Shown here piece after piece: positions 1 through 51,515 of a stretch of DNA of 51,515 nt. The notes beneath the pieces were generated by a model that was not told the DNA's origin, did no database searches, and saw only the letters and a list, made by a program, of their open reading frames with translations. How positions within the stretch are numbered: position 1 is the stretch's first letter; the number at the start of each line of letters is the position of its first letter. The DNA lies in the IMG/VR virus record IMGVR_UViG_2681813321_000027. The stretch is one strand, 5' to 3'. Both the position numbers and the translations under genes were made by a program. The stretch is from a virus. Lineage: Duplodnaviria > Heunggongvirae > Uroviricota > Caudoviricetes.

Positions 1-1005
1 TTAATCCCCCGTGGACACTGCGTGGACACTCACGCCACCTTTCAGCGGATTAAGGGCCACCGCATCCTGCAGGTAATCCGGTGCAAAATGTGCATATGCC
101 ATTGTTTGCTGAATGGTTGCGTGGCCAAGAATCTTCTGAAGCGCAATAATGTTTCCTCCGTTCATCACAAAATGGCTGGCGAACGTATGCCGCAGCACAT
201 GTGCAGCCTGGCCTTTTGGTAAATCGGGCTTAACTCTTTTCAGCGCCAAGCAGAATTCCCGGTACTTCACCTCAAACAAGCCGCCTGTTTCTCTGGTTTT
301 GATCGCCTCACAAACTGCCTGCGAAATTGGCACTGTTCTCTTTCGGCCATTTTTGGTTTCAAGAAACGTTACACGGTTATGAACTATCTGTTCACCACGA
401 AGCTTACAAGCTTCACTCCAGCGCGCCCCTGTGCTTAAACACAAAAGCGCAACACGCCAGTAGTCGCCATCCAGTGTATCGAGCAATAGCGCTACTTCCT
501 TCTGGGACAGGAAAGCCATTTCTCGCGGGGATACATAAAGAATGGAGATCCCCCTTACCGGATGTTCTGCATCCCAAAGGCCTATTCTTTTCAGAACAGT
601 AAACATGCCGGATAGTCGGTTCATGTACCTGTTAGCAGATGACGGTTTCAATCCAGCAGCTATCTTTTGAGAACGCCACGCGATAATTTTCAACTTATCA
701 AGATCCACAGCCTGCATATCAGCGCCAAGTTCATTGATTATGTTGCACAGTTGTTTTCGGTCTTCTTCCGCCTTACGCCTGTGTTGACCGTGATACATCC
801 ACCACAACTCAAGCAAATCATTTAGCGTTCGGCGATCACGGTAGCCCTGTATATATTCCCGCTTTTCAGCGTTCGCCATGATGTAGCGTTCAGTGGCCAC
901 CGCTACCGATTTTTTGTCAAATACCTTACGCACGCGCTTTCCCTTGCGTCCGTTCGGCCTGATGTCCAGCAAATAACGACCATCTTCGAGCTTCTTAATT
1001 GACAT
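1..1005 (-). CDS. int: tyrosine integrase (P2 Int family)
   Basis: 334 aa; collinear with P2 Int as recalled (IKKLxDGRY N-terminus, LRHTFA and GHxxIQQTMxYAHFAP catalytic C-terminus); ATG at 1005, TAA at 1-3; first gene in prophage order. Confidence 0.9.
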   Translation of the reverse strand: MSIKKLEDGRYLLDIRPNGRKGKRVRKVFDKKSVAVATERYIMANAEKREYIQGYRDRRTLNDLLELWWMYHGQHRRKAEEDRKQLCNIINELGADMQAVDLDKLKIIAWRSQKIAAGLKPSSANRYMNRLSGMFTVLKRIGLWDAEHPVRGISILYVSPREMAFLSQKEVALLLDTLDGDYWRVALLCLSTGARWSEACKLRGEQIVHNRVTFLETKNGRKRTVPISQAVCEAIKTRETGGLFEVKYREFCLALKRVKPDLPKGQAAHVLRHTFASHFVMNGGNIIALQKILGHATIQQTMAYAHFAPDYLQDAVALNPLKGGVSVHAVSTGD

Positions 1006-1101
1006 TGCGAAGCCCTCCAATGAACCGCCCTACAATTTCTCCAGCCTCTTTCCAGCAATAATCAGACCAGACAAAGAGCAGGTCTAACCAGTTTTCTGGA
1101 C

Positions 1102-1422
1102 TTAGCGGGGTGATTTTTGGTTTGTTTCGGTTGAAACCTGATCGCCCTCCGAATCGAAGAAGCCATCAAGAGAGAGAGGCGGAGCAATCTGCCCCGTCGC
1201 AGCATTAGTTTGATTAAACATCACCCAATCCGAATACTTCCGAAAACGAGGATGATTCAAAATCAGGAGTAACGTTTCTCCAGGTATCATTCTTCCCAAT
1301 ATTTCATAATTTTTGAGATTGTATTGAGATACCCCTGTCACCTCTTCCATCTCTCTACGTGACAATCCCTCTGCCTCTCGAATCAGGCGAAGTTTTTCTC
1401 CAAGGCTTGATTTATGGATCAT
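1102..1422 (-). CDS. C: immunity repressor (P2 C-like)
   Basis: 106 aa from ATG at 1422 (track ORF begins at an upstream GTG); HTH region and FxKYxxWxMxNQxxxxxGQIAP motif resemble P2 C; divergent from cox. Confidence 0.75.
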   Translation of the reverse strand: MIHKSSLGEKLRLIREAEGLSRREMEEVTGVSQYNLKNYEILGRMIPGETLLLILNHPRFRKYSDWVMFNQTNAATGQIAPPLSLDGFFDSEGDQVSTETNQKSPR

Positions 1423-1537
1423 ATGTGATCTAAACTCCACGCTATTGGGTTACATGTAATACAAAACATTCAAATAGCCAAAATAAGCCTATATAAGTCA
1501 TTTTGGGCCATTTGGACGAATTAAGGAGATTACCACA
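1423..1537. promoter_or_regulatory. C/cox divergent promoter-operator (lysis-lysogeny switch) region
   Basis: AT-rich 115-bp gap between divergent repressor and cox; TATA-like hexamers; strong RBS aaggag before cox. Confidence 0.4.
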
Positions 1538-1825
1538 ATGAGCGAATCAGAGCTTGAGGGGTTCATTCAGGTAGCACCATATCCACTTGAAGCGGTGCCA
1601 TATCAACTATTTGCCAAGATGATTGGTCGCAAAGAATCAACCGTCAGAACCATGATTGACGCTGCAAAGTTACCAACGATTGACTTTGTGAAACCAGGTT
1701 CAGTGAAGACGCGAGCATCAGAAAACTGGGTATATCTGCCAGCATTTAACGCAGGTATGCGCAAAGCGTTTTTTGATCAGCCGAAAGAACGCCGCGATGC
1801 ATGGTTGTTGTGGCTGGGGCTTTAA
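1538..1825 (+). CDS. cox: Cox-like excisionase/early regulator
   Basis: 95 aa; YxxFAKxIGxxxxxVRxMID and WVYLPAxN and WLxWLGL motifs match P2 Cox as recalled. Confidence 0.8.
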   Translation: MSESELEGFIQVAPYPLEAVPYQLFAKMIGRKESTVRTMIDAAKLPTIDFVKPGSVKTRASENWVYLPAFNAGMRKAFFDQPKERRDAWLLWLGL

Positions 1826-1831
1826 TCATAA

Positions 1832-2038
1832 ATGACCAGCAATATCACCAGCGCCATTTTGGACCTTGTATTCCTAGAAGTGGGTGTAATAGCGATTTAT
1901 CTGCTTAGCAAGCTAACAGGACAAAAAGAACGCTTTATTGTTCTCAACGTTCATTACCTCGCCGCTTATGCCAGAGGTCTTTTTCCGATCACCATTGGTG
2001 CGGTGCTCATGGCGTTTGTTATTTGGCTCATCGGGTAG
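1832..2038 (+). CDS. small hydrophobic protein (hypothetical)
   Basis: 68-aa ORF with two predicted hydrophobic helices, immediately after cox; no recognisable homology. Confidence 0.35.
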   Translation: MTSNITSAILDLVFLEVGVIAIYLLSKLTGQKERFIVLNVHYLAAYARGLFPITIGAVLMAFVIWLIG

Positions 2039-2049
2039 AGGCACGAAAA

Positions 2050-2508
2050 ATGAATAAGCAACAGCGAAATGGCAAGCCCCATAACACGGGATTTCGTCGC
2101 AATTACTTTGAAAATGGGCGTTATGCCGGGGAAGTAAATAGGTACGGAGTTTTTGACATGAAGCAACAGTGCAATTCTTCACAGCAACGCTTCCGCAACG
2201 GGGAGGAACGCCATGCTAACCGTTTCGCTACCAGTACATCGCGTAGCAACTATCGCTACAGCCTGAGCGAAACACACGCCACACCTGATGGCCATCCCGT
2301 AAAACAAATTGGTGAACACACCTGGCTGATTGAGAAAGCTGGAATCGTGGTTCACAGATGTCCGCACAACCCATTTACCGGAAACCGCATTTTTGCTCTG
2401 AGCAACGGCGACAATCAGTTTGGGCAGGATTTCACATTGTACGAAGCGCTACGCACGGTTGATCGTCTGCTGCGCGGACAGAATTTCATTAAACAGGCTG
2501 ATTTATAA
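2050..2508 (+). CDS. early-region protein (hypothetical; position of P2 B / 186 CII)
   Basis: 152 aa from ATG 2050 with gagg RBS (track ORF starts at TTG 2023); assignment is by synteny only. Confidence 0.45.
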   Translation: MNKQQRNGKPHNTGFRRNYFENGRYAGEVNRYGVFDMKQQCNSSQQRFRNGEERHANRFATSTSRSNYRYSLSETHATPDGHPVKQIGEHTWLIEKAGIVVHRCPHNPFTGNRIFALSNGDNQFGQDFTLYEALRTVDRLLRGQNFIKQADL

Positions 2509-2518
2509 CAGGTGCTTT

Positions 2519-2797
2519 ATGACCAAAGAGCATGCACAAGGTGTATTTATCCGTTTTATTGATTTTCGCGGTGAACTGTTATTACGCGCATCAGCTATTG
2601 ATGGAGTCGTCCCATCAGAAAAAAATGCAGCTACTTACGTTTATCTGAACGGCACGCGCCTGACCGTAGAACTTCCGTACCAGACTGTACACGAAATCAT
2701 TAGCGAAGCTGAAAAAGCACGTAATATTAATGGCGATAAACCCTATATCGAAATTATCTGCATGGATTCAGAAGCTGAAATTCAGAAAGCAGATTAA
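2519..2797 (+). CDS. hypothetical early protein
   Basis: 92 aa from ATG 2519; acidic C-terminus; same operon orientation. Confidence 0.5.
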   Translation: MTKEHAQGVFIRFIDFRGELLLRASAIDGVVPSEKNAATYVYLNGTRLTVELPYQTVHEIISEAEKARNINGDKPYIEIICMDSEAEIQKAD

Positions 2798-2808
2798 AGG
2801 ACGTTGCG

Positions 2809-3051
2809 ATGGGCAAAGAATATAAAACTCTCATTAACAAAGCACTTGAGCGTTTTTATTTTCGCTTAAGTGCATCAGGCGCGCATGCTGAACGTGCAGC
2901 CCGTGACTCATTGACCAGGGCAATCCGGAGTCTGTATGACGTGGCTTTTTACGCTGATGATCTGGATGCACTTAACGAACTTTCCGAGCTGATCTGTGCC
3001 GCAGAATGCGGGGAACATATTGAACCGTATAAGCTGGGGAATATCGCATGA
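2809..3051 (+). CDS. hypothetical early protein
   Basis: 80 aa; RBS present; stop overlaps next start. Confidence 0.5.
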   Translation: MGKEYKTLINKALERFYFRLSASGAHAERAARDSLTRAIRSLYDVAFYADDLDALNELSELICAAECGEHIEPYKLGNIA

Positions 3052-3161
3052 GTATATTTATCTCATGGCTTGTTCTGATTATTTCGGTGGCCTGCGCCAT
3101 TGGGATTATGCGAATTATTAATTCAGTGAAAAATATTGAACGCTTTTTCACTGGCGAATAA
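3048..3161 (+). CDS. small hydrophobic peptide (hypothetical)
   Basis: 37 codons (MSIFISWLVLIISVACAIGIM...), ATGA overlap with upstream stop; not in the ORF track because of size. Confidence 0.3.
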   Translation: MSIFISWLVLIISVACAIGIMRIINSVKNIERFFTGE

Positions 3162-3247
3162 CAGCGCAAATAAAACCACAGGTTAAATAAGAAAATGTAA
3201 AAACAATCCGCATTCGCGGAGGTATTCACACACGCCAAGGAGGCGTA

Positions 3248-3451
3248 ATGGCAATTAAGCATTTTCCTGTCGTTCGTTTTACCTCCAGAGGACGTGAATA
3301 CGAAGTCGACGAACGCCTGATTACCACAATCGACAAACACCGTTCGGAAAAGGATGCACACCACATCTACCTCACTGACGGCACTTACTTCTGCGCCACC
3401 AACGTGGCGCGGGTGAATCTTATCCGACAAGTACAGGAGCCACGCAGATGA
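3248..3451 (+). CDS. hypothetical early protein
   Basis: 67 aa; strong RBS aaggagg; ATGA overlap with next gene. Confidence 0.5.
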   Translation: MAIKHFPVVRFTSRGREYEVDERLITTIDKHRSEKDAHHIYLTDGTYFCATNVARVNLIRQVQEPRR

Positions 3452-3714
3452 CCATTCTGGACTACATCGCTACCCATCCGGGTTGTAGCGGCGGAGAAAT
3501 CGCCGCAGCACTGAATACCCCAACCACAGCCATCAATGCTGAGTTACGCCGACTCTGGCGCGGCGGCTTAGTCATCAGAACAAACCGCAGCACAGGTGGT
3601 CGCGCTCGCAAAGCAGGAGGCCAAGCTTCTTACCACGTAAACCCGATGCCGTTCGGGTGTAGCAATCCACTTACTCACATGTTTAACCAGCTACTGAAGG
3701 AAACCAGAGCATGA
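3448..3714 (+). CDS. hypothetical protein, possible winged-helix DNA binding
   Basis: 88 aa; N-terminal ILDYIATHPGCSGGEIAAAL pattern resembles wHTH regulators; translationally coupled. Confidence 0.45.
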   Translation: MTILDYIATHPGCSGGEIAAALNTPTTAINAELRRLWRGGLVIRTNRSTGGRARKAGGQASYHVNPMPFGCSNPLTHMFNQLLKETRA

Positions 3715-4010
3715 GCACCATCAATCACCAGAAGCTACGCGAACTGGCATTTGCCCTGCAACGAATGGCAACGCCTCAAAAATTACTGGTATTTCGCGCA
3801 ATGCTCTCGCCGTCTGCTGTGCTGGCACTGCTGGATGAGCTGGAGCACGCCAGAACCACGGCTCCTGCCATTCGTCTGACGCTCCATCATGAAATCGCTG
3901 ATTTCTGCGCGACGTTGAAGGCGCCAGGCGAACCGGAAACACCGGAAGTAATACAGCAAGAACTGCTGCAACGCATTGACAAGGTTTTTGATTTTTTTCT
4001 GAACCAGTAA
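3711..4010 (+). CDS. hypothetical early protein
   Basis: 99 aa; ATGA coupling to upstream gene. Confidence 0.5.
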   Translation: MSTINHQKLRELAFALQRMATPQKLLVFRAMLSPSAVLALLDELEHARTTAPAIRLTLHHEIADFCATLKAPGEPETPEVIQQELLQRIDKVFDFFLNQ

Positions 4011-4042
4011 GAAACCAGAACATGCACACACAAAAAAACCGC

Positions 4043-4153
4043 TTGCCATGCCGCAATCAGTCAGGTTACATTTCCGCTGCACCTCACAAAACGGGTGTCG
4101 GGTTTCGCAGCCTGCTGACTACACAAGCGCACAACCGCGCCAGCGGTTTTTTT
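4043..4153 (+). ncRNA. candidate small RNA (promoter to intrinsic terminator)
   Basis: TTGCCA-N17-TACATT at 4043-4071, then stem aaccgc/gcggtt (4133-4148) followed by T5-7; no ORF with RBS inside. Confidence 0.25.
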
Positions 4154-4332
4154 GTGCGTACTGTATTGCCACGTTTTTTTCGCGTCAGAATTATGGCGGG
4201 GCGTACGGGGCCGACTTCGGTCGGGCCGGGTTCTTGTGTAGCCGGTACTGCGAACCTCGTACGTCTCGCCACCCACAGTTTCGCAGCTCTGGATGGTGAG
4301 TTTTCACAACTTACTACACAAGGGGCCACACC

Positions 4333-4563
4333 ATGGCAAACCGCAAACCACACCGCGCTATCGCGGAGAGTCGTCACATCCAGACTGAAATCAACCGCAG
4401 ACTTTCCCGCGCATCACGCGTCGCGCAAATCATGCACATCAATATGCTGCATGAGCGCAGCCACGCACTATCAAACATTTATTCCGCCTCTGTTTTCAGC
4501 TATCTGGCGGATGATCTGCACGAGCTTCAACAGCTCATCCAGCAGCAAAACAAACTCCATTAA
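4333..4563 (+). CDS. hypothetical protein
   Basis: 76 aa; aagggg RBS 9 nt upstream. Confidence 0.4.
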   Translation: MANRKPHRAIAESRHIQTEINRRLSRASRVAQIMHINMLHERSHALSNIYSASVFSYLADDLHELQQLIQQQNKLH

Positions 4564-4635
4564 TTCCTGTTCCGGGCCTTTCCTGCACCTTGCGGCGGGA
4601 GGCCTTCGCACATCTGTAACAAGAGGATTGCCGCA

Positions 4636-5001
4636 ATGATTCTCGCCAACGACTTTCTTGAATACCTGCTCAACACAGAACGTGATCTTGCCGCTCGCGT
4701 GCGTGATCGTTATGACATGTACCTGAAATCCCTGCCTGTACCGCAGCTCGCTGACGGAAAGATTGTTATTGATGGTCGCTACATGATTGACAGCCACGAG
4801 GGAAATTACAGGCTTTACCGCATTGAAGGTGGCACCCCGTCCGTTATTGGCATTTACCAGCGCCCATCCTCTGCAATCGTCGATGTGATTGCCGACAGCA
4901 TCCGCATCACACATCGCCATGCCGACACAGAAGACACCGTGCTGGAAATTCAGCGGCTGGCTACAGTCTGCCGCGACACCCTGAATGGCATGACGAAGTA
5001 A
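4636..5001 (+). CDS. hypothetical protein
   Basis: 121 aa; immediately upstream of A. Confidence 0.5.
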   Translation: MILANDFLEYLLNTERDLAARVRDRYDMYLKSLPVPQLADGKIVIDGRYMIDSHEGNYRLYRIEGGTPSVIGIYQRPSSAIVDVIADSIRITHRHADTEDTVLEIQRLATVCRDTLNGMTK

Positions 5002-5007
5002 ATCACT

Positions 5008-7830
5008 ATGACGGCAGAGTACATCAGGGACTGGCAACAACCGCGCCACGCAGTGGGGCGTGAAGGAACGGGGATCCCCGCTCCTGAATCCGCGCTTTCC
5101 TCCTGGCTGGATGCCTACCGGGCAGAGAACGAGCGCCGCCAGGAAATGGCTGATGCGGCGTTCTCCGCCACGCCGCTGGGCAACCTGATTAATAAAAGCC
5201 TGGACGCACAGGAAAAACAGGACAAAACCATCACACTGGCAGGAGACGCCAGAAAACAGGCACGTGGCGCGGTGGATGAAGCCATGGCCTCGCTGCGCCT
5301 GCTGCCGTCCTATCTGCGCGATCCGCTTATTCGCCACCTCTCCTTCCTGCGCAAAAAACAGGAAGCCGATCGCCGGAAAGGCAAAAAGAGCTGGCAGGCT
5401 GAACGCTACGCGTGCGGAACCCTGCGCAAAATATTCGAACGTCTGGACCGCACCGACCACCGCTGGCTGACACCGGGTTATCGCTCCCTTGCCGGACGCG
5501 AACGCCTGGATGATTTGCTTTACCTGCCGCAGCTCAACAAACACCAGATACAGACGCTGGCCACCATGACGGCGGCGATGTTCAGCAGCACCTTCGAAAA
5601 ACTCTGCGATGGCTTTGGCGCGACTGATGGCGAGCTGACCATGGATGTAACGCTGAAGGCTTATCAGATGCTGGCCCGCATGGCGTTACACCTGCACGCC
5701 ATGCCTCCACATTATGACGCACTGACAACAGACAAAGACCGGAGGAACGAACCGGACACGGAGCTGCTGCCGGGCGCAATCCTTCGCTTGACCTGTGCGG
5801 AATGGTGGAAACGCAAACTATGGCTGTTGCGTTGTGAGTGGCGGGAAGAACAACTCCGCGCCGCCTGTCTGGTTTCCAGAAAAACATCCCCCTATCTGAG
5901 CCAGGACGCGTTAAGCGAGTTTCGCGCACAGCGCGAGAAAACACGCGATTTCCTGAAAAGTTTCATGCTGGAAAATGAAGACGGGTTCACGATTGATCTC
6001 GAGACGGTGTATTACGCGGGAGTAAGTAACCCGGTTCACCGTAAGGCAGAAATGATGGCCACCATGAAGGGACTGGAACTTCTGGCCGAAGCCCGTGGCG
6101 ACAGAGCGGTGTTTCTGACCGTCACCTGCCCGTCAAAATACCACGCAACAACGGAGAACGGTCATCCGAACCCCAAATGGAACGGGGCCACCATGCGCGA
6201 CTCCAGCGATTACCTGGTTAACACGTTTTTTGCGGCGGTCCGCAAAAAACTGAACCGCGACGGCCTGCGCTGGTATGGCATCCGCACGGTGGAGCCTCAC
6301 CATGACGGCACTGTGCACTGGCATATGATGGTCTTTGCACATCCGGACGAGATTGAAACCATCGTGTCCCACGTCTGCGATATTGCCATTCAGGAGGGCC
6401 GCCACGAGCTGGGCGATGACATAACTCCGCGTTTTAAGGCGGAGTATGTCGACGGCTCAAAAGGCACACCAACCAGCTACATCGCCACCTACATCGGAAA
6501 GAACCTGGACAGCCGCGCCGTGGATGGCATCGACCCGAAAACGGGCAAGCCACGCGTTGACCACGAAACCGGAAAATCAATGGCCGAGAGCGTGGAGCGC
6601 GCCATCGGCTGGGCGCGCCTTCACCGGGTCCGTCAGTTCCAGTTCTTTGGCATCCCCTCCCGTCAGGTGTGGCGTGAACTGCGCCGCCTTGCCAGCCAGA
6701 TGGCACGCAATCCGGAAGGCCCGCAACGGCTGAAAGATGATGCAATGGATGCGGTACTCGCTGCCGCCGATGCCGGGTGTTTTGCCACCTACATTGAAAA
6801 ACAGGGTGGCGTGCTTGTTCCACGCAAGGACTACCTGATTCGCACCGCCTACGACCTCGCAGATGAGCTGAACGATTACGGCGAACAGAGCGTACAGATT
6901 TACGGGATCTGGTCACCACTCATCGGGGAATCCTCCCGTGTGTGCACGCATCCGGATAACTGGAAGCTGGTAAGACGTAAACCAGAACCGGAAGACAACG
7001 CCCACGAAAATGGTTTTGACCTTCAGGGCGGCCCTGCCGCCCCTTGGACTCGTGGCAATAACTGTCCCCGTGTACAGGAAACGGACGACAACGGGACAGA
7101 ACAGCCGGAAGAACGGCCAGCACCGTGGCCGCAGCTCCCTGACGGCGTTGAAGTGAACGAATGGATGCGCTCACTGAAACGGCACGAACGCCGGGCGCTG
7201 ATGCGTTCGCTTCGTGACAAACAGGCAAAAAACAGCAGTGATGAAATGCAGAGCTGGACACAGAGCCGCAAACAGCAGCGGCCTTTGCCTGATAACCACG
7301 AATTACTCGCTAAAGAATGGCGGGAGTCTGCTGAATCTCTCGGCCTGCATATCGGTGAACAGCAGATGCAGCACCTGTTACGGGGCGGCAGCCTGTACGT
7401 TGACGGCAGCATCATTGCACCGCAGGGATTTGAAATTGTACGCAAACCGGATACCCGACCGGACAGCCGGATCACGCAGCTCTGGCAGCGCCTGAGCCGT
7501 AACCACGGCGTAAGCAGTACGGAGATCCGCCATAACCCGGTCGCCAGCTATCTGGAACAGCTGGGGGCATCAGACCCCGAAGCCGCCGCACGCCTGGCAT
7601 CCACACTTCAGCAGGACCAGAACACCATGAAAACACCCGTTACCGTGCTTTCTGACATGCTGCGCGCCATCCGCGACGCAGAGCACGCACAGAGAATCAG
7701 TGAAACCACTGAACGCGCCCGCCGCAAAGCAGACCTGCTGCGGGGTAGCCTGACCAGTGGAAACAAAAAACAGACAGAAAAGGGATTCACAAATCCCGTA
7801 AATGAGCAAAAAACGCGCCGCGATATATGA
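5008..7830 (+). CDS. A: rolling-circle replication initiator (P2 gpA family)
   Basis: 940 aa; HUH motif VHWHMMVF (about 6316-6336) and two-tyrosine motif YIATYIGK (about 6475-6501); long charged C-terminal region. Confidence 0.85.
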   Translation: MTAEYIRDWQQPRHAVGREGTGIPAPESALSSWLDAYRAENERRQEMADAAFSATPLGNLINKSLDAQEKQDKTITLAGDARKQARGAVDEAMASLRLLPSYLRDPLIRHLSFLRKKQEADRRKGKKSWQAERYACGTLRKIFERLDRTDHRWLTPGYRSLAGRERLDDLLYLPQLNKHQIQTLATMTAAMFSSTFEKLCDGFGATDGELTMDVTLKAYQMLARMALHLHAMPPHYDALTTDKDRRNEPDTELLPGAILRLTCAEWWKRKLWLLRCEWREEQLRAACLVSRKTSPYLSQDALSEFRAQREKTRDFLKSFMLENEDGFTIDLETVYYAGVSNPVHRKAEMMATMKGLELLAEARGDRAVFLTVTCPSKYHATTENGHPNPKWNGATMRDSSDYLVNTFFAAVRKKLNRDGLRWYGIRTVEPHHDGTVHWHMMVFAHPDEIETIVSHVCDIAIQEGRHELGDDITPRFKAEYVDGSKGTPTSYIATYIGKNLDSRAVDGIDPKTGKPRVDHETGKSMAESVERAIGWARLHRVRQFQFFGIPSRQVWRELRRLASQMARNPEGPQRLKDDAMDAVLAAADAGCFATYIEKQGGVLVPRKDYLIRTAYDLADELNDYGEQSVQIYGIWSPLIGESSRVCTHPDNWKLVRRKPEPEDNAHENGFDLQGGPAAPWTRGNNCPRVQETDDNGTEQPEERPAPWPQLPDGVEVNEWMRSLKRHERRALMRSLRDKQAKNSSDEMQSWTQSRKQQRPLPDNHELLAKEWRESAESLGLHIGEQQMQHLLRGGSLYVDGSIIAPQGFEIVRKPDTRPDSRITQLWQRLSRNHGVSSTEIRHNPVASYLEQLGASDPEAAARLASTLQQDQNTMKTPVTVLSDMLRAIRDAEHAQRISETTERARRKADLLRGSLTSGNKKQTEKGFTNPVNEQKTRRDI

Positions 7831-7875
7831 AGCGCGCATAAAACAGGCAAAAACGGGATTTCAGAATCCCGTAAA
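7782..7875. promoter_or_regulatory. paired palindromic repeats upstream of parM (parC-like centromere/operator candidate)
   Basis: gggattcacaaatcccgtaaa (7782-7802, inside the last codons of A) and gggatttcagaatcccgtaaa (7855-7875); each an inverted repeat gggatt-N4-aatccc; copies in repeat units 2 and 3, absent from unit 4. Confidence 0.4.
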
Positions 7876-7906
7876 CGATTAATTAATCAACATAAGGAAA
7901 AGCGAC

Positions 7907-8866
7907 ATGAAAATTTGTATCGATGACGGCTCCACCAACATCAAGCTGGCATGGACTGAGAAGGGCGAACGCCGCAACGCCATCAGCCCAAACAGCTTCA
8001 AGTCGGAATGGTCTGCGCCGTTCGGTGGCACGCAGCCCGCGAACTACATGCTTGATGGCGTGCGCTATGGTTTTGATCCGGTCAGCGATCGCTTTGTCCA
8101 GACGACCGACACGCAATACCAGTACAGCGATGTGAATGTCATTGCCATTCATCACGCGCTGGTCAAATCAGGCATCACACCACAGGAAGTGGATGTGGTT
8201 GTCACCCTGCCACTGAGCGAATATTTCGACACAAACGCACAGCCGGACATGGCCAACATCAATCGCAAAAAAGCAAACGTCATGCGCCCGGTGGCGTACC
8301 AGAACGGAAAAGCATTCACTATCCGTAACGTACGGGTTATGCCTGAATCCATTCCGGCTGGTTTTAAAGCACTGGCTGACATGAGTCCGTTTGAATCCCT
8401 GCTGATTGTGGATTTAGGCGGAACCACGCTGGATGTGGCAAAGGTTCAGGGACAACTGGCAGGTATCAGCCAGGTGTTTTGCGATCCACACGTAGGCGTT
8501 TCCCTGATGGCCGATGCCGTACTGTCGGTGATGGCCACTAACGGTATGCGTACCAGTCACCACATCGCCAATACCATTATCGAACATCGCCATGATGAAG
8601 CCTGGCTGCGCCAGCACATCCACAATGACGCGCATTACGCCAGCCTGATGGCGGTTATTCGTGAAAAGGAAGAAACACTGAAACAACGCGTGTTCCGCGC
8701 GCTGGCGGGTTTTTCGGGTTACGGGCGGGTGATGGTTGTCGGTGGCGGGGCGGAGATTGTGGCACCCGCTATCCGCGAAGCCTGCGGAGTTAATGCGACT
8801 TTCATCGCGGACGGGGTGCCACAGTTTGCTCTGGTTAATGGGCTGTACGCAATGGACAAGGAGTAA
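7907..8866 (+). CDS. parM: ParM/StbA-like actin-fold ATPase
   Basis: 319 aa; MKICIDDGSTNIKLAW, DLGGTTLDV and VVGGGAEI motifs; collinear with plasmid R1 ParM as recalled. Confidence 0.85.
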   Translation: MKICIDDGSTNIKLAWTEKGERRNAISPNSFKSEWSAPFGGTQPANYMLDGVRYGFDPVSDRFVQTTDTQYQYSDVNVIAIHHALVKSGITPQEVDVVVTLPLSEYFDTNAQPDMANINRKKANVMRPVAYQNGKAFTIRNVRVMPESIPAGFKALADMSPFESLLIVDLGGTTLDVAKVQGQLAGISQVFCDPHVGVSLMADAVLSVMATNGMRTSHHIANTIIEHRHDEAWLRQHIHNDAHYASLMAVIREKEETLKQRVFRALAGFSGYGRVMVVGGGAEIVAPAIREACGVNATFIADGVPQFALVNGLYAMDKE

Positions 8867-8870
8867 ACCA

Positions 8871-9182
8871 ATGACGACACCAACCAGACGGATAAGTTTC
8901 TATCTGAAGCCCGCCGCCGTCAAGAACGAAGGCGAAGCATGCGCCTGGCTGGACAGCCTTACACCAGAAGCCCGCAAAAGTGGTCAACGCGTGGCTTTTC
9001 TGGCCGGGCTGGCACTACTGAAAATGAATCCGGCAGAGGCTTACCGACTGGCTGCATGGGCTGATGATGAGGCGTTATCAGTGACACAAACCAGGACAGA
9101 ACGCCCCGCGTCACAGCCAGTACCAACCGCACAGATAACCAGTCAGATGGCCGGAAATATCCGGGCGTTATTTCCCGAATAA
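8871..9182 (+). CDS. parR: ParR-like adaptor (putative)
   Basis: 103 aa from ATG 8871 with aaggag RBS; AFLAGLALL and IRALFPE resemble R1 ParR; directly downstream of parM. Confidence 0.55.
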   Translation: MTTPTRRISFYLKPAAVKNEGEACAWLDSLTPEARKSGQRVAFLAGLALLKMNPAEAYRLAAWADDEALSVTQTRTERPASQPVPTAQITSQMAGNIRALFPE

Positions 9183-9188
9183 CACAAC

Positions 9189-9210
9189 ATCAGGGCGCAT
9201 CCGCCCTGAT
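9189..9210 (+). other. perfect hairpin between parR and zbd gene
   Basis: atcagggcg-catc-cgccctgat, 9-bp stem, 7 nt after parR stop; no strong T-run. Confidence 0.3.
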
Positions 9211-9245
9211 GACTTTAACCCGGGAGCATAAACAAGGGGGACACA

Positions 9246-9578
9246 ATGCAATACATTGACAGAGAAAAAGCGCAGCGACTGATTGAGCGGATGGAAGCGC
9301 TGGCGAAAGAAGAAAATGTCAACATCCAAAAAATAGCTGAATGTGGCCAGATAGTTCTTCGTCGTGAAAAAGACCTCAAACAACTGATGTCTGGCGAAAC
9401 CAGCAAAACATGGACTTCAGGCGAGAAGACGGTTTATTGCAGTTTCTGCAATAAATCCCAGTACGAAGTCACAAAGGTGATTGCCGGACCGTCTGTTTAC
9501 ATCTGCAATGAGTGTGTGGATTTGTGCAATGAAATTATCAGGAAAGAAGTGACAGACAAAAAGGAAAAAAACGCATGA
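9246..9578 (+). CDS. standalone ClpX zinc-binding-domain (C4 zinc finger) homolog
   Basis: 110 aa; C-terminal [38 protein letters not shown] closely matches the ClpX N-terminal ZBD (CxxC...CxxC); no AAA+ module. Confidence 0.75.
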
Positions 9579-9982
9579 ACAGAAAACAGAAACAAGAGTT
9601 GAAATACTTCTTACGTAAAGAAATTGCCAGGCTTGAAGATGCAGAGTCACAATCATCAGAAATTCCGTTCGGAATGGATATCAACGACGCCCGTATGCTT
9701 CAGGCATACCGTATAGCTCAGGCTGCACTACAGACAAAACCGTTAAATAACATACATGAAAAGTATGATTATTTTACGGATACCGCTTGCTTGCTGACAT
9801 CTGAAGAACAAAAGATAGCCCAACTTTTAGGCGACGCATGGAACCTGTATTTAACATTGCCAGTTGAGCATCCAATGGGTAGAGATGAATTTTGCCGGGC
9901 AATTCATCATTGCCAAAATATGGTGTTGGCACGCCCGGCCATCAGGGCGCTGGCCAGGAAGGGGCAAGGCTATAAAAGATAA
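9575..9982 (+). CDS. hypothetical protein co-translated with zbd
   Basis: 135 aa; ATGA overlap with zbd stop; no recognised domain. Confidence 0.55.
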
Positions 9983-9984
9983 GT

Positions 9985-10014
9985 AAAACGCCCTCCTCCA
10001 GGGCGTTTATTTCA
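9985..10014 (+). terminator. intrinsic terminator of the accessory operon
   Basis: aaacgccct-cctcc-agggcgttt followed by atttc; copies at about 16976, 25492, 33377. Confidence 0.6.
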
Positions 10015-10467
10015 ATGCACAATAGTGCACAAATTTGCACAATTTTTTTGAACGACTGTTTACCCTTCCAGCCCGTATAGCGGCTGGATCCGTCAAGGAT
10101 CCGTGCGTGCACAAAAAAACGCGCTTTTTCTGCGCGCAGGTGACGGGGGAACAGCCCGCGTTTCAGGGGGTAAATAGCATTCCCTGAACGATGTCGCAGA
10201 GACACAACAGAATGGCTGTATTTCTCACTCTGAGCGTGAAAAATACGTGAGGGATTCTGATTTGATGGGGTGAAAGGTAAGGCCGTCAAAATCGCACTGA
10301 GGCGGCGAAGAACATGCAGTCAACGCGGTGGGATTGCGTAAGAGTCTGACCGCCGATGATGGCAATAAGCAGAAAAGCGTCGTGAAATTATCTGATTGAT
10401 ACAGGAGCTGGAGAGCCGGGGCATAAATTTTTTATGCCCCGGCGAAGCAGCAGACAAGCGAAGCGCG
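10015..10467. other. cos / packaging region (candidate)
   Basis: 453-bp non-coding region in the P2 cos position next to the Q stop; three tgcacaa direct repeats (10015-10045), 13-bp-stem hairpin 10415-10443, G-rich tract gaggcggcgaagaacatgc at about 10298-10316. Confidence 0.4.
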
Positions 10468-11514
10468 TCAGGATGTGGGCTGGGTATCTAACAGTGCGTA
10501 AGGGTTAAAGCGGATCACCTCTTCGCCAAGCCAGTCATTGATGTGCTTCATGGCCTCCATGACGGGCATCAGCTCGTTAATTGCGTAAACCCGCGCGGCC
10601 TTCTCCACATCACCAAACGCACTTTTTTCACCCGGCATCGCCCCCATAAGTTGCGGCGGAACGCGGTGCGCAGCCAGCACATCATCACGGGATGCCGCCT
10701 TAACATTCATGAACTCATCCTTTGCGGTGATCTGCTGGAACGGCAAAATTTGCACCCCCTCTTTGCCCCCGTTGGGCGCATGAATGAGCACGTTTTTAAA
10801 CGCACCGCCACCACGTGCACCCTGTAGCGTTTCTTTCAGGGAGTCCATGCTTTCGCGGTTTACCTGCGCTGCACCGATGTAGATGATGCACCCGGCGTGG
10901 GATCCGTTGTCGTAATACAGTTTTCTGAACATGTCCGCCGAATGAGACAGGCTGGCCGAGAGTAATGCGCCGAGATATTCCGGCATGCCGTAGATTTCCT
11001 GGTTAATGTCAGGATTCATCAGGTGGCACACTTTGCCAGGGCGAAACTGGAACGCATCCTTGCCATCCTGCACATACCACCATGATTCAAGATCGCTACC
11101 GCGTCGCATGTATTTCGCCAGGGCGTGCCGTAATTTAAGCGGTTCGCCGAGCATATTGCTTCGAAGCTCAAGGAATGCGTTACCGAACACAAACCAGTCC
11201 AGCGCCAGCGCCGAGAAATCCTGCCGGGAAAGCAGCGGGTGCGGGATGTAGCAACCGAGTAATACATTGCGCTTAAAGTAAAGCGCAGACTGATGCCAGG
11301 ACGTTTGCCGGGCAGCTCTTGCCAGACCGTACCAGTCCACCGGGGTTTCATACCACCGCCCGTTATCAGCACAGTACATATTGTCCAGCAGGTCATGCCC
11401 GGTCAGGCGATAAGGACCATCAAATGTGAATGCACTGAGCGACGATTCTTTCCTGAGCGCATCAGCGAGATCAATGCGTGAACTCATGCGCACTTTTTTA
11501 TTTTTTCTGCTCAT
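10468..11514 (-). CDS. Q: portal protein (P2 gpQ family)
   Basis: 348 aa; size and position match P2 Q; ATGA overlap with P. Confidence 0.85.
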   Translation of the reverse strand: MSRKNKKVRMSSRIDLADALRKESSLSAFTFDGPYRLTGHDLLDNMYCADNGRWYETPVDWYGLARAARQTSWHQSALYFKRNVLLGCYIPHPLLSRQDFSALALDWFVFGNAFLELRSNMLGEPLKLRHALAKYMRRGSDLESWWYVQDGKDAFQFRPGKVCHLMNPDINQEIYGMPEYLGALLSASLSHSADMFRKLYYDNGSHAGCIIYIGAAQVNRESMDSLKETLQGARGGGAFKNVLIHAPNGGKEGVQILPFQQITAKDEFMNVKAASRDDVLAAHRVPPQLMGAMPGEKSAFGDVEKAARVYAINELMPVMEAMKHINDWLGEEVIRFNPYALLDTQPTS

Positions 11515-13229
11515 CAGAACTCCATAACCGTGAAACGCTCGTTTTCTCCTTCGCCGCCAATCGGTTCGTTAATGACAGCAAGCATGGTTGCCCACGCAAG
11601 GTCGCCGTGGCTGATCCCCCTCGCGCGGTCCGTTTCGTAAGTGATAAAGCCGCCCGGTGTTTTCACCTTACGCACGGCGTTAAAGGCCGCGACCAGCTCG
11701 CGTTCGGCGCGATCGTATTCCCACCGCCCGGCACGCATTATTTGCAGCATTTTCAGTACCAGCGACCGTTTTGATGACAGCGTGAAGGTGTACGGAATAG
11801 CAGCAGGGAAAAACCGTTTCACTATCTGATAAACAGCCTCCCCGTTCCCGCCCGTCACATCAATGCCGATGTGTTCCACGTTGTAGCGATACGTGAACTC
11901 TTCAATGACTCTGGCCTGTTCTTCAAACTCCAGCCCCTGAACGCGTCTCGTCTCCACCGTTCGAAAACGGCCACCAGGAACAGCCGGAGGAACCACCACG
12001 GACACAGCGCCGCTGTCGCCGTTGCCACTGCTGCCGTTTGCGTCATACCCAATCCATACCGGACGATTCCCCATCGGGCGGGGAGCAAAAGGTTTCCAGT
12101 CTTTCCAGTCGTCGTATCCGTCAACACCGCAGCCAATCAGGATATTCAGGTTAAATGCCGATTCCCCTTCGCGGACAAACTCACACATATAGAGATTGAG
12201 GAACTCGTCTTCGGTGTTTTCATCACGAATTTCGTCGATATCGGTGTGTTTCCAGCCGTGATTAACCACATCTTCCAGCGTGACAATTTGCCGCCACGTC
12301 CGGTCAGGGCAGATAAGCCCGTTATGCAGCGTTTTCCAGTCCACAGAAAAACGCTGGCGTTTATGCGAGGCCTTTTTCTCGTTCCAGCGGTCGCCGTTCC
12401 AGTAGGCGTATGCCTCGTGCGTTTCGGTGGATGGCGTGGAGAAGTAGGTGCGTCGCAGCCCGCTGAGGGTTGCCATAGCGCCAGCCACCTTGCGCAGTTC
12501 AGCAAAGCGACTGACCCAGAAAAATTCATCAAAATAAAAATTGCCCGTATAGGACTGTGCCGTCGCAGCAGAAGTACCGAGAAAATGCAGTTCTGCGCCG
12601 TTGGAGAGGATGATTTTATCGCCCCCTTTCAGCTCCACATCAACTTCAGCCGCGGCCTTCTGAATAATGCTTTTAAACTGGAACGCCTGACGACGCGACG
12701 CAGACAAAAAAATCTGGTTACGCTGGTAAGGTTGTGCCACATCGTCACGCAGCGCCATCAGCAGTGCTTCCTGTGCAAAATACCAGGTCGCCCCAATCTG
12801 TCGGGATTTCAGGATCATCCTGTTACGTATCCCGGCTTCACTGCAAAGGGTCAGGGAGTCAAACCAGCCCCGCTGATGCCACTCCAGCCTGCTGATGATT
12901 TTTTCCCGCAGTGCGGCAATCTGTTCCGGCGTGAAATGATTTTTGAGTTTTTTCGCCCGGCCTTTCTTTCCTGCGGCCGTCACATCCGGCTGGCCATCAT
13001 GCAGCTTTTTAAGCTGCCGGGTCAGCAGGTCTATTTCCTTAAAGTCACCACCTGTTTTATTCTGTTTTTCAGTAAGCTGGATGAGACGCGCATCGATGGA
13101 CTGCGTGACACGCTGCACGGGTGGCGTTTCATCCCACTGGTCGCGTTTTTTCCACGCATAAATCGTGTTCGGGTTTATTCCCATCAGACGTGATATTTCT
13201 GCGGGCGGATAACCCTGCCAGTAAAGTTG
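11514..13229 (-). pseudogene. P: terminase ATPase subunit gpP, 5'-truncated at junction J1
   Basis: matches full P copies from about residue 13 onward; upstream part of the 605-aa track ORF is antisense A sequence. Confidence 0.7.
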
Positions 13230-13231
13230 AC
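13229..13231. other. junction J1: P 5' region / orphan A / internal A (= 6240)
   Basis: ...gtaaagttg + a + ccgcaaaaaactg...; compared with intact copies at 20220 and 6240. Confidence 0.85.
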
Positions 13232-14821
13232 CGCAAAAAACTGAACCGCGACGGCCTGCGCTGGTATGGCATCCGCACGGTGGAGCCTCACCATGACGGC
13301 ACTGTGCACTGGCATATGATGGTCTTTGCACATCCGGACGAGATTGAAACCATCGTGTCCCACGTCTGCGATATTGCCATTCAGGAGGGCCGCCACGAGC
13401 TGGGCGATGACATAACTCCGCGTTTTAAGGCGGAGTATGTCGACGGCTCAAAAGGCACACCAACCAGCTACATCGCCACCTACATCGGAAAGAACCTGGA
13501 CAGCCGCGCCGTGGATGGCATCGACCCGAAAACGGGCAAGCCACGCGTTGACCACGAAACCGGAAAATCAATGGCCGAGAGCGTGGAGCGCGCCATCGGC
13601 TGGGCGCGCCTTCACCGGGTCCGTCAGTTCCAGTTCTTTGGCATCCCCTCCCGTCAGGTGTGGCGTGAACTGCGCCGCCTTGCCAGCCAGATGGCACGCA
13701 ATCCGGAAGGCCCGCAACGGCTGAAAGATGATGCAATGGATGCGGTACTCGCTGCCGCCGATGCCGGGTGTTTTGCCACCTACATTGAAAAACAGGGTGG
13801 CGTGCTTGTTCCACGCAAGGACTACCTGATTCGCACCGCCTACGACCTCGCAGATGAGCTGAACGATTACGGCGAACAGAGCGTACAGATTTACGGGATC
13901 TGGTCACCACTCATCGGGGAATCCTCCCGTGTGTGCACGCATCCGGATAACTGGAAGCTGGTAAGACGTAAACCAGAACCGGAAGACAACGCCCACGAAA
14001 ATGGTTTTGACCTTCAGGGCGGCCCTGCCGCCCCTTGGACTCGTGGCAATAACTGTCCCCGTGTACAGGAAACGGACGACAACGGGACAGAACAGCCGGA
14101 AGAACGGCCAGCACCGTGGCCGCAGCTCCCTGACGGCGTTGAAGTGAACGAATGGATGCGCTCACTGAAACGGCACGAACGCCGGGCGCTGATGCGTTCG
14201 CTTCGTGACAAACAGGCAAAAAACAGCAGTGATGAAATGCAGAGCTGGACACAGAGCCGCAAACAGCAGCGGCCTTTGCCTGATAACCACGAATTACTCG
14301 CTAAAGAATGGCGGGAGTCTGCTGAATCTCTCGGCCTGCATATCGGTGAACAGCAGATGCAGCACCTGTTACGGGGCGGCAGCCTGTACGTTGACGGCAG
14401 CATCATTGCACCGCAGGGATTTGAAATTGTACGCAAACCGGATACCCGACCGGACAGCCGGATCACGCAGCTCTGGCAGCGCCTGAGCCGTAACCACGGC
14501 GTAAGCAGTACGGAGATCCGCCATAACCCGGTCGCCAGCTATCTGGAACAGCTGGGGGCATCAGACCCCGAAGCCGCCGCACGCCTGGCATCCACACTTC
14601 AGCAGGACCAGAACACCATGAAAACACCCGTTACCGTGCTTTCTGACATGCTGCGCGCCATCCGCGACGCAGAGCACGCACAGAGAATCAGTGAAACCAC
14701 TGAACGCGCCCGCCGCAAAGCAGACCTGCTGCGGGGTAGCCTGACCAGTGGAAACAAAAAACAGACAGAAAAGGGATTCACAAATCCCGTAAATGAGCAA
14801 AAAACGCGCCGCGATATATGA
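13231..14821 (+). pseudogene. A: 3' fragment of A (about residues 412-940), no start
   Basis: identical to 6240-7830. Confidence 0.8.
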
Positions 14822-14897
14822 AGCGCGCATAAAACAGGCAAAAACGGGATTTCAGAATCCCGTAAACGATTAATTAATCAACATAAGGAAAAGCGAC

Positions 14898-15857
14898 ATG
14901 AAAATTTGTATCGATGACGGCTCCACCAACATCAAGCTGGCATGGACTGAGAAGGGCGAACGCCGCAACGCCATCAGCCCAAACAGCTTCAAGTCGGAAT
15001 GGTCTGCGCCGTTCGGTGGCACGCAGCCCGCGAACTACATGCTTGATGGCGTGCGCTATGGTTTTGATCCGGTCAGCGATCGCTTTGTCCAGACGACCGA
15101 CACGCAATACCAGTACAGCGATGTGAATGTCATTGCCATTCATCACGCGCTGGTCAAATCAGGCATCACACCACAGGAAGTGGATGTGGTTGTCACCCTG
15201 CCACTGAGCGAATATTTCGACACAAACGCACAGCCGGACATGGCCAACATCAATCGCAAAAAAGCAAACGTCATGCGCCCGGTGGCGTACCAGAACGGAA
15301 AAGCATTCACTATCCGTAACGTACGGGTTATGCCTGAATCCATTCCGGCTGGTTTTAAAGCACTGGCTGACATGAGTCCGTTTGAATCCCTGCTGATTGT
15401 GGATTTAGGCGGAACCACGCTGGATGTGGCAAAGGTTCAGGGACAACTGGCAGGTATCAGCCAGGTGTTTTGCGATCCACACGTAGGCGTTTCCCTGATG
15501 GCCGATGCCGTACTGTCGGTGATGGCCACTAACGGTATGCGTACCAGTCACCACATCGCCAATACCATTATCGAACATCGCCATGATGAAGCCTGGCTGC
15601 GCCAGCACATCCACAATGACGCGCATTACGCCAGCCTGATGGCGGTTATTCGTGAAAAGGAAGAAACACTGAAACAACGCGTGTTCCGCGCGCTGGCGGG
15701 TTTTTCGGGTTACGGGCGGGTGATGGTTGTCGGTGGCGGGGCGGAGATTGTGGCACCCGCTATCCGCGAAGCCTGCGGAGTTAATGCGACTTTCATCGCG
15801 GACGGGGTGCCACAGTTTGCTCTGGTTAATGGGCTGTACGCAATGGACAAGGAGTAA
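14898..15857 (+). CDS. parM: ParM-like ATPase, copy 2
   Basis: identical protein, offset +6991. Confidence 0.8.
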   Translation: MKICIDDGSTNIKLAWTEKGERRNAISPNSFKSEWSAPFGGTQPANYMLDGVRYGFDPVSDRFVQTTDTQYQYSDVNVIAIHHALVKSGITPQEVDVVVTLPLSEYFDTNAQPDMANINRKKANVMRPVAYQNGKAFTIRNVRVMPESIPAGFKALADMSPFESLLIVDLGGTTLDVAKVQGQLAGISQVFCDPHVGVSLMADAVLSVMATNGMRTSHHIANTIIEHRHDEAWLRQHIHNDAHYASLMAVIREKEETLKQRVFRALAGFSGYGRVMVVGGGAEIVAPAIREACGVNATFIADGVPQFALVNGLYAMDKE

Positions 15858-15861
15858 ACCA

Positions 15862-16173
15862 ATGACGACACCAACCAGACGGATAAGTTTCTATCTGAAG
15901 CCCGCCGCCGTCAAGAACGAAGGCGAAGCATGCGCCTGGCTGGACAGCCTTACACCAGAAGCCCGCAAAAGTGGTCAACGCGTGGCTTTTCTGGCCGGGC
16001 TGGCACTACTGAAAATGAATCCGGCAGAGGCTTACCGACTGGCTGCATGGGCTGATGATGAGGCGTTATCAGTGACACAAACCAGGACAGAACGCCCCGC
16101 GTCACAGCCAGTACCAACCGCACAGATAACCAGTCAGATGGCCGGAAATATCCGGGCGTTATTTCCCGAATAA
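15862..16173 (+). CDS. parR: ParR-like, copy 2
   Basis: offset +6991. Confidence 0.5.
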   Translation: MTTPTRRISFYLKPAAVKNEGEACAWLDSLTPEARKSGQRVAFLAGLALLKMNPAEAYRLAAWADDEALSVTQTRTERPASQPVPTAQITSQMAGNIRALFPE

Positions 16174-16236
16174 CACAACATCAGGGCGCATCCGCCCTGA
16201 TGACTTTAACCCGGGAGCATAAACAAGGGGGACACA

Positions 16237-16569
16237 ATGCAATACATTGACAGAGAAAAAGCGCAGCGACTGATTGAGCGGATGGAAGCGCTGGCGAAAG
16301 AAGAAAATGTCAACATCCAAAAAATAGCTGAATGTGGCCAGATAGTTCTTCGTCGTGAAAAAGACCTCAAACAACTGATGTCTGGCGAAACCAGCAAAAC
16401 ATGGACTTCAGGCGAGAAGACGGTTTATTGCAGTTTCTGCAATAAATCCCAGTACGAAGTCACAAAGGTGATTGCCGGACCGTCTGTTTACATCTGCAAT
16501 GAGTGTGTGGATTTGTGCAATGAAATTATCAGGAAAGAAGTGACAGACAAAAAGGAAAAAAACGCATGA
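16237..16569 (+). CDS. ClpX ZBD homolog, copy 2
   Basis: offset +6991. Confidence 0.7.
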
Positions 16570-16973
16570 ACAGAAAACAGAAACAAGAGTTGAAATACTT
16601 CTTACGTAAAGAAATTGCCAGGCTTGAAGATGCAGAGTCACAATCATCAGAAATTCCGTTCGGAATGGATATCAACGACGCCCGTATGCTTCAGGCATAC
16701 CGTATAGCTCAGGCTGCACTACAGACAAAACCGTTAAATAACATACATGAAAAGTATGATTATTTTACGGATACCGCTTGCTTGCTGACATCTGAAGAAC
16801 AAAAGATAGCCCAACTTTTAGGCGACGCATGGAACCTGTATTTAACATTGCCAGTTGAGCATCCAATGGGTAGAGATGAATTTTGCCGGGCAATTCATCA
16901 TTGCCAAAATATGGTGTTGGCACGCCCGGCCATCAGGGCGCTGGCCAGGAAGGGGCAAGGCTATAAAAGATAA
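16566..16973 (+). CDS. hypothetical 135-aa protein, copy 2
   Basis: offset +6991. Confidence 0.5.
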
Positions 16974-17458
16974 GTAAAACGCCCTCCTCCAGGGCGTTTA
17001 TTTCAATGCACAATAGTGCACAAATTTGCACAATTTTTTTGAACGACTGTTTACCCTTCCAGCCCGTATAGCGGCTGGATCCGTCAAGGATCCGTGCGTG
17101 CACAAAAAAACGCGCTTTTTCTGCGCGCAGGTGACGGGGGAACAGCCCGCGTTTCAGGGGGTAAATAGCATTCCCTGAACGATGTCGCAGAGACACAACA
17201 GAATGGCTGTATTTCTCACTCTGAGCGTGAAAAATACGTGAGGGATTCTGATTTGATGGGGTGAAAGGTAAGGCCGTCAAAATCGCACTGAGGCGGCGAA
17301 GAACATGCAGTCAACGCGGTGGGATTGCGTAAGAGTCTGACTGTCGATGATGGCAATCAGCAGGAAAGCGTCGTGAAATTATCTGACTGATACAGGAGCT
17401 GGAGAGTCGGGGCATAAATTTTTTATGCCCCGGCGAAGCAGCAGACAAGCGAAGCGCG

Positions 17459-18505
17459 TCAGGATGTGGGCTGGGTGTCTAACAGTGCGTAAGGGTTAAA
17501 GCGGATCACCTCTTCGCCAAGCCAGTCATTGATGTGCTTCATGGCCTCCATGACGGGCATCAGCTCGTTAATTGCGTAAACCCGCGCGGCCTTCTCCACA
17601 TCACCAAACGCACTTTTTTCACCCGGCATCGCCCCCATAAGTTGCGGCGGAACGCGGTGCGCAGCCAGCACATCATCACGGGATGCCGCCTTAACATTCA
17701 TGAACTCATCCTTTGCGGTGATCTGCTGGAACGGCAAAATTTGCACCCCCTCTTTGCCCCCGTTGGGCGCATGAATGAGCACGTTTTTAAACGCACCGCC
17801 ACCACGTGCACCCTGTAGCGTTTCTTTCAGGGAGTCCATGCTTTCGCGGTTTACCTGCGCTGCACCGATGTAGATGATGCACCCGGCGTGGGATCCGTTG
17901 TCGTAATACAGTTTTCTGAACATGTCCGCCGAATGAGACAGGCTGGCCGAGAGTAATGCGCCGAGATATTCCGGCATGCCGTAGATTTCCTGGTTAATGT
18001 CAGGATTCATCAGGTGGCACACTTTGCCAGGGCGAAACTGGAACGCATCCTTGCCATCCTGCACATACCACCATGATTCAAGATCGCTACCGCGTCGCAT
18101 GTATTTCGCCAGGGCGTGCCGTAATTTAAGCGGTTCGCCGAGCATATTGCTTCGAAGCTCAAGGAATGCGTTACCGAACACAAACCAGTCCAGCGCCAGC
18201 GCCGAGAAATCCTGCCGGGAAAGCAGCGGGTGCGGGATGTAGCAACCGAGTAATACATTGCGCTTAAAGTAAAGCGCAGACTGATGCCAGGACGTTTGCC
18301 GGGCAGCTCTTGCCAGACCGTACCAGTCCACCGGGGTTTCATACCACCGCCCGTTATCAGCACAGTACATATTGTCCAGCAGGTCATGCCCGGTCAGGCG
18401 ATAAGGACCATCAAATGTGAATGCACTGAGCGACGATTCTTTCCTGAGCGCATCAGCGAGATCAATGCGTGAACTCATGCGCACTTTTTTATTTTTTCTG
18501 CTCAT
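17459..18505 (-). CDS. Q: portal gpQ, copy 2
   Basis: identical protein. Confidence 0.85.
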   Translation of the reverse strand: MSRKNKKVRMSSRIDLADALRKESSLSAFTFDGPYRLTGHDLLDNMYCADNGRWYETPVDWYGLARAARQTSWHQSALYFKRNVLLGCYIPHPLLSRQDFSALALDWFVFGNAFLELRSNMLGEPLKLRHALAKYMRRGSDLESWWYVQDGKDAFQFRPGKVCHLMNPDINQEIYGMPEYLGALLSASLSHSADMFRKLYYDNGSHAGCIIYIGAAQVNRESMDSLKETLQGARGGGAFKNVLIHAPNGGKEGVQILPFQQITAKDEFMNVKAASRDDVLAAHRVPPQLMGAMPGEKSAFGDVEKAARVYAINELMPVMEAMKHINDWLGEEVIRFNPYALLDTQPTS

Positions 18506-20256
18506 CAGAACTCCATAACCGTGAAACGCTCGTTTTCTCCTTCGCCGCCAATCGGTTCGTTAATGACAGCAAGCATGGTTGCCCACGCAAGGTCGCCGTG
18601 GCTGATCCCCCTCGCGCGGTCCGTTTCGTAAGTGATAAAGCCGCCCGGTGTTTTCACCTTACGCACGGCGTTAAAGGCCGCGACCAGCTCGCGTTCGGCG
18701 CGATCGTATTCCCACCGCCCGGCACGCATTATTTGCAGCATTTTCAGTACCAGCGACCGTTTTGATGACAGCGTGAAGGTGTACGGAATAGCAGCAGGGA
18801 AAAACCGTTTCACTATCTGATAAACAGCCTCCCCGTTCCCGCCCGTCACATCAATGCCGATGTGTTCCACGTTGTAGCGATACGTGAACTCTTCAATGAC
18901 TCTGGCCTGTTCTTCAAACTCCAGCCCCTGAACGCGTCTCGTCTCCACCGTTCGAAAACGGCCACCAGGAACAGCCGGAGGAACCACCACGGACACAGCG
19001 CCGCTGTCGCCGTTGCCACTGCTGCCGTTTGCGTCATACCCAATCCATACCGGACGATTCCCCATCGGGCGGGGAGCAAAAGGTTTCCAGTCTTTCCAGT
19101 CGTCGTATCCGTCAACACCGCAGCCAATCAGGATATTCAGGTTAAATGCCGATTCCCCTTCGCGGACAAACTCACACATATAGAGATTGAGGAACTCGTC
19201 TTCGGTGTTTTCATCACGAATTTCGTCGATATCGGTGTGTTTCCAGCCGTGATTAACCACATCTTCCAGCGTGACAATTTGCCGCCACGTCCGGTCAGGG
19301 CAGATAAGCCCGTTATGCAGCGTTTTCCAGTCCACAGAAAAACGCTGGCGTTTATGCGAGGCCTTTTTCTCGTTCCAGCGGTCGCCGTTCCAGTAGGCGT
19401 ATGCCTCGTGCGTTTCGGTGGATGGCGTGGAGAAGTAGGTGCGTCGCAGCCCGCTGAGGGTTGCCATAGCGCCAGCCACCTTGCGCAGTTCAGCAAAGCG
19501 ACTGACCCAGAAAAATTCATCAAAATAAAAATTGCCCGTATAGGACTGTGCCGTCGCAGCAGAAGTACCGAGAAAATGCAGTTCTGCGCCGTTGGAGAGG
19601 ATGATTTTATCGCCCCCTTTCAGCTCCACATCAACTTCAGCCGCGGCCTTCTGAATAATGCTTTTAAACTGGAACGCCTGACGACGCGACGCAGACAAAA
19701 AAATCTGGTTACGCTGGTAAGGTTGTGCCACATCGTCACGCAGCGCCATCAGCAGTGCTTCCTGTGCAAAATACCAGGTCGCCCCAATCTGTCGGGATTT
19801 CAGGATCATCCTGTTACGTATCCCGGCTTCACTGCAAAGGGTCAGGGAGTCAAACCAGCCCCGCTGATGCCACTCCAGCCTGCTGATGATTTTTTCCCGC
19901 AGTGCGGCAATCTGTTCCGGCGTGAAATGATTTTTGAGTTTTTTCGCCCGGCCTTTCTTTCCTGCGGCCGTCACATCCGGCTGGCCATCATGCAGCTTTT
20001 TAAGCTGCCGGGTCAGCAGGTCTATTTCCTTAAAGTCACCACCTGTTTTATTCTGTTTTTCAGTAAGCTGGATGAGACGCGCATCGATGGACTGCGTGAC
20101 ACGCTGCACGGGTGGCGTTTCATCCCACTGGTCGCGTTTTTTCCACGCATAAATCGTGTTCGGGTTTATTCCCATCAGACGTGATATTTCTGCGGGCGGA
20201 TAACCCTGCCAGTAAAGTTGTCGCGCACGCTGGCGTACAAAAGCGTCCTGAATCAT
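18505..20256 (-). CDS. P: terminase ATPase subunit gpP (full length, 583 aa)
   Basis: large conserved ORF divergent from O, overlapping Q start. Confidence 0.85.
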   Translation of the reverse strand: MIQDAFVRQRARQLYWQGYPPAEISRLMGINPNTIYAWKKRDQWDETPPVQRVTQSIDARLIQLTEKQNKTGGDFKEIDLLTRQLKKLHDGQPDVTAAGKKGRAKKLKNHFTPEQIAALREKIISRLEWHQRGWFDSLTLCSEAGIRNRMILKSRQIGATWYFAQEALLMALRDDVAQPYQRNQIFLSASRRQAFQFKSIIQKAAAEVDVELKGGDKIILSNGAELHFLGTSAATAQSYTGNFYFDEFFWVSRFAELRKVAGAMATLSGLRRTYFSTPSTETHEAYAYWNGDRWNEKKASHKRQRFSVDWKTLHNGLICPDRTWRQIVTLEDVVNHGWKHTDIDEIRDENTEDEFLNLYMCEFVREGESAFNLNILIGCGVDGYDDWKDWKPFAPRPMGNRPVWIGYDANGSSGNGDSGAVSVVVPPAVPGGRFRTVETRRVQGLEFEEQARVIEEFTYRYNVEHIGIDVTGGNGEAVYQIVKRFFPAAIPYTFTLSSKRSLVLKMLQIMRAGRWEYDRAERELVAAFNAVRKVKTPGGFITYETDRARGISHGDLAWATMLAVINEPIGGEGENERFTVMEF

Positions 20257-20410
20257 TGCTCCCCCTGAGTAATTACAGGAAGATTACCCGCGCGCGAAAC
20301 CGTTCTCCTTAACCCCCTGTTCTGGCCGTTTTCTTACAACAAAAGCCCTTTGTATCAGCCTGTTACGCTTTGCCATCATGACTGAAGAACCAGTCAGAGG
20401 GGCAAAAACT
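20257..20410. promoter_or_regulatory. divergent late promoter region (P leftward, O rightward)
   Basis: 154-bp gap between divergent P and O; TGT...ACA dyad candidates; copies at 28773-28926 and 36658-36811. Confidence 0.4.
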
Positions 20411-21247
20411 ATGGCTAATGAAAAAAAGACATCCCGCAAAAAGTTTCGCGTGGCTGTCTCCGGATTAACTGTTGATGGACGTGAAATCAGCCCGGTACAT
20501 CTGCGTGAAGCCGCCGAGAACTTCAACCCGGATGTTTACGCTGCCCGCGTGAACGTTGAGCACTATCTCTCGCCATGCCCGTCAAGCGAATTTTCCGCAA
20601 TGGGCGATGTCACCGCGCTGAGTACGGAAGATATTACGGAAGGCCCGCTGGCCGGACGTACTGCGCTGTATGCAGAAATCGAACCGACCGAGCGCATGAA
20701 GCAGCTTGTCGCTGACGGCAAGAAAATCTATTCCAGTATCGAACTGCACCCGCAGTTCTCCGTTAACGGGCGCGCCTATCTGGTCGGGCTGGCGATGACC
20801 GACACCCCGGCAAGCCTGGGCACTGAGCGCCTGAAATTCACGGCACAGCAGCGTCAGGCGGTGATGACGTTCAACAGTATCCAGGGTGAAGCACCGCTTA
20901 TCTCCGAAGCCATCGAGTCTGAAATCATCGAAATGGCAGAACAACGCCAGGAAGAAGGCACCCAGTGGTTTAACCGCGTAATGGGAATTATTGGTCGTGG
21001 CCGCAAAGCGGATGACGCCAGTTTCTCCCGTATTCAGGAAGCGGTGGAAGGCGTCGCAACGTCACAGGCCGACATTATCGACCGTTTTAATGTGCTGGAA
21101 ACCCGCCATCAGCAGGACCGCCAGAAAATCACGTCACTGACCACAGAGCTGACAGCACTGAAGGAAAAACTGCGCACGCAGGACAGCGATCCGCAGAACC
21201 GCTTCACCGCAACGGGCGCAGCCTCCGACCAGCTGGCTGACTTCTGA
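20411..21247 (+). CDS. O: capsid scaffold protein (P2 gpO family)
   Basis: 278 aa from ATG 20411; YLVGLAMTDTPASLGTE matches P2 gpO as recalled. Confidence 0.85.
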   Translation: MANEKKTSRKKFRVAVSGLTVDGREISPVHLREAAENFNPDVYAARVNVEHYLSPCPSSEFSAMGDVTALSTEDITEGPLAGRTALYAEIEPTERMKQLVADGKKIYSSIELHPQFSVNGRAYLVGLAMTDTPASLGTERLKFTAQQRQAVMTFNSIQGEAPLISEAIESEIIEMAEQRQEEGTQWFNRVMGIIGRGRKADDASFSRIQEAVEGVATSQADIIDRFNVLETRHQQDRQKITSLTTELTALKEKLRTQDSDPQNRFTATGAASDQLADF

Positions 21248-21270
21248 TAAGACAAAGGAGCAAATTTTTT

Positions 21271-22323
21271 ATGAATCTGGTGATGTCAGATATTACCCGC
21301 AACAAGCTGGGTTGCTATATGGCGCAGCAGGCGTCGCTTAACAATATCCCGGTTTCCGCACTGGTATCGCGATTTACCGTGGAACCCTCGGTACAGCAGC
21401 GTTTTGAAAACGCCTCAAAGGAAAGCACCGAATTTACAAAAAGAATTAACGTGATCGGCGTGACCGACCAGAAAGGCGAAAAAATCCTCCTGGACACCAC
21501 CGGGCCAATTGCACGCACGAATACCAGTTATGACGGCACAAAACGCCGTAACCCGAATAACGTGGTTGATCTGAAAAACCGCAAATACCAGTGCGAACAG
21601 GTGAACTACGACACGTTTATTTCATATCCGCAGCTTGATGCCTGGGCGGCACATCCTGATTTTCAGTCCCGCATCAGCGCACAGATTGCCCGACAGGTGG
21701 CGCTTGACCGCATCATGATCGGTTTCAACGGCACGTCTCACGCGGATGAGTCCAACTTCAGCACCAACAAGCTGCTTCAGGACGTTAACGTGGGCTGGCT
21801 GGAGCACATCAGAACCGACGCCAGCGAGCGCGTTATGAATGACGTAACGCTGACCTCCCGCAACATGGACAACACCGTGGCGCACGCGGGTAAGTATGCG
21901 AACGCTGATGCACTGGTACAGGACGCACGCTCATCCCTGCTGGATGAATGGCACAAGGAAGCTGACGACCTCGTGGTGATTATGGGGCGCAACCTGTTTA
22001 ACTCGCTGCGTCTGCCCGTGCTGAACAGTATCAGCGGCCAGAATCCCAATGCGGAATTACTTGCCGGGCAGCTCATCCTGTCATCGCGCACCATTGGCGG
22101 GCTGGGCGTGTTCCTTGCGCCGTTCTTCCCGGATGCAACGATGCTGATCACCTCGTTCAACAACCTGTCGATTTACTGGCAGAAAGGTTCAATGCGTCGT
22201 CTGATGAAAGACGAACCGGAATACAACCGCATCGCCACCTACCAGTCCATCAATGACGCTTATGTCGTTGAAGACTATGGCAAGTGCGCGATGGTCACTG
22301 GCCTGAAGTTCGCCGACAGCTAA
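21271..22323 (+). CDS. N: major capsid protein (P2 gpN family)
   Basis: 350 aa; aaggag RBS; FTVEPSV, IMIGFNG, NLSIYW and YVVEDY motifs match P2 gpN. Confidence 0.9.
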   Translation: MNLVMSDITRNKLGCYMAQQASLNNIPVSALVSRFTVEPSVQQRFENASKESTEFTKRINVIGVTDQKGEKILLDTTGPIARTNTSYDGTKRRNPNNVVDLKNRKYQCEQVNYDTFISYPQLDAWAAHPDFQSRISAQIARQVALDRIMIGFNGTSHADESNFSTNKLLQDVNVGWLEHIRTDASERVMNDVTLTSRNMDNTVAHAGKYANADALVQDARSSLLDEWHKEADDLVVIMGRNLFNSLRLPVLNSISGQNPNAELLAGQLILSSRTIGGLGVFLAPFFPDATMLITSFNNLSIYWQKGSMRRLMKDEPEYNRIATYQSINDAYVVEDYGKCAMVTGLKFADS

Positions 22324-22368
22324 TCAACTCACGGCGGGCATCATGCCCGCCTGTAACGGAGAGAAAAA

Positions 22369-22559
22369 ATGATTACTCCTGCACAGCAACACTGGCAGAA
22401 CGTGATGGCACAGCGCGCAGGCCGGGCGAATGAAGGCGTGGACCACGCCGCGCGTACCGCGCATGAAGAGGTGCTGTATCGTCTGCGTCTGGCACAGGCC
22501 CGGCTTAAGGGCGTACAGGCCAGAAGCGCGAAAGCCGCCATCAAAAAAGAGTTATTGCC
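22369..22559 (+). pseudogene. M: terminase small subunit gpM, first 63 codons only (fused to A at J2)
   Basis: identical to start of full M at 38770; track ORF 22369-23337 is an M::A chimera. Confidence 0.8.
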
Positions 22560-22561
22560 AG
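22559..22561. other. junction J2: M / orphan A / internal A (= 7054)
   Basis: ...gagttattgcc + a + ggcaataactgtcccc... Confidence 0.85.
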
Positions 22562-23337
22562 GCAATAACTGTCCCCGTGTACAGGAAACGGACGACAACG
22601 GGACAGAACAGCCGGAAGAACGGCCAGCACCGTGGCCGCAGCTCCCTGACGGCGTTGAAGTGAACGAATGGATGCGCTCACTGAAACGGCACGAACGCCG
22701 GGCGCTGATGCGTTCGCTTCGTGACAAACAGGCAAAAAACAGCAGTGATGAAATGCAGAGCTGGACACAGAGCCGCAAACAGCAGCGGCCTTTGCCTGAT
22801 AACCACGAATTACTCGCTAAAGAATGGCGGGAGTCTGCTGAATCTCTCGGCCTGCATATCGGTGAACAGCAGATGCAGCACCTGTTACGGGGCGGCAGCC
22901 TGTACGTTGACGGCAGCATCATTGCACCGCAGGGATTTGAAATTGTACGCAAACCGGATACCCGACCGGACAGCCGGATCACGCAGCTCTGGCAGCGCCT
23001 GAGCCGTAACCACGGCGTAAGCAGTACGGAGATCCGCCATAACCCGGTCGCCAGCTATCTGGAACAGCTGGGGGCATCAGACCCCGAAGCCGCCGCACGC
23101 CTGGCATCCACACTTCAGCAGGACCAGAACACCATGAAAACACCCGTTACCGTGCTTTCTGACATGCTGCGCGCCATCCGCGACGCAGAGCACGCACAGA
23201 GAATCAGTGAAACCACTGAACGCGCCCGCCGCAAAGCAGACCTGCTGCGGGGTAGCCTGACCAGTGGAAACAAAAAACAGACAGAAAAGGGATTCACAAA
23301 TCCCGTAAATGAGCAAAAAACGCGCCGCGATATATGA
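22561..23337 (+). pseudogene. A: 3' fragment of A (last about 258 codons)
   Basis: identical to 7054-7830. Confidence 0.8.
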
Positions 23338-23413
23338 AGCGCGCATAAAACAGGCAAAAACGGGATTTCAGAATCCCGTAAACGATTAATTAATCAACAT
23401 AAGGAAAAGCGAC

Positions 23414-24373
23414 ATGAAAATTTGTATCGATGACGGCTCCACCAACATCAAGCTGGCATGGACTGAGAAGGGCGAACGCCGCAACGCCATCAGCCCAAAC
23501 AGCTTCAAGTCGGAATGGTCTGCGCCGTTCGGTGGCACGCAGCCCGCGAACTACATGCTTGATGGCGTGCGCTATGGTTTTGATCCGGTCAGCGATCGCT
23601 TTGTCCAGACGACCGACACGCAATACCAGTACAGCGATGTGAATGTCATTGCCATTCATCACGCGCTGGTCAAATCAGGCATCACACCACAGGAAGTGGA
23701 TGTGGTTGTCACCCTGCCACTGAGCGAATATTTCGACACAAACGCACAGCCGGACATGGCCAACATCAATCGCAAAAAAGCAAACGTCATGCGCCCGGTG
23801 GCGTACCAGAACGGAAAAGCATTCACTATCCGTAACGTACGGGTTATGCCTGAATCCATTCCGGCTGGTTTTAAAGCACTGGCTGACATGAGTCCGTTTG
23901 AATCCCTGCTGATTGTGGATTTAGGCGGAACCACGCTGGATGTGGCAAAGGTTCAGGGACAACTGGCAGGTATCAGCCAGGTGTTTTGCGATCCACACGT
24001 AGGCGTTTCCCTGATGGCCGATGCCGTACTGTCGGTGATGGCCACTAACGGTATGCGTACCAGTCACCACATCGCCAATACCATTATCGAACATCGCCAT
24101 GATGAAGCCTGGCTGCGCCAGCACATCCACAATGACGCGCATTACGCCAGCCTGATGGCGGTTATTCGTGAAAAGGAAGAAACACTGAAACAACGCGTGT
24201 TCCGCGCGCTGGCGGGTTTTTCGGGTTACGGGCGGGTGATGGTTGTCGGTGGCGGGGCGGAGATTGTGGCACCCGCTATCCGCGAAGCCTGCGGAGTTAA
24301 TGCGACTTTCATCGCGGACGGGGTGCCACAGTTTGCTCTGGTTAATGGGCTGTACGCAATGGACAAGGAGTAA
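23414..24373 (+). CDS. parM: ParM-like ATPase, copy 3
   Basis: offset +15507. Confidence 0.8.
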   Translation: MKICIDDGSTNIKLAWTEKGERRNAISPNSFKSEWSAPFGGTQPANYMLDGVRYGFDPVSDRFVQTTDTQYQYSDVNVIAIHHALVKSGITPQEVDVVVTLPLSEYFDTNAQPDMANINRKKANVMRPVAYQNGKAFTIRNVRVMPESIPAGFKALADMSPFESLLIVDLGGTTLDVAKVQGQLAGISQVFCDPHVGVSLMADAVLSVMATNGMRTSHHIANTIIEHRHDEAWLRQHIHNDAHYASLMAVIREKEETLKQRVFRALAGFSGYGRVMVVGGGAEIVAPAIREACGVNATFIADGVPQFALVNGLYAMDKE

Positions 24374-24377
24374 ACCA

Positions 24378-24689
24378 ATGACGACACCAACCAGACGGAT
24401 AAGTTTCTATCTGAAGCCCGCCGCCGTCAAGAACGAAGGCGAAGCATGCGCCTGGCTGGACAGCCTTACACCAGAAGCCCGCAAAAGTGGTCAACGCGTG
24501 GCTTTTCTGGCCGGGCTGGCACTACTGAAAATGAATCCGGCAGAGGCTTACCGACTGGCTGCATGGGCTGATGATGAGGCGTTATCAGTGACACAAACCA
24601 GGACAGAACGCCCCGCGTCACAGCCAGTACCAACCGCACAGATAACCAGTCAGATGGCCGGAAATATCCGGGCGTTATTTCCCGAATAA
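24378..24689 (+). CDS. parR: ParR-like, copy 3
   Basis: offset +15507. Confidence 0.5.
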   Translation: MTTPTRRISFYLKPAAVKNEGEACAWLDSLTPEARKSGQRVAFLAGLALLKMNPAEAYRLAAWADDEALSVTQTRTERPASQPVPTAQITSQMAGNIRALFPE

Positions 24690-24752
24690 CACAACATCAG
24701 GGCGCATCCGCCCTGATGACTTTAACCCGGGAGCATAAACAAGGGGGACACA

Positions 24753-25085
24753 ATGCAATACATTGACAGAGAAAAAGCGCAGCGACTGATTGAGCGGATG
24801 GAAGCGCTGGCGAAAGAAGAAAATGTCAACATCCAAAAAATAGCTGAATGTGGCCAGATAGTTCTTCGTCGTGAAAAAGACCTCAAACAACTGATGTCTG
24901 GCGAAACCAGCAAAACATGGACTTCAGGCGAGAAGACGGTTTATTGCAGTTTCTGCAATAAATCCCAGTACGAAGTCACAAAGGTGATTGCCGGACCGTC
25001 TGTTTACATCTGCAATGAGTGTGTGGATTTGTGCAATGAAATTATCAGGAAAGAAGTGACAGACAAAAAGGAAAAAAACGCATGA
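24753..25085 (+). CDS. ClpX ZBD homolog, copy 3
   Basis: offset +15507. Confidence 0.7.
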
Positions 25086-25489
25086 ACAGAAAACAGAAAC
25101 AAGAGTTGAAATACTTCTTACGTAAAGAAATTGCCAGGCTTGAAGATGCAGAGTCACAATCATCAGAAATTCCGTTCGGAATGGATATCAACGACGCCCG
25201 TATGCTTCAGGCATACCGTATAGCTCAGGCTGCACTACAGACAAAACCGTTAAATAACATACATGAAAAGTATGATTATTTTACGGATACCGCTTGCTTG
25301 CTGACATCTGAAGAACAAAAGATAGCCCAACTTTTAGGCGACGCATGGAACCTGTATTTAACATTGCCAGTTGAGCATCCAATGGGTAGAGATGAATTTT
25401 GCCGGGCAATTCATCATTGCCAAAATATGGTGTTGGCACGCCCGGCCATCAGGGCGCTGGCCAGGAAGGGGCAAGGCTATAAAAGATAA
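25082..25489 (+). CDS. hypothetical 135-aa protein, copy 3
   Basis: offset +15507. Confidence 0.5.
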
Positions 25490-25974
25490 GTAAAACGCCC
25501 TCCTCCAGGGCGTTTATTTCAATGCACAATAGTGCACAAATTTGCACAATTTTTTTGAACGACTGTTTACCCTTCCAGCCCGTATAGCGGCTGGATCCGT
25601 CAAGGATCCGTGCGTGCACAAAAAAACGCGCTTTTTCTGCGCGCAGGTGACGGGGGAACAGCCCGCGTTTCAGGGGGTAAATAGCATTCCCTGAACGATG
25701 TCGCAGAGACACAACAGAATGGCTGTATTTCTCACTCTGAGCGTGAAAAATACGTGAGGGATTCTGATTTGATGGGGTGAAAGGTAAGGCCGTCAAAATC
25801 GCACTGAGGCGGCGAAGAACATGCAGTCAACGCGGTGGGATTGCGTAAGAGTCTGACCGCCGATGATGGCAATAAGCAGAAAAGCGTCGTGAAATTATCT
25901 GATTGATACAGGAGCTGGAGAGCCGGGGCATAAATTTTTTATGCCCCGGCGAAGCAGCAGACAAGCGAAGCGCG

Positions 25975-27021
25975 TCAGGATGTGGGCTGGGTATCTAACA
26001 GTGCGTAAGGGTTAAAGCGGATCACCTCTTCGCCAAGCCAGTCATTGATGTGCTTCATGGCCTCCATGACGGGCATCAGCTCGTTAATTGCGTAAACCCG
26101 CGCGGCCTTCTCCACATCACCAAACGCACTTTTTTCACCCGGCATCGCCCCCATAAGTTGCGGCGGAACGCGGTGCGCAGCCAGCACATCATCACGGGAT
26201 GCCGCCTTAACATTCATGAACTCATCCTTTGCGGTGATCTGCTGGAACGGCAAAATTTGCACCCCCTCTTTGCCCCCGTTGGGCGCATGAATGAGCACGT
26301 TTTTAAATGCACCACCACCACGCGCACCCTGTAACGTTTCTTTCAGGGAGTCCATGCTTTCGCGGTTTACCTGCGCTGCACCGATGTAGATGATGCACCC
26401 GGCGTGGGATCCGTTGTCGTAGTACAGTTTTCTGAACATGTCCGCCGAATGAGAAAGGCTGGCCGAGAGTAATGCGCCAAGATATTCCGGCATGCCGTAG
26501 ATTTCCTGGTTAATATCCGGATTCATCAGGTGGCACACTTTGCCAGGGCGAAACTGGAACGCGTCCTTGCCATCCTGCACATACCACCATGATTCAAGAT
26601 CGCTTCCGCGTCGCATGTATTTCGCCAGGGCGTGCCGTAATTTAAGCGGTTCGCCGAGCATATTGCTTCGAAGCTCAAGGAATGCGTTACCGAACACAAA
26701 CCAGTCCAGCGCCAGCGCCGAGAAATCCTGCCGGGAAAGCAGCGGGTGCGGGATGTAGCAACCGAGTAATACATTGCGCTTAAAGTAAAGCGCAGACTGA
26801 TGCCAGGACGTTTGCCGGGCAGCTCTTGCCAGACCGTACCAGTCCACCGGGGTTTCATACCACCGCCCGTTATCAGCACAGTACATATTGTCCAGCAGGT
26901 CATGCCCGGTCAGGCGATAAGGACCATCAAATGTGAATGCACTGAGCGACGATTCTTTCCTGAGCGCATCAGCGAGATCAATGCGTGAACTCATGCGCAC
27001 TTTTTTATTTTTTCTGCTCAT
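25975..27021 (-). CDS. Q: portal gpQ, copy 3 (synonymous variant allele)
   Basis: protein identical to other copies but at least 4 silent differences at 26290-26330. Confidence 0.85.
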   Translation of the reverse strand: MSRKNKKVRMSSRIDLADALRKESSLSAFTFDGPYRLTGHDLLDNMYCADNGRWYETPVDWYGLARAARQTSWHQSALYFKRNVLLGCYIPHPLLSRQDFSALALDWFVFGNAFLELRSNMLGEPLKLRHALAKYMRRGSDLESWWYVQDGKDAFQFRPGKVCHLMNPDINQEIYGMPEYLGALLSASLSHSADMFRKLYYDNGSHAGCIIYIGAAQVNRESMDSLKETLQGARGGGAFKNVLIHAPNGGKEGVQILPFQQITAKDEFMNVKAASRDDVLAAHRVPPQLMGAMPGEKSAFGDVEKAARVYAINELMPVMEAMKHINDWLGEEVIRFNPYALLDTQPTS

Positions 27022-28772
27022 CAGAACTCCATAACCGTGAAACGCTCGTTTTCTCCTTCGCCGCCAATCGGTTCGTTAATGACAGCAAGCATGGTTGCCC
27101 ACGCAAGGTCGCCGTGGCTGATCCCCCTCGCGCGGTCCGTTTCGTAAGTGATAAAGCCGCCCGGTGTTTTCACCTTACGCACGGCGTTAAAGGCCGCGAC
27201 CAGCTCGCGTTCGGCGCGATCGTATTCCCACCGCCCGGCACGCATTATTTGCAGCATTTTCAGTACCAGCGACCGTTTTGATGACAGCGTGAAGGTGTAC
27301 GGAATAGCAGCAGGGAAAAACCGTTTCACTATCTGATAAACAGCCTCCCCGTTCCCGCCCGTCACATCAATGCCGATGTGTTCCACGTTGTAGCGATACG
27401 TGAACTCTTCAATGACTCTGGCCTGTTCTTCAAACTCCAGCCCCTGAACGCGTCTCGTCTCCACCGTTCGAAAACGGCCACCAGGAACAGCCGGAGGAAC
27501 CACCACGGACACAGCGCCGCTGTCGCCGTTGCCACTGCTGCCGTTTGCGTCATACCCAATCCATACCGGACGATTCCCCATCGGGCGGGGAGCAAAAGGT
27601 TTCCAGTCTTTCCAGTCGTCGTATCCGTCAACACCGCAGCCAATCAGGATATTCAGGTTAAATGCCGATTCCCCTTCGCGGACAAACTCACACATATAGA
27701 GATTGAGGAACTCGTCTTCGGTGTTTTCATCACGAATTTCGTCGATATCGGTGTGTTTCCAGCCGTGATTAACCACATCTTCCAGCGTGACAATTTGCCG
27801 CCACGTCCGGTCAGGGCAGATAAGCCCGTTATGCAGCGTTTTCCAGTCCACAGAAAAACGCTGGCGTTTATGCGAGGCCTTTTTCTCGTTCCAGCGGTCG
27901 CCGTTCCAGTAGGCGTATGCCTCGTGCGTTTCGGTGGATGGCGTGGAGAAGTAGGTGCGTCGCAGCCCGCTGAGGGTTGCCATAGCGCCAGCCACCTTGC
28001 GCAGTTCAGCAAAGCGACTGACCCAGAAAAATTCATCAAAATAAAAATTGCCCGTATAGGACTGTGCCGTCGCAGCAGAAGTACCGAGAAAATGCAGTTC
28101 TGCGCCGTTGGAGAGGATGATTTTATCGCCCCCTTTCAGCTCCACATCAACTTCAGCCGCGGCCTTCTGAATAATGCTTTTAAACTGGAACGCCTGACGA
28201 CGCGACGCAGACAAAAAAATCTGGTTACGCTGGTAAGGTTGTGCCACATCGTCACGCAGCGCCATCAGCAGTGCTTCCTGTGCAAAATACCAGGTCGCCC
28301 CAATCTGTCGGGATTTCAGGATCATCCTGTTACGTATCCCGGCTTCACTGCAAAGGGTCAGGGAGTCAAACCAGCCCCGCTGATGCCACTCCAGCCTGCT
28401 GATGATTTTTTCCCGCAGTGCGGCAATCTGTTCCGGCGTGAAATGATTTTTGAGTTTTTTCGCCCGGCCTTTCTTTCCTGCGGCCGTCACATCCGGCTGG
28501 CCATCATGCAGCTTTTTAAGCTGCCGGGTCAGCAGGTCTATTTCCTTAAAGTCACCACCTGTTTTATTCTGTTTTTCAGTAAGCTGGATGAGACGCGCAT
28601 CGATGGACTGCGTGACACGCTGCACGGGTGGCGTTTCATCCCACTGGTCGCGTTTTTTCCACGCATAAATCGTGTTCGGGTTTATTCCCATCAGACGTGA
28701 TATTTCTGCGGGCGGATAACCCTGCCAGTAAAGTTGTCGCGCACGCTGGCGTACAAAAGCGTCCTGAATCAT
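27021..28772 (-). CDS. P: terminase ATPase gpP, copy 3
   Basis: identical 583-aa protein. Confidence 0.85.
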   Translation of the reverse strand: MIQDAFVRQRARQLYWQGYPPAEISRLMGINPNTIYAWKKRDQWDETPPVQRVTQSIDARLIQLTEKQNKTGGDFKEIDLLTRQLKKLHDGQPDVTAAGKKGRAKKLKNHFTPEQIAALREKIISRLEWHQRGWFDSLTLCSEAGIRNRMILKSRQIGATWYFAQEALLMALRDDVAQPYQRNQIFLSASRRQAFQFKSIIQKAAAEVDVELKGGDKIILSNGAELHFLGTSAATAQSYTGNFYFDEFFWVSRFAELRKVAGAMATLSGLRRTYFSTPSTETHEAYAYWNGDRWNEKKASHKRQRFSVDWKTLHNGLICPDRTWRQIVTLEDVVNHGWKHTDIDEIRDENTEDEFLNLYMCEFVREGESAFNLNILIGCGVDGYDDWKDWKPFAPRPMGNRPVWIGYDANGSSGNGDSGAVSVVVPPAVPGGRFRTVETRRVQGLEFEEQARVIEEFTYRYNVEHIGIDVTGGNGEAVYQIVKRFFPAAIPYTFTLSSKRSLVLKMLQIMRAGRWEYDRAERELVAAFNAVRKVKTPGGFITYETDRARGISHGDLAWATMLAVINEPIGGEGENERFTVMEF

Positions 28773-28926
28773 TGCTCCCCCTGAGTAATTACAGGAAGAT
28801 TACCCGCGCGCGAAACCGTTCTCCTTAACCCCCTGTTCTGGCCGTTTTCTTACAACAAAAGCCCTTTGTATCAGCCTGTTACGCTTTGCCATCATGACTG
28901 AAGAACCAGTCAGAGGGGCAAAAACT

Positions 28927-29763
28927 ATGGCTAATGAAAAAAAGACATCCCGCAAAAAGTTTCGCGTGGCTGTCTCCGGATTAACTGTTGATGGACGTGA
29001 AATCAGCCCGGTACATCTGCGTGAAGCCGCCGAGAACTTCAACCCGGATGTTTACGCTGCCCGCGTGAACGTTGAGCACTATCTCTCGCCATGCCCGTCA
29101 AGCGAATTTTCCGCAATGGGCGATGTCACCGCGCTGAGTACGGAAGATATTACGGAAGGCCCGCTGGCCGGACGTACTGCGCTGTATGCAGAAATCGAAC
29201 CGACCGAGCGCATGAAGCAGCTTGTCGCTGACGGCAAGAAAATCTATTCCAGTATCGAACTGCACCCGCAGTTCTCCGTTAACGGGCGCGCCTATCTGGT
29301 CGGGCTGGCGATGACCGACACCCCGGCAAGCCTGGGCACTGAGCGCCTGAAATTCACGGCACAGCAGCGTCAGGCGGTGATGACGTTCAACAGTATCCAG
29401 GGTGAAGCACCGCTTATCTCCGAAGCCATCGAGTCTGAAATCATCGAAATGGCAGAACAACGCCAGGAAGAAGGCACCCAGTGGTTTAACCGCGTAATGG
29501 GAATTATTGGTCGTGGCCGCAAAGCGGATGACGCCAGTTTCTCCCGTATTCAGGAAGCGGTGGAAGGCGTCGCAACGTCACAGGCCGACATTATCGACCG
29601 TTTTAATGTGCTGGAAACCCGCCATCAGCAGGACCGCCAGAAAATCACGTCACTGACCACAGAGCTGACAGCACTGAAGGAAAAACTGCGCACGCAGGAC
29701 AGCGATCCGCAGAACCGCTTCACCGCAACGGGCGCAGCCTCCGACCAGCTGGCTGACTTCTGA
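28927..29763 (+). CDS. O: scaffold gpO, copy 2
   Basis: identical. Confidence 0.85.
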   Translation: MANEKKTSRKKFRVAVSGLTVDGREISPVHLREAAENFNPDVYAARVNVEHYLSPCPSSEFSAMGDVTALSTEDITEGPLAGRTALYAEIEPTERMKQLVADGKKIYSSIELHPQFSVNGRAYLVGLAMTDTPASLGTERLKFTAQQRQAVMTFNSIQGEAPLISEAIESEIIEMAEQRQEEGTQWFNRVMGIIGRGRKADDASFSRIQEAVEGVATSQADIIDRFNVLETRHQQDRQKITSLTTELTALKEKLRTQDSDPQNRFTATGAASDQLADF

Positions 29764-29786
29764 TAAGACAAAGGAGCAAATTTTTT

Positions 29787-30839
29787 ATGAATCTGGTGAT
29801 GTCAGATATTACCCGCAACAAGCTGGGTTGCTATATGGCGCAGCAGGCGTCGCTTAACAATATCCCGGTTTCCGCACTGGTATCGCGATTTACCGTGGAA
29901 CCCTCGGTACAGCAGCGTTTTGAAAACGCCTCAAAGGAAAGCACCGAATTTACAAAAAGAATTAACGTGATCGGCGTGACCGACCAGAAAGGCGAAAAAA
30001 TCCTCCTGGACACCACCGGGCCAATTGCACGCACGAATACCAGTTATGACGGCACAAAACGCCGTAACCCGAATAACGTGGTTGATCTGAAAAACCGCAA
30101 ATACCAGTGCGAACAGGTGAACTACGACACGTTTATTTCATATCCGCAGCTTGATGCCTGGGCGGCACATCCTGATTTTCAGTCCCGCATCAGCGCACAG
30201 ATTGCCCGACAGGTGGCGCTTGACCGCATCATGATCGGTTTCAACGGCACGTCTCACGCGGATGAGTCCAACTTCAGCACCAACAAGCTGCTTCAGGACG
30301 TTAACGTGGGCTGGCTGGAGCACATCAGAACCGACGCCAGCGAGCGCGTTATGAATGACGTAACGCTGACCTCCCGCAACATGGACAACACCGTGGCGCA
30401 CGCGGGTAAGTATGCGAACGCTGATGCACTGGTACAGGACGCACGCTCATCCCTGCTGGATGAATGGCACAAGGAAGCTGACGACCTCGTGGTGATTATG
30501 GGGCGCAACCTGTTTAACTCGCTGCGTCTGCCCGTGCTGAACAGTATCAGCGGCCAGAATCCCAATGCGGAATTACTTGCCGGGCAGCTCATCCTGTCAT
30601 CGCGCACCATTGGCGGGCTGGGCGTGTTCCTTGCGCCGTTCTTCCCGGATGCAACGATGCTGATCACCTCGTTCAACAACCTGTCGATTTACTGGCAGAA
30701 AGGTTCAATGCGTCGTCTGATGAAAGACGAACCGGAATACAACCGCATCGCCACCTACCAGTCCATCAATGACGCTTATGTCGTTGAAGACTATGGCAAG
30801 TGCGCGATGGTCACTGGCCTGAAGTTCGCCGACAGCTAA
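29787..30839 (+). CDS. N: major capsid gpN, copy 2
   Basis: identical. Confidence 0.9.
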   Translation: MNLVMSDITRNKLGCYMAQQASLNNIPVSALVSRFTVEPSVQQRFENASKESTEFTKRINVIGVTDQKGEKILLDTTGPIARTNTSYDGTKRRNPNNVVDLKNRKYQCEQVNYDTFISYPQLDAWAAHPDFQSRISAQIARQVALDRIMIGFNGTSHADESNFSTNKLLQDVNVGWLEHIRTDASERVMNDVTLTSRNMDNTVAHAGKYANADALVQDARSSLLDEWHKEADDLVVIMGRNLFNSLRLPVLNSISGQNPNAELLAGQLILSSRTIGGLGVFLAPFFPDATMLITSFNNLSIYWQKGSMRRLMKDEPEYNRIATYQSINDAYVVEDYGKCAMVTGLKFADS

Positions 30840-30884
30840 TCAACTCACGGCGGGCATCATGCCCGCCTGTAACGGAGAGAAAAA

Positions 30885-31267
30885 ATGATTACTCCTGCAC
30901 AGCAACACTGGCAGAACGTGATGGCACAGCGCGCAGGCCGGGCGAATGAAGGCGTGGACCACGCCGCGCGTACCGCGCATGAAGAGGTGCTGTATCGTCT
31001 GCGTCTGGCACAGGCCCGGCTTAAGGGCGTACAGGCCAGAAGCGCGAAAGCCGCCATCAAAAAAGAGTTATTGCCGGACTTTTCCGGCTGGATTGAGGGA
31101 ACGCTGGAGGCTGACGGCGGGCAGCAGGATGAAGTGATTGCCACGCTGATGGTGTGGGCGATTGACTGCGGCGATCTTCCGCTGGCGCTGCGTATTGGTG
31201 CATATGTGGTCCGTCACAACCTCATCATGCCGGATAACTTTGGCCGTACTGCTGCCACGGTACTGAC
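30885..31267 (+). pseudogene. M: terminase small subunit gpM, truncated after about 127 codons at J3
   Basis: track ORF ends 31274 in junction-derived sequence. Confidence 0.8.
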
Positions 31268-31269
31268 AG
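31267..31269. other. junction J3: M / orphan A / parM upstream (= 7877)
   Basis: ...ggtactgac + a + gattaattaatcaacataagg...; breakpoint lies just 3' of palindromic repeat 2. Confidence 0.85.
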
Positions 31270-31298
31270 ATTAATTAATCAACATAAGGAAAAGCGAC

Positions 31299-32258
31299 AT
31301 GAAAATTTGTATCGATGACGGCTCCACCAACATCAAGCTGGCATGGACTGAGAAGGGCGAACGCCGCAACGCCATCAGCCCAAACAGCTTCAAGTCGGAA
31401 TGGTCTGCGCCGTTCGGTGGCACGCAGCCCGCGAACTACATGCTTGATGGCGTGCGCTATGGTTTTGATCCGGTCAGCGATCGCTTTGTCCAGACGACCG
31501 ACACGCAATACCAGTACAGCGATGTGAATGTCATTGCCATTCATCACGCGCTGGTCAAATCAGGCATCACACCACAGGAAGTGGATGTGGTTGTCACCCT
31601 GCCACTGAGCGAATATTTCGACACAAACGCACAGCCGGACATGGCCAACATCAATCGCAAAAAAGCAAACGTCATGCGCCCGGTGGCGTACCAGAACGGA
31701 AAAGCATTCACTATCCGTAACGTACGGGTTATGCCTGAATCCATTCCGGCTGGTTTTAAAGCACTGGCTGACATGAGTCCGTTTGAATCCCTGCTGATTG
31801 TGGATTTAGGCGGAACCACGCTGGATGTGGCAAAGGTTCAGGGACAACTGGCAGGTATCAGCCAGGTGTTTTGCGATCCACACGTAGGCGTTTCCCTGAT
31901 GGCCGATGCCGTACTGTCGGTGATGGCCACTAACGGTATGCGTACCAGTCACCACATCGCCAATACCATTATCGAACATCGCCATGATGAAGCCTGGCTG
32001 CGCCAGCACATCCACAATGACGCGCATTACGCCAGCCTGATGGCGGTTATTCGTGAAAAGGAAGAAACACTGAAACAACGCGTGTTCCGCGCGCTGGCGG
32101 GTTTTTCGGGTTACGGGCGGGTGATGGTTGTCGGTGGCGGGGCGGAGATTGTGGCACCCGCTATCCGCGAAGCCTGCGGAGTTAATGCGACTTTCATCGC
32201 GGACGGGGTGCCACAGTTTGCTCTGGTTAATGGGCTGTACGCAATGGACAAGGAGTAA
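31299..32258 (+). CDS. parM: ParM-like ATPase, copy 4 (no upstream repeats)
   Basis: offset +23392. Confidence 0.8.
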   Translation: MKICIDDGSTNIKLAWTEKGERRNAISPNSFKSEWSAPFGGTQPANYMLDGVRYGFDPVSDRFVQTTDTQYQYSDVNVIAIHHALVKSGITPQEVDVVVTLPLSEYFDTNAQPDMANINRKKANVMRPVAYQNGKAFTIRNVRVMPESIPAGFKALADMSPFESLLIVDLGGTTLDVAKVQGQLAGISQVFCDPHVGVSLMADAVLSVMATNGMRTSHHIANTIIEHRHDEAWLRQHIHNDAHYASLMAVIREKEETLKQRVFRALAGFSGYGRVMVVGGGAEIVAPAIREACGVNATFIADGVPQFALVNGLYAMDKE

Positions 32259-32262
32259 ACCA

Positions 32263-32574
32263 ATGACGACACCAACCAGACGGATAAGTTTCTATCTGAA
32301 GCCCGCCGCCGTCAAGAACGAAGGCGAAGCATGCGCCTGGCTGGACAGCCTTACACCAGAAGCCCGCAAAAGTGGTCAACGCGTGGCTTTTCTGGCCGGG
32401 CTGGCACTACTGAAAATGAATCCGGCAGAGGCTTACCGACTGGCTGCATGGGCTGATGATGAGGCGTTATCAGTGACACAAACCAGGACAGAACGCCCCG
32501 CGTCACAGCCAGTACCAACCGCACAGATAACCAGTCAGATGGCCGGAAATATCCGGGCGTTATTTCCCGAATAA
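32263..32574 (+). CDS. parR: ParR-like, copy 4
   Basis: offset +23392. Confidence 0.5.
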   Translation: MTTPTRRISFYLKPAAVKNEGEACAWLDSLTPEARKSGQRVAFLAGLALLKMNPAEAYRLAAWADDEALSVTQTRTERPASQPVPTAQITSQMAGNIRALFPE

Positions 32575-32637
32575 CACAACATCAGGGCGCATCCGCCCTG
32601 ATGACTTTAACCCGGGAGCATAAACAAGGGGGACACA

Positions 32638-32970
32638 ATGCAATACATTGACAGAGAAAAAGCGCAGCGACTGATTGAGCGGATGGAAGCGCTGGCGAAA
32701 GAAGAAAATGTCAACATCCAAAAAATAGCTGAATGTGGCCAGATAGTTCTTCGTCGTGAAAAAGACCTCAAACAACTGATGTCTGGCGAAACCAGCAAAA
32801 CATGGACTTCAGGCGAGAAGACGGTTTATTGCAGTTTCTGCAATAAATCCCAGTACGAAGTCACAAAGGTGATTGCCGGACCGTCTGTTTACATCTGCAA
32901 TGAGTGTGTGGATTTGTGCAATGAAATTATCAGGAAAGAAGTGACAGACAAAAAGGAAAAAAACGCATGA
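32638..32970 (+). CDS. ClpX ZBD homolog, copy 4
   Basis: offset +23392. Confidence 0.7.
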
Positions 32971-33374
32971 ACAGAAAACAGAAACAAGAGTTGAAATACT
33001 TCTTACGTAAAGAAATTGCCAGGCTTGAAGATGCAGAGTCACAATCATCAGAAATTCCGTTCGGAATGGATATCAACGACGCCCGTATGCTTCAGGCATA
33101 CCGTATAGCTCAGGCTGCACTACAGACAAAACCGTTAAATAACATACATGAAAAGTATGATTATTTTACGGATACCGCTTGCTTGCTGACATCTGAAGAA
33201 CAAAAGATAGCCCAACTTTTAGGCGACGCATGGAACCTGTATTTAACATTGCCAGTTGAGCATCCAATGGGTAGAGATGAATTTTGCCGGGCAATTCATC
33301 ATTGCCAAAATATGGTGTTGGCACGCCCGGCCATCAGGGCGCTGGCCAGGAAGGGGCAAGGCTATAAAAGATAA
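32967..33374 (+). CDS. hypothetical 135-aa protein, copy 4
   Basis: offset +23392. Confidence 0.5.
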
Positions 33375-33859
33375 GTAAAACGCCCTCCTCCAGGGCGTTT
33401 ATTTCAATGCACAATAGTGCACAAATTTGCACAATTTTTTTGAACGACTGTTTACCCTTCCAGCCCGTATAGCGGCTGGATCCGTCAAGGATCCGTGCGT
33501 GCACAAAAAAACGCGCTTTTTCTGCGCGCAGGTGACGGGGGAACAGCCCGCGTTTCAGGGGGTAAATAGCATTCCCTGAACGATGTCGCAGAGACACAAC
33601 AGAATGGCTGTATTTCTCACTCTGAGCGTGAAAAATACGTGAGGGATTCTGATTTGATGGGGTGAAAGGTAAGGCCGTCAAAATCGCACTGAGGCGGCGA
33701 AGAACATGCAGTCAACGCGGTGGGATTGCGTAAGAGTCTGACCGCCGATGATGGCAATAAGCAGAAAAGCGTCGTGAAATTATCTGATTGATACAGGAGC
33801 TGGAGAGCCGGGGCATAAATTTTTTATGCCCCGGCGAAGCAGCAGACAAGCGAAGCGCG

Positions 33860-34906
33860 TCAGGATGTGGGCTGGGTATCTAACAGTGCGTAAGGGTTAA
33901 AGCGGATCACCTCTTCGCCAAGCCAGTCATTGATGTGCTTCATGGCCTCCATGACGGGCATCAGCTCGTTAATTGCGTAAACCCGCGCGGCCTTCTCCAC
34001 ATCACCAAACGCACTTTTTTCACCCGGCATCGCCCCCATAAGTTGCGGCGGAACGCGGTGCGCAGCCAGCACATCATCACGGGATGCCGCCTTAACATTC
34101 ATGAACTCATCCTTTGCGGTGATCTGCTGGAACGGCAAAATTTGCACCCCCTCTTTGCCCCCGTTGGGCGCATGAATGAGCACGTTTTTAAACGCACCGC
34201 CACCACGTGCACCCTGTAGCGTTTCTTTCAGGGAGTCCATGCTTTCGCGGTTTACCTGCGCTGCACCGATGTAGATGATGCACCCGGCGTGGGATCCGTT
34301 GTCGTAATACAGTTTTCTGAACATGTCCGCCGAATGAGACAGGCTGGCCGAGAGTAATGCGCCGAGATATTCCGGCATGCCGTAGATTTCCTGGTTAATG
34401 TCAGGATTCATCAGGTGGCACACTTTGCCAGGGCGAAACTGGAACGCATCCTTGCCATCCTGCACATACCACCATGATTCAAGATCGCTACCGCGTCGCA
34501 TGTATTTCGCCAGGGCGTGCCGTAATTTAAGCGGTTCGCCGAGCATATTGCTTCGAAGCTCAAGGAATGCGTTACCGAACACAAACCAGTCCAGCGCCAG
34601 CGCCGAGAAATCCTGCCGGGAAAGCAGCGGGTGCGGGATGTAGCAACCGAGTAATACATTGCGCTTAAAGTAAAGCGCAGACTGATGCCAGGACGTTTGC
34701 CGGGCAGCTCTTGCCAGACCGTACCAGTCCACCGGGGTTTCATACCACCGCCCGTTATCAGCACAGTACATATTGTCCAGCAGGTCATGCCCGGTCAGGC
34801 GATAAGGACCATCAAATGTGAATGCACTGAGCGACGATTCTTTCCTGAGCGCATCAGCGAGATCAATGCGTGAACTCATGCGCACTTTTTTATTTTTTCT
34901 GCTCAT
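33860..34906 (-). CDS. Q: portal gpQ, copy 4
   Basis: identical protein. Confidence 0.85.
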   Translation of the reverse strand: MSRKNKKVRMSSRIDLADALRKESSLSAFTFDGPYRLTGHDLLDNMYCADNGRWYETPVDWYGLARAARQTSWHQSALYFKRNVLLGCYIPHPLLSRQDFSALALDWFVFGNAFLELRSNMLGEPLKLRHALAKYMRRGSDLESWWYVQDGKDAFQFRPGKVCHLMNPDINQEIYGMPEYLGALLSASLSHSADMFRKLYYDNGSHAGCIIYIGAAQVNRESMDSLKETLQGARGGGAFKNVLIHAPNGGKEGVQILPFQQITAKDEFMNVKAASRDDVLAAHRVPPQLMGAMPGEKSAFGDVEKAARVYAINELMPVMEAMKHINDWLGEEVIRFNPYALLDTQPTS

Positions 34907-36657
34907 CAGAACTCCATAACCGTGAAACGCTCGTTTTCTCCTTCGCCGCCAATCGGTTCGTTAATGACAGCAAGCATGGTTGCCCACGCAAGGTCGCCGT
35001 GGCTGATCCCCCTCGCGCGGTCCGTTTCGTAAGTGATAAAGCCGCCCGGTGTTTTCACCTTACGCACGGCGTTAAAGGCCGCGACCAGCTCGCGTTCGGC
35101 GCGATCGTATTCCCACCGCCCGGCACGCATTATTTGCAGCATTTTCAGTACCAGCGACCGTTTTGATGACAGCGTGAAGGTGTACGGAATAGCAGCAGGG
35201 AAAAACCGTTTCACTATCTGATAAACAGCCTCCCCGTTCCCGCCCGTCACATCAATGCCGATGTGTTCCACGTTGTAGCGATACGTGAACTCTTCAATGA
35301 CTCTGGCCTGTTCTTCAAACTCCAGCCCCTGAACGCGTCTCGTCTCCACCGTTCGAAAACGGCCACCAGGAACAGCCGGAGGAACCACCACGGACACAGC
35401 GCCGCTGTCGCCGTTGCCACTGCTGCCGTTTGCGTCATACCCAATCCATACCGGACGATTCCCCATCGGGCGGGGAGCAAAAGGTTTCCAGTCTTTCCAG
35501 TCGTCGTATCCGTCAACACCGCAGCCAATCAGGATATTCAGGTTAAATGCCGATTCCCCTTCGCGGACAAACTCACACATATAGAGATTGAGGAACTCGT
35601 CTTCGGTGTTTTCATCACGAATTTCGTCGATATCGGTGTGTTTCCAGCCGTGATTAACCACATCTTCCAGCGTGACAATTTGCCGCCACGTCCGGTCAGG
35701 GCAGATAAGCCCGTTATGCAGCGTTTTCCAGTCCACAGAAAAACGCTGGCGTTTATGCGAGGCCTTTTTCTCGTTCCAGCGGTCGCCGTTCCAGTAGGCG
35801 TATGCCTCGTGCGTTTCGGTGGATGGCGTGGAGAAGTAGGTGCGCCGCAGTCCGCTGAGGGTTGCCATAGCGCCAGCCACCTTGCGCAGTTCAGCAAAGC
35901 GACTGACCCAGAAAAATTCATCAAAATAAAAATTGCCCGTGTAGGACTGTGCCGTCGCAGCAGAAGTACCAAGAAAATGCAGCTCTGCGCCGTTGGAGAG
36001 GATGATTTTATCGCCCCCTTTCAGCTCCACATCAACTTCAGCCGCAGCCTTCTGAATAATGCTTTTAAACTGGAACGCCTGACGACGCGACGCAGACAAA
36101 AAAATCTGGTTACGCTGGTAAGGTTGTGCCACATCGTCACGCAGCGCCATCAGCAGTGCTTCCTGTGCAAAATACCAGGTCGCCCCAATCTGTCGGGATT
36201 TCAGGATCATCCTGTTACGTATCCCGGCTTCACTGCAAAGGGTCAGGGAGTCAAACCAGCCCCGCTGATGCCACTCCAGCCTGCTGATGATTTTTTCCCG
36301 CAGTGCGGCAATCTGTTCCGGCGTGAAATGATTTTTGAGTTTTTTCGCCCGGCCTTTCTTTCCTGCGGCCATCACATCCGGCTGGCCATCATGCAGCTTT
36401 TTAAGCTGCCGGGTCAGCAGGTCTATTTCCTTGAAGTCACCACCTGTTTTATTCTGTTTTTCAGTAAGCTGGATGAGGCGCGCATCGATGGACTGCGTGA
36501 CACGCTGCACGGGTGGCGTTTCATCCCACTGGTCGCGTTTTTTCCACGCATAAATCGTGTTCGGGTTTATTCCCATCAGACGTGATATTTCTGCGGGCGG
36601 ATAACCCTGCCAGTAAAGTTGTCGCGCACGCTGGCGTACAAAAGCGTCCTGAATCAT
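34906..36657 (-). CDS. P: terminase ATPase gpP, copy 4 (variant allele)
   Basis: one aa change (T to M in DVxAAGKK) plus several silent changes between about 35540 and 36480. Confidence 0.85.
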   Translation of the reverse strand: MIQDAFVRQRARQLYWQGYPPAEISRLMGINPNTIYAWKKRDQWDETPPVQRVTQSIDARLIQLTEKQNKTGGDFKEIDLLTRQLKKLHDGQPDVMAAGKKGRAKKLKNHFTPEQIAALREKIISRLEWHQRGWFDSLTLCSEAGIRNRMILKSRQIGATWYFAQEALLMALRDDVAQPYQRNQIFLSASRRQAFQFKSIIQKAAAEVDVELKGGDKIILSNGAELHFLGTSAATAQSYTGNFYFDEFFWVSRFAELRKVAGAMATLSGLRRTYFSTPSTETHEAYAYWNGDRWNEKKASHKRQRFSVDWKTLHNGLICPDRTWRQIVTLEDVVNHGWKHTDIDEIRDENTEDEFLNLYMCEFVREGESAFNLNILIGCGVDGYDDWKDWKPFAPRPMGNRPVWIGYDANGSSGNGDSGAVSVVVPPAVPGGRFRTVETRRVQGLEFEEQARVIEEFTYRYNVEHIGIDVTGGNGEAVYQIVKRFFPAAIPYTFTLSSKRSLVLKMLQIMRAGRWEYDRAERELVAAFNAVRKVKTPGGFITYETDRARGISHGDLAWATMLAVINEPIGGEGENERFTVMEF

Positions 36658-36811
36658 TGCTCCCCCTGAGTAATTACAGGAAGATTACCCGCGCGCGAAA
36701 CCGTTCTCCTTAACCCCCTGTTCTGGCCGTTTTCTTACAACAAAAGCCCTTTGTATCAGCCTGTTACGCTTTGCCATCATGACTGAAGAACCAGTCAGAG
36801 GGGCAAAAACT

Positions 36812-37648
36812 ATGGCTAATGAAAAAAAGACATCCCGCAAAAAGTTTCGCGTGGCTGTCTCCGGATTAACTGTTGATGGACGTGAAATCAGCCCGGTACA
36901 TCTGCGTGAAGCCGCCGAGAACTTCAACCCGGATGTTTACGCTGCCCGCGTGAACGTTGAGCACTATCTCTCGCCATGCCCGTCAAGCGAATTTTCCGCA
37001 ATGGGCGATGTCACCGCGCTGAGTACGGAAGATATTACGGAAGGCCCGCTGGCCGGACGTACTGCGCTGTATGCAGAAATCGAACCGACCGAGCGCATGA
37101 AGCAGCTTGTCGCTGACGGCAAGAAAATCTATTCCAGTATCGAACTGCACCCGCAGTTCTCCGTTAACGGGCGCGCCTATCTGGTCGGGCTGGCGATGAC
37201 CGACACCCCGGCAAGCCTGGGCACTGAGCGCCTGAAATTCACGGCACAGCAGCGTCAGGCGGTGATGACGTTCAACAGTATCCAGGGTGAAGCACCGCTT
37301 ATCTCCGAAGCCATCGAGTCTGAAATCATCGAAATGGCAGAACAACGCCAGGAAGAAGGCACCCAGTGGTTTAACCGCGTAATGGGAATTATTGGTCGTG
37401 GCCGCAAAGCGGATGACGCCAGTTTCTCCCGTATTCAGGAAGCGGTGGAAGGCGTCGCAACGTCACAGGCCGACATTATCGACCGTTTTAATGTGCTGGA
37501 AACCCGCCATCAGCAGGACCGCCAGAAAATCACGTCACTGACCACAGAGCTGACAGCACTGAAGGAAAAACTGCGCACGCAGGACAGCGATCCGCAGAAC
37601 CGCTTCACCGCAACGGGCGCAGCCTCCGACCAGCTGGCTGACTTCTGA
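36812..37648 (+). CDS. O: scaffold gpO, copy 3
   Basis: identical. Confidence 0.85.
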   Translation: MANEKKTSRKKFRVAVSGLTVDGREISPVHLREAAENFNPDVYAARVNVEHYLSPCPSSEFSAMGDVTALSTEDITEGPLAGRTALYAEIEPTERMKQLVADGKKIYSSIELHPQFSVNGRAYLVGLAMTDTPASLGTERLKFTAQQRQAVMTFNSIQGEAPLISEAIESEIIEMAEQRQEEGTQWFNRVMGIIGRGRKADDASFSRIQEAVEGVATSQADIIDRFNVLETRHQQDRQKITSLTTELTALKEKLRTQDSDPQNRFTATGAASDQLADF

Positions 37649-37671
37649 TAAGACAAAGGAGCAAATTTTTT

Positions 37672-38724
37672 ATGAATCTGGTGATGTCAGATATTACCCG
37701 CAACAAGCTGGGTTGCTATATGGCGCAGCAGGCGTCGCTTAACAATATCCCGGTTTCCGCACTGGTATCGCGATTTACCGTGGAACCCTCGGTACAGCAG
37801 CGTTTTGAAAACGCCTCAAAGGAAAGCACCGAATTTACAAAAAGAATTAACGTGATCGGCGTGACCGACCAGAAAGGCGAAAAAATCCTCCTGGACACCA
37901 CCGGGCCAATTGCACGCACGAATACCAGTTATGACGGCACAAAACGCCGTAACCCGAATAACGTGGTTGATCTGAAAAACCGCAAATACCAGTGCGAACA
38001 GGTGAACTACGACACGTTTATTTCATATCCGCAGCTTGATGCCTGGGCGGCACATCCTGATTTTCAGTCCCGCATCAGCGCACAGATTGCCCGACAGGTG
38101 GCGCTTGACCGCATCATGATCGGTTTCAACGGCACGTCTCACGCGGATGAGTCCAACTTCAGCACCAACAAGCTGCTTCAGGACGTTAACGTGGGCTGGC
38201 TGGAGCACATCAGAACCGACGCCAGCGAGCGCGTTATGAATGACGTAACGCTGACCTCCCGCAACATGGACAACACCGTGGCGCACGCGGGTAAGTATGC
38301 GAACGCTGATGCACTGGTACAGGACGCACGCTCATCCCTGCTGGATGAATGGCACAAGGAAGCTGACGACCTCGTGGTGATTATGGGGCGCAACCTGTTT
38401 AACTCGCTGCGTCTGCCCGTGCTGAACAGTATCAGCGGCCAGAATCCCAATGCGGAATTACTTGCCGGGCAGCTCATCCTGTCATCGCGCACCATTGGCG
38501 GGCTGGGCGTGTTCCTTGCGCCGTTCTTCCCGGATGCAACGATGCTGATCACCTCGTTCAACAACCTGTCGATTTACTGGCAGAAAGGTTCAATGCGTCG
38601 TCTGATGAAAGACGAACCGGAATACAACCGCATCGCCACCTACCAGTCCATCAATGACGCTTATGTCGTTGAAGACTATGGCAAGTGCGCGATGGTCACT
38701 GGCCTGAAGTTCGCCGACAGCTAA
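37672..38724 (+). CDS. N: major capsid gpN, copy 3
   Basis: identical. Confidence 0.9.
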   Translation: MNLVMSDITRNKLGCYMAQQASLNNIPVSALVSRFTVEPSVQQRFENASKESTEFTKRINVIGVTDQKGEKILLDTTGPIARTNTSYDGTKRRNPNNVVDLKNRKYQCEQVNYDTFISYPQLDAWAAHPDFQSRISAQIARQVALDRIMIGFNGTSHADESNFSTNKLLQDVNVGWLEHIRTDASERVMNDVTLTSRNMDNTVAHAGKYANADALVQDARSSLLDEWHKEADDLVVIMGRNLFNSLRLPVLNSISGQNPNAELLAGQLILSSRTIGGLGVFLAPFFPDATMLITSFNNLSIYWQKGSMRRLMKDEPEYNRIATYQSINDAYVVEDYGKCAMVTGLKFADS

Positions 38725-38769
38725 TCAACTCACGGCGGGCATCATGCCCGCCTGTAACGGAGAGAAAAA

Positions 38770-39570
38770 ATGATTACTCCTGCACAGCAACACTGGCAGA
38801 ACGTGATGGCACAGCGCGCAGGCCGGGCGAATGAAGGCGTGGACCACGCCGCGCGTACCGCGCATGAAGAGGTGCTGTATCGTCTGCGTCTGGCACAGGC
38901 CCGGCTTAAGGGCGTACAGGCCAGAAGCGCGAAAGCCGCCATCAAAAAAGAGTTATTGCCGGACTTTTCCGGCTGGATTGAGGGAACGCTGGAGGCTGAC
39001 GGCGGGCAGCAGGATGAAGTGATTGCCACGCTGATGGTGTGGGCGATTGACTGCGGCGATCTTCCGCTGGCGCTGCGTATTGGTGCATATGTGGTCCGTC
39101 ACAACCTCATCATGCCGGATAACTTTGGCCGTACTGCTGCCACGGTACTGACCGAAGAAATCTGTAATCCGGTACTGACGCAGGCCGGGACGGATGCCGA
39201 CGCGGATTTGTCCGCCTTTATCGAACCACTGGACACCCTCCGGGAGATTGTCACCGACCAGGACATGCCGGACGAAGTGCGCGCCAAATTATGCAAAGCG
39301 TGCGCCTTTGCCCGCCGTGGCCTGACCGATGCGGACAGCATGGCCTCATCACTGAAGCTGCTGCGCGAAGCGATGCACCTGAACCCGAACGCAGGTGTGA
39401 AACGCGAGATTGCAACCCTTTCCCGCGCCCTGAAAAAAGCCGATTCCGCAGCCGCACCAGAAGATGCCAGCACACCGCAGGCGCAGGACGAAAGCAGCAA
39501 AAGTAAAAAGACAACGCGCAAGCCTGCAACACGAAAAACCACCGCGACGCAGAAGGCGAAGCGCGGTTAA
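38770..39570 (+). CDS. M: terminase small subunit (P2 gpM family), full length
   Basis: 266 aa; RBS ggagag; basic KKTTRKPATRKTT C-terminus; position O-N-M-L. Confidence 0.8.
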   Translation: MITPAQQHWQNVMAQRAGRANEGVDHAARTAHEEVLYRLRLAQARLKGVQARSAKAAIKKELLPDFSGWIEGTLEADGGQQDEVIATLMVWAIDCGDLPLALRIGAYVVRHNLIMPDNFGRTAATVLTEEICNPVLTQAGTDADADLSAFIEPLDTLREIVTDQDMPDEVRAKLCKACAFARRGLTDADSMASSLKLLREAMHLNPNAGVKREIATLSRALKKADSAAAPEDASTPQAQDESSKSKKTTRKPATRKTTATQKAKRG

Positions 39571-39585
39571 CGACTGACCCCGTCA

Positions 39586-39658
39586 GCGGGCGGCGTGCGC
39601 GGTGTTCCGGTTTGACTCCGTGACCGTTTACACCGCGCACCCACCGCCCGATTTTTTC
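39586..39658 (+). terminator. long-stem hairpin plus T-run after M
   Basis: gggcggcgtgcgcggtg ... caccgcgcacccaccgccc inverted repeat followed by gattttttc. Confidence 0.45.
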
Positions 39659-39671
39659 AGGAGTGAACCCC

Positions 39672-40166
39672 ATGAGTATGGTTGCCAGAACCAACCCCGG
39701 ACCCGCAGAGGACGACATCACCGATACCGATGATGGTGATACCCGTATTTCAGCGGGCGCATTCTGGCCGGATATTGTGCTGCGTGAGCTGCGTCTGGCG
39801 ATACGACTGCCGGGCCGTGTAACCACCTCCCGCCTGCTGCATACCGCCACCGGGGCCGTGGCACACGTTACCCGCGAGCTGAAAGCGTGGCAGCAGGAAC
39901 AGCAGGCGGCTGGCCATCAGACGCTGTCCGATGTTCCGGCACCCGTAATTAACGGAGAAAGCGTCAATCTCTGGCACTGGCGCAATGCCGTTTATACCGC
40001 CACACGCGCCCTGATTCTGGAGCGTTACCGCGATGCGGACACAACGGATAAGGGCGACCGCCGGGCGGACGCACTGGATATACAGACATCGGATTTGTGG
40101 CGCGATGTGAGCTGGGCCATCTCTGACATTCTGTGCCGCCCGCGAATCTTTGCGGAGTTGTGCTGA
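39672..40166 (+). CDS. L: head completion/stabilisation protein (P2 gpL family)
   Basis: 164 aa from ATG 39672 with aggag RBS; DLWRDVxWAI C-terminal motif as in P2 L. Confidence 0.8.
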   Translation: MSMVARTNPGPAEDDITDTDDGDTRISAGAFWPDIVLRELRLAIRLPGRVTTSRLLHTATGAVAHVTRELKAWQQEQQAAGHQTLSDVPAPVINGESVNLWHWRNAVYTATRALILERYRDADTTDKGDRRADALDIQTSDLWRDVSWAISDILCRPRIFAELC

Positions 40167-40366
40167 TGAAAGTGAAGGCACTGGAAGGCGACACCGTGGA
40201 TTCGCTCTGTTTCCGGTACTACGGCACGACGCAGGGCGTCACCGAAAAGGTGCTGGATGCCAACCCCGGACTCTGTCAGCAGGTATTTCTGGACGCCGGG
40301 CAGGAAGTGGAGATGCCGGAGCCGGAGAAGAAGAAACGAGAAATGATTCAGTTGTGGGGGGAGTAG
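40166..40366 (+). CDS. X: tail protein X (P2 gpX family)
   Basis: 66 aa; LxGDTxDxxCxRYYG and NPGL motifs match P2 gpX. Confidence 0.8.
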   Translation: MKVKALEGDTVDSLCFRYYGTTQGVTEKVLDANPGLCQQVFLDAGQEVEMPEPEKKKREMIQLWGE

Positions 40367-40368
40367 CA

Positions 40369-40692
40369 GTGAGCACCATTCAAACAGGGATCACAGAGCA
40401 GGTTATTGCGTGGCTCTTTGACCACCTGCCAACGGTGTATGCAGTAGGCGCGGCGGTCAGCATTTCCGCGCTGATGAGTCTTTATGACGGACGAACACTG
40501 GTTCAGACCGTAACGGGATCGCTGGCGTGCGGCGTTCTTGCCATGGCCGTGGCCGGGTCGTTGCGCTTCTTCGGTTTTCCTGAAGATGCCGTGACGTTTA
40601 TCGGCGCATCAATCGGTTTTATGGGGGCAGAGAAAGCACGCGACAAGGTTATTGCGGCCTTTAATCGCAGGGTGAAGGAGAAAGACGAATGA
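40369..40692 (+). CDS. holin (putative)
   Basis: 107 aa from GTG 40369 with gggggag RBS; 2-3 hydrophobic helices, charged C-terminus; just upstream of endolysin. Confidence 0.6.
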   Translation: MSTIQTGITEQVIAWLFDHLPTVYAVGAAVSISALMSLYDGRTLVQTVTGSLACGVLAMAVAGSLRFFGFPEDAVTFIGASIGFMGAEKARDKVIAAFNRRVKEKDE

Positions 40693-41081
40693 GCAACACA
40701 TTTAAATTCAGCAGCCGGAGCGAAAAGAATTTGCAGGGCGTAAATCCTGATCTGGTGAAAGTGACCCGACGGGCACTGGAAATCTCGGAAGTGGATTTTG
40801 GTATCACCGAAGGGTTGCGCAGCCGTTACCGCCAGAAGCAACTTGTGGCCACGGGTAAGAGCCAGACCATGAACAGCCGCCACCTTACGGGGCATGCCGT
40901 GGATGTTGTGGCTTATATCGGCAGCCAGGTGTCATGGGAATGGCCGCTGTACGAAAAAATCGCAGCAGCATTCAGACAGGCCAGCCGGGAACTGAATATT
41001 CCGGTGGAATGGGGCGGCGACTGGAAGACCCTGAAAGACGGACCGCATTTTCAGTTACCACACGGAGCCTGTCCGGCATGA
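40689..41081 (+). CDS. endolysin, peptidase M15 (L-alanyl-D-glutamate peptidase-like)
   Basis: 130 aa; SRHLxGHAVDV zinc-binding signature; sits between holin and spanins. Confidence 0.7.
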   Translation: MSNTFKFSSRSEKNLQGVNPDLVKVTRRALEISEVDFGITEGLRSRYRQKQLVATGKSQTMNSRHLTGHAVDVVAYIGSQVSWEWPLYEKIAAAFRQASRELNIPVEWGGDWKTLKDGPHFQLPHGACPA

Positions 41082-41485
41082 AGCTCTGGCCCACGCTGGG
41101 TGTCGCTTTCCTTCTGATTGCCGCATGGGGAACATCCATGCGTCTGTCATGGTCGCTGGGCCGGGAGAACGCCAGAAACGAAGCACAGGCCAGCACCCTG
41201 AAAAGTACCGCCGACACCCTGAATATTATCAGCGCTGGGGTACAGGATATGCAGCAGGTGCTGGCGCAACTCCGCGTGGAAAATCAGCAACGCAATCAGG
41301 ACGGAGAGGTAAGACGTGAACAGCTACGCAACGATATTGCAAAAGATGAATGCGCCCACGCTTTGCCTGACGCTCGTTTTACTGACAGGCTGCGCAGGCA
41401 CGCAGAACGCGCCACGGCCAGCGCCGTCAGTCCGGCTTATACCGCAGACGCTGACCATACCGGTAACGCCTCCCCCCTTCCCTGA
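41078..41485 (+). CDS. i-spanin (Rz/LysB-like)
   Basis: 135 aa; N-terminal TM LWPTLGVAFLLIAAWG then coiled-coil-like charged region; ATGA overlap with endolysin stop. Confidence 0.6.
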   Translation: MKLWPTLGVAFLLIAAWGTSMRLSWSLGRENARNEAQASTLKSTADTLNIISAGVQDMQQVLAQLRVENQQRNQDGEVRREQLRNDIAKDECAHALPDARFTDRLRRHAERATASAVSPAYTADADHTGNASPLP

Positions 41486-41636
41486 TACTCCCACATGGGG
41501 AAATCTCGGTATATGGGGCGACCGCCTTCTGGATGCACTGGAAACCTGTAACGCGGATAAACGGGCCATTGAATTACTGGAACAGCGCAGGCTGCAACGA
41601 CTGAACAACGAGGATAACAACCATGCTGAAAACTGA
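41346..41636 (+). CDS. o-spanin lipoprotein (Rz1/LysC-like)
   Basis: lipobox LLTGC, proline-rich; starts inside i-spanin in another frame and extends past it. Confidence 0.55.
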   Translation: MNAPTLCLTLVLLTGCAGTQNAPRPAPSVRLIPQTLTIPVTPPPFPDTPTWGNLGIWGDRLLDALETCNADKRAIELLEQRRLQRLNNEDNNHAEN

Positions 41637-42090
41637 TTCCCTGCGTGAAGCCATGACCCGTTCATGCCGATGGTGTCAGGCCAACCCGGAAAAATTCACC
41701 ATTTTCGTGGAGAGCGGCAACATTGAAACGACCGGAGAAACCCCATCGTTTGTTTACCGCTATCAGATGGTGATGTTTGTCATGGATTACGCCGGGGAGC
41801 TGGACGACCTCACGCTGCCGCTGCTGGCGTGGTTATCCAAAAATCAGCCACAGTTGTTGCTCAACCCTGAGCGTAATCAGGACATCAAATTCTCCGCCGT
41901 TATTAATGACGATGACAGCGCCGATCTCCTGTTTACGCTCCCCCTGCGGGAACGCGTTCGCATCACGCGCAGCAGTCAGGGCACACCGCAGGCAGAACAC
42001 CTGCCGGAGCCAAAACCCCGCCTGCCATCTTCCGAAGGCGACTGGTCGCATGTATTCCAGGATGTGACGTGGGGTGAAAGCGATGGATAA
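41623..42090 (+). CDS. R: tail completion protein (P2 gpR family)
   Basis: 155 aa; MLKxDSLR N-terminus and length match P2 gpR. Confidence 0.8.
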   Translation: MLKTDSLREAMTRSCRWCQANPEKFTIFVESGNIETTGETPSFVYRYQMVMFVMDYAGELDDLTLPLLAWLSKNQPQLLLNPERNQDIKFSAVINDDDSADLLFTLPLRERVRITRSSQGTPQAEHLPEPKPRLPSSEGDWSHVFQDVTWGESDG

Positions 42091-42718
42091 GGCATTCACC
42101 CGCGTGGATGAAACCTTTGAGGCCATCCGCGACAGCCTGAATCAGCAGGCCATCAATAACATCGCCAGAAAGCTGGCACAGAATTTACGCCGCGCCCAGC
42201 AGGCGCGTATCCGGTCACAGAAAGCGCCGGACGGGACCGCGTGGACACCACGCAGACGCCGCGTAACCCGGATACAGGAACGCATTCGCTTTATCTGGAA
42301 TAACGAAGCACGCACGCTGAAAAACTGGCATCACGACACGGGGAAATACGGGCGAACCATCACCGGGTGGGATGAGGATAAAAACAACATCCGCACGTTT
42401 TACCGGGATGACATCGACCGCTTTCTGGAAATACGCACCCGGCGCATCAACCAGGACAGCACAAAGCGCGTCCCCATGTTCGTAAAACTGCGCACCGCCC
42501 GCTACCTGAAAGCCCGTGCGGATACTTCCGGTGTGACGGTGGGTTACAGCGGCGTGGCTGCACGTATTGCACGCGTTCATCAGTTCGGTGAGCGCGATCA
42601 GGTTGCGCCGGGCATTTTCACCGATTACCCGGTACGTGAGCTGTTGGGCATCAGTCAGGCAGATGAACGCCTGATTTATAACACGGTGCTGGGCCGGATT
42701 GCGGAGGCTGTACGGTGA
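42083..42718 (+). CDS. S: tail completion protein (P2 gpS family, putative)
   Basis: ATG 42083 overlaps R stop; assignment by synteny. Confidence 0.6.
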   Translation: MDKAFTRVDETFEAIRDSLNQQAINNIARKLAQNLRRAQQARIRSQKAPDGTAWTPRRRRVTRIQERIRFIWNNEARTLKNWHHDTGKYGRTITGWDEDKNNIRTFYRDDIDRFLEIRTRRINQDSTKRVPMFVKLRTARYLKARADTSGVTVGYSGVAARIARVHQFGERDQVAPGIFTDYPVRELLGISQADERLIYNTVLGRIAEAVR

Positions 42719-43296
42719 GCGCAGAACTCATGCGACTGCTGAGCAATATCATCCGCACCGGGATCATCTCTGAAGTTGATGAGAAGTCCTGGCGCGTGCG
42801 CGTTCGCAGCGGCGAACTGGAGACAGGCTGGTTGCGCTGGAACACCACGCGCGCGGGAGCCTTCAATGTGTGGCTGCCGCCATCACCAGGCGAACAGGTG
42901 GTAATTGCCTGCATTGGCGGCAACCCGGAAACCGCCATGATAATTGGCAGCCTGTGGAGTGATGCCAATCCGGCCCCCGGCAAAAGCCTGAAAGAAATCG
43001 TGATCAGCGCGCCGGACGGCGCGGTGTTCCGCTACGACGCGGACGCAGGCGCACTGAGCGCCAGCGGCATGAAAACGGCCACTTTACAGGCATCCGTCAG
43101 CGTGACACTGGACACGCCCGTCGTGGAATGCACAAACCTTCTGAGAACGGCGACGCTTGACGTCACAAAAGGGGGAAAGATGAGCGGCAATATCACGCAC
43201 AGCGGCGGCGATTTCACCTCAAACGGCATTACCGTGCATACGCATAAACACGGTGGCGTGAAAGGCGGCAGCGATTCGACAGGAGGCCCGCATTGA
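42715..43296 (+). CDS. V: baseplate spike/assembly protein (P2 gpV family)
   Basis: 193 aa, GTG start overlapping S stop; position before W. Confidence 0.75.
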   Translation: MSAELMRLLSNIIRTGIISEVDEKSWRVRVRSGELETGWLRWNTTRAGAFNVWLPPSPGEQVVIACIGGNPETAMIIGSLWSDANPAPGKSLKEIVISAPDGAVFRYDADAGALSASGMKTATLQASVSVTLDTPVVECTNLLRTATLDVTKGGKMSGNITHSGGDFTSNGITVHTHKHGGVKGGSDSTGGPH

Positions 43297-43643
43297 CAAC
43301 CCGCTACACAGGAATGAATCCGGACGGGACGGGAAACCTGAACGATATGGAGCACCTGAAACAGTCAGTCAGGGATATCCTGACCACCCCGCTGGCAAGC
43401 CGGGTTATGCGACGGGAATATGGCAGCCTTGTGCCTGATTTGATTGACGAACCCATGAATAACACCACGCGTCTGCAATGCATGAGTGCTGCCGTGATTG
43501 CGCTGACACGATGGGAACCCCGCATTGCCCTGGATGCCATCGACGTTGTCTGGAAAGCGGGAGGCCGCGCCGGGGTGACGCTGTCGGGCACTGTCATGCA
43601 GACCATGCAGAATGTTGAGTTAACCATCACGCTGAGGGAGTAA
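43293..43643 (+). CDS. W: baseplate protein (P2 gpW family)
   Basis: 116 aa, TTG start with aggagg RBS. Confidence 0.75.
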   Translation: MTTRYTGMNPDGTGNLNDMEHLKQSVRDILTTPLASRVMRREYGSLVPDLIDEPMNNTTRLQCMSAAVIALTRWEPRIALDAIDVVWKAGGRAGVTLSGTVMQTMQNVELTITLRE

Positions 43644-43646
43644 ATC

Positions 43647-44543
43647 ATGCCCGCCGTTGACCTTTCCCAATTACCGGAACCCGCCATCATCGCGGAGCCT
43701 GACTTTGAGGCAATTCTGGCTGACACAAAGGCCATGATGATTGCGGCTTATCCCGCCGAACAGCGTGAAGCCGTCTCCGCCGCGCTGGAGCTGGAATCGG
43801 AACCCCTGAACGTTATCGCCCAGACAACAGCGTTTCGTGAAATGCTGTTACGCCAGCGGGTCAATGAGGGGGCACGCGCCTGCATGTTAAGCCACAGCGC
43901 CGGGACAGACCTGGACAACCTCGCGGGCAATATGAACACAAAGCGCCTGACCATCACTCCGGCAACGGATACCACCGACGCAGTGATGGAAAGTGACACC
44001 TCGCTGAGACTGCGGGCGCAGCGGGCGTACGATGGCCTGAGTGTTGCTGGCCCGTCAGGTGCATACGAGTATTTTGCCCGCAGCGCCAGCGGTCTGGTGC
44101 GTGATGCGCGGGCTATCAGTCCGTCTCCGGCAAATGTGACGGTTTCCATCCTGTCCACTGAAGGCGACGGCACAGCAACGGAGGCGTTGCTTAATACCGT
44201 TCGCGCCGTTCTGAATGCAGAGGATACCCGCCCGGTGGCCGACCGCCTGACCGTACAGAGTGCCAGAATCGTGACATGGCGGCTGAATGCAAAACTGTAC
44301 TTTTACCCCGGCCCGGAATCCGAACCTATTCTGGCCGCGGCGGAATCGTCATTCAGGAAGTGGCTGGCTGAACAGGGGCTTATCGGTCAGGACGTGGCGT
44401 TGTCCGCCATTGCTGCCGCACTGCATGTGCACGGTGTGCAACGCGTGGAGATAATCGAACCCACACAGAATATGGCCATCAGCGACATACAGGCGGCGCG
44501 CTGTGAGTCATTCACCATCAGCGAAGGTGGACGCAATGAGTAA
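43647..44543 (+). CDS. J: baseplate protein (P2 gpJ family)
   Basis: 298 aa; size and order match P2 J. Confidence 0.8.
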   Translation: MPAVDLSQLPEPAIIAEPDFEAILADTKAMMIAAYPAEQREAVSAALELESEPLNVIAQTTAFREMLLRQRVNEGARACMLSHSAGTDLDNLAGNMNTKRLTITPATDTTDAVMESDTSLRLRAQRAYDGLSVAGPSGAYEYFARSASGLVRDARAISPSPANVTVSILSTEGDGTATEALLNTVRAVLNAEDTRPVADRLTVQSARIVTWRLNAKLYFYPGPESEPILAAAESSFRKWLAEQGLIGQDVALSAIAAALHVHGVQRVEIIEPTQNMAISDIQAARCESFTISEGGRNE

Positions 44544-45144
44544 TTCGTTGTTACCACCATCAGCCAGCAATTTCATGCGTTGTGCCGAAGCCGTCGGAAC
44601 ACGCATTACAGACATTCCGGTGGACCTCAACACGCTGTGGTCGCCGGACACCTGCCCGGTGCATCTGCTGCCTTATCTCGCCTGGGCGTTTTCCGTTGAC
44701 CGCTGGGATCGCAACTGGCCGGAAGAGACAAAGCGACAGGTGATTCGTGATGCATGGCTGATACACCGACACAAAGGGACCATCAGCGCACTGCGAAGAG
44801 CCGTGGAGCCTCTCGGCTACCTGATTGAAGTAAAGGAGTGGTGGCAACTCAACGAGGAGCCAGGAACATTTCGCATTGTTGTCGGAGTACTTGATCAGGG
44901 CATCACCGATGAAATGTATCAGGAACTTGAGCGCCTTATTGCGGATGCAAAACCAGTAAGTCGCCATCTGACGGGGCTGGCGATCAGCCTGAGTGTGAAC
45001 GGAAAGATTTTCGTTGGTACGGGATGCTATCACGGCGATGCCCTGACGGTTTATCCCTACACCCCGGAGTCCATTATTGTCGAAGGGGATTATTTCCCTG
45101 CCCCGGCCATTCATTTAATTGATAATCTGAGAGTAAACGCATGA
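44536..45144 (+). CDS. I: baseplate/tail protein (P2 gpI family)
   Basis: ATG 44536 overlaps J stop; about 202 aa. Confidence 0.7.
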   Translation: MSNSLLPPSASNFMRCAEAVGTRITDIPVDLNTLWSPDTCPVHLLPYLAWAFSVDRWDRNWPEETKRQVIRDAWLIHRHKGTISALRRAVEPLGYLIEVKEWWQLNEEPGTFRIVVGVLDQGITDEMYQELERLIADAKPVSRHLTGLAISLSVNGKIFVGTGCYHGDALTVYPYTPESIIVEGDYFPAPAIHLIDNLRVNA

Positions 45145-46658
45145 CAGTGAAATACTACGCCATTCTGACTAATCAGGGCGCGGCACGACTGGCTAACGCG
45201 ACGATGCTCGGCAGTAAGCTGGATCTGACGCAAATGGCCGTTGGTGATGCAAATGGTGTGTTACCAACACCAGACCCTGCACAAACAAAACTGATTAACC
45301 AGAAACGCATTGCACCGCTGAATCTTCTGAGTGTTGACCCTAACAATCAGAGCCAGATTATTGCGGAGCAAATCATCCCTGAAAACGAGGGAGGATTCTG
45401 GATCCGTGAGATTGGTCTTTATGATGATGAAGGTGTACTCATTGCGGTGGCAAACTGCCCGGAAACGTACAAACCGCAGTTGCAGGAAGGCAGTGGACGC
45501 ACCCAGACTATCCGCATGATTCTGGTTGTCACGAACACCGAAGCCATCACGCTGAAAATCGACCCGTCTGTGGTTCTGGCAACCCGCAAATATGTGGATG
45601 ATAAAATCTCAGAGCACGAACAGTCACGACGTCACCCGGACGCCTCGCTGACCGTAAAAGGTTTTACTCAGTTAAGCAGTGCAATTAACAGTGAATCAGA
45701 AACACTGGCCGCAACACCGAAAGCGGTTAAGGCTGCATATGACCTGGCTAACGAGAAATATACCGCCCAGAACGCCACCACTACACAAAAAGGGATTGTT
45801 CAGCTCAGTAGCGCCACGAACAGCACGTCTGAAACACTGGCAGCGACACCAAAAGCTGTTAAGGCGGTAATGGATGAAACGAACAAGAAAGCACCATTAA
45901 ACAGCCCGGCACTGACCGGAACGCCAACAACACCAACAGCGCCACAGGGGACTAATAGTACCCAGATCGCAAGCACGGCTTTCGTTATGGCCGCGATTGC
46001 CGCACTTGTAGATTCGTCACCTGATGCACTGAACACGCTGAACGAACTGGCTGCGGCGCTGGGCAATGACCCGAATTTTGCGACCACCATGACTAACGCG
46101 CTTGCGGGTAAGCAACCGAAGGATGCCACCCTGACGGCGCTGGCAGAGCTTGCTACATCAGCAGATAAACTCCCATATTTTACAGGGGCAGATCGTGCCG
46201 CGTTAACCGCGTTGACAAGTGTTGGACGTGCCATTCTTGGTAAAACCAGCACTCAGGGAGTTCTTGATTACCTTGGTTTGGGAGAAGGCTCTGCATTACC
46301 GGTTGGGGTGCCTGTTCCGTGGCCTTCAGCCACTCCGCCAACAGGCTGGCTGAAATGCAACGGTGCCGCTTTTTCTGCTGAAGAATACCCGGAACTGGCA
46401 AAGGCTTATCCGACAAATAAATTGCCTGATTTACGCGGTGAGTTTATTAGGGGCTGGGATGACGGGCGTGGTATTGATGCTGTACGTGCCTTGCTAAGTC
46501 TTCAGAATGGAGGAGTGGAATCACACACCCACCAAGGGCAGCTCTTCAGAGTTAGTGATTATCGTACAAAAGAAATACCAGCATCAGAAGTTATGGGAAG
46601 AGGATATATTGCAAGCCTGACGCCGGGTCCTGATAGCCCACTTGATTTTGATGATTAT
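45141..46658 (+). pseudogene. H: tail fiber gpH, first about 506 codons; fused at J4 to the 3' end of S
   Basis: identical to the full H copy up to DFDDY; track ORF 45141-46943 ends with the S C-terminus. Confidence 0.8.
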
Positions 46659-46660
46659 AG
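46658..46660. other. junction J4: H / orphan A / internal S (= 42435)
   Basis: ...gatgattat + a + gcacccggcgcatcaacc... Confidence 0.85.
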
Positions 46661-46943
46661 CACCCGGCGCATCAACCAGGACAGCACAAAGCGCGTCCCC
46701 ATGTTCGTAAAACTGCGCACCGCCCGCTACCTGAAAGCCCGTGCGGATACTTCCGGTGTGACGGTGGGTTACAGCGGCGTGGCTGCACGTATTGCACGCG
46801 TTCATCAGTTCGGTGAGCGCGATCAGGTTGCGCCGGGCATTTTCACCGATTACCCGGTACGTGAGCTGTTGGGCATCAGTCAGGCAGATGAACGCCTGAT
46901 TTATAACACGGTGCTGGGCCGGATTGCGGAGGCTGTACGGTGA
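46660..46943 (+). pseudogene. S: 3' fragment of S
   Basis: identical to 42435-42718. Confidence 0.75.
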
Positions 46944-47521
46944 GCGCAGAACTCATGCGACTGCTGAGCAATATCATCCGCACCGGGATCATCTCTGAAG
47001 TTGATGAGAAGTCCTGGCGCGTGCGCGTTCGCAGCGGCGAACTGGAGACAGGCTGGTTGCGCTGGAACACCACGCGCGCGGGAGCCTTCAATGTGTGGCT
47101 GCCGCCATCACCAGGCGAACAGGTGGTAATTGCCTGCATTGGCGGCAACCCGGAAACCGCCATGATAATTGGCAGCCTGTGGAGTGATGCCAATCCGGCC
47201 CCCGGCAAAAGCCTGAAAGAAATCGTGATCAGCGCGCCGGACGGCGCGGTGTTCCGCTACGACGCGGACGCAGGCGCACTGAGCGCCAGCGGCATGAAAA
47301 CGGCCACTTTACAGGCATCCGTCAGCGTGACACTGGACACGCCCGTCGTGGAATGCACAAACCTTCTGAGAACGGCGACGCTTGACGTCACAAAAGGGGG
47401 AAAGATGAGCGGCAATATCACGCACAGCGGCGGCGATTTCACCTCAAACGGCATTACCGTGCATACGCATAAACACGGTGGCGTGAAAGGCGGCAGCGAT
47501 TCGACAGGAGGCCCGCATTGA
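46940..47521 (+). CDS. V: gpV, copy 2
   Basis: identical. Confidence 0.75.
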   Translation: MSAELMRLLSNIIRTGIISEVDEKSWRVRVRSGELETGWLRWNTTRAGAFNVWLPPSPGEQVVIACIGGNPETAMIIGSLWSDANPAPGKSLKEIVISAPDGAVFRYDADAGALSASGMKTATLQASVSVTLDTPVVECTNLLRTATLDVTKGGKMSGNITHSGGDFTSNGITVHTHKHGGVKGGSDSTGGPH

Positions 47522-47868
47522 CAACCCGCTACACAGGAATGAATCCGGACGGGACGGGAAACCTGAACGATATGGAGCACCTGAAACAGTCAGTCAGGGA
47601 TATCCTGACCACCCCGCTGGCAAGCCGGGTTATGCGACGGGAATATGGCAGCCTTGTGCCTGATTTGATTGACGAACCCATGAATAACACCACGCGTCTG
47701 CAATGCATGAGTGCTGCCGTGATTGCGCTGACACGATGGGAACCCCGCATTGCCCTGGATGCCATCGACGTTGTCTGGAAAGCGGGAGGCCGCGCCGGGG
47801 TGACGCTGTCGGGCACTGTCATGCAGACCATGCAGAATGTTGAGTTAACCATCACGCTGAGGGAGTAA
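47518..47868 (+). CDS. W: gpW, copy 2
   Basis: identical. Confidence 0.75.
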   Translation: MTTRYTGMNPDGTGNLNDMEHLKQSVRDILTTPLASRVMRREYGSLVPDLIDEPMNNTTRLQCMSAAVIALTRWEPRIALDAIDVVWKAGGRAGVTLSGTVMQTMQNVELTITLRE

Positions 47869-47871
47869 ATC

Positions 47872-48768
47872 ATGCCCGCCGTTGACCTTTCCCAATTACC
47901 GGAACCCGCCATCATCGCGGAGCCTGACTTTGAGGCAATTCTGGCTGACACAAAGGCCATGATGATTGCGGCTTATCCCGCCGAACAGCGTGAAGCCGTC
48001 TCCGCCGCGCTGGAGCTGGAATCGGAACCCCTGAACGTTATCGCCCAGACAACAGCGTTTCGTGAAATGCTGTTACGCCAGCGGGTCAATGAGGGGGCAC
48101 GCGCCTGCATGTTAAGCCACAGCGCCGGGACAGACCTGGACAACCTCGCGGGCAATATGAACACAAAGCGCCTGACCATCACTCCGGCAACGGATACCAC
48201 CGACGCAGTGATGGAAAGTGACACCTCGCTGAGACTGCGGGCGCAGCGGGCGTACGATGGCCTGAGTGTTGCTGGCCCGTCAGGTGCATACGAGTATTTT
48301 GCCCGCAGCGCCAGCGGTCTGGTGCGTGATGCGCGGGCTATCAGTCCGTCTCCGGCAAATGTGACGGTTTCCATCCTGTCCACTGAAGGCGACGGCACAG
48401 CAACGGAGGCGTTGCTTAATACCGTTCGCGCCGTTCTGAATGCAGAGGATACCCGCCCGGTGGCCGACCGCCTGACCGTACAGAGTGCCAGAATCGTGAC
48501 ATGGCGGCTGAATGCAAAACTGTACTTTTACCCCGGCCCGGAATCCGAACCTATTCTGGCCGCGGCGGAATCGTCATTCAGGAAGTGGCTGGCTGAACAG
48601 GGGCTTATCGGTCAGGACGTGGCGTTGTCCGCCATTGCTGCCGCACTGCATGTGCACGGTGTGCAACGCGTGGAGATAATCGAACCCACACAGAATATGG
48701 CCATCAGCGACATACAGGCGGCGCGCTGTGAGTCATTCACCATCAGCGAAGGTGGACGCAATGAGTAA
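47872..48768 (+). CDS. J: gpJ, copy 2
   Basis: identical. Confidence 0.8.
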   Translation: MPAVDLSQLPEPAIIAEPDFEAILADTKAMMIAAYPAEQREAVSAALELESEPLNVIAQTTAFREMLLRQRVNEGARACMLSHSAGTDLDNLAGNMNTKRLTITPATDTTDAVMESDTSLRLRAQRAYDGLSVAGPSGAYEYFARSASGLVRDARAISPSPANVTVSILSTEGDGTATEALLNTVRAVLNAEDTRPVADRLTVQSARIVTWRLNAKLYFYPGPESEPILAAAESSFRKWLAEQGLIGQDVALSAIAAALHVHGVQRVEIIEPTQNMAISDIQAARCESFTISEGGRNE

Positions 48769-49369
48769 TTCGTTGTTACCACCATCAGCCAGCAATTTCA
48801 TGCGTTGTGCCGAAGCCGTCGGAACACGCATTACAGACATTCCGGTGGACCTCAACACGCTGTGGTCGCCGGACACCTGCCCGGTGCATCTGCTGCCTTA
48901 TCTCGCCTGGGCGTTTTCCGTTGACCGCTGGGATCGCAACTGGCCGGAAGAGACAAAGCGACAGGTGATTCGTGATGCATGGCTGATACACCGACACAAA
49001 GGGACCATCAGCGCACTGCGAAGAGCCGTGGAGCCTCTCGGCTACCTGATTGAAGTAAAGGAGTGGTGGCAACTCAACGAGGAGCCAGGAACATTTCGCA
49101 TTGTTGTCGGAGTACTTGATCAGGGCATCACCGATGAAATGTATCAGGAACTTGAGCGCCTTATTGCGGATGCAAAACCAGTAAGTCGCCATCTGACGGG
49201 GCTGGCGATCAGCCTGAGTGTGAACGGAAAGATTTTCGTTGGTACGGGATGCTATCACGGCGATGCCCTGACGGTTTATCCCTACACCCCGGAGTCCATT
49301 ATTGTCGAAGGGGATTATTTCCCTGCCCCGGCCATTCATTTAATTGATAATCTGAGAGTAAACGCATGA
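48761..49369 (+). CDS. I: gpI, copy 2
   Basis: identical. Confidence 0.7.
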   Translation: MSNSLLPPSASNFMRCAEAVGTRITDIPVDLNTLWSPDTCPVHLLPYLAWAFSVDRWDRNWPEETKRQVIRDAWLIHRHKGTISALRRAVEPLGYLIEVKEWWQLNEEPGTFRIVVGVLDQGITDEMYQELERLIADAKPVSRHLTGLAISLSVNGKIFVGTGCYHGDALTVYPYTPESIIVEGDYFPAPAIHLIDNLRVNA

Positions 49370-51000
49370 CAGTGAAATACTACGCCATTCTGACTAATCA
49401 GGGCGCGGCACGACTGGCTAACGCGACGATGCTCGGCAGTAAGCTGGATCTGACGCAAATGGCCGTTGGTGATGCAAATGGTGTGTTACCAACACCAGAC
49501 CCTGCACAAACAAAACTGATTAACCAGAAACGCATTGCACCGCTGAATCTTCTGAGTGTTGACCCTAACAATCAGAGCCAGATTATTGCGGAGCAAATCA
49601 TCCCTGAAAACGAGGGAGGATTCTGGATCCGTGAGATTGGTCTTTATGATGATGAAGGTGTACTCATTGCGGTGGCAAACTGCCCGGAAACGTACAAACC
49701 GCAGTTGCAGGAAGGCAGTGGACGCACCCAGACTATCCGCATGATTCTGGTTGTCACGAACACCGAAGCCATCACGCTGAAAATCGACCCGTCTGTGGTT
49801 CTGGCAACCCGCAAATATGTGGATGATAAAATCTCAGAGCACGAACAGTCACGACGTCACCCGGACGCCTCGCTGACCGTAAAAGGTTTTACTCAGTTAA
49901 GCAGTGCAATTAACAGTGAATCAGAAACACTGGCCGCAACACCGAAAGCGGTTAAGGCTGCATATGACCTGGCTAACGGGAAATATACCGCCCAGAACGC
50001 CACCACTACACAAAAAGGGATTGTTCAGCTCAGTAGCGCCACAAACAGCACGTCTGAAACGCTGGCAGCGACACCAAAAGCTGTTAAGGCGGTAATGGAT
50101 GAAACGAACAAGAAAGCACCATTAAACAGCCCGGCACTGACCGGAACGCCAACAACACCAACAGCGCCACAGGGGACTAATAGTACCCAGATCGCAAGCA
50201 CGGCTTTCGTTATGGCCGCGATTGCCGCACTTGTAGATTCGTCACCTGATGCACTGAACACGCTGAACGAACTGGCTGCGGCGCTGGGCAATGACCCGAA
50301 TTTTGCGACCACCATGACTAACGCGCTTGCGGGTAAGCAACCGAAGGATGCCACCCTGACGGCGCTGGCAGAGCTTGCTACATCAGCAGATAAACTCCCA
50401 TATTTTACAGGGGCAGATCGTGCCGCGTTAACCGCGTTGACAAGTGTTGGACGTGCCATTCTTGGTAAAACCAGCACTCAGGGAGTTCTTGATTACCTTG
50501 GTTTGGGAGAAGGCTCTGCATTACCGGTTGGGGTGCCTGTTCCGTGGCCTTCAGCCACTCCGCCAACAGGCTGGCTGAAATGCAACGGTGCCGCTTTTTC
50601 TGCTGAAGAATACCCGGAACTGGCAAAGGCTTATCCGACAAATAAATTGCCTGATTTACGCGGTGAGTTTATTAGGGGCTGGGATGACGGGCGTGGTATT
50701 GATGCTGTACGTGCCTTGCTAAGTCTTCAGAATGGAGGAGTGGAATCACACACCCACCAAGGGCAGCTCTTCAGAGTTAGTGATTATCGTACAAAAGAAA
50801 TACCAGCATCAGAAGTTATGGGAAGAGGATATATTGCAAGCCTGACGCCGGGTCCTGATAGCCCACTTGATTTTGATGATTATCCTGTATCTTCTAATCC
50901 AAATGGATATTTTGTCGGGAATCAGAGAACAACAGCATATGGGATAAATGAAACCCGTCCACGGAATATTGCATTTAACTATATCGTGAGGGCTGCATAA
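49366..51000 (+). CDS. H: tail fiber protein (P2 gpH family), full length
   Basis: 544 aa; two SxxSETLAATPKAVKA fibre repeats; conserved GWLKCNGAAFSAEEYPELA region. Confidence 0.85.
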   Translation: MTVKYYAILTNQGAARLANATMLGSKLDLTQMAVGDANGVLPTPDPAQTKLINQKRIAPLNLLSVDPNNQSQIIAEQIIPENEGGFWIREIGLYDDEGVLIAVANCPETYKPQLQEGSGRTQTIRMILVVTNTEAITLKIDPSVVLATRKYVDDKISEHEQSRRHPDASLTVKGFTQLSSAINSESETLAATPKAVKAAYDLANGKYTAQNATTTQKGIVQLSSATNSTSETLAATPKAVKAVMDETNKKAPLNSPALTGTPTTPTAPQGTNSTQIASTAFVMAAIAALVDSSPDALNTLNELAAALGNDPNFATTMTNALAGKQPKDATLTALAELATSADKLPYFTGADRAALTALTSVGRAILGKTSTQGVLDYLGLGEGSALPVGVPVPWPSATPPTGWLKCNGAAFSAEEYPELAKAYPTNKLPDLRGEFIRGWDDGRGIDAVRALLSLQNGGVESHTHQGQLFRVSDYRTKEIPASEVMGRGYIASLTPGPDSPLDFDDYPVSSNPNGYFVGNQRTTAYGINETRPRNIAFNYIVRAA

Positions 51001-51515
51001 TGGATAACGCTGTATTAAATAGCGAGTTTATTGCTACAAAGGCGGGGAATATTACCGTCTATAACTATGATGGCGAAACACGGGAATATATTTCCACATC
51101 AACTGAATATCTTGCTGTGGGTGTCGGTATCCCTGCATATTCCTGTTTAGATGCCCCTGGCACATACAAAGCTGGTTATGCAATCTGCCGATCTGTAGAT
51201 TTTAACTCATGGGAATATGTGCCAGACCATCGCGGTGAAATCGTCTTTAGCACCGAAACAGGAGAATCAAAAGAAATCACAGCTCCGGGTGATTACCCTG
51301 ATAATACAACCACTATCGCCCCGTTAACGCCATACGATAAATGGGATGGTGAGAAATGGGTGACGGATACCGAAGCACAGCATAGCGCCGCAGTAGATGC
51401 AGCAGAAGCACAGCGCCAGTCACTGATTGATACTGCAATGGCTTCAATCAGTCTGATTCAGCTGAAATTGCAGGCCGGACGTAAACTGACGCAGGCAGAA
51501 ACAACCAGCCTTAAC
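51000..51515 (+). CDS. G: tail fiber assembly chaperone (P2 gpG family), 3'-incomplete at window end
   Basis: ATG 51000 overlaps H stop (TAATG); 172 codons with no stop before the window ends. Confidence 0.7.
   Translation, partial: MDNAVLNSEFIATKAGNITVYNYDGETREYISTSTEYLAVGVGIPAYSCLDAPGTYKAGYAICRSVDFNSWEYVPDHRGEIVFSTETGESKEITAPGDYPDNTTTIAPLTPYDKWDGEKWVTDTEAQHSAAVDAAEAQRQSLIDTAMASISLIQLKLQAGRKLTQAETTSLN

Follow-up and report, generated by a model that had tools for sequence, protein, structure and literature searches.

An actin-type partition pair in a chromosome-integrated P88-type prophage of Escherichia coli and what it may be for

The element described here is an ordinary and very common P88-type (P2-family) prophage of Escherichia coli, temperate and integrated in the chromosome, which carries an actin-type partition pair, ParM and ParR. 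Judged by sequence, this pair is an old, phage-specific branch of the type II partition systems, since ParM relatives of 53-63% identity keep the GpA-ParM-ParR-portal position in four other genera. Our preferred reading, which we hold tentatively and would call plausible rather than probable, is that ParMR acts on phage DNA while this is a transient circle, moving it after infection or excision in the manner of AlpAC from the prophage CGP3, and does not serve the maintenance of a plasmid prophage.

The combination of an integrase with partition genes is already known, having been published as a remark. A putative partition system is present in approximately one quarter of the P2-like phages of E. 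coli, “perhaps” permitting plasmid persistence (Rousset et al. 2022, PMC9122126). At present the finding amounts to an oddity that is annotated and published, and not to a discovery. What is added beyond the earlier literature is the count of chromosomal and plasmid locations, the lack of a plasmid replicon, the selection on parMR, the cross-genus lineage, and a two-site candidate centromere.

Phage Identity and the Lysogeny Module

The window, meaning the whole stretch of DNA analysed (51,515 nucleotides), holds a phage that sequence comparison places among the P88-like Xuanwuvirus of the P2 family. The gene order int-C-cox...A-parM-parR-(ClpX zinc-finger gene, ORF135)-cos-portal matches phage P88 (NC_026014), is shared with an integrated prophage adjoining yecA, and recurs in other Xuanwuvirus, including Citrobacter phage phiSM, as int-C-cox-...-A-parM-parR-(ClpX zinc-finger gene, hypothetical)-cos-Q-P. 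P88 covers 92% of the cassette region at 96.9% nucleotide identity and its ParM is 98.7% identical, whereas its record differs from the window in the early region and in integrase type. Pfam, the ORF map and synteny together reveal the traits of a P2-like temperate phage (Peduoviridae), namely a tyrosine integrase, a C gene divergent from cox, GpA, and the late order cos-Q-P / O-N-M.

The P2-type tyrosine integrase (1-1005, - strand; Pfam Phage_integrase 3.2e-23, Int_N 9.2e-23) has a C-terminus identical to that of the integrase of pZ1323PEC0009-2. It is followed by the C-type immunity repressor, a helix-turn-helix protein (1102-1440, - strand; Pfam HTH_19/HTH_31/HTH_3, under the gathering cut-offs) whose gene is placed as ‘C protein’ in P88 and as an HTH gene in the Plesiomonas relative L089. 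The Pc/Pe region (1441-1537) separates the repressor from the divergent Cox, the excision directionality factor and early repressor (1538-1825, + strand; Pfam Phage_Cox 1.2e-22). The earlier note had called this P2-type int/C/cox module complete, which stands for the genes on the evidence of Pfam, coordinates and P88 synteny, and for the genes only, because the window starts at the int stop codon (bases 1-3) and the att site lies outside it.

Further along the early region are an isrK-like sRNA (4079-4153, + strand; Rfam 61.9 bits) and a C4 antisense RNA (4189-4276, + strand; Rfam 83.2 bits), both above the gathering score, with a ‘derepression protein’ ORF downstream of them (4333-4563; Pfam Derepression 9.7e-08). 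The 940-aa rolling-circle replication endonuclease GpA (5008-7830, + strand; Pfam Phage_GPA 1.9e-128) directly precedes the partition pair.

ParM and ParR as a Type II Pair

ParM (7907-8866, + strand; 319 aa) matches Pfam StbA_N (1.1e-81) and the ParM C-terminal domain (3.4e-68), and aligns over its full length with ParM of plasmid R1 (PDB 1mwk; E=4.4e-92), with roughly half of the residues identical. No residue differs between the two proteins in the nucleotide-binding motifs IDDGSTNIKL, MPESIPAG, DLGGTTLD and GGGAE, and with these motifs intact the phage possesses the actin-fold ATPase of a type II (ParMRC) system. The 103-aa ParR (8871-9182, + strand; Pfam Plasmid_stab_B 1.7e-24; PHROG 2515 ‘partition protein’ 8e-59) begins 5 nt past the parM stop. 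Variants and cross-genus alignment give it an invariant N-terminal ribbon-helix-helix strand, RRISFYLKP, and a conserved C-terminal tail, xN(A/I)xxLFP, on either side of a hypervariable linker. This is the pattern expected of an adaptor between DNA and filament, and the gene is accordingly placed as in type II systems: directly downstream of parM, with a predicted N-terminal DNA-binding part and a predicted C-terminal ParM-binding tail. By homology, then, ParM is a bona fide filament ATPase and ParR its adaptor. The actin-type pair that had been noted beside the integrase module is confirmed, each named part having been located through Pfam and the PDB structure of R1 ParM.

Both genes are under purifying selection (parM pN/pS 0.059, intact in 85/85 loci; parR pN/pS 0.24, intact in 50/50). 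Like the phage protein, the ParR of R1 belongs to the same Pfam family, is encoded immediately downstream of ParM, and has a similar C-terminal tail. Unlike R1, the host replicon is an integrating phage, the spacer between A and parM is only 76 bp, and ParM falls in a separate, phage-linked clade.

A Phage Lineage within the A-Q Hotspot

The ParM relatives at 53-63% identity are found in P2-like prophages of Plesiomonas, Hafnia, Serratia and Enterobacter, in the same GpA-ParM-ParR-cargo-portal position, and synteny is thus retained over five genera. In a neighbour-joining tree the phage-linked ParMs cluster together, separate from the plasmid ParMs, which are at most 53% identical to the phage protein. 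In every case ParMR is the block that directly follows A, and it is conserved from genus to genus; the genes beyond it vary. In L089, the sole distant relative whose locus extends that far, the integrase is retained together with ParMR. The pair is nevertheless dispensable for the phage family, because close siblings and P2 itself do without it.

The variable hotspot cargo outside the ParMR core (9246-9982, + strand) consists here of a protein comprising only the ClpX zinc finger (9246-9578; Pfam zf-C4_ClpX 6.8e-18) and ORF135 (9575-9982), a pair present in only 18-19 of 87 ParM-bearing loci. A G+C-rich hairpin followed by ATTTCAAT (9986-10008) is the probable end of the rightward early transcript; the terminator scan flags its - strand, and the + strand, with 4/8 T, falls just below the threshold. 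A conserved cos-proximal block comes next (10016-10467), opening with three copies of TGCACAA (10016-10043; TRF period 10) and common, at 93.6%, to the ParM-less phage 500465-2, which is missing from the list of ParM tblastn matches. The portal protein gpQ (10468-11514, - strand; Pfam Phage_portal 4.4e-18) forms the right border of the hotspot.

Candidate Centromere Upstream of parM

Two sites of the form GGG-N10-CCC precede parM and represent a candidate minimal centromere. Site 1, GGGATTCACAAATCCC (7782-7797), falls within the final codons of A (-125 relative to the parM ATG), and site 2, GGGATTTCAGAATCCC (7855-7870), in the A-parM spacer at -52. They are part of a 42-nt direct repeat of 79% identity with a spacing of 73 bp. 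Exactly two such sites, 72-73 bp apart, occur upstream of parM in three genera, Plesiomonas and Hafnia relatives included (-125/-52, -131/-59 and -128/-55 from the ATG), against a background of 0.2-0.5 sites per kb; the architecture upstream of parM differs in the Serratia/Enterobacter clade. The two copies within a genus are more alike than their counterparts between genera.

The site pair could partly be a recombination scar, because site 2 can also be read as a relic GpA C-terminus, KQAKTGFQNPVND ending in a stop. A version of site 1 occurs in the ParM-less relative L087, and site 2 is no more conserved within E. coli than its surroundings. Among the 85 loci the stem of site 2 survives in the variants mostly by changes of the G.U type on the + strand, which preserve an RNA-type hairpin, and in an RNA fold (z = -5.3) the two sites pair with each other. 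The candidate centromere is far smaller than R1 parC with its approximately ten 11-bp iterons; neither an array of at least four iterons nor an R1-type iteron array was found anywhere in the phage.

Adjoining site 2 is a perfect 12-bp palindrome, GATTAATTAATC (7877-7888), which contains a ATTAATCAA box conserved in three genera (L089 and L090 included) and may be a -10 element or an operator. It has the lowest nucleotide diversity of the spacer (0.008) and is present once per cassette. Between A and parM, neither a + strand terminator nor a sigma-70 consensus promoter was found, which favours our preferred reading; against it, the ATTAATCAA box could act as a promoter through which lysogens go on expressing parMR.

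It is very improbable that the pair is an inert or selfish passenger, a plasmid-derived remnant lacking a centromere and kept by linkage, with ParR at most a local transcription regulator: the missing R1-type array, the ParM-less siblings, and the lack of any equivalent to the ~230-bp AT-rich iteron region of the closest plasmid would suit such a remnant, but both genes are under strong purifying selection with no disrupted copy (0/85 and 0/50), the predicted ParM-binding tail of ParR is conserved, and synteny has held across the five genera at 53-63% protein identity.

Integrated Versus Extrachromosomal State

The earlier note had presented the integrase together with a partition pair as a paradox, and proposed either a phage-plasmid or co-option of ParM/ParR for another role. 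The paradox is real to the extent that an integrative phage does carry a functional-looking type II pair. Both of the proposed alternatives are sensible, and both have already appeared in print as a remark (PMC9122126). A facultative phage-plasmid, in which ParMR would allow a low-copy extrachromosomal prophage besides integration (for instance in hosts without attB, or as a carrier state), is the same suggestion as that published in PMC9122126, and the apparent completeness of the pair and the selection on it are in its favour. Phage-plasmid D6 (Escherichia, P1-like group) is likewise a temperate phage with a StbA/ParM homologue, 47.8% identical to the phage ParM, and a hok/gef gene is also found in P88-like phages. 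D6, however, is a 91-kb plasmid prophage, and the location of the present cassette is different. In 5,426 complete E. coli genomes it was found in 1,544 chromosomal places versus 2 plasmid places (>99.8% chromosomal), with approximately one quarter of the genomes carrying it, O157:H7 strains such as EDL933 included.

A query spanning attP gave a similar picture. None of the 442 genomes with this int type covered at least 80% of it in one place, and all of the matches listed break at the same point, approximately 180 nt past the int stop; this excludes an intact attP within chromosomes and not every episome, as a circular record starting at attP would also look split. PLSDB yielded only one phage-sized circular record, pZ1323PEC0009-2 (34,461 bp), a complete P88-like genome that was submitted as a plasmid. 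It counts for an episome at face value, but its genotype is integrated in another strain, and spontaneous induction can by itself leave excised or replicating phage DNA that appears as a circular contig.

Additionally, Pfam identified no plasmid-type replication initiator in the early region; the only one found is GpA, which belongs to a repressor-controlled early operon, and the remaining early ORFs are DUF4754, MarR-like wHTH, Ead/Ea22-like, Derepression or without a Pfam family. The element therefore displays neither of the two marks of a phage-plasmid, an autonomous prophage replicon and a plasmid-type replication module. With the integrase also kept beside ParMR in the Plesiomonas relative L089, we consider the phage-plasmid unlikely, and it is this half of the proposal in the earlier note that is disfavoured. 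If an episomal state were supported after all, P2-like phages would have to be counted among the phage-plasmids.

Possible Roles of ParMR

Co-option for another role suits the evidence better than a plasmid does, as the pair appears old and phage-specific, sits directly after the replication gene, is under purifying selection, and has a precedent in AlpAC. One such role would be that of an accessory (‘moron’) expressed in the lysogen. ParR or ParM from the integrated prophage might act in trans on replicons other than its own, for instance by lowering the stability of plasmids or phage-plasmids whose centromeres are related, or might act on the host chromosome locus itself, to the benefit of the lysogen. 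The cassette does lie in the A-Q hotspot, where defence genes expressed in lysogens, old and tin among them, are found (PMC9122126); the ATTAATCAA box could function as a promoter under autoregulation, like that of plasmid parC; and ORF35 of phiSM is listed as a ‘fitness’ gene (PMC6456863). Yet PADLOC matched none of ParM, ParR, the ClpX zinc-finger protein, ORF135 or three early ORFs, and placed neither the pair nor its neighbours in a known or candidate defence family of the hotspot. Unlike the hotspot cargo, ParMR always keeps its place next to A, and its conservation extends over several genera. The phage ParR has no detectable similarity to the ParR that accompanies the closest plasmid ParM, which makes it unlikely to cross-react with plasmid centromeres. 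A lysogen-expressed accessory seems to us quite unlikely, even more so than a phage-plasmid.

The role that we tentatively prefer, movement of transient phage circles, can be outlined as follows. ParR would bind the two GGG-N10-CCC sites that closely precede parM at a spacing of 73 bp, and its conserved C-terminal tail would link the circular phage genome to ParM filaments. This may take place while the genome is a transient free circle, either after infection and before integration, or after excision, when GpA-driven rolling-circle replication would yield monomeric circles. P2 replicates to monomeric double-stranded circles, which are the substrate of its packaging. The filaments would spread or position the circles and deliver them to both daughter cells, and such spreading may improve replication, packaging or lysogenisation. 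We infer both the timing and the target of ParMR action.

The closest precedent is AlpAC of the Corynebacterium glutamicum prophage CGP3, which is induced early, has its binding sites upstream, and without which the phage does not replicate efficiently (PMC4446434). There, too, an integrated prophage has an actin-like filament protein, a co-transcribed DNA-binding adaptor and sites upstream, and it is the replication of the excised circle that the system supports, rather than the upkeep of a plasmid (PMC4446434). The likeness to AlpA/AlpC is one of architecture, and CGP3 differs in being an unrelated phage of a Gram-positive host.

A broader claim, to be taken with more reserve than the movement of circles in this phage, is that P2-family phages in several genera of Enterobacterales maintain a ParMR lineage of their own. 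Its minimal centromere would consist of two GGG-N10-CCC sites separated by seven helical turns, and the system would move or segregate transient circles rather than maintain a plasmid. If this is true, AlpAC would have a Gram-negative counterpart, and no smaller natural type II centromere would have been described. If ParMR does position replicating phage circles, actin-like DNA transport would be a general phage strategy and not a plasmid-only one, and a compact ParMR/centromere module would be supplied.

Tandem Duplications in the Window

Self-BLAST of the window revealed nested tandem duplications of 7-8.5 kb, which result in four ParMR copies. Their junctions and SNP patches were examined. 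The duplications occur in no reference phage or complete genome, and junction J1 is absent from the 5,426 E. coli genomes and from IMG/VR and JGI metagenome contigs. They are probably an assembly artefact. Bases 6240-10467 are the first copy of the segment repeated four times, and the remaining three copies of the parM-parR-cos-Q-P(-O-N) segment, likewise nested and in tandem, occupy 13231-39152, with parM copies at 14898, 23414 and 31299.

Identity of the element and its gene map

Nucleotide searches place the window element among the P88-like phages (genus Xuanwuvirus, P2 family). The region of the partition cassette aligns with a P88-like phage at 96.9% identity over 92% coverage, and the gene order is alike. 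The ORF map and Pfam scans place a tyrosine integrase on the minus strand at 1-1005, its stop codon being window bases 1-3, and a C-type HTH repressor (1102-1440, minus strand) divergent from cox (1538-1825, plus strand), with a set of small early genes between cox and the GpA region. The rolling-circle initiator GpA is encoded at 5008-7830 on the plus strand, and is followed on the same strand by ParM (7907-8866) and ParR (8871-9182; Pfam Plasmid_stab_B, 1.7e-24). Downstream are a ClpX zinc-finger-only protein of 110 aa (9246-9578), whose N-terminus is coiled and whose C4 zinc finger is of the ClpX type (Pfam 6.8e-18), and ORF135 (9575-9982), which overlaps it. A hairpin (9986-10008) and the cos-proximal block (10016-10467) come next, and beyond them are the portal and terminase genes, which run leftward. 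The presence of integrase-module genes and ParM/ParR in one phage, pointed out in the earlier note, is borne out by the ORF map, the Pfam scans and the nucleotide searches.

This combination is already known, and the GenBank and RefSeq annotation lists ParM and a 'partition protein' in P88 and thousands of genomes. The locus between gpA and gpQ has been analysed (Rousset et al. 2022, PMC9122126), and the gene appears in the phiSM paper as an unanalysed 'fitness' factor (PMC6456863). The cassette itself is not analysed in the P88 and phiSM papers, and no functional study of it was found in the searchable literature, where the whole word 'ParM' yielded only a plasmid mention. The additions made here are a chromosome-versus-plasmid count, the finding that ParMR is deeply conserved among P2-like phages, and a candidate centromere of two sites that lends itself to testing.

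The ClpX zinc-finger protein and ORF135 occur in only about one fifth of ParM-bearing loci, and a PADLOC search for a defence-family match to them gave none; the zinc-finger protein could be a ClpX adaptor mimic or inhibitor. In the early region, Rfam matches above the gathering score mark an isrK-like Hfq-binding sRNA (4079-4153) and a C4-type antisense RNA (4189-4276; P1/P7 immI type). An ORF for a 76-aa 'derepression protein' (4333-4563) lies downstream of both, and the stretch 4079-4563 resembles an antirepressor control module of the immI kind, here in a P2-like phage. Outside the genome portion that the window spans, a toxin gene of the hok/gef family lies close to ogr and attP in P88-like phages (34928-35068 in P88; 1291-1431 in NZ_CP148288.1), giving them a second stabilisation element in the style of plasmids.

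Chromosomal integration versus plasmid maintenance

A query made of the A 3' end and parM-parR matched 1,375 of 5,426 complete E. coli genomes, with parM included in about nine tenths of evenly sampled rows. The matches fall at 1,544 places on chromosomes versus 2 on plasmids, the typical match being a single-copy prophage adjoining yecA. A second query spanned attP and was derived from a circular copy carrying this integrase; it reached at least 80% coverage at one place in none of 442 matching genomes, and all matches listed break at one common position, although a circular record starting at attP would appear split too. PLSDB holds seven records, only one of which is a phage-sized circle, namely pZ1323PEC0009-2 (NZ_CP148288.1), a circular and complete P88-like genome of 34,461 bp with int, deposited as a 'plasmid' from a cat E. 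coli isolate. The chromosome of strain Z1323HEC0067, from the same study, carries an integrated phage identical to it over a 3.9-kb tail-fibre region. The circle may be an episome that is stably kept, or phage DNA released by induction. Pfam scans of the window's early region found no plasmid-type initiator.

The chromosomal count, the attP test, the PLSDB records and the missing initiator together show that stable plasmid lysogeny is not the usual state of P88-like phages, and an occasional episomal form may exist beside the integrated one. The earlier note had proposed that the phage either persists as a plasmid or has co-opted ParM/ParR for another role; this is supported in part, the plasmid arm being disfavoured by the chromosomal excess and by the early region. 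Facultative plasmid maintenance by ParMR, to which the one circle deposited as a plasmid would correspond, is unlikely.

ParM and ParR as apparently functional proteins

ParM aligns end to end with the ParM structures of plasmid R1 (E=4e-92), and its phosphate-binding, catalytic and adenosine motifs are those of R1 ParM. Selection was assessed in 85 related loci, most of which belong to IMG/VR proviruses in genomes of isolates. In this set, parM has a pN/pS of 0.059 with all 85 gapless full-length copies intact, and parR a pN/pS of 0.24 with 50 of 50 intact, in comparison with 0.13 for the A 3' part and 0.015 for the portal gene. Among ParR variants the N-terminal strand MTTPTRRISFYLKP is invariant, the linker is hypervariable and the C-terminal tail ..NI(R/Q)xFFPE is conserved, and distant relatives likewise keep the N- and C-terminal pattern. 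The ParM-binding tail of R1 ParR has the end ..KKNAMKLIN, and the tail of ParR in P88-type phages is similar to it. Judged from sequence, this is the conservation pattern that a working DNA-to-filament adaptor should show. ParR gave no meaningful match to solved structures, and no BLASTP alignment with the ParR of the closest plasmid. A defence-system reading of the cassette was rejected, PADLOC giving no match.

ParMR lineage in P2-like phages

Apart from P88-like phages (95-99% identity), the only member of the phage collection with a ParM homologue is the P1-like phage-plasmid D6 (48%). None of the 5,000 best plasmid matches exceeds 53% ParM identity, except records carrying this prophage. 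A wider protein search recovered ParM intermediates at 53-63% identity, and the four contexts inspected (Plesiomonas, Hafnia, Serratia and Enterobacter) are all P2-like prophages with the order GpA, zero to two small ORFs, ParM, ParR, variable cargo and portal; the Plesiomonas locus additionally has Int, an HTH repressor and Cox. Homologues at 48-50% identity were located in Mangrovibacter, within a plasmid-like region, and in Dickeya, on an integrative conjugative element. In an NJ tree, drawn without bootstrap support, the phage-context ParMs form one group. Given this grouping and the P2-like prophage contexts of the intermediates, ParMR has accompanied gene A for a long time in some members of the P2 family, and is no plasmid moron of recent arrival. 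A P2-like phage can nevertheless dispense with it, since a sibling with a 97.5% identical A-gene 3' end carries an ead-like gene where ParMR would stand. Separately, a 226-kb contig labelled Vagococcus sp. (NZ_JBQPOM010000071.1) has an E. coli-type ParM at 97% identity, and is probably contamination or a mislabelled assembly.

Candidate centromere

The closest plasmid has an AT-rich iteron region of roughly 230 bp upstream of parM; the A-parM spacer of the phage is only 76 bp. An R1-type parC was rejected, as a repeat finder, TRF and a k-mer cluster script found no iteron array in the window or the whole P88 genome. What is present is a 42-nt direct repeat (7764-7805 and 7837-7878, 79% identity) with a GGG-N10-CCC element, here site 1 and site 2, within each copy. 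The elements lie at -125 and -52 from the parM ATG in the window (spacing 73 bp), at -131 and -59 in the Plesiomonas relative (72 bp), and at -128 and -55 in the Hafnia relative (73 bp). Exactly two thus stand upstream of parM in three genera, over a background of 0.2-0.5 sites per kb. The two copies are more alike within a lineage than to their counterparts in other lineages, which suggests that one factor may read both. A box, ATTAATCAA, located 18-27 nt upstream of the parM ATG, is conserved in the three genera, and in E. coli it sits inside a near-invariant 12-bp palindrome, GATTAATTAATC. The two sites and the box make a plausible candidate for parC in minimal form, promoter included.

Several observations stand against this candidate. 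Site 1 lies within the last codons of A, is still present in the ParM-less sibling, and pairs with site 2 in an RNA fold (z = -5.3). Site 2 has no special conservation within E. coli, where its variants preserve an RNA-type stem, and the Serratia/Enterobacter clade has a different inverted-repeat layout. The spacer frame holding site 2 (7832-7882) reads ..KQAKTGFQNPVND*, paralleling the true GpA end ..KKQTEKGFTNPVNEQKTRRDI*, and is apparently a relic or duplicate of the GpA C-terminus at the module boundary. A recombination scar alone was not accepted as the full explanation of the 42-nt repeat, since Plesiomonas and Hafnia show the same two-site arrangement with matching spacing.

GpA itself has 940 aa in the window (5008-7830) versus 789 aa in the Plesiomonas relative (L089, 3996-6365), and in the Hafnia relative (L090, 3946-6956) a distinct 167-aa ORF comes after a GpA of 835 aa. 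The extension at the C-terminus, which carries candidate site 1, may therefore be a separable module. The three TGCACAA repeats at 10016-10043, with a 10-11 bp period, were also rejected as a centromere. They open the cos-proximal block common to the ParM-less phage 500465-2, and more likely serve packaging or cos function than partition, since a ParM-less relative has them too.

Proposed role of ParMR

We tentatively propose that ParMR acts while the phage genome is a free circle. It would be active in a first phase after infection and prior to integration, and in a second phase that follows excision, while GpA drives replication. Since P2 makes monomeric circles and packages them, a plasmid-type segregation machine would apply directly. 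This timing is suggested by the fixed position of ParMR directly behind the replication gene, by a scan of the A-parM spacer, which detected neither a terminator on the plus strand nor a consensus promoter, by the integrated lifestyle, and by the experimental AlpAC precedent in the integrated prophage CGP3. In CGP3, efficient replication requires an actin-like protein and its adaptor, which bind the phage DNA (PMC4446434).

An accessory role expressed in the lysogen is quite improbable. That ParMR is an inert passenger would fit its replacement in the sibling, and can hardly be credited beside the low pN/pS of parM.

Nested duplications in the window

Self-comparison of the window revealed nested tandem duplications at about 99.8% identity, with units of 7-8.5 kb across 6240-39152. 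The segment 6240-13235 recurs as 13231-20227, 14045-22559 as 22561-31075, and 23384-31267 as 31269-39152. A further duplication of 4.2 kb (42431-46658 and 46657-50883; 99.9% identity, 2-bp junction overlap) contains baseplate and tail-fibre genes. Owing to the nested duplications, parM-parR-cos-portal-terminase is present in four copies, and no more than about 24 kb of the sequence is unique. Genes A, P and M are cut by the junctions (13231, 22560 and 31268), where microhomology is 0-5 bp. One of the junctions, J1, was found neither in the 5,426 complete E. coli genomes nor among the contigs of IMG/VR and the JGI metagenomes, and the window measures 51.5 kb versus 31-40 kb for related phage genome records. 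Differences between copies cluster in SNP patches, and parMR is identical in all four. The nested duplications are probably an artefact of assembly or of chimeric reads, for which mixed related prophages could be the source.

Follow-up and report, generated by a model that had tools for sequence, protein, structure and literature searches.

Five conserved small genes between cox and replication gene A in a P88-like prophage of the P2 family

Gene order and expression signals

The analyzed stretch of DNA (virus IMGVR_UViG_2681813321_000027, 51,515 nucleotides; hereafter the window) opens within a P2-family prophage, which DNA searches place among the P88-like phages (genus Xuanwuvirus, Peduoviridae), with 89–95% DNA identity to sequenced phages and 99.8% to the prophage adjoining pdxB in E. 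coli WS3294A. Related DNA was found in 1440 of 5426 complete E. coli genomes, and the P88-like prophage family is present in about one quarter of E. coli genomes. Five small plus-strand open reading frames (ORF1 to ORF5; Table 1) occur in the ORF listing and in the raw sequence at exactly the coordinates that had been proposed for them, between cox and A, as had also been proposed, and on the same strand as both. Their boundaries are identical to those of RefSeq CDSs in NZ_CP035819.1 and of gp06-gp10 of phage P88, and the five ORFs are real, conserved, and already annotated genes. Four of them (ORF1, ORF3, ORF4, and ORF5) are covered by existing Pfam or PHROG families, which are families of unknown function.

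The linkage of these genes is likewise as described in the original prediction, with ATGA overlaps at 3048-3051, 3448-3451, and 3711-3714 and a single gap of 86 nt (3162-3247). The accompanying claim of strong ribosome-binding sites holds for four of the five starts, each preceded by a canonical Shine-Dalgarno (SD) element of at least 5 nt at a distance of 4–9 nt, but not for ORF2, which has only GGGGA.

Table 1. Coordinates of genes, SD elements, and RNA features in the upstream part of the window.
Feature	Position	Strand	Description
Integrase	1-1020	-	Upstream end of the window
C-type repressor C	1102-1440	-	Divergent from cox
Putative early promoter Pe	1469..1497	+	-35 TTCAAA 1469-1474, 17-nt spacer, -10 TATAAG 1492-1497; read by eye
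cox	1538-1825	+	Pfam Phage_Cox PF10743, 1.2e-22
68-aa gene	1832-2038	+	Upstream member of the same operon
DUF4761 gene	2158-2508, or from ATG at 2050	+	Upstream operon member
92-aa gene	2519-2797	+	phrog_3800; upstream operon member
SD of ORF1	2797-2801	+	AAGGA, 7-nt spacer
ORF1	2809-3051	+	80 aa; DUF4754 protein; predicted helical (H4-48, H52-66)
SD of ORF2	3036-3040	+	GGGGA, 7-nt spacer; weakest among the five
ORF2	3048-3161	+	37 aa; single-pass membrane peptide; ATGA overlap with ORF1
Conserved hairpin	3207..3220		TCCGC-ATTC-GCGGA, in the 86-nt ORF2/ORF3 gap; cargo inserts just downstream
SD of ORF3	3237-3243	+	AAGGAGG, 4-nt spacer
ORF3	3248-3451	+	67 aa; phrog_3459; modelled five-strand SH3-like beta-barrel
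SD of ORF4	3435-3439	+	AGGAG, 8-nt spacer
ORF4	3448-3714	+	88 aa; stand-alone winged helix, annotated MarR family; ATGA overlap with ORF3
SD of ORF5	3697-3701	+	AAGGA, 9-nt spacer
ORF5	3711-4010	+	99 aa; phrog_4144; Ead/Ea22-like N-terminal segment; ATGA overlap with ORF4
RNA module ending the chain	4026..4332	+	isrK, C4-like antisense RNA, and two copies of target boxes
isrK	4079-4153	+	Rfam RF01394, 61.9 bits (cut-off 50); terminator 4133-4148
C4-like antisense RNA	4189-4276	+	Rfam RF01695, 83.2 bits (cut-off 45)
Derepression protein gene	4333-4563	+	PF25738, 9.7e-8
121-aa gene	4636-5001	+	Distal operon gene, RefSeq annotation
Replication endonuclease A	5008-7830	+	940 aa, GPA-type, RefSeq annotation
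ParM	7907-8866		Downstream of A

The arrangement is that of a P2-family early operon, in which the genes lie on one strand between a Cox-type gene and a GPA-type endonuclease and downstream of the divergent C/cox pair. The neighbors upstream of ORF1 are spaced by 6–11 nt, except for about 120 nt ahead of the annotated DUF4761 start, a gap that shrinks to 11 nt if the upstream ATG is the start. The putative promoter Pe lies between C and cox, in agreement with the position of P2 Pe, and was missed by the consensus promoter scan because the last base of its -10 element is G. No plus-strand terminator-like site was flagged by the terminator scan in 1540-4132, and promoter-like sites were found at or below the level expected by chance (4, against 5.4 in shuffled sequence). 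Judged by sequence, this location and the absence of internal plus-strand terminators fit early-operon genes of a P2-family phage. The five ORFs had been presented as one chain; the genes are real and do overlap, but the chain is not self-contained and forms a slice of the longer cox-to-A operon. It appears to consist of two coupled sets, ORF1-ORF2 and ORF3-ORF4-ORF5, with a conserved hairpin and a site of cargo insertion between them, the overlaps being what suggests the coupling.

Conservation of the reading frames

Conservation as coding sequence in relatives, on which the original prediction depended, was found for all five ORFs, the frames being kept and under purifying selection. Substitution patterns were measured on 15 collected related loci, with pN/pS calculated across 7–16 loci per ORF. 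The values were 0.087 for ORF1, 0.225 for ORF2, 0.204 for ORF3, 0.110 for ORF4 (from only two same-length sequences), and 0.274 for ORF5, and the variable alignment columns fall mainly at third codon positions in all five frames. ORF1 and ORF3 are identical to E. coli WS3294A proteins. The 4-nt overlaps are also kept in all annotated relatives, even where ORF3 is only 49% identical.

These patterns bear on the possibility that some of the ORFs are not genes and are open only by chance or through the constraint of an overlapping element. The suspicion falls chiefly on ORF2, which is very short, has a weak SD element, matches no family in Pfam, PHROGs, NCBIfam, or PADLOC, and is truncated to 30 aa by a frameshift in phage Chuche. 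However, pN/pS lies between 0.09 and 0.27 in all five frames with third-position variation in excess, and ORF2 is intact in 14 of the 15 loci. In a distant locus (L020), where the ORF1-ORF2 pair (DUF4754 protein and small peptide) is retained, ORF2 still has 70% amino-acid identity at a pS of 0.685, which means saturated synonymous sites, and a pN of 0.174, a difference that therefore indicates constraint on the peptide. A non-gene origin is accordingly hardly credible for any of the five. ORF2 is in fact the best-conserved protein of the chain in this distant relative, where ORF1 and ORF3 have only 41–42% identity.

Protein products

The first member of the chain, ORF1, matches DUF4754 (PF15946) over its whole length (residues 1-80 on model positions 1-80) with 181.7 bits against a cut-off of 27. 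A relationship to the P2 helicase loader gpB was considered for ORF1 after a blastp E value of 0.003 in a 15-sequence database, but it was rejected with an hhalign probability of 2%. No paper mentioning DUF4754 was found in the literature, nor anything functional on these P88 genes.

The 37-aa hydrophobic peptide noted in the original prediction is ORF2, which has a mean Kyte-Doolittle value of 2.5 over residues 2-21 and consists of one hydrophobic segment followed by a charged tail. At this place in the operon, distant relatives repeatedly carry small hydrophobic ORFs that are not homologous to ORF2. A speculative and rather doubtful extension would make ORF2 a widely distributed phage effector of host takeover, always translationally coupled to the DUF4754 protein. 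It might, for example, block cell division or the activity of a membrane-bound host protein in early lytic growth. If true, ORF2 would represent a new family of small phage membrane proteins in roughly one quarter of E. coli genomes.

The family of ORF3 is very narrow, with 17 matches in 1.84 billion representatives. A by-eye resemblance between ORF3 and the 92-aa gene, SEK(D/N)A...YL.(D/N)GT, was not supported as a sign of paralogy (blastp E 0.28, hhalign probability 0.45%). One family, phrog_19053, matches both ORF3 and ORF4; among 121 database relatives no clean natural fusion of the two was found, only frameshift-type chimeras such as P0018.

The member that had been described as resembling a winged-helix DNA binder is ORF4, which scores 31.5 bits (2.1e-7) against PF12802 (MarR_2; cut-off 27 bits) and 22.6 bits (8.1e-5) against PF13412, both above the cut-offs, and also belongs to phrog_1687. 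The score against PF01047 is only 17.9 bits, below the cut-off of 24.6, and the match is limited to the winged-helix core (residues 2-53 on model positions 9-61 of 61). Canonical MarR proteins have about 140–150 aa, with N- and C-terminal helices that form the dimer interface. ORF4 resembles the MarR family in its core, which matches MarR_2/HTH_24, but its 88 aa (79–88 aa among relatives) do not include the dimerization helices, and judged by these alignments "MarR family regulator" is too specific a name for what is better called a stand-alone winged helix. The stand-alone winged-helix protein FeoC/YhgG is closer to ORF4 in size, with weak matches (E 0.35–0.9). Compared with its 81-aa relatives, ORF4 carries a 7-aa insertion in the wing. 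When genome contigs were scanned with ORF4, only one locus was recovered, on a "Vagococcus" contig that resembles E. coli prophage DNA.

The last member, ORF5, matches phrog_4144 at 5e-61. Its score against Ead/Ea22 (PF13935) is 21.2 bits, below the cut-off of 27, with only residues 28-50 aligned, and its likeness to Stx-phage homologues is confined to the first 46–69 residues. For ORF1, ORF3, ORF4, and ORF5, PDB sequence searches returned nothing significant; fold searches with the chain proteins gave generic matches only, and NCBIfam gave nothing useful for the five ORFs. Searches with PADLOC defence models likewise gave no significant match (best E 0.008–0.05, in partial alignments), and a defence or anti-defence assignment for the ORFs was dropped after PADLOC and NCBIfam returned nothing to that effect.

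The hairpin in the ORF2/ORF3 gap

The hairpin in the gap is paired in 100% of cells in 13 aligned sequences, with compensatory changes in two pairs, and its score was reached by only 1 of 500 shuffles. It is terminator-like only on the minus strand, where the fold of 3170-3300 has a z score of -3.77. Such a minus-strand signal raises the question of whether ORF2 is the toxin of a type I toxin-antitoxin system under an unannotated minus-strand antisense RNA: the peptide has the small size and hydrophobicity of such a toxin, its coupling to an upstream frame is reminiscent of mok/hok, and a minus-strand promoter-like site (3132-3105) accompanies the terminator-like hairpin (3220-3207). The two elements are, however, in the wrong relative order, as transcription from about 3098 on the minus strand would run away from the hairpin, and this assignment was rejected. 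It is also at odds with the chance-level promoter matches, with the failure of the scan to flag any minus-strand promoter between 3220 and 3500, with the absence of an Rfam match in the ORF2 stretch, and with the nature of ORF1, which is a conserved 80-aa protein rather than a leader frame. A type I toxin role for ORF2 is thus very improbable.

The same gap could instead hold the operator of an anti-defence cassette of the acr-aca type, in which ORF3 would be the inhibitor and ORF4 its helix-turn-helix autoregulator. The succession of a small, lineage-restricted ORF3 and an ATGA-coupled winged-helix gene, behind an 86-nt gap with a conserved inverted repeat at a site of cargo insertion, is what such a cassette would look like. 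Yet no promoter was detected in the gap, and the promoter, operator, and gene linkage expected of a cassette were not found together. The inverted repeat persists in four loci that have no ORF4 (L005, L006, L008, and L011), which led to its rejection as an ORF4 operator, and it varies by compensatory changes, the pattern expected of RNA. Nor do the two genes keep company: distant relatives have ORF3-like genes with no winged-helix neighbor, and Stx phages have ORF4 relatives but no ORF3, which means that the coupled sets are not obligate as functional units. The lack of a PADLOC match counts only weakly against the cassette, PADLOC covering defence rather than anti-defence. Taken with these observations, an acr-aca cassette is distinctly improbable.

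Variation in gene content

The region between cox and A had been proposed as a second variable zone, to be checked by comparing gene content across related prophages. Such variation is real but is limited to two points around a conserved core and does not extend to all five genes. Among 5426 complete E. coli genomes, the block ORF1-ORF2-ORF3 occurs in 1363 and the block ORF4-ORF5 in 1067. Nearly every relative examined has DUF4761, the 92-aa gene, DUF4754, the 37-aa gene, and ORF3. The first variable point is the ORF2/ORF3 gap, where none, one, two, or about six genes are inserted just past the conserved hairpin; the single-gene insert encodes 136–138 aa, and the insert of about six genes includes an exonuclease, a ParE-like gene, and a Dam methylase. 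The second point lies downstream of ORF3/ORF5. Some relatives have lost ORF4 together with the N-terminal half of ORF5, leaving the C-terminal half ATGA-coupled to ORF3, and ORF5 is missing from other relatives. The cargo that follows ORF3/ORF5 also varies, being, for example, an SPFH gene with a membrane protein gene or a DNA-binding protein gene. Two cargo insertion points are thereby mapped inside the early operon, one after the hairpin at 3207-3220 and one after ORF3/ORF5.

Cargo of this kind in relatives (SPFH with a small membrane protein, Dam methylase, and a ParE-like gene) gives some weight to the idea that all or part of the ORFs (ORF2, for instance) represent lysogenic-conversion "moron" genes with a promoter of their own, serving, for example, superinfection exclusion instead of early lytic growth. 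Small membrane proteins are common as exclusion factors, and ORF1 contains a promoter-like site at 2834-2862. Such sites are no more frequent here than in shuffled sequence, however, and the genes are all on the operon strand, tightly packed with overlaps, with no flanking terminators flagged and with the start of ORF2 inside the stop codon of ORF1. The moron reading is therefore considered unlikely.

The isrK/C4 module downstream of the chain

The neighbor of the five ORFs is an isrK/C4 module, identified by its Rfam scores and by loop-target complementarity. The C4 boxes at 4248-4254 and 4233-4240 are complementary to TTCGCAG/TACACAAG, copies of which occur at 4280/4315, just upstream of the start of the derepression gene, and at 4104/4120, within isrK. 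The boxes and both target copies covary across eight loci, with at least five and at least four specificities. The layout of the module is that of P1 immI (c4-icd-ant) and P4 seqA-CI-seqC. These sequence features suggest that the module controls an epsilon-like derepression protein and that the covarying boxes give rise to several immunity-like specificities in E. coli P88-like prophages. A 205-aa ORF across the RNA region matches Pfam Phage_ASH (25 bits), which most likely reflects translation across RNA genes.

The isrK terminator lies between the chain and A, and a single transcript reaching A therefore requires read-through. A 21-nt segment at 4026-4046 is able to base-pair with the terminator's 3' half and U-tract. 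Fold prediction for a read-through transcript has the terminator replaced by this pairing (z -4.65), whereas a transcript starting at 4079 forms the terminator, and the pairing may thus offer early transcripts a route to gene A.

Proposed expression and role

The five ORFs are genuine small genes that most probably sit midway along the early (lytic) operon of a P88-like temperate prophage of the P2 family and encode accessory proteins. The genes, their conservation, synteny, and overlaps, and the fold or domain classes of their products are shown by the analysis. For the promoter, timing, coupling, and biological role, the proposal draws on synteny, overlap, and analogy with P2, 186, and the lambda exo-xis region. 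In a lysogen, the C repressor would block the early promoter between C and cox and keep the operon silent. Upon infection or induction, one polycistronic mRNA would extend from cox through the small genes towards replication gene A, and ribosomes finishing ORF1, ORF3, and ORF4 would re-initiate at the ATGA junctions, so that ORF1/ORF2 and ORF3/ORF4/ORF5 would form co-regulated sets. ORF3 would have the only strong stand-alone ribosome-binding site, behind the hairpin that would mark both the set boundary and the cargo insertion point. The products would be small accessory proteins and not part of core replication or morphogenesis, with ORF2 as an inner-membrane peptide whose charged C-terminal tail is probably cytoplasmic and ORF4 as a putative stand-alone winged-helix DNA binder. 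By analogy, the most likely role of such small proteins would be to modulate host physiology or the choice between lysis and lysogeny at an early stage of infection.

The finding itself matters little, as it concerns annotated hypothetical genes of a common prophage family in a P2/186-like arrangement, and it is of modest value for work on phage small proteins or on P2-family regulation. The strong conservation of ORF2, which has no assigned family, is its only mildly notable point.

Comparison with known systems

The closest counterparts are gp06-gp10 of phage P88 (NC_026014) and the equivalent genes of E. coli P88-like (Xuanwuvirus) prophages, which have the same genes, order, and 4-nt overlaps at 89–99.8% DNA identity. 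The corresponding RefSeq proteins include WP_000514277.1 and WP_000985157.1, identical to those encoded here, and WP_000021661.1, WP_000153703.1, and WP_000104314.1. P88 differs in its ORF4 homologue, which has 81 aa instead of 88 owing to the 7-aa wing insertion here, and in carrying extra cargo (a membrane protein and a lipoprotein/SPFH-type gene) after the ORF5 homologue, whereas isrK-C4 follows directly in the present prophage.

Outside the P88-like phages, Stx lambdoid phages carry homologues of ORF4 and of the ORF5 N-terminus in their early-left region. The MarR-like gene of Stx2_EH2246 shares 44% identity with ORF4 (E 2e-22), and the N-termini of two Ead/Ea22-like Stx-phage proteins, encoded slightly downstream of that gene, are 49–57% identical to that of ORF5. 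The exo-xis (ea) genes of lambda and Stx phages are likewise small, overlapping, earliest-expressed accessory genes, although the phage family and the operon differ. Ea22 has been reported to favour lysogeny (PMC7093339, PMC10834534); ORF5 differs from it in having neither the coiled coil nor the C-terminal domain described for Ea22.

Similarly, the small genes of P2 (orf78/B/orf80-83) and 186 (cII/fil/dhr/CP79-84) share the operon position, strand, and compact overlapping layout of the ORFs and encode mostly non-essential small proteins, but they have no detectable sequence homology to the ORFs. In the 186 annotation, A is translationally dependent on orf84. An intergenic hairpin, namely, the terminator after gene B in P2 and tR1 in 186, separates a proximal from a distal set of operon genes, as in the present prophage. 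These terminators have in common with the hairpin at 3207-3220 its place just upstream of the SD element of the next gene and the GG.ATTC motif that follows, while the hairpin differs in having no T-run. The non-essential genes orf80-83 of P2 and fil/dhr/CP79-84 of 186, together with the lambda exo-xis genes, provide the analogies for the role proposed for the five small genes.

RNA genes downstream of ORF5

The region downstream of ORF5, the last gene of the five-ORF chain, carries isrK and a C4 antisense RNA as a module, which together with a 'derepression protein' gene spans 4026–4563 (see the table). The C4 boxes and both copies of their target boxes covary across eight related loci, with at least five and at least four specificities, and the module is missing from six further relatives. 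A 21-nt inverted repeat (4026–4046 with 4139–4159, 90% complementary) flanks isrK. When a transcript coming in from ORF5 is folded in silico, this repeat displaces the isrK terminator hairpin (z −4.65), while in the predicted fold of a transcript starting at 4079 the terminator forms. Pairing between the two arms could, on these modeled structures, result in read-through towards gene A that depends on the promoter used; neither arm varies in the eight loci, which therefore provide no covariation evidence for it. An ORF of 205 aa (4022–4639) runs over both RNA genes, scores slightly below the Pfam cut-off for Phage_ASH (25 against 26 bits), and is named 'ash family protein' or 'transcriptional regulator' in relatives, but is probably no protein and only the translated reading of conserved RNA genes.

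Coordinates of the RNA module downstream of ORF5 and of the direct repeats in the window
Feature	Position	Remark
isrK	4079–4153	upstream of derepression protein gene
C4 antisense RNA	4189–4276	upstream of derepression protein gene
'derepression protein' gene	4333–4563	3' of isrK and C4 module
C4 boxes	4233–4240 and 4248–4254	complementary to two copies of target boxes
Target boxes, copy near derepression gene	4280–4286 and 4315–4322	directly before SD/ATG
Target boxes, second copy	4104–4110 and 4120–4127	within isrK
Direct repeat 1	6240–13235 = 13231–20227	
Direct repeat 2	14045–22559 = 22561–31075	
Direct repeat 3	23384–31267 = 31269–39152	
Direct repeat 4	42431–46658 = 46657–50883	

Genes around replication endonuclease A

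Directly upstream of A lies a gene of 121 aa (4636–5001) that weakly resembles P2 Orf81 (blastp E 0.003 against a database of 15 sequences) and DUF5405 (Pfam 13.9 bits, under the 21.6-bit cut-off). By position, it may correspond to the DUF5405 genes preceding A in P2 and 186. A ParM gene (7907–8866) directly follows the endonuclease, and in the reference prophage (NZ_CP035819) a partitioning/stability protein is also encoded there beside ParM. That a P2-family prophage encodes actin-like machinery for plasmid segregation suggests that there is an episomal phase or a stabilisation function.

Assembly and organism labels

Collinearity of the window with the reference prophage is broken at 6240–50883, where four staggered, near-identical direct repeats (4.2–8.5 kb; 99.75–99.9%) each correspond to a jump back of 4–8 kb relative to NZ_CP035819. 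The repeat copies differ by clustered SNPs with two alternating haplotypes, and the repeats look like an assembly-graph artefact of two co-existing variants rather than biology; the five-ORF region falls outside them, in the unique part of the window. Among relatives, a 226-kb contig labeled Vagococcus sp. (L003, NZ_JBQPOM010000071.1) carries the same E. coli-type P88-like early region with ∼88–98% identity per gene, and this assembly is probably contaminated or mislabeled; one ORF3 match (P0015) is similarly labeled Enterococcus faecalis.

Small proteins and the ORF2/ORF3 gap

Two distant relatives, L020 (∼1506–1600, 31 aa, MKNVKAILTIATVWVIFQVSALIWLALKIWE) and L021 (∼2294–2398, 34 aa, MSKNEYTVLMLTSVIGVISITAKIAFIVFYLFGN), each have an unannotated small hydrophobic ORF between annotated genes of this early operon. 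Neither is homologous to ORF2, the 37-aa membrane peptide, so this position seems to be a recurrent site for small membrane peptides. The winged-helix protein ORF4 (3448–3714) contains a 7-aa insertion in its predicted wing (residues ∼50–60, TGGRARKAGGQASY vs TGGRFSY), also present in the O157:H7 TR01 prophage; in the majority of relatives the protein has 81 aa.

The gap between ORF2 and ORF3 contains a conserved 5-bp hairpin (3207–3220) with two compensatory pair changes across relatives, and cargo genes are inserted directly downstream of it in relatives. It is terminator-like on the minus strand only and, although the T-run of both known elements is missing from it, the P2 terminator after B and 186 tR1 are its positional analogues.

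Follow-up and report, generated by a model that had tools for sequence, protein, structure and literature searches.

Control of phage immunity at the level of RNA is a class of mechanism known since 1990. In phages P1 and P7, as summarised in PMC8198154 and PMC12197685, C4 blocks ant: a processed antisense RNA pairs near the ribosome-binding site on its own transcript and prevents synthesis of the antirepressor, forming a second tier of control beneath a protein repressor, and differences in its sequence give rise to heteroimmunity. In the satellite P4, the immunity factor is the CI RNA (as summarised in PMC4825925), and in both P1 and P4 the 5′ end of C4 or CI is cleaved by RNase P (in the accounts given through PMC4825925, PMC8198154 and PMC12197685). 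For Gifsy-1, the RNA IsrK, a read-through transcript, the processed RNA STnc1160 and the activation of the antirepressor AnrP have been described, and IsrK has been called a structural homologue of P4 SeqA (PMC4825925). Only for Gifsy-1 has it been shown that the RNA binds Hfq, that its terminator is partly read through and that it activates the downstream gene in trans (PMC4825925). The published models partly disagree: in P1 and P4, C4 or CI represses through the a2/b2 sites, whereas in Gifsy-1 IsrK opens a structure in cis.

Here we describe a locus of this kind in a P2-like Escherichia coli prophage of the P88-like group (Xuanwuvirus, P2-type), within a window of 51.5 kb, by which we mean the whole stretch of DNA that was analysed. 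Positions 4029–4332 very probably constitute an RNA-based immunity module that controls an antirepressor and is homologous to seqA–cI–seqC of P4, c4 of P1/P7 and isrK/STnc1160 of Gifsy-1. The module is a further case of a known type of phage RNA control, with an IsrK leader RNA, a C4 antisense RNA and four target sites, and no known principle is overturned by it. Our search of the available literature on regulation in P88 or Xuanwuvirus, or on a ‘derepression protein’ in P2-like phages, found nothing relevant.

Two predicted RNAs upstream of an epsilon-like gene

An earlier note, made from the sequence alone, had described a structured non-coding island of 310 bp; all the features that it listed are there, at coordinates that need shifting by no more than one or a few bases (Table 1). 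It had proposed a TTGCCA-N17-TACATT promoter and, ending at an intrinsic terminator, an RNA of about 75 nt. The promoter, here called PisrK, is present, and its stated spacing depends on how the −10 element is read: the spacer is 18 nt to TACATT, and 17 nt with an end at 4071 if the −10 is taken as TTACAT. Transcription is predicted to start at about 4079, and the resulting promoter-to-terminator RNA (4079–4153) has the same ends as a full-length match to the Rfam isrK model (RF01394, model positions 1–77 of 77). About 35 nt past the end of IsrK begins a second full-length match, to the C4 model (RF01695, positions 1–87 of 87). These are the sole two Rfam matches in the full window (E = 2.9e-16 for C4 and 3.1e-12 for IsrK).

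Table 1 Features of the module and of its gene context (window coordinates)
Feature	Position	Strand	Basis or detail
C repressor, P2 C-type immunity repressor	1102–1440	−	35% identity to P2 C, E = 2e-19; Pfam/PHROG matches
Cox homologue	1538–1825	+	56% identity to P2 Cox; Pfam/PHROG matches
205-aa ORF over module and epsilon-like gene	4022–4639	+	RefSeq NC_049391 ‘transcriptional regulator’; other records ‘Ash family’
PisrK, sigma-70-type promoter	4043–4072	+	Sequence scan; TTGCCA 4043–4048, 18-nt spacer, TACATT 4067–4072
Second ORF over island	4048–4299		ORF list
IsrK / P4 SeqA-type leader RNA, 75 nt	4079–4153	+	RF01394, 61.9 bits (gathering score 50)
IsrK 5′ hairpin	4079–4098	+	Predicted fold
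IsrK second hairpin, a1 in loop	4099–4114	+	Predicted fold
a1, target or decoy site inside IsrK	4104–4110	+	TTCGCAG, exact complement of a′
b1, target or decoy site inside IsrK	4119–4127	+	CTACACAAG, exact complement of b′
IsrK intrinsic terminator	4133–4153	+	Terminator scan; stem 4133–4148, T-run to 4153
C4 antisense RNA (P1/P7 C4, P4 CI type)	4189–4276	+	RF01695, 83.2 bits (gathering score 45)
C4 basal stem, holding both CGTACG palindromes	4194–4271	+	Predicted fold; 4194–4210 paired with 4255–4271
C4 hairpin 1, UUCG loop	4211–4224	+	Sequence and fold; CCGAC-TTCG-GTCGG
C4 hairpin 2	4225–4246	+	Predicted fold
b′, recognition element in loop of C4 hairpin 2	4233–4241	+	Complementarity; CTTGTGTAG
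a′, recognition element in single-stranded C4 junction	4248–4254	+	Complementarity; CTGCGAA
a2, target site in leader of downstream mRNA	4280–4286	+	TTCGCAG, exact complement of a′
Element X	4294–4300	+	Pairing analysis; TGGTGAG, complementary to C4 basal-stem 3′ strand 4265–4271
b2, target site	4314–4322	+	CTACACAAG, exact complement of b′
Homologue (76 aa) of P4 epsilon (‘derepression’) protein, presumed antirepressor	4333–4563	+	Pfam PF25738, 32.1 bits (cutoff 27)

The C4 sequence folds with a minimum free energy of −47.7 kcal/mol (z = −4.46), and the UUCG hairpin and flanking CGTACG palindromes (at 4202 and 4258) to which the earlier note had drawn attention are present and turn out to be parts of this RNA. 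The single-sequence fold of IsrK is no more stable than that of shuffled sequence (z = −0.40), so the case for IsrK is made by the covariance model together with the conserved layout; the consensus fold of 17 IsrK homologues has compensatory changes in hairpin 1, and b1 is single-stranded in the predicted fold. The promoter scan by itself is not significant (3 promoter-like sites, 1.9 expected), nor is the terminator scan (6 terminator-like sites, 3.0 expected). We regard the locus as beyond chance because of the Rfam E-values, the z-score of the C4 fold, a promoter retained in all 15 loci and a three-way complementarity found in the same 15.

The interval from the IsrK terminator to C4 contains no conserved promoter. 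We rejected one candidate for a dedicated C4 promoter, 4166–4194 (TTGCCA, 17 nt, AATTAT): its start would fall within the C4 stem, its −35 is altered in P88 and in a Citrobacter phage, and relatives with spacers of 23–24 nt have no room for it. Positions 4029–4080 are identical in P88 and the Citrobacter phage despite differing upstream genes. At the level of sequence, the locus has the layout of the isrK family: the small RNA, putatively of about 75 nt, has a predicted promoter and terminator of its own, and a C4-like element and then an antirepressor-type gene come after it.

Downstream of the module lie the epsilon-like gene, orf121 (a PHROG of unknown function) and gene A (5008–7830), a gpA-type replication gene, in that order; the terminator scan found no consensus terminator between any of these. 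The 76-residue protein shares 31% identity with P4 epsilon over 48 residues (E = 3e-8), and variable sites in its gene are concentrated at third codon positions (21/20/36). By analogy with P4, it is presumed to be an antirepressor of the phage’s own P2-type C repressor. We considered orf121 as a homologue of P4 orf151 and dropped the idea, as the two have no similarity.

Recognition elements and target sites

The repeated motif of the earlier note does occur twice, with a second copy that spans 4279–4322 rather than 4277–4317; the repeats are TTTCGCAGC (at 4103 and 4279) and ACTACACAAG (at 4118 and 4313). Exact complementarity to C4 extends over 7 nt for the a elements and 9 nt for the b elements. 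Site b2 overlaps the Shine–Dalgarno sequence AAGGGG (4320–4325), 7 nt before the ATG at 4333. The note’s suggestion of a regulatory small RNA stands, given the IsrK family match; what it missed was C4, the pairs of target sites and the antirepressor homologue that they would regulate. The Rfam model for c4-a1b1 (RF03163) falls short of its threshold here (19.9 bits at 4066–4118, gathering score 46.7), which we attribute to the flanking consensus and not to function, because a1 and b1 are present and cognate.

A further element, X, offers an alternative pairing in the unprocessed transcript and is used in the minimum-energy fold of 4079–4345. It is present in all loci, with seven pairs of which six have compensatory changes. 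Element X is thus conserved and covarying, yet it is named in neither published model as summarised.

Conservation and specificity

The two RNAs, isrK and C4, occur together in all 14 comparison loci, P4 among them, and in 15 of 15 loci a promoter of the TTGAYT/TTGCCA plus TAnAnT type lies at a constant distance upstream of isrK position 1. Spacers between the two RNAs measure 23–35 nt in every locus save P4 (107 nt). The earlier note had proposed covariance among relatives as a check, and the outcome supports a structured RNA: across 17 C4 sequences, 27 of 27 stem pairs are kept (100% of cells paired) and 13 of the 27 have compensatory changes. In controls, slid pairings form in 32–46% of cells, and none of 500 shuffles reaches the observed covariation. 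The other comparison that it had suggested, conservation as nucleotide or as protein, likewise has a clear result, as the region is kept as nucleotide sequence and RNA structure, not as protein.

The a and b sequences vary from phage to phage, yet the match is kept at each of the three places, and complementarity of C4 to both the upstream and the downstream sites is found in all 15 loci; cognate complementarity averages 16.1 nt, compared with 8.2 nt for non-cognate combinations. Between the window and P88, 21 of the 40 differences in the 244-nt module lie in the six a/b elements, which still match, and the neighbouring gene differs at merely 6 of 228 sites. There are at least five a/b specificity types among P88-like phages. 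Within one type the sites are stable: 39 of 39 complete IMG/VR loci with identical b′/a′ retain all four target sites, and all 40 IMG/VR loci that share this specificity have a2. These sequences would be determinants of specificity; close relatives differ mainly at the six a/b elements and would thereby be heteroimmune at the RNA level.

We also considered cross-talk with other elements. Cross-talk with same-specificity satellites was rejected, as all 40 IMG/VR contigs with exact b′/a′ are P88-like and carry the epsilon-like gene, as was cross-talk with same-specificity lambdoid phages, some of which share a and not b.

Alternative readings of the locus

Nucleotide conservation could instead reflect coding constraint if the region encodes a protein. 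As the earlier note had observed, the sole ORFs over the island are overlapping frames, namely the two in Table 1 and two more on the minus strand. The 205-residue frame is annotated in NC_049391, comes slightly below the cutoff for the Pfam family PF10554 (Phage_ASH; 25.0 bits, cutoff 26) and is open in nearly all P88-like loci; one open frame crosses the module in 11 of 15 loci, with the isrK–C4 register mostly preserved, and the translation of orf45, a short leader ORF spanning the C4-like part, is known from Gifsy-1 (PMC4825925). Against this, differences in the module have no third-position excess (14/14/12 relative to P88 and 12/12/16 relative to the Citrobacter phage), and variable sites among 26 unique sequences are spread evenly over codon positions (16/18/17). 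Farther downstream, variable sites peak at the second codon position of the 205-residue frame, which is the third of the epsilon-like gene. The ATG of the long frame is missing in P88 and in four IMG/VR relatives, the annotation of P88 itself lacks the ORF, and NCBI PGAP predicts either nothing or a partial pseudogene there. In all of the loci checked (here and in five others), the PF10554 match falls on the RNA module; the coordinated three-place changes in a and b and the compensatory changes in stems are unexplained at the protein level, and in Gifsy-1 the amino acids of orf45 vary and its nucleotides are conserved (PMC4825925). With no codon-position bias and a family match that maps to the RNA module, we rejected ‘Ash’ as a real protein here and judge from these patterns that the 205-residue ORF is not a protein gene; the contrary is very improbable.

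A more serious contender, although in our view still unlikely, is immunity of the P4 type directed at replication, in which C4 would act on a1/b1 and a2/b2 to terminate transcription and silence orf121 and gene A, with control of epsilon secondary. In P4, matches to the two Rfam models precede epsilon and alpha in the order seen here, the CI mechanism of P4 (as summarised in PMC4825925) provides the precedent, and here the module is directly followed by the epsilon-like gene, orf121 and gene A, none of them separated from it by a consensus terminator. The overlap of b2 with the epsilon-like gene’s ribosome-binding site, however, is the P1-type arrangement for translational control, and a P2 C/Cox switch is already present to silence the early operon; moreover, the translational and termination outputs are compatible with each other. 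IsrK might also be an independent trans-acting, Hfq-binding small RNA with mainly host targets that adjoins C4 incidentally. The name of the Rfam family (‘isrK Hfq binding RNA’) and the possession of its own promoter and of a terminator U-tail typical of Hfq-binding small RNAs speak for this, but we consider it improbable, as isrK is immediately upstream of C4 in 15 of 15 loci and a1 and b1, the parts of it that vary, change in step with the loops of the cognate C4.

The remaining suggestion of the earlier note, a protein-binding or origin-like DNA site, started from the two CGTACG palindromes and the twice-occurring motif, which are indeed there. It found no support, and we give it the smallest chance of all: the two palindromes form the opposing strands of a single RNA stem with compensatory substitution in relatives, and the repeats match RNA loops by complementarity and change together with them. 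SOS control was rejected, as there is no LexA box in the region, CTGT-N8-ACAG being confined to gene A copies and the spacer sequence TACTGTAT being merely a half-site. As for control of PisrK by the C repressor, a single 8-mer, GGTTACAT, is common to the module and the Pe/Pc region, the operator region of C/Cox, where about 0.2 are expected by chance, and no operator-like repeats were found. The phage origin is expected, by analogy with P2, inside the gene A homologue. The most likely role of the module is immunity at the RNA level, by which an antirepressor of the P2-type C repressor is gated.

Comparison with P4, P1/P7 and Gifsy-1

P4 carries isrK (8615–8692) and C4 (8420–8507) on its minus strand, detected by the same two models and in the same order as here. 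As in the window, a promoter directly precedes the leader, a1/a2 and b1/b2 are exact complements, element X is present, and the epsilon ‘derepression’ gene has a replication gene after it. Leader and cI are 107 nt apart in P4, compared with 35 nt here. A different ORF (MATTLTP...) follows b2 in P4, with epsilon further down, whereas here b2 directly overlaps the epsilon-like gene’s ribosome-binding site. P4 has CI RNA as its immunity factor (as summarised in PMC4825925); this phage also has a P2 C-type protein repressor, and it is a helper-type P2-like phage where P4 is a satellite.

The immI locus of P1/P7, after whose C4 RF01695 is named, has the same RNA family, and the logic of a processed antisense RNA acting on an antirepressor would be shared. 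Homologues of icd and ant1/ant2 (known to us on the P1 side from the papers) are absent here, and the regulated gene encodes a small epsilon-type protein; a1 and b1, unlike those of P1/P7, sit in a separately terminated IsrK-type small RNA. The operon is thus not the P1-type immI operon (c4, icd, ant1/ant2) but a different one that would resemble immI in its working.

Gifsy-1 shares the isrK family, a promoter for the small RNA, a downstream antirepressor gene and pairing of IsrK with the C4-like part (PMC4825925). Its terminator is leaky and its stable RNA is processed from read-through (PMC4825925), a scheme that we propose by analogy for this locus. AnrP has no relationship to epsilon, and Gifsy-1 is a lambdoid phage. 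Its leader ORF of 45 codons ends on the anrP start codon (AUGA), which couples translation (PMC4825925), whereas the frame from the AUG at 4193 inside C4 is here out of register with the epsilon-like gene and continues to 4639; because of this, coupling in the manner of Gifsy-1 would not work alike.

A model for control of the antirepressor

We hypothesize that transcription from PisrK begins near 4079 and that its first 75 nt, with a1 and b1, form IsrK when transcription stops at the intrinsic terminator. Processing of transcripts that read past that terminator would yield a stable C4 RNA, about 77 nt long, by analogy with P1/P7, P4 and Gifsy-1. C4 could then pair with a2/b2 on transcripts that start at PisrK or at the early promoter farther upstream, or that a superinfecting phage with matching specificity supplies. 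This pairing would block translation of the epsilon-like gene and probably also cause polar premature termination ahead of orf121 and gene A. The short IsrK, with a1 and b1, would compete for C4, and in Gifsy-1 a surplus of IsrK raises the downstream antirepressor more than 100-fold (PMC4825925). For both of these reasons, the ratio of IsrK to C4 would set the switch. Once made, the epsilon-like protein would inactivate the phage’s own P2 C-type repressor, and lytic growth would follow.

P2 is a classically non-inducible phage, and P88-like phages are its close relatives. On a wider reading, which we offer tentatively as a possibility, the IsrK/C4 ratio, perhaps through element X and read-through, would be the induction switch of P88-like phages; a helper phage would carry the cassette of a satellite, the a/b types would amount to a heteroimmunity code, and Ash would be translated RNA. 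The module suggests a testable route for induction, or for exclusion of close relatives, by P2-type prophages with an epsilon-like antirepressor, and it links a helper-type phage to the cassette for immunity and derepression that its satellite, P4, carries. If the code is real, the many a/b types would operate at the RNA level among P2-like prophages found in about one-fifth of complete E. coli genomes.

Annotation of the module in other genomes

We found the module in 1,153 of 5,426 complete E. coli genomes, in which the RNAs are unannotated. In the RefSeq record of the phage, a spurious 205-residue ‘transcriptional regulator’ stands in for both RNAs and for the real 76-residue gene, and a corrected annotation would alter the reading of E. 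coli prophages that carry the module. The Pfam family ‘Ash’ is likely to be artefactual, mapping onto the RNA module; re-examination is merited for the Stx-phage proteins called ‘Rha/Ash’ (PMC8951638) and for PF10554 in its role as an epsilon marker of P4-like satellites (PMC8628076).

Lambdoid Stx phages have isrK and C4 above the gathering scores, with promoters and cognate a/b sites, as here. Their modules are about 69% identical to this one in nucleotide sequence, with a spacer of 24 nt and a Rha-type or antirepressor gene downstream. Three Stx-type phages carry the a element of the window, TTCGCAG, and differ in their b elements. One GenBank record, LC710660, already annotates both ‘isrK Hfq binding RNA’ and ‘C4 antisense RNA’.

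isrK and C4 RNAs in the early region

An Rfam scan of the entire window yielded two matches above the curated thresholds, isrK (RF01394; 61.9 bits against a gathering score of 50) and C4 antisense RNA (RF01695; 83.2 bits against 45), both within the island upstream of a 76-amino-acid gene. We regard the identification of this island as an isrK–C4 module as close to certain. An earlier note had proposed a regulatory sRNA or a protein-binding or origin-like site here, and the features on which it drew are all present in the sequence and can be assigned to parts of the module. Its promoter-to-terminator RNA coincides with the isrK match; the promoter reads TTGCCA, 18 nt, TACATT (taking the −10 element as TTACAT gives the 17-nt spacer of the note, ending at 4071), and consensus scans for promoters and terminators by themselves did not rise above chance. 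The UUCG-type hairpin (CCGAC-TTCG-GTCGG) is hairpin 1 of C4, and the CGTACG palindromes, at 4202 and 4258, are the opposite strands of its 17-bp basal stem, in a fold of −47.7 kcal/mol (z = −4.46). The motif described as occurring twice does so, as TTTCGCAGC at 4103 and 4279 and ACTACACAAG at 4118 and 4313, and it comprises the target sites of C4: the recognition elements a′ (CTGCGAA) and b′ (CTTGTGTAG) each have exact complements inside IsrK (a1 and b1) and downstream of C4 (a2 and b2), where b2 overlaps the Shine–Dalgarno sequence of the 76-amino-acid gene.

Coordinates of features in the window
Feature	Position	Strand	Description
Integrase	1-1020	-	opens the window
Helix-turn-helix repressor, P2 C-like	1102-1440	-	35% identity to P2 immunity repressor C (E = 2e-19)
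Cox homologue	1538-1825	+	56% identity to P2 Cox
Ead/Ea22-like gene	3711-4010		99 aa; upstream neighbour of island
ORF205	4022-4639		205-aa ORF
Promoter	4043-4072		sigma-70 type
isrK	4079-4153		RF01394
a1	4104-4110		loop of IsrK hairpin 2
b1	4119-4127		inside IsrK
Terminator	4133-4153		stem 4133-4148, then T-run
C4	4189-4276		RF01695
C4 basal stem	4194-4210 with 4255-4271		17 bp
UUCG-type hairpin	4211-4224		C4 hairpin 1
b′	4233-4241		loop of C4 hairpin 2
a′	4248-4254		single-stranded junction of C4
a2	4280-4286		downstream of C4
Element X	4294-4300		TGGTGAG
b2	4314-4322		downstream of C4
Shine–Dalgarno sequence	4320-4325		AAGGGG
Epsilon-like gene	4333-4563		76 aa, ATG at 4333; downstream neighbour of island; PF25738 'Derepression protein family' (32.1 bits, cutoff 27)
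Gene A (gpA-type replication protein)	5008-7830		940 aa; last gene of early operon
par genes	7907-9200		immediately 3′ of gene A
Duplication pair	6240-13235 = 13231-20227
Duplication pair	14045-22559 = 22561-31075
Duplication pair	23384-31267 = 31269-39152
Duplication pair	42431-46658 = 46657-50883

Conservation and specificity

Both RNAs exceed their gathering scores, in the same order, at all 14 comparison loci, which come from phages of E. coli, Citrobacter, Salmonella, Klebsiella, Hafnia and Aeromonas and from the satellite phage P4. The two RNAs are separated by 23-35 nt, except in P4 (107 nt), and at 15 of 15 loci, window included, a sigma-70-type promoter of differing sequence ends a few bases 5′ of isrK position 1. 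Covariation among relatives, a check suggested by the earlier note, bears out the C4 structure: all 27 pairs form in each of the 17 aligned sequences, 13 of them with compensatory double changes. When the partners are shifted by 1-3 columns, pairing falls to 32-46%, and none of 500 shuffles reached the observed covariation.

The a and b elements vary between phages, yet are complementary at all three places, with a mean complementarity of 16.1 nt for cognate and 8.2 nt for non-cognate combinations, and there are at least five specificity types within the P88-like lineage. The window differs from P88 at 40 positions of the 244-nt module, 21 of which fall inside the six a/b elements (48 nt in total), and at only 6 sites of the adjacent 228-nt gene. 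The exact b′ and a′ of the window occur in 40 IMG/VR contigs, all P88-like, and all four targets are kept in all 39 complete contigs; the module (≥80% identity) is present in 1,153 of 5,426 complete E. coli genomes. The RNA module is real, functional-looking and of a well-known kind, and in this phage lineage it has hitherto been unannotated or mis-annotated.

The a element TTCGCAG (a1, with its complement a′) is common to the window, lambdoid Stx1/Stx2 phages and phage ASU11 (loci L011, L013, L014 and L017), and the b elements differ. Specificity therefore appears, from these sequences, to be a combination of two parts that vary independently. A decayed module occurs in E. coli MDK9L1 (positions 401-616 of the locus): isrK is intact, C4 breaks off after hairpin 1, with IS1 and integrase fragments beyond it, and a/b complementarity is gone.

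A short element, X, lies between a2 and b2 in every locus and complements 4265-4271, the 3′ strand of the C4 basal stem. Compensatory changes affect six of its seven pairs, and the pairing is also found at loci L002-L015 and L020. The minimum-energy structure predicted for the complete read-through RNA pairs X with that strand and a1/b1 with a′/b′ in cis. This prediction suggests that the precursor can adopt two alternative conformers, which may be related to structures A and B reported in the Gifsy-1 study.

RNA or protein

ORF205 covers the island and then overlaps the 76-amino-acid gene in a different frame. In RefSeq NC_049391 (P88_4B11; 31202-31819) it appears as a 'transcriptional regulator', and the 76-amino-acid derepression gene is missing. 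ORF205 residues 16-109, which correspond to nucleotides 4067-4348 and thus to the RNA module, match Pfam PF10554 ('Phage_ASH') at 25.0 bits, below the cutoff of 26. Several observations, however, speak against a protein and for conservation as nucleotide sequence, the distinction drawn in the earlier note. Substitutions in the module are spread without bias over codon positions (14/14/12, 12/12/16 and 16/18/17). Variable sites in the 76-amino-acid gene (21/20/36) peak at its own third position, the second position of ORF205; the ORF205 ATG is absent from P88 and other relatives; and NCBI PGAP either annotates nothing in the island or marks a partial 'ash family' pseudogene. A functional 205-amino-acid protein is therefore very unlikely.

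One frame stays uninterrupted through the module at 11 of 15 loci. Gifsy-1 translates a leader ORF of 45 codons over its C4-like part, but the amino-acid sequence is not conserved (PMC4825925). A leader frame could therefore conceivably be translated here. The frame that begins at a conserved AUG (C4 positions 5-7) is in register with the gene downstream at 11 of 15 loci and out of register in P88-like phages.

In every locus tested (for example, L010 1489-1770, L007 1494-1784 and P4 8330-8689), PF10554 ('Ash protein family') hits the translation of the isrK–spacer–C4–a2/b2 module; its matches include a Hafnia 'Ash family protein' and the N termini of annotated Rha/'antirepressor' proteins of Stx and Salmonella phages. 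The family has been taken as the profile for P4 epsilon (PMC8628076), but the true epsilon gene (P4 7888-8175) belongs to PF25738, not PF10554. PF10554 is probably translated RNA. The P4 RefSeq record (NC_001609) still carries a 137-amino-acid 'cI gene product' CDS (8168-8584) over the C4/CI RNA; this entry and that of P88_4B11 are two annotation problems.

Prophage setting and proposed mechanism

The window starts with a P2-type lysogeny switch, and the early operon begins after Cox. DNA around the island is 99% identical to that of the Xuanwuvirus Escherichia phages P88_4B11 and PhiR44_2, and 86-88% identical to that of phage P88 and Citrobacter phage Shae_phiSM. The 76-amino-acid protein resembles P4 epsilon (31% identity over 48 residues, E = 3e-8), which, in a statement of PMC8628076 citing Liu et al. 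1997, inactivates the P2 repressor and thereby derepresses prophage P2.

Reading the layout from the sequence, we infer its working from P1/P7 (PMC8198154, PMC12197685), P4 and Gifsy-1 (PMC4825925). RNAs begun at 4079 would mostly end at 4153, giving IsrK, and read-through RNA would be processed to C4. Pairing of C4 with a2/b2 would block translation of the epsilon-like gene, probably with polarity on orf121 and gene A. The a1/b1 sites of IsrK would compete for C4; in Gifsy-1, antirepressor translation rises more than 100-fold when IsrK is supplied in trans (PMC4825925). The epsilon-like protein would then inactivate C, and lytic growth would begin. As the a/b elements would determine specificity, close relatives with other a/b elements would escape each other's C4. 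By analogy with these systems, we consider the chain as a whole probable. One 8-mer, GGTTACAT, is present in the intergenic control region between C and Cox (1448-1455) and again over the isrK promoter −10 element (4064-4071). Chance alone would give about 0.2 such matches, so the sharing may mean nothing, but it could also hint at repressor control of the module.

Comparison with known systems

Among known systems the P4 immunity region comes closest: it matches both RNA models, shares element X and the a/b logic, and has epsilon downstream. In contrast to P4, b2 in the window lies directly on the ribosome-binding site of the epsilon-like gene, the spacer is 35 rather than 107 nt, a protein repressor is present alongside the RNA, and the module is carried by a helper-type phage. 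Functionally it resembles P1 immI, with icd and ant absent, and its RNA families are those of Gifsy-1 isrK/STnc1160 and of Stx-phage modules, one of which already has both RNAs annotated in GenBank. In phage phi191, downstream of its isrK/C4 module, Rfam places sRNA-Xcc1 (RF02221; 2523-2606; 79.6 bits, gathering score 53) between the Rha gene and an anti-repressor gene.

Window architecture

Genes annotated as par (plasmid partition), also found in P88_4B11 (8458-9451), are unusual in an integrating P2-type phage. Nested tandem partial duplications of about 99.8% identity occur within 6240-39152 and 42431-50883. On the P88_4B11 map the sequence runs from gene A through par to the portal/terminase genes, with three jumps back into gene A and one within the tail block, which looks like long-read mis-assembly or amplification. 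The isrK/C4 island occurs once and is not part of the duplicated stretches.

Follow-up and report, generated by a model that had tools for sequence, protein, structure and literature searches.

A probable type II partition module beside two unrelated cargo genes in the gpA–gpQ hotspot of a P88-like prophage

Introduction

Between replication gene A and the cos-proximal portal and terminase genes of a P2-family prophage lie four closely packed genes on one strand, and the question that they raise is whether they form a single system or are parts with separate histories. The window, which is the whole 51,515-nucleotide stretch that was analyzed (IMG/VR record IMGVR_UViG_2681813321_000027), belongs to an integrase-bearing, P88-like (Xuanwuvirus) prophage of the P2 family. 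An earlier note made from the letters alone had treated the four genes as one compact, undescribed operon, either a segrosome for an episomal form or a defense or anti-defense system that included a ClpX-targeting decoy. As this phage integrates (integrase gene, 1 to 1020), the need for a partition system is not obvious.

The gpA–gpQ interval is a hotspot of E. coli P2-like phages, about one-quarter of which carry a putative plasmid partitioning system (Rousset et al. 2022, PMC9122126); the partition idea for parM and parR (parMR) is already in print in that paper, and its Table S5 already tabulates the Pfam arrangement of the genes considered here. Table S2 of the same paper contains no ClpX entry, and the gene for a ClpX-like zinc-binding domain (ZBD) is neither discussed nor assayed there. 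We found no experiment on the module in the literature searched.

Results

The setting agreed with the earlier note, with gpA at 5008 to 7830 and the portal and terminase genes on the minus strand from 10468, and the four open reading frames, the palindromes 5' of them, an ATGA overlap, and a terminal hairpin were all found at the positions that it gave. Owing to irregular direct duplications, the window carries the entire block in four copies (parM at 7907, 14898, 23414, and 31299). Copy 2 (14755 to 17005, plus strand; offset, +6991) and copy 3 (23271 to 25521, plus strand; offset, +15507) are whole and identical to the first over 7777 to 10014, and copy 4 (31269 to 33406, plus strand; offset, +23392) lacks the palindromic repeats because it begins at a duplication junction 30 nt 5' of parM.

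Profile searches upheld the ParM-like, ParR-like, and ClpX ZBD-like assignments. The first gene, parM (7907 to 8866, plus strand), directly follows replication gene A when read in the direction of early transcription and encodes a 319-residue actin-fold partition ATPase (Pfam StbA_N, 1.1e-81; ParM C-terminal domain, 3.4e-68) that aligns over its full length with ParM of plasmid R1 (PDB 1mwk; E = 4.4e-92; 147/317 residues identical, or 46%) with its nucleotide-binding motifs, DDGSTN, DLGGTTLD, and GGGAE, intact. The second, parR or stbB (8871 to 9182, plus strand), encodes a 103-residue adaptor protein that matches Plasmid_stab_B (PF10784; 1.6e-24), the Pfam family to which R1 ParR also belongs, and phrog_2515, "partition protein" (7e-59). 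The order of repeats, parM, and parR, with the DNA repeats directly 5' of parM, is that of R1 parMRC (stbAB of NR1), a type II actin-like partition system; R1 parMRC resides on a low-copy plasmid, whereas the putative system described here is known from sequence and has an integrating P2-family phage as its carrier.

The parC-like centromere/promoter region (7764 to 7878, plus strand) consists of two 42-nt direct repeats (7764 to 7805 and 7837 to 7878), each containing one palindrome, GGGATT-N4-AATCCC; one palindrome (7782 to 7797) is embedded in the 3'-terminal part of gene A, and the other (7855 to 7870) lies just 5' of parM. The palindrome occurs six times in the window, always 5' of a parM copy, against a chance expectation of 0.13. 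R1 parC comprises ten 11-bp iterons (direct repeats), whereas the putative centromere here has only two sites, 16-bp palindromes 73 bp apart, a disparity that counts against the partition reading. From 203 IMG/VR contigs encoding a ParM relative, 80 loci that were 98 to 100% identical were kept; parR follows parM in all 80, and the repeats are retained whichever of two ParR alleles is present. These alleles share the N terminus MTTPTRRISFYLKP and a C-terminal NI(R/Q)A(L/F)FP(E/K) and are otherwise about 55% identical.

The parMR pair is present in 1,307 of 5,426 complete E. coli genomes (24%), a proportion of genomes to be set beside the one-quarter of P2-like phages in PMC9122126; RefSeq names the genes, and that partition system and the genes annotated in phage P88 (NC_026014) are both the same genes at the same locus. 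The GC content of parMR (0.545 to 0.554) is at the level of gpA and the portal gene. The parC-like repeats, parM, and parR are a conserved backbone of this phage lineage and not cargo.

Beyond parR the picture changes. A perfect hairpin with a 10-bp stem (9188 to 9211; −18.4 kcal/mol, z = −7.7) lies between parR and the ZBD gene, and homology to other P88-like phages stops at 9182 to 9208, so that the breakpoints coincide with either the hairpin or the stop codon of parR. The variable part begins at one or the other of these, and parMR acts as a conserved block, whereas PMC9122126 takes the whole gpA–gpQ interval as the hotspot. Downstream, a terminator-like hairpin with a 9-bp stem and a 5-nt loop (9986 to 10008; −13.4 kcal/mol, z = −3.4) closes the block; its flanks are T rich on both strands, and it is followed by a T-rich tail, at the place where the earlier note called an intrinsic terminator. 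The description of the slot as a variable cargo locus was likewise sound: among 53 related loci there were 32 different arrangements, including AbiL, RmrA-like, PDC-M11, and Phd/Doc genes, in accord with PMC9122126.

The third gene (9246 to 9578, plus strand) encodes a 110-residue, ZBD-only paralogue of ClpX (zf-C4_ClpX, 6.8e-18, residues 64 to 99), in which a two-helix N-terminal extension is joined through a linker to a C4 zinc-binding domain. It matches the N-terminal ZBD of E. coli ClpX, a C4 zinc ribbon (PDB 1OVX and 2DS5 to 2DS8; E = 7e-20 to 1ovx and 2ds5), with 33/48 residues identical; the phage protein differs from ClpX in having no AAA+ module and in placing the ZBD at the C terminus, after an extension that is specific to its family. 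The ClpX ligands CSFC...CNEC and the F16/I46 hydrophobic patch are kept, and the four cysteines are invariant across the phage family. In ClpX this patch is the docking surface for λO, SspB, RssB, and trigger factor (PMC7804408; PMC7226468). Nucleotide identity to clpX is only 60%, and of the 33 identical residues only 14 are encoded by the same codon, which indicates long-term selection that has kept the protein like the host domain. Unlike clpX, the gene is encoded by temperate phages: homologues occur in the P2-like hotspot, including phages without parMR, in phage D6, and in P1-like phage-plasmids of about 100 kb. Its GC content is 0.43, as against 0.55 for parMR.

The fourth gene (9575 to 9982, plus strand; GC, 0.43) overlaps the third in ATGA and encodes a 135-residue chimeric protein, in which a leader (residues 1 to 58) common to many small hotspot proteins is fused to a helical-hairpin domain (residues ~66 to 135; phrog_13916) of a type that spans 65 to 85 residues. 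The earlier note did not recognize it, and searches of Pfam, NCBIfam, and PDB sequences gave no match. The C-terminal 70 residues match phrog_13916 (8.7e-30), each of the 62 homologues aligned matches it too, and an AF2 model of this domain has two helices (pLDDT, 93). The PHROGs label for this family, "DNA ligase," is not credible for a domain modeled as a two-helix hairpin. Elsewhere, in prophages of Yersinia, Enterobacter, Klebsiella, and Pseudomonas, phrog_13916 proteins usually stand alone (63 to 86 residues), in contrast to the fusion here, and their genes usually adjoin HNH and terminase genes or follow an integrase-like gene.

Discussion

We consider it probable that this stretch of the hotspot holds a complete type II partition module beside two unrelated cargo genes. 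The one-system interpretation of the earlier note, in which ATPase, adaptor, ClpX decoy, and effector form a new segregation or defense/anti-defense module, draws on the shared strand, the close spacing, and the single terminator-like hairpin at the end, and the arrangement does recur, in 14 complete E. coli genomes, in three IMG/VR contigs, and in P88 (gp17 to gp20), where the fourth gene is shorter. Those 14 genomes, however, compare with about 10 expected were the ZBD gene and the C-terminal domain of the 135-residue protein, each found in 112 genomes, distributed independently; parMR is about 10 times commoner without the other two genes; each of those two can be found where the other, or parMR, is missing, and the 135-residue gene lacks a ZBD partner in about 100 genomes, among them a clean in-frame ZBD deletion; and a 12-point GC step and the strong hairpin separate parR from the ZBD gene. 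The two genes are low-GC cargo, each assorting independently, and parMR is a commonly annotated module, so the idea of a single undescribed system is largely refuted by gene distribution and now seems extremely improbable. Hardly better placed is a toxin–antitoxin or abortive-infection pair, of a kind common in the hotspot: the genes are small and overlap, and the slot elsewhere carries Phd/Doc (in a natural variant, beside the ZBD gene itself), AbiL, RmrA-like, and PDC-M11 genes, but the ZBD gene stands alone in about 20% of its occurrences, the 135-residue gene does so in about 100 genomes, and PADLOC, Pfam, and NCBIfam gave no toxin or antitoxin match. None of the four proteins is represented by a PADLOC model, which speaks neither for nor against a defense role. 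Unlikely, too, is a ClpX-directed pair, in which the 135-residue protein would dock on the phage or host ZBD through an SspB-like tail and redirect or block ClpXP. The ATGA overlap fits this, the ZBD is the docking site of SspB and RssB (PMC7804408; PMC7226468), and the C-terminal end is similar to the tail through which E. coli SspB binds ClpX, ...RGGRPALRVVK, with an R-x-[AG]-x-R-[AG]-[LF] core kept across the domain family. The likeness, however, amounts to seven residues noticed post hoc in a segment that AF2 predicts as helix, many Pseudomonas members have Arg at the position equivalent to the hydrophobic SspB L161, and the two genes meet in just 14 of the 112 genomes counted for each; the gene usually found 3' of the ZBD gene has another C terminus without the motif. 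In about 80% of the E. coli occurrences of the ZBD gene, the following gene overlaps it in ATGA and has the same N-terminal leader, and the ZBD may interact with the leader.

For parMR itself, a possible but less favored role is the organization of lytic replication, that is, the positioning or transport of replicating genomes, and not plasmid-like maintenance. There is precedent in prophage CGP3 of Corynebacterium, where the actin AlpC and its adaptor AlpA support phage DNA replication (PMC4446434); the integrase, the location of parM right after gene A in the early direction, and the finding of the phage in chromosomes at 1,453 of 1,455 places also suit such a role. AlpC, however, is a distant actin whereas ParM here is close to the R1 protein, replication proceeds without parMR in P2 and in three-quarters of P2-like phages (PMC9122126), and the two roles are compatible with each other. 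In SXT/R391 integrating elements, the excised form is stabilized by the type II system srpMRC (PMC4489591), and both srpMRC and AlpAC combine an actin-type ATPase, an adaptor, and a DNA site on normally integrated elements, as here; both are distant from R1 ParM, in contrast to the present protein, whose role is read from its sequence. The partition reading is also favored by a whole P88-like genome, integrase included, deposited as a 34.4-kb circular "plasmid," although that record could simply stem from assembly of a genome that had been excised and was replicating.

Under the partition reading, parMRC most likely moves extrachromosomal phage DNA, and the segrosome idea is plausible for parMR alone. 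ParR dimers would bind the two palindromes flanking or overlapping the parM promoter and would also autoregulate the operon, and growing ParM-ATP filaments, captured by the ParR C-terminal tail, would push or position copies of the circular genome whenever these are outside the chromosome, whether following infection or excision or in a carrier state. The two low-GC cargo genes would recombine in and out, each on its own, the 135-residue protein being a probable recombinant of the common leader and the small hairpin domain. The 110-residue protein most likely mimics the ClpX docking domain as a dimer-forming copy without the motor; most likely it would compete or pair with host ClpX ZBDs and so change the handling of adaptor- or ZBD-dependent ClpXP substrates, and a ClpX-targeting decoy is plausible for this gene alone.

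A predicted partition module and two cargo genes

The DNA of the window belongs to a P2-family prophage and shares 97% identity with Escherichia phage P88 (Xuanwuvirus, Peduoviridae), and gp17-gp20 of P88 (NC_026014) are the annotated counterparts of the four genes considered here. Pfam matches place the integrase gene at 1-1020 (minus strand), replication gene A (gpA) at 5008-7830, and the portal and large terminase genes from 10468 onward on the minus strand. Between gene A and the portal lie ORF1 (parM, 7907-8866), ORF2 (parR, 8871-9182), ORF3 (9246-9578), which encodes a protein resembling the zinc-binding domain (ZBD) of ClpX, and ORF4 (9575-9982), which encodes a 135-aa protein. A perfect 10-bp hairpin (9188-9211; -18.4 kcal/mol) is found 3' of parR, and a terminator-like hairpin (9986-10008; -13.4 kcal/mol) closes the block 3' of ORF4. 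The earlier note had interpreted this stretch as one new cassette for segregation or for defense or antidefense; the anatomy that it described, comprising the four ORFs, the palindromic repeats upstream of parM, and the terminator, is present, and its assignments of ParM-like, ParR-like, and ClpX ZBD-like domains were upheld by profile searches. ORF4, which it had listed as unknown, had no match in Pfam, NCBIfam, PADLOC, or a PDB sequence search, and an Rfam scan of window positions 7600-10600 also returned none. The four products carry the RefSeq names "plasmid segregation protein ParM," "plasmid partitioning/stability family protein," "ClpX C4-type zinc finger protein," and "hypothetical protein."

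The interpretation as a single system did not survive a survey of gene distribution. Among 5,426 complete E. coli genomes, parM-parR was present in 1,307 (24%), and the ZBD gene and the 3' half of ORF4 were each found in 112, whereas only 14 genomes contained the ZBD-ORF4 block arranged as in the window. Independent assortment of the two genes among parMR phages would yield about 10 genomes with both, so the 14 observed represent no real excess. Eighty IMG/VR contigs selected at a ParM identity of at least 98% and scored with the proteins of the window gave a similar picture: the ZBD gene was present in 15 loci, the exact four-gene arrangement in 3, and ORF4 without the ZBD gene in 2, and in 1 locus the C-terminal domain of ORF4 was a separate 87-aa gene. 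The A-to-cos locus is indeed variable, as had been proposed, with 32 arrangements of the parR-to-portal interval (994 to 4,173 bp) among the 53 loci that cover it, a high rate of turnover. Alignments among P88-like phages lose homology either at the stop codon of parR or at the hairpin immediately after it, and GC content drops from 0.55 (parM and parR) to 0.43 (ORF3 and ORF4); parMR thus belongs to the conserved backbone of the lineage, with the variable slot starting downstream of parR. The "four-gene cassette" is therefore a juxtaposition of a known, annotated module, predicted from its sequence to function in partition, with two independent cargo genes. As one system, the four genes have no novelty, and the suggestion that their combination is undescribed also fails, since parMR is widely annotated and the hotspot has been published. 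Two points retain interest: what parMR may do for P2-family phages that integrate, and a family of putative ClpX ZBD mimics encoded by phages.

The cargo genes lie between gpA and the portal gene gpQ, next to cos, in the hotspot defined by Rousset et al. (2022; PMC9122126), who recorded 1,650 arrangements among 18,150 occurrences; the identities of gpA, portal, and terminase were confirmed in the window. The ZBD gene was neither discussed by those authors nor included among the systems that they tested (PMC9122126). Related loci fill this slot with, among others, AbiLi/AbiLii-like, RmrA-like, and PDC-M11A-like proteins, a DUF4760 protein, Phd/Doc, a pair made up of a PIN protein and an HTH-peptidase, and Ead/Ea22-like and Rrf2-like proteins. 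PADLOC 2.0 found no significant match for the four proteins of the window (best, RT_UG36; E = 0.019); by contrast, it matched AbiLi, RmrA, and PDC-M11A among the cargo of sister loci.

The interval between the terminator and the portal gene (10014-10467) is noncoding, presumably contains cos, and is rich in short repeats and palindromes, among them two copies each of TGCACAAT and GGATCCGT and a perfect 13-bp inverted repeat at 10415-10443. In sister prophages, RefSeq annotates a 42-aa ORF in the matching stretch.

The putative parMR partition module

Both domains of ParM were recovered by Pfam (StbA_N, 1.1e-81; ParM C-terminal domain, 3.4e-68), and ORF1 aligned end to end with ParM of plasmid R1 (PDB 1mwk; E = 4.4e-92), with 147 of 317 residues identical (46%); the phosphate- and adenosine-binding motifs DDGSTN, DLGGTTLD, and GGGAE are intact in the translation. 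ParR matched Plasmid_stab_B (PF10784, the StbB/ParR family) at 1.6e-24 and 85.9 bits, against a cutoff of 25, and parR is directly downstream of parM in all 80 related IMG/VR loci. Two direct repeats of 42 nt precede parM, and each contains the palindrome GGGATT-N4-AATCCC, which occurs six times in the window (0.13 expected), solely upstream of copies of parM. These palindromes are conserved in related loci, and the candidate centromere comprises two sites only; a consensus promoter scan of the repeat region detected no sigma-70 site. To judge from these sequences, all three parts of a type II (ParMRC) system are present and conserved, with the palindromes as the putative centromere. The mechanism is likely to resemble that of R1, in which case ParR would bind the upstream repeats and ParM-ATP filaments captured by ParR would push sister DNA molecules apart.

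Two alleles of ParR, approximately 52 to 58% identical, accompany a ParM that is 98% identical (window 8871-9182 and the 80 IMG/VR loci, L010-L089), and the palindromes ahead of parM do not differ between them. The alleles have in common only their first 14 and last ~8 residues, with MTTPTRRISFYLKP at the N terminus and NI(R/Q)A(L/F)FP(E/K) at the C terminus. The conservation of the C terminus is suggestive of a tail that engages ParM, and the constant ends flanking a divergent middle suggest a DNA-binding end and a ParM-binding end joined by a free linker. ParR of R1 is built in this way, with an N-terminal DNA-binding strand, a free linker, and a C-terminal ParM-binding tail, and the allele pattern of the phage protein would fit the same layout.

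A predicted R1-type actin segregation machine, intact and strongly conserved, is carried by an integrating phage in about one-quarter of E. coli genomes, and its role bears on whether P2-family phages have a plasmid-like phase. There are precedents in other integrating elements: the type II system srpMRC stabilizes the excised form of SXT/R391 elements (PMC4489591), and efficient replication of prophage CGP3 requires the actin AlpC and its adaptor AlpA (PMC4446434). A complete P88-like genome from an E. coli isolate (NZ_CP148288.1; locus L090 of our comparison) has been deposited as a 34,461-bp circular, nonmobilizable plasmid; it contains the integrase gene, parMR, and the 135-aa gene and lacks the ZBD gene. 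This 34.4-kb circular record is compatible both with an episomal phase and with capture of excised DNA by the assembler. We found no functional study of P88-type parMR in the literature searched.

The ZBD protein

Residues 64-99 of the ORF3 product matched zf-C4_ClpX (6.8e-18; 64.7 bits against a cutoff of 27), the protein matched PDB 1ovx (E = 7e-20), and the four cysteines are invariant across its family. Over residues 52-99, 33 of 48 positions are identical to the N-terminal domain of E. coli ClpX. Among them are all four zinc ligands and the hydrophobic patch F16/I46, which in ClpX is the docking site for λO, SspB, RssB, and trigger factor (PMC7804408, PMC7226468). The AAA+ module is absent from this 110-aa protein, which ends 10 residues past the ZBD, and the NCBIfam clpX models aligned over positions 3-54 only, at 51 bits against a cutoff of 370. 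The ZBD gene and clpX have 60% nucleotide identity and use the same codon at 14 of 33 conserved residues. These values rule out recent capture of the domain from host clpX and point to an old gene whose likeness to the host domain has been kept by selection.

The N-terminal two-helix extension is specific to the family and is conserved down to 30% identity. In an exhaustive profile search of 1.8 billion representatives, the full architecture was confined to about 10 clusters at 50% identity, and ZBD-only and tandem-ZBD proteins in general were numerous. Metagenomes contained many small proteins that lack an AAA+ module and consist of ClpX-type ZBDs in tandem, two to six per protein (P0258-P0402 of the profile search). 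In P2-like phages of E. coli and Salmonella lacking parMR, homologues with 43 to 67% identity occupy the gpA-gpQ slot, and others are located among the small early genes of phage D6 and of P1-like phage-plasmids of ~100 kb; this marks the ZBD gene as an accessory gene that recurs independently in temperate phages.

A small and coherent phage protein family copies the docking domain of ClpX at ~70% identity, without the motor, and temperate phages that are unrelated carry it in their cargo slots. The simplest mechanism would be competition or pairing with the ZBD dimers of host ClpX, which would shift substrate selection that depends on adaptors or on the ZBD. If the protein does modulate the substrate choice of ClpXP, it would represent a novel type of protease regulator encoded by phages, akin in spirit to the Lon inhibitors that T4 and T7 produce. 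No functional study of phage ZBD-only proteins was found in the literature searched.

ORF4, a chimeric protein

The ORF4 product is a chimera of a leader and a C-terminal domain. The leader (residues 1-58) is also found on variants of 104 to 141 aa with other C termini, and across 48 aa it has 46% identity with the leaders of further small proteins in the hotspot, with the pattern IPFG(L/M)D...L..KP. Many small hotspot proteins (window 9575-9750; loci L022, L040, L051, and L072) have a related leader, laid out as a basic helix, IPFG(L/M)D, a second helix, and L..(K/E)P, on unrelated C-terminal domains, and DUF551-type proteins also possess one. The leader looks like a module that is either recombination prone or a functional "handle."

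Residues ~66-135 belong to the phrog_13916 family of at least 175 proteins, most of them stand-alone proteins of 63 to 86 aa, in Yersinia, Hafnia, Enterobacter, Klebsiella, Pseudomonas, and Janthinobacterium. In five prophage contexts, the stand-alone gene occupied one of two positions: it either adjoined the genes for an HNH endonuclease and for both terminase subunits (small and large) or followed a gene for an integrase-like protein of 430 aa, upstream of lysis and terminase genes. Such homologues recur at set positions in Pseudomonas, Yersinia, Enterobacter, and Klebsiella prophages (L091-L104), and the family consists of conserved, unannotated small phage proteins near packaging genes. 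The domain of ~70 aa was modeled as two helices (pLDDT 93).

Each cargo gene also occurs without the other. In about 75 complete E. coli genomes, ORF4 follows parR directly because the ZBD gene has been lost, cleanly and in frame, between two A-rich repeats (AGAAAAAG and AAAAAGGAAAAAAAC; locus L004, positions 2469-2566, against window 9183-9574), a deletion that leaves a mini-ORF still overlapping the start of the downstream gene; conversely, the ZBD gene lacks a leader-type gene on its downstream side in about 20% of cases. A toxin-antitoxin relation between the two is consequently unlikely, and the obligate co-occurrence that a type II pair calls for is contradicted by their presence in 112 genomes each and together, as arranged here, in only 14.

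The C terminus of ORF4 (window 9929-9982), whose gene adjoins that of a ClpX ZBD paralogue, is similar to the tail by which E. coli SspB docks on the ClpX ZBD (RGGRPALRVVK). The family of the C-terminal domain retains an R-x-[AG]-x-R-[AG]-[LF] core, but the SspB-like segment was modeled as a helix, and the likeness is short and was found post hoc. We consider it improbable that the ZBD protein is a host-factor mimic that titrates or hijacks the ClpX docking site and so acts in phage-phage or phage-host conflict, with ORF4, in the present arrangement, docking by way of its SspB-like RPAIRAL tail. Were it so, the mimic could shield phage or antitoxin proteins that are ClpXP-labile or could starve ClpX-dependent competitors, such as Mu-like phages, and docking of ORF4 on the ZBD would make phrog_13916 a widespread, unrecognized class of phage-encoded ClpX ligands.

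Some public labels for these genes are misleading: "carboxylate--amine ligase" for the ZBD protein, "recombinase" in a note for ParR, and "DNA ligase" for phrog_13916, a 70-aa helical-hairpin family (entries NC_026014 gp18-gp19, phage D6 gp034, and phrog_13916). The last of these, which would call for the adenylation and OB domains of a ligase, was rejected on the basis of the length of ~70 aa, the two-helix model, and the absence of a Pfam ligase match in 62 members.

Duplicated segments of the window

The window contains the parM-to-terminase segment four times and a tail-gene segment twice (6240-39152 and 42431-50883). The direct duplications pair 6240-13235 with 13231-20227, 14045-22559 with 22561-31075, and 23384-31267 with 31269-39152, and the tail-gene duplication pairs 42431-46658 with 46657-50883. 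The arrangement is irregular, every junction is different, and the first (at 13231) was absent from all 5,426 complete RefSeq E. coli genomes; the copies differ by clustered substitutions in the portal gene, the terminase gene, and cos-proximal DNA, which are not homopolymer errors. The duplications look like related phage variants strung together by the assembler and not like biological amplification. Because the four genes are identical in copies 1 to 3, their interpretation is unaffected.

Follow-up and report, generated by a model that had tools for sequence, protein, structure and literature searches.

Type II partition systems keep their parC upstream of parM-parR. In plasmid R1 (Dam & Gerdes 1994, cited in PMC9426499) the site consists of about ten 11-bp direct iterons, arranged as two clusters of five which flank a clear promoter, and it serves as centromere and operator at once. 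A parC of only two repeats has precedent, since a pair of direct repeats, each of 10 bp and located upstream of parM, is the reported binding site of pB171 ParR (PMC9426499), and the palindromic parC repeats of the chromosomal Cb-cParCMR system of C. botulinum bind ParR by EMSA (PMC12270681). Actin-like partition modules have also been described on integrating elements, namely AlpAC/alpS of the Corynebacterium prophage CGP3 (PMC4446434) and SrpMRC/srpC of the SXT/R391 ICEs (PMC4489591). Neither module has an adaptor that can be recognised as a ParR homologue, and both the elements and their hosts are different. The two are functional analogies only.

The window analysed here, a DNA stretch of 51,515 nucleotides, is a P88-like (Xuanwuvirus, P2-like) E. 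coli prophage. Two palindromic repeats precede its parM and parR genes, and judging from sequence comparison they are probably the compact parC centromere/operator of a phage-borne type II ParMRC cassette, with two ParR-binding boxes. The features of the locus are:

5008 to 7830, plus strand: gpA replication endonuclease, 940 aa; the 3' end overlaps box 1
7782 to 7797, no strand assigned: box 1, 16-bp core GGGATTCACAAATCCC; the 21-mer runs to 7802; position kept in five lineages
7798 to 7854, no strand assigned: spacer of 57 bp, containing the gpA stop; between genera its length is kept, its sequence is not
7855 to 7870, no strand assigned: box 2, 16-bp core GGGATTTCAGAATCCC; the 21-mer runs to 7875
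7879 to 7898, plus strand: AT-rich block TTAATTAATCAA with a weak -10-like candidate (TTAATT), and Shine-Dalgarno sequence AAGGA (7894-7898)
7907 to 8866, plus strand: parM, actin-like segregation ATPase, 319 aa (PF06406, E 1.1e-81; PF21523, E 3.4e-68)
8871 to 9182, plus strand: parR (stbB-like), 103 aa (PF10784, E 4.1e-24)

Structure of the repeats

The two 21-mers described in an earlier note on this DNA were found in their places, GGGATTCACAAATCCCGTAAA at 7782-7802 and GGGATTTCAGAATCCCGTAAA at 7855-7875, and the spacing of 73 bp that it gave is the distance from start to start. As it had claimed, one repeat lies in the 3' end of gene A (box 1 is within the final 16 codons of gpA) and the pair brackets the stop codon of this gene (TGA, 7828-7830). 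The 21-bp length of the unit could be refined: the conserved core is 16 bp long, and other genera do not retain the GTAAA tail. This core has the form GGG-N10-CCC, usually (C)GGGATT-N4-AATCCC(G), and is made up of two inverted AAWCCC half-sites with their centres 10 bp apart; the spacer contains no further half-sites. Box 1 is at the same time coding sequence within the last codons of gpA (G-F-T-N-P). Box 2 together with its flanks forms a 20-bp palindrome, ACGGGATT-N4-AATCCCGT (7853-7872), and as base 7781 is C in most close relatives, both boxes have these 8-bp arms there. Relative to the parM ATG at 7907, box 1 starts at -125 and box 2 at -52. The latter is situated in the 76-bp gap preceding parM, and 36 nt separate the end of its core from the ATG.

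When the window was searched with the pattern GGGATT-N4-AATCCCGTAAA, allowing up to 2 mismatches, 6 matches were obtained, compared with 0.00 expected from 100 shuffles. All six belong to one box pair, which is present in each of the three near-identical copies of a large duplicated segment. The window contains nested tandem duplications of an odd arrangement. The further copies are:

14773 to 14861: box pair copy 2 (14773-14788 and 14846-14861), upstream of parM copy 2 (14898-15857)
23289 to 23377: box pair copy 3 (23289-23304 and 23362-23377), upstream of parM copy 3 (23414-24373)
31268 to 32258, plus strand: junction J3 and parM copy 4 (parM at 31299-32258); the 30-nt leader is kept and both boxes are absent

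The absence of both repeats from parM copy 4 (31299-32258), noted earlier, was confirmed: homology begins only at 31269, which corresponds to 7877, two bases past the end of repeat 2, and base 7876 is replaced by the A of the junction.

The ParM and ParR proteins

By their sequences, the products of 7907-8866 and 8871-9182 are a true ParM and a ParR/StbB homologue. The phage ParM is 46.5% identical to the ParM of the IncFII R1 type. When the phage ParR is aligned with R1-type ParR, the N-terminal strand RRISFYLKP of its predicted ribbon-helix-helix domain is kept, and its C-terminal NIRALFPE lines up with the tail through which plasmid ParRs bind ParM, the N-x-x-x-L-F-P motif included. As a single sequence, ParR gave only noise against the PDB; with the family profile the solved structure of pB171 ParR (2JD3) was matched at E 5.9e-20. 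In some genomes, e.g. UMNF18, parR is frameshifted. Downstream of parR there is an ORF for a ClpX C4 zinc-finger protein (9246-9578).

Comparison with described parC sites

The phage boxes share with the parC of R1/NR1 the location immediately upstream of parM-parR and a homologous ParR (PF10784), and the phage half-site AAWCCC(A/G) is equivalent to the core AAACCCA, which is found at intervals of 11 bp in an R1-type parC. The position expected for parC, which the earlier note had assigned to the repeats, is the one they occupy, and the general order of a type II system was found: repeats upstream of parM, ParM downstream of them, ParR after parM, and co-inheritance with parMR. Unlike in R1, there are only four half-sites, in two inverted pairs 73 bp apart and with no clear promoter, box 1 falls within the gene upstream, and the carrier of the site is a phage that integrates. 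The boxes do not have the R1-type architecture of two clusters of five direct iterons, and the contrast with a multi-iteron parC is real: the R1-type plasmid locus has 9-10 cores with 10-11-bp periodicity, whereas two boxes are present here. For ring or helical segrosomes such as described for R1 and pSK41 two boxes are few, which counts against the parC reading.

Among the smaller sites, parC1 of pB171 is the centromere of a ParR that is matched by the same profile (2JD3), but its repeats are reported as direct and adjacent rather than two palindromes seven turns apart, and its context is a plasmid. Cb-cParCMR is likewise a chromosomal ParMR system with palindromic parC; it differs in having three palindromes, a Firmicute host and a ParR of unrelated sequence, and no phage context is given for it. 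An uncharacterised Klebsiella plasmid parMR locus (NZ_AP022022.1) also has two copies of a palindrome, GCTCAAATTGAG, upstream of parM, but the palindrome is of another sequence and the ParR is a duplicated protein of 216 aa. Other ParR classes carry repeats of their own at the equivalent place upstream of parM. The layout of the phage site is new and the type of element is well known; current knowledge of type II systems leads one to expect such an element, which is therefore only modestly surprising.

Conservation and distribution

The repeats recur in orthologous loci. In related prophages two GGG-N10-CCC boxes 72-73 bp apart were found in five diverged lineages (the window, P88, Hafnia1, Hafnia2 and Plesiomonas), and in these box 2 starts 51-59 nt upstream of the parM ATG. 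Spacers and flanks are unrelated among the five, and a locus of 8-13 kb contains only 3-5 boxes of this type. Box 1 falls in different genes and reading frames depending on the lineage; in Hafnia2 the boxes adjoin parM behind a 167-aa ORF which is not gpA, and the end of gpA is without a box. In IMG/VR the parM ATG stands 36 nt past box 2 in 93/93 contigs with the exact box pair. A scan of IMG/VR with a general box-pair pattern returned P88-like variants only, and a scan of genome contigs with ParM yielded three close relatives only.

In the P88-like population the minor-allele fraction is 0.019 in the arms, 0.034 in the spacer and 0.108 in the 4-nt centres. Some natural variants have a broken half-site (GGGACT, AATCCT), which counts against the parC reading. 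The strand RRISFYLKP is invariant in every lineage with the two-box layout, and the N-terminal sequence MTTPTRRISFYLKP is common to all 84 ParR homologues obtained by word search; across 185 loci box variants do not follow ParR alleles. A P88-type gpA lacking parMR was sought, and the C-terminal 215 aa of gpA were found only in 14 phage records, all with parMR.

The ParMRC cassette is present in 1308 of the 5426 complete E. coli genomes (about 24%), O157:H7 strains included, and the element occupies 1454 chromosomal places as opposed to 2 on plasmids. What purpose a working centromere would serve in the integrated chromosomal state is not obvious, and this again counts against parC. A P88-like genome was also found as a 34.5-kb circular record. 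The 7 matches in PLSDB represent large plasmids into which a P88-like phage has integrated, fragments of phages, or a circular phage genome; none of them is a bona fide plasmid with this type of ParR/parC.

Promoter region and the operator question

The earlier note had placed the boxes around the parM promoter region. Their position upstream of parM was borne out and the promoter itself was not: a sigma-70 scan of 7500-8000 gave no match at threshold near the boxes, and all -35/-10 candidates picked by hand were weak. The AT-rich block at 7879-7898 is conserved in position in the alignment (TATATT in Hafnia2, TTTATT in Plesiomonas), and if it is the promoter, the predicted -35 falls within box 2. 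With no sigma-70 promoter passing the threshold near the boxes, an operator role is conjecture. No terminator separates parM from gpA, and transcription of parMR together with the early replication operon is therefore probable. Inspection by eye for IHF-site matches, A-tract phasing and extra half-sites revealed nothing that was consistent across lineages.

The boxes could be operators and nothing more, at which ParR or another regulator controls parMR or gpA, the cassette in the prophage being no longer a centromere-driven segregation machine. Such a role would fit the distance of 36 nt from box 2 to the parM ATG, the chromosomal location of the element in nearly all genomes, the number of just four half-sites, and the frameshifts of parR in some genomes such as UMNF18. 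However, ParM and ParR have stayed intact and conserved from genus to genus, the ParM-binding tail motif of ParR included, simple repression needs no second box at a fixed distance of 72-73 bp, and the 34.5-kb circular P88-like record exists. Taking both sides together, we regard operators alone as unlikely; this explanation overlaps with the compact parC, because the parC of R1 is centromere and operator in one.

Hairpins, replication origin and other binding proteins

In a scan both boxes scored as terminator-like on the minus strand, with hairpin and T-run (7872-7853 and 7797-7782), the window hairpins have -7.0 and -10.7 kcal/mol, and the loops vary but the arms do not. The boxes might accordingly act as structures, either as minus-strand terminators or as plus-strand stem-loops that stabilise or process the gpA-parM mRNA. 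We consider this very improbable. No minus-strand gene is directed into the region or ends there, and the interval from the late genes to parR contains three minus-strand terminators that are stronger than these. Both boxes have the same arm sequence, compensatory changes were not seen, and no Rfam family was matched. Upon folding of the five lineages the stems proved not to be conserved, those of Plesiomonas and Hafnia2 having only 3-4 pairs (-3.2 to -4.9 kcal/mol), yet GGG-N10-CCC and the spacing persist; a terminator or RNA hairpin was rejected as the main function on these grounds.

P2-type origins lie in the 3' part of gene A, the nick of the P2 ori being inside the gene 427 bp before the stop, and the location of box 1 within the gpA coding sequence would be in line with the boxes being part of the phage replication origin or binding sites of gpA. 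The nick region of P2 was aligned with the window:

7017 to 7065, plus strand: homologue of the P2 ori nick region (GCGCCTCG/GAGTCCTGTCAATAACTGT in P2), with the predicted nick at about 7046/7047

This homologue is about 735 bp upstream of box 1, and the origin hypothesis was rejected since the aligned region maps away from the boxes. Moreover, no such box is present in the 5.1 kb of P2 that were read, and in Hafnia2 another gene separates the boxes from gpA. This non-gpA neighbour and the distance to the nick homologue place the boxes in the parMR cassette; to the origin as an explanation we attach hardly any probability. Binding by a different protein (the ClpX zinc-finger protein, whose ORF at 9246-9578 follows parR, an immunity/Cox-type regulator of the phage, or a host factor) is the least credible proposal of all, as each lineage with the boxes has different genes following parR, and ParR is the sole DNA-binding protein co-inherited with them.

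A model for the proposed compact parC

If the two boxes are parC, one ribbon-helix-helix dimer of ParR may occupy each half-site, and a box would then be bound by a dimer of dimers. A distance of 73 bp corresponds to about seven helical turns, which would bring the two ParR tetramers onto the same face of the DNA, where they may bridge, bend or fill the 57-bp spacer. The product would be a small segrosome in which the C-terminal tails of ParR capture the ends of ParM filaments. With 36 nt between the end of box 2 and the start codon of parM, bound ParR may also autoregulate the cassette by repressing a local promoter or by blocking read-through from gpA. The probable co-transcription with the replication operon suggests, by analogy with AlpAC of CGP3 and SrpMRC of SXT, that the system would act on excised, circular, replicating phage DNA and not on the integrated prophage.

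Should ParR bind the boxes, they would be among the smallest parC sites of the R1/pB171 ParR family, built of inverted pairs instead of direct iterons, and the fixed spacing of seven turns leads to a testable prediction on the minimum number of ParR dimers that nucleate a segrosome. A cis site would thereby be defined for a cassette hitherto annotated at the protein level only. With the site known, it can be asked why an integrating P2-like phage retains a partition machine, whether for positioning of the genome in lytic replication, for a carrier state or for incompatibility with rivals.

It is possible, although we hold it only tentatively, that an integrating P2-like phage drives a plasmid-type actin motor via a minimal two-box centromere, which is partly contained in the gene for the replication initiator, about 735 bp away from the rolling-circle origin. 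If so, four half-sites seven turns apart would suffice for nucleation of a functional segrosome. Once a cell is infected or the prophage induced, the circular genomes in replication would be positioned or segregated by the motor; alternatively, it may serve a transient plasmid-like carrier state, or the centromere may exclude related phages by incompatibility. The commonest ParMRC of E. coli would then be a phage organelle, not a plasmid stability device.

The boxes in the P88-like prophage

The window is a P88-like prophage of E. coli (genus Xuanwuvirus, P2-like Peduoviridae), and the 1.9-kb stretch around the two palindromic boxes upstream of parM shares 95-99% identity with P88, PhiR44_2, Citrobacter phiSM and other phages.

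Gene order in the window
1-1020, minus strand: integrase, first in the order and followed by early genes
5008-7830: gpA replication endonuclease (PF05840, E 2e-128)
7907-8866: parM (PF06406, E 1e-81; PF21523, E 3e-68)
8871-9182: ParR/StbB homologue, 103 aa (PF10784, E 4e-24)
9246-9578: ORF with a ClpX C4 zinc finger, 110 aa, 3' of parR (PF06689, E 7e-18)
Beyond the zinc-finger ORF, minus strand: portal and terminase

The zinc-finger ORF is present in P88 and UMNF18 and absent from the remaining lineages with boxes. gpA has 940 aa as opposed to 761 aa in P2, and its C-terminal 215-aa part has matches only in 14 phage records, all with parMR.

The 21-mers GGGATTCACAAATCCCGTAAA (7782-7802) and GGGATTTCAGAATCCCGTAAA (7855-7875) lie where the earlier note had placed them, 73 bp apart from start to start and with the gpA stop codon (TGA, 7828-7830) between them; box 1 is read as G-F-T-N-P in gpA. 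When up to two mismatches were allowed, the repeat pattern had 6 matches in the window (0.00 expected); these are one and the same box pair, present three times owing to a large duplication. A fourth parM copy (31299) was correctly described as devoid of both boxes, because its homology begins at 31269, the equivalent of 7877. Both copies of the proposed 21-bp unit are present, but its GTAAA tail is not kept across lineages, and the conserved unit is GGG-N10-CCC. Most of 82 close relatives have a C aligned with window base 7781, and this makes both boxes 20-bp palindromes with 8-bp arms, ACGGGATT-N4-AATCCCGT.

Across window positions 6240-39152 and 42431-50883 the prophage is partly repeated in four nested tandem copies (99.7-99.9% identity), and a 4.2-kb tail-gene duplication is separate from these. 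The junctions of the copies are at about 13233, 22560, 31268 and 46657, and their left ends differ (equivalent to 6240, 7054 and 7877). Every junction has a single extra A between left and right native sequence, and the copies differ only in tight patches (10351-10486, 10801-11098 and 12453-13086), mostly by third-codon-position transitions. In the second junction, J2 (22550-22572), which none of the 5426 complete E. coli genomes contains, the gpM gene is joined to the equivalent of 7054, 7-8 nt to the 3' side of the nick predicted for gpA, and the joint is a perfect palindrome, AGTTATTGCC-A-GGCAATAACT. J2 could hint at aberrant joining by gpA, an HUH nuclease, or at template switching at the ori. 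Genuine amplification, chimeric assembly and a constructed sequence are all candidate explanations for the tandem copies.

Conservation of the box pair

More distant parMR loci were gathered via ParR and ParM homologues, and all those fetched were in P2-like prophages, with gpA on one side and the portal gene on the other. The motif search in related prophages that had been proposed as a check found two GGG-N10-CCC boxes in one layout in five lineages.

Box pairs in the five lineages (box 1; box 2; box spacing)
Window: GGGATTCACAAATCCC; GGGATTTCAGAATCCC; 73 bp
P88: GGGACTCACGAATCCC; GGGATTTCAGAATCCC; 73 bp
Hafnia1: GGGATTCATGAATCCC; GGGATTTGAAAATCCC; 73 bp
Plesiomonas: GGGACAACAAAAACCC; GGGACAACACTAACCC; 72 bp
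Hafnia2: GGGATTGAGGAAACCC; GGGTTCATTAAATCCC; 73 bp

The parM ATG follows 51-59 nt after the start of box 2 in all five, and is 36 nt after box 2 in 93 of 93 IMG/VR contigs with the exact box pair, while the spacer sequences of E. coli, Plesiomonas and Hafnia2 are unrelated to one another. GGG-N10-CCC is an infrequent word, with only 3-5 occurrences in each locus of 8-13 kb, and the pair recurs at the same spacing and position in independent lineages; it is therefore not a chance occurrence. Among 116 indel-free P88-like haplotypes the minor-allele fraction was lowest in the arms (0.019, with 6 of the 24 arm columns biased by the demand for GGG at each box start), intermediate in the spacer (0.034) and highest in the four central bases (0.108).

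In Hafnia2 (locus L195) a 167-aa ORF lies between gpA and parM; the boxes are at the end of that ORF, adjoining parM, and none was found at the gpA end. Judged from these sequences, the boxes are part of parMR, not of gpA. Box 1 thus falls in different genes and frames among the phages, and the constraint must therefore be on the DNA itself.

Hairpins, origin and probable ParR recognition

The boxes could also be read as terminators or hairpin structures, and in a consensus scan both did resemble minus-strand terminators. Yet they do not mark the end of any gene on that strand, and the interval from the late genes to parR holds three better minus-strand terminators. Hairpin energies are -10.7 and -7.0 kcal/mol in the window but only -3.2 to -4.9 in Plesiomonas and Hafnia2, where box frame and spacing persist nevertheless. 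Moreover, one arm sequence is common to both boxes, no compensatory changes were seen in the arms, and no Rfam family was matched. Sequence-specific recognition by a protein fits these data better than a structural role does. The minus-strand terminator-like hairpins at 10137-10119, 10008-9986 and 9211-9188, which separate the parMR region from the late portal/terminase operon, form a cluster consistent with insulation of convergent transcription units.

A replication origin was rejected: the P2 nick, annotated 427 bp before the stop of gene A and located between GCGCCTCG and GAGTCCTGTCAATAACTGT, aligns to window 7017-7065 (predicted gpA nick at ~7046/7047), ~735 bp upstream of box 1.

Recognition by ParR agrees with the protein data. 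A profile built on 13 phage and plasmid ParRs matched the solved pB171 ParR 2JD3 ('StbB protein') with E 6e-20, and alignment with the IncFII R1-type protein showed a kept N-terminal strand (RRISFYLKP in the window, RTIAFKLNP in the plasmid protein) and a kept C-terminal tail, N-x-x-x-L-F-P. Upstream of parM the R1-type plasmid has AAACCCA/AACACCA cores with a period of 10-11 bp, grouped into two clusters that flank a TTGACA promoter. The phage half-sites, including AAATCCCG, GAATCCCG, AAAACCCG and GAAACCCA, share their AAWCCC core with these repeats but, in contrast to the plasmid clusters, are arranged as two inverted-pair boxes. In each box, two R1-like iteron cores would form an inverted pair, 10 bp from centre to centre, an arrangement that would accommodate two ribbon-helix-helix dimers in consecutive major grooves; the 73-bp spacing (~7.0 turns at 10.5 bp per turn) would put both boxes on one helix face.

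Box variants did not track ParR alleles in 185 loci, and the ParRs with the two-box layout share one DNA-reading strand. In the ParR alleles of P88-like phages (8871-9182 in the window; homologues P0001-P0084) the N-terminal 18 residues are identical while overall identity falls to 52-57%, the divergence being in the C-terminal, ParM-facing half. This pattern suggests diversification at the ParR-ParM interface rather than in DNA specificity.

Transcription and distribution

A sigma-70 scan gave no match near the boxes at its threshold. An AT-rich block follows box 2 at a conserved position (TTAATT in the window, TATATT in Hafnia2, TTTATT in Plesiomonas) and could be a weak -10 whose -35 lies inside box 2. 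Since the scan found no plus-strand terminator between gpA and parM, transcription reading through from the early operon is no less likely. On these grounds the operator role of the boxes is putative.

Of 5426 complete E. coli genomes, 1308 carry the 1.5-kb segment that spans the two boxes, parM and parR (window 7700-9200), with up to three places per genome (1454 chromosomal places, two on plasmids). PLSDB matches to this ParR type were P88-like prophages in large plasmids, phage fragments and one circular P88-like genome of 34,461 bp deposited as a plasmid (NZ_CP148288.1); no bona fide plasmid using a P88-type parC was found among them.

Other ParR classes have their own repeats at the same place upstream of parM. 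Serratia and Enterobacter prophages differ by GGGAAC-containing inverted arms and a third half-site, a Cronobacter plasmid by many GTTCTCT iterons and a Klebsiella plasmid by two GCTCAAATTGAG palindromes. The Serratia (L193, 3380-3500) and Enterobacter (L194, 3380-3500) loci are a second parMR class of P2-like prophages, with ParR N-terminus NRKISFYLKPAHS and a long inverted repeat, GGGAAC..ATAGAAAAAT / ATTTTTCT..TTTCGTTCCC, the third half-site being 32 bp further on.

Discussion

A parC centromere/operator at its expected position, as the earlier note had proposed, is the best-supported reading, given the five-lineage layout, the association of the boxes with parMR and the match of the ParR profile to 2JD3. 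On sequence grounds the boxes are probably ParR sites; a role as segregation centromere in living cells is less certain. In a 2022 paper all characterised ParRs were said to bind direct repeats (PMC9426499), and in 2025 a C. botulinum chromosomal parC with three palindromic repeats was reported to be bound by its own ParR (PMC12270681). In the phiSM paper the partition protein appears only under the label of a 'fitness' gene (PMC6456863), and our literature search found no description of a P88-type parC. The pair is thus best read as a putative compact parC/operator, built from two inverted-repeat boxes, for a ParMRC cassette that the phage carries. parC as a kind of element is already well known; what is new is the two-box inverted-repeat architecture.

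Follow-up and report, generated by a model that had tools for sequence, protein, structure and literature searches.

The cohesive ends of phages P2 and 186 and of the satellite P4 are 5′ overhangs of 19 nt, and Ziermann & Calendar 1990 is the source given for their '55-bp conserved core' (PMC9594776, PMC3931495, PMC5694545). A cohesive end has also been mapped in phiRSA1, a P2-family phage of Ralstonia that is said to keep the 55-bp P2 core; it reads 5′-GGTGAGGCGGGGTCCAAC-3′ and begins GGTGAGGCGGGG (PMC5694545), so that GGTGA-type variants of the P2 core do function as cohesive ends. The records of P2, 186 and P4 annotate the cohesive ends, and counting from the top-strand nick the word TGCAT stands at -123/-124, -111, -101 and -29 in them, that is, as a distal triplet and one proximal copy. 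The cos of lambda is organized as cosQ-cosN-cosB, with the small-terminase sites R3, R2 and R1, the IHF site I1 and a 12-nt overhang. Packaging of the P2 type uses monomeric circles, unlike that of lambda.

The window analysed here is a stretch of 51,515 nt from a virus of the Caudoviricetes (IMG/VR record IMGVR_UViG_2681813321_000027). The phage is P88-like (Xuanwuvirus, Peduoviridae), its closest phages showing 92-95% identity by megablast/blastn against 50,697 phage records. Pfam gives the gene order gpA, ParM/ParR cargo, the region studied, portal Q, large terminase P, scaffold O, capsid N and small terminase M, with the families Phage_GPA, Phage_portal, Terminase_5/6N/6C, Phage_GPO, Phage_cap_P2 and Phage_term_smal in the order of P2. 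BLASTP identities to the P2 proteins are 36% for M, 44% for P, 47% for Q and 42% for N, and gpP carries an N-terminal HTH domain of the gpP type (Pfam). The cargo between gpA and the region consists of the ParM/ParR cassette, a ClpX-zinc-finger protein and an ORF of unknown function. The intergenic stretch 9983-10467 is bordered by a 135-aa ORF on the + strand and by Q on the minus strand, and the expectation, first drawn from P2 synteny, that the cohesive-end site should lie between cargo and Q agrees with this gene order; both the position of a P2-family cos and homologues of the gpP/gpM terminase are found (Pfam, BLASTP). The features to which we refer are the following.

5008-7830: gene of the replication protein gpA, by Pfam
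7907-9182: ParM/ParR partition cassette, cargo, 0.8-2 kb upstream of the repeats; the ParR-like gene is Plasmid_stab_B
9575-9982, + strand: 135-aa ORF at the end of the upstream cargo operon
9986-10008, + strand: terminator-like hairpin with a T-rich tail at the end of the cargo operon, matched in the terminator scan (fold z = -5.05); left bound of the cos module
10016-10022, 10026-10032 and 10036-10042, + strand: three TGCACAA repeats at an exact 10-bp spacing
10043-10049, + strand: T7 tract, directly after the third repeat
10050-10107: spacer of fixed length and variable sequence, which holds the next two features
10068-10073 and 10082-10087: dyad CCAGCC/GGCTGG
10086-10103: GGATCCG-N4-GGATCCG
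10108-10114, + strand: fourth TGCACAA, followed by an A-run, 72 bp past the third repeat and 29-31 bp before the core
10119-10137, minus strand: short GC hairpin ACGCGC...GCGCGC, terminator-like on this strand, with a T7 run after it; lineage-specific
10132-10160, + strand: near-invariant, G-rich core of the cosN type, GCGCGCAGGTGACGGGGGAACAGCCCGCG
10161-10414: lineage-specific spacer from cos to the putative Q terminator, purine-rich on the + strand (A 0.30, G 0.31, C 0.18)
10415-10443, minus strand: hairpin GCCGGGGCATAAA/TTTATGCCCCGGC, with a perfect 13-bp stem and a 3-nt loop, 25 nt past the Q stop
10468-11514, minus strand: portal gene Q, the synteny anchor
17007-17458, + strand: second copy of the region (offset +6991), with six substitutions at the equivalents of 10351-10416, including 10416 in the hairpin
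25523-25974, + strand: third copy (offset +15507), identical to the first
33408-33859, + strand: fourth copy (offset +23392), identical to the first
38770-39570: gene of the small terminase gpM, the terminase subunit that goes with gpP

We think, with a probability of about 0.8, that the stretch from 10016 to about 10160-10180 is the cos packaging site of a P88-like member of the P2 family. This is the reading that had been proposed from the letters alone (called below the sequence-only reading), and it is supported by synteny, by the geometry of the repeats, by conservation and by retention in satellite-like elements.

Three tgcacaa repeats at helical spacing had been noticed and are indeed present, their span being 10016-10042 and not 10015-10045; the triple pattern is expected 0.00 times in 100 dinucleotide shuffles, and 4/8 of the non-redundant TGCACAA sites of the window fall inside the 100 bp that hold this triplet and a further copy. 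The fourth copy, at 10108, was absent from the list of that reading. The distance between third and fourth repeat is 72 bp in 88/93 sequences, and the same distance is seen across ~20 genera of Enterobacterales. The T7 tract is conserved in the P88-like clade, alignment columns 28-32 being invariant in group A1, and is likely an intrinsic bend or a spacer. Within the 10050-10107 spacer, the duplicated ggatccg motifs of the sequence-only reading were found again, with a chance expectation of 0.03 for the pair; they are lineage-specific, other sequence standing in their place in other genera. Every lineage has some GC-rich dyad in the spacer, and a test for compensatory changes in CCAGCC/GGCTGG gave 77% paired vs 74% in shuffles, with few double changes and with register shifts between lineages. 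The IHF consensus WATCAANNNNTTR has no match in 9983-10467.

The extent of the module can be read from its conservation, for which values were calculated over the 30 most divergent relatives. The T-run and the fourth repeat reach 0.87 and the core 10132-10160 reaches 0.91, the G-rich tract being the most conserved block after the repeats. Values are lower for the spacer (0.43), for 10119-10131 (0.33), for 10181-10414 (0.32) and for the hairpin after Q (0.21); the 3′ end of Q has 0.62 and the flanking segments 0.2-0.45. The short GC hairpin at 10119-10137 was considered as a functional element and discarded, being unconserved (0.33) and folding no better than shuffles. Scanning with the triple repeat gave more than 120 viral contigs and 26 matches in species-representative genomes, from ~20 genera of Enterobacterales; conservation of the triplet in this set (set A) is partly by construction, the set having been retrieved by that very pattern. 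In 72 metagenome contigs retrieved via the core the triplet is also kept, with repeats 2 and 3 nearly invariant. In these contigs it is mostly the spacers and the first repeat that vary, and the hexamer just upstream exists in 29 versions. All TGCACAA lineages form one clade, with large terminases 66-79% identical to that of the window and ~45% identical to that of P2.

Both boundaries of the module can be placed. On the left, relatives with a different cargo become homologous to the window at 10016, and upstream of this position conservation falls to 0.28-0.42; the cargo hotspot would stop exactly there because the packaging module begins there. On the right, other genera share 10016-10160/10169 and the next similarity is found only at Q. 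From these homology boundaries and from what the satellite-like elements share, which parallels P4 and P2, we estimate a functional module of ~145-165 bp, from 10016 to ~10160-10180. The segment 10161-10414 showed no conserved element, is not alignable between genera and is missing from the satellite-like elements. A search of Rfam with 9500-10700 at E <= 1 gave no match, and the tiny CDSs annotated at 10161-10414 in RefSeq P88 have no ORF of the same coordinates in the window's ORF list.

Three satellite-like elements keep this module. Two of them, L125 and L110, share with the window only 10016-10175/10181 (81%) and an integrase-like gene. Their genes are for an integrase of the P4 type, a repressor, a primase, a protein of 236 aa, a P2-family capsid homologue of 470 aa and MazF; a third one, QAKE01000006.1, is a complete version of 12.2 kb, which likewise has only this stretch and the integrase-like gene in common with the window and also has P4 epsilon-like and delta-like genes. 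None of the three has a portal or a terminase. The sharing of the cos module by a putative satellite would parallel the relation between P4 and P2. Together with the homology boundary at the first repeat, the independence from cargo and the fixed geometry, this retention is the behaviour of part of a packaging signal, and it favours the earlier suggestion that the repeats are candidate sites for terminase or a host factor.

How close is the window to P2, 186 and P4? As in these, its cos lies between a cargo hotspot and Q, in a genome with homologous gpM/gpP terminase; the G-rich core is preceded at ~29-31 bp by a repeat of the TGCA type, and three more copies lie ~100-125 bp upstream with the same 72-bp distance between third and fourth. 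If the nick is at 10137, the window's repeats stand at -121/-111/-101/-29, so that the positions are those of the P2 family, occupied by the TGCACAA variant. This yardstick of repeat positions was derived here from P2, 186 and P4 and from 111 distinct related sites, obtained by scanning IMG/VR for P2-type cores. At the four positions, TGCA(T/C) is found in 18, 18, 18 and 19 of 19 P4-like satellites and in 25, 48, 56 and 77 of 81 phages. At any one fixed position a particular 7-mer would turn up with a frequency of ~4^-7 (6e-5), so the agreement in geometry is not due to chance. Moreover, since the P4-like satellites share essentially nothing else with their helpers, the array should be part of what P2 terminase needs. 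By analogy, we propose that the TGCACAA triplet serves as the distal array read by the terminase and corresponds to the TGCAT triplet of P2/186/P4; the fourth TGCACAA would correspond to the TGCAT that stands at -29 within the published 55-bp cos core of P2/P4.

The differences concern mainly the letters. The repeat is TGCACAA vs TGCAT, with a triplet spacing of 10/10 vs 12-13/10; the core is GGTGACGGGGGAACAG vs GGCGAGGCGGGGAAAGCAC, at 31 vs 29 nt past the fourth repeat; the conserved T7 tract follows the window's triplet, whereas the triplets of P2, 186 and P4 have no T-run; and the spacer from cos to Q is ~310 bp vs ~165 bp. With phiRSA1 the window shares GGTGA followed by a G-run, as in its GGTGACGGGGG, although the host of that phage is distant. 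Lambda cos is similar in that the nicking site is flanked on one side by short small-terminase repeats, with DNA bending between them; its sequence and proteins are unrelated, and the window differs also by having no IHF consensus and by its 3+1 arrangement with a 72-bp gap.

At the level of sequence, direct homology to the cos of P2/186 cannot be claimed, given that the direct searches failed. Among the 50,697 phage records, megablast and blastn matched the region only to P88-like phages and phiT5282H, with no direct similarity to P2 or 186 cos, and an nhmmer profile built from 109 P2-type cos sites gave no match in the window, nor in the 485-bp intergenic region alone. The same profile does match other TGCACAA lineages, at E = 1e-9 to 1e-6 for L012, L051, L048, L050 and L105 and at E = 1e-4 to 1e-2 for many other members of the clade, and in these alignments the triplets, the fourth repeats and the cores each fall on one another, in register. 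These five best bridging lineages combine TGCACAA repeats with a P2-like GGCGAGGCGGGGGAGCAAG|CGCGCGC placed 29 nt past the fourth repeat; they carry GGCGAGGCGGGGG at +29 from that repeat. These lineages align with the window over repeats and core, and MAFFT puts their core on window 10137-10154, so that the window core is taken to be a derived form, GGTGAC-GGGGGAACAG, with one base fewer between GC-rich flanks that are conserved. The similarity to P2/186 cos that an alignment was expected to reveal hence fails in the direct blastn and nhmmer comparisons and holds transitively, via the bridging lineages. A relation of the window to P2 cos is, in our opinion, supported by architecture and by this transitive homology. 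The P88-like cos is the P2-family architecture with a changed repeat word and a diverged cut sequence, and not a new kind of system.

Where the cut would fall can be predicted to within a few bases. Of the 19 positions of the G-rich tract GGTGACGGGGGAACAGCCC (10139-10157), 13 agree with the cohesive end of P2; this is chance level when taken alone, 10 sites scoring >=13 in ~24 kb of non-redundant sequence, so that the similarity of the core by itself is not evidence of a relation to P2. The sequence-only reading had been right in saying that this tract resembles the P2/186 core only partially. The 19-nt P2 cohesive end, GGCG(A/T)GGCGGGGAAAGCA(C/T), has no match in the window at <=3 mismatches. 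The core lies 31 bp past the fourth repeat in 80 sequences and 29 bp past it in lineages with a P2-like core. Counting 29 from the fourth repeat, as well as alignment to the bridging lineages, puts the top-strand nick at 10137; matching GGTGA with GGCGA puts it at 10139, and the alignment puts the bottom-strand nick between 10154 and 10155. A 5′ cohesive end starting at 10136-10139 and ending at 10154-10157 is thus predicted, and our best guess from the sequence is (G)CAGGTGACGGGGGAACAG, 10136/10137-10154, each nick being uncertain by ~3 nt.

One of the satellite-like sequences offers a possible physical counterpart of this prediction. QAKE01000006.1 has a terminal overlap of 507 nt around a unit of 12,207 nt, and its first bases are TACACATCT|CTGTCCCCCCGTCACCTGCGCGCG. 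In window orientation this same end reads ...GCGCGCAGGTGACGGGGGGACAG and then AGATGTGTA, so that the contig finishes with ...GGTGACGGGGGGACAG plus 9 adapter-like nt; the last base before these is the equivalent of window 10154, and the adapter-terminated end is ...GGGGGGACAG. We take the 9 nt to be identical with the start of the Tn5 mosaic end. Inside the contig, a second copy of the site continues without interruption. A branch that is capped by an adapter and stops at one base is what would be expected of a filled-in right cohesive end, so this may be a physical cos end; it is suggestive and not more, being a single observation and having an adapter orientation unlike usual read-through. 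Contig ends do not pile up at the core in the 72 metagenome contigs or in 120 IMG/VR loci. Three other sequence ends were considered and discarded as cos ends: that of L310 at 10179, which has no adapter and was treated as arbitrary; that of L347 at ...AACAGC, which is a storage-chunk boundary and not a true contig end; and the boundary of LR595891 (window 10060/10061), which lies inside the variable spacer, its ends being contiguous and having no terminal redundancy.

In the mechanism that we propose, the terminase, gpM plus gpP, would recognise the four TGCACAA repeats, three of them on one face of the helix at 10016-10042. The proximal copy at 10108, 72 bp further on, would work with this distal array, and their cooperation across a spacer of fixed length would come about through a loop or bend in the DNA, favoured by the T7 tract. 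In this way the nuclease would be positioned on the G-rich core 10132-10160 and make staggered nicks, leaving a 5′ cohesive end of ~18-19 nt that starts near 10137 and ends near 10154. The segment 10161-10414 would be a dispensable, lineage-specific spacer, and the 13-bp hairpin at 10415-10443 would stop transcription of P-Q before cos. That it is gpM which binds the repeats, rather than the HTH of gpP or a host factor, is a guess.

The repeats could have another function even if the region is cos. Together with the T7 tract they might be architectural or insulating, as a bend, a site for a nucleoid protein or a weak + strand terminator (a GTGCA...TGCAC stem plus T-run) shielding cosN from cargo transcription; TGCA is self-complementary, on the + strand the scan does list 10025-10040, with the T-run after it, as terminator-like, and conservation of the T7 tract would also be accounted for. 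We consider this quite improbable, given that P2, 186 and P4 have their TGCAT triplets at the same positions without any T-run, that a stronger terminator already exists at 9986-10008, that the IHF consensus is absent from the cos region, and that the fourth repeat, at its fixed 72 bp, falls inside the counterpart of the published 55-bp core. Direct repeats on one helix face suit an oligomeric small terminase, as the R sites of lambda do. Still less credible, to the point of being extremely improbable, is that the repeats belong to the cargo, as a parC-type centromere for the ParM/ParR cassette or as operators of cargo or regulatory genes. Centromeres bound by ParR are arrays of short direct repeats, and ParM and a ParR-like gene do lie 0.8-2 kb upstream, but the array is not co-inherited with them: among the 61 related loci with enough upstream DNA, 32 keep the triplet without ParM/ParR and 29 with it, by which a role as type II parC centromere is ruled out. 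In addition, the variable cargo stops exactly at the first repeat, satellite-like elements that have no ParM/ParR cargo keep the repeats, and P4 shows the same geometry, as TGCAT, without par genes.

With the repeats ascribed to packaging, the location of the cut and the role of the hairpin can be weighed. The cut might be made at another intergenic position, such as the G-rich GGCGGCGAAGAACATGCAG near 10303, or at 10410, leaving 10132-10160 with another role; the 13/19 positions shared by 10139-10157 and P2 do not reach significance by themselves, and position 10410 scores 12/19 against the P2 cohesive end. This is very unlikely in our opinion. The 10181-10414 segment is unconserved between genera (0.32, no alignment), and the satellite-like elements, which must be cut and packaged, do not have it, which argues against a cut site there; the core, moreover, is 29-31 bp from the fourth repeat, as in P2, and the bridging lineages have a clear P2-like core at the same spot. 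As for the hairpin, its perfect 13-bp stem just downstream of Q was correctly seen in the sequence-only reading. It is stable (-33.5 kcal/mol for a 76-nt context; z of -6.2 on the Q-sense strand vs -5.5 on its complement; 0/200 shuffles fold as well), and it occupies the place of the annotated terminators tQ of P2 and tW of 186. Like these, it is a GC-rich hairpin immediately past the portal gene on the Q-sense strand, the general likeness to P2/P4 thus extending to a terminator-type hairpin right after Q; compared with P2 tQ it is longer (13 bp) and has no U-tract. Of the features of a rho-independent terminator, the stable GC-rich stem-loop after the stop of the last gene is there and the U-rich tract is not, on either strand (Q-sense UCUCCAGC; other GAAGCAGC), and the terminator consensus scan does not list it. 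The earlier suggestion of a candidate Q terminator agrees with stem and position, and not with U-tract and scan. Without a U-tract, terminator activity is no more than plausible, and by its position the hairpin is probably the counterpart of P2 tQ / 186 tW at the end of the P-Q operon. It could instead stabilise the 3′ end of the P-Q mRNA or mark where this is processed, or act in packaging at the DNA level, as a cruciform or as a site for a protein, which would fit a stem that is equally stable on both strands and whose outer pairs are mismatched on the Q-sense strand in most relatives (CCCCGAC). We regard this as unlikely, in view of the annotated terminators that P2 and 186 have at this place, 25 nt past the Q stop in the window, and of the unrelated, lineage-specific hairpins, some with T-rich tails, that other lineages carry at the same spot. 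A link to packaging is further disfavoured by the satellite-like elements, which do not have the hairpin, and by its conservation of 0.21 outside the E. coli lineage, which places it outside the shared cos module.

The P88-type cos is unannotated in RefSeq P88 and goes unmentioned in the P88 paper and in the other accessible papers, even if P88-like prophages are common in E. coli: the cos-plus-Q region occurs in 1146/5426 complete E. coli genomes (~21%). An upstream TGCAT or TGCACAA array is not described in the accessible literature, the paper of Ziermann & Calendar 1990, which may describe the P2 repeats, being outside this search. Tentatively, and with more doubt than conviction, we suggest that the 3+1 array of TGCA type (three copies at ~-101 to -124 and one at -29, with the 72-bp gap) may be a general, little-described terminase-recognition code of the P2 family. 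If so, the change from TGCAT to TGCACAA, together with a cut sequence that diverged along with it, would set apart a group with its own packaging specificity, present in ~21% of complete E. coli genomes and ~20 Enterobacterales genera and having its own satellites, relatives of P4 that encode a P2-family capsid homologue. A packaging module of ~160 bp indicates which DNA would be packageable by a P88-type helper, which is of interest for cosmids, transducing particles and satellite mobilisation. The TGCAT/TGCACAA couple, in turn, would be a natural pair of recognition variants for studying how P2-family terminase reads DNA.

Finally, the cos region occurs four times in the window because the latter contains nested near-identical segmental duplications, which its closest natural relative does not have. 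The first duplication junction is absent from the 5426 complete E. coli genomes, and a near-identical prophage in IMG/VR, L090, has a single copy and is continuous across that junction. The duplicated copies differ only in clustered patches of SNPs.

The word TGCAT, the counterpart of TGCACAA in the window, lies at −124, −111, −101 and −29 from the annotated top-strand cut in P2, 186, P4 and most of the 111 distinct P2-type cos regions, and all four positions are kept in 18–19 of the 19 P4-like satellites. The three upstream copies fall beyond the commonly quoted "55-bp core" of these sites. The regions compared are:

P2 (L005), 1453–1551
186 (L006), 1102–1201
P4 (L008), 302–401
the retrieved sequences L130–L249

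Five other lineages (L012, L048, L050, L051 and L105) carry TGCACAA repeats together with a P2-like core, GGCGAGGCGGGGGAGCAAG, and their TerL has 66–67% identity to that of the window and 45% to that of P2. This combination of repeats and core implies that the repeat word and the cut sequence diverged at different times.

The P88-type cos module is also present on a satellite-like element of about 12.2 kb (L125 1–12700, L110, L345, and contig QAKE01000006.1, retrieved as L334 and L338), which lacks portal and terminase genes and has the following content:

P4-type integrase
P4 epsilon-like gene, 42%
P4 delta-like gene, 29%
large primase
second integrase, 55% identity with the integrase of the window
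236-aa protein
P2-family capsid homologue, 470 aa, 36–40% identity to gpN
MazF, in L125 and L110

The element has the look of a capsid-encoding relative of P4 whose helpers are P88-like phages. One of its contigs might even preserve a DNA end. QAKE01000006.1 starts (L334 1–30) with TACACATCT and then CTGTCCCCCCGTCACC; in the orientation of the window, this is the cos core through ...GGGGGGACAG followed by 9 extra nucleotides, which match the Tn5 mosaic-end adapter at its beginning. At its internal copy of this cos site, the contig reads through without interruption. The adapter-capped start may be a physical cohesive end that was caught in the assembly. The contig is binned under "Bacillota MAG", a label that is surely a binning error.

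Next to the cos core, a GC hairpin with a run of seven T after it (10119–10137, minus strand) looks like an intrinsic terminator of Q-sense transcription. P2 and 186 likewise have a small hairpin and TTTT at this place; the P88-like clade as a whole does not conserve the stem itself. Between cos and Q (10158–10414), the plus strand is rich in purines and poor in C (A 0.30, G 0.31, C 0.18), so that read-through Q-sense RNA would be G-poor and pyrimidine-rich, a composition that might favour Rho-dependent termination ahead of cos. The left arms of P2 (20–159) and 186 (20–163) are G/T-rich on the same strand, as judged by eye.

The RefSeq record of P88 (NC_026014.1) has no cos feature in its annotation, and lists two tiny hypothetical CDSs, 10994–11137 (47 aa) and 11157–11285 (42 aa), corresponding to about 10113–10404 of the window and spanning the cos core and the spacer. 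Another tiny CDS is annotated in LR595891. The ORF list of the window contains none at the coordinates of the NC_026014.1 pair, and these tiny CDSs are probably spurious.

The window itself contains nested tandem segmental duplications with copies about 99.8–99.9% identical:

6240–13235, repeated as 13231–20227
14045–22559, repeated as 22561–31075
23384–31267, repeated as 31269–39152
42431–46658, repeated as 46657–50883

The junctions (13233, 22560, 31268 and 46657) show microhomology of 0–5 nt, and the copies differ only by clustered SNP patches, such as 10351–10486, 10801–11098 and 12453–13086. The near-identical IMG/VR prophage L090 is free of the duplication, and the first junction had no match among 5426 complete E. 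coli genomes. An assembly or record artefact is the probable source of the duplications. With four direct cos sites at intervals of 7–8.5 kb, the DNA could not be packaged as one genome.

Upstream of cos, the gpA-type replication ORF (5008–7830, 940 aa) has its Phage_GPA domain limited to residues 179–503, with no Pfam match in the long C-terminal part. The cos-adjacent cargo hotspot (7907–9982) comprises a 135-aa ORF without Pfam matches and:

7907–8866, ParM/StbA actin-like segregation ATPase
about 8736–9182, ParR-like Plasmid_stab_B protein
9246–9578, protein with a ClpX-type C4 zinc finger

Roughly half of the related prophages have the ParM/ParR pair, a hint of a plasmid-like or partition-assisted state. 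Some P88-like prophages (H11–H14, H72–H83) carry about 613 bp of additional DNA, whose annotation is a hypothetical protein, inserted between the 3′ end of Q and the hairpin region, at the equivalent of about 10470–10600. These prophages have here a second small cargo site, to the left of cos, like the one reported for phiCTX and phiRSY1.
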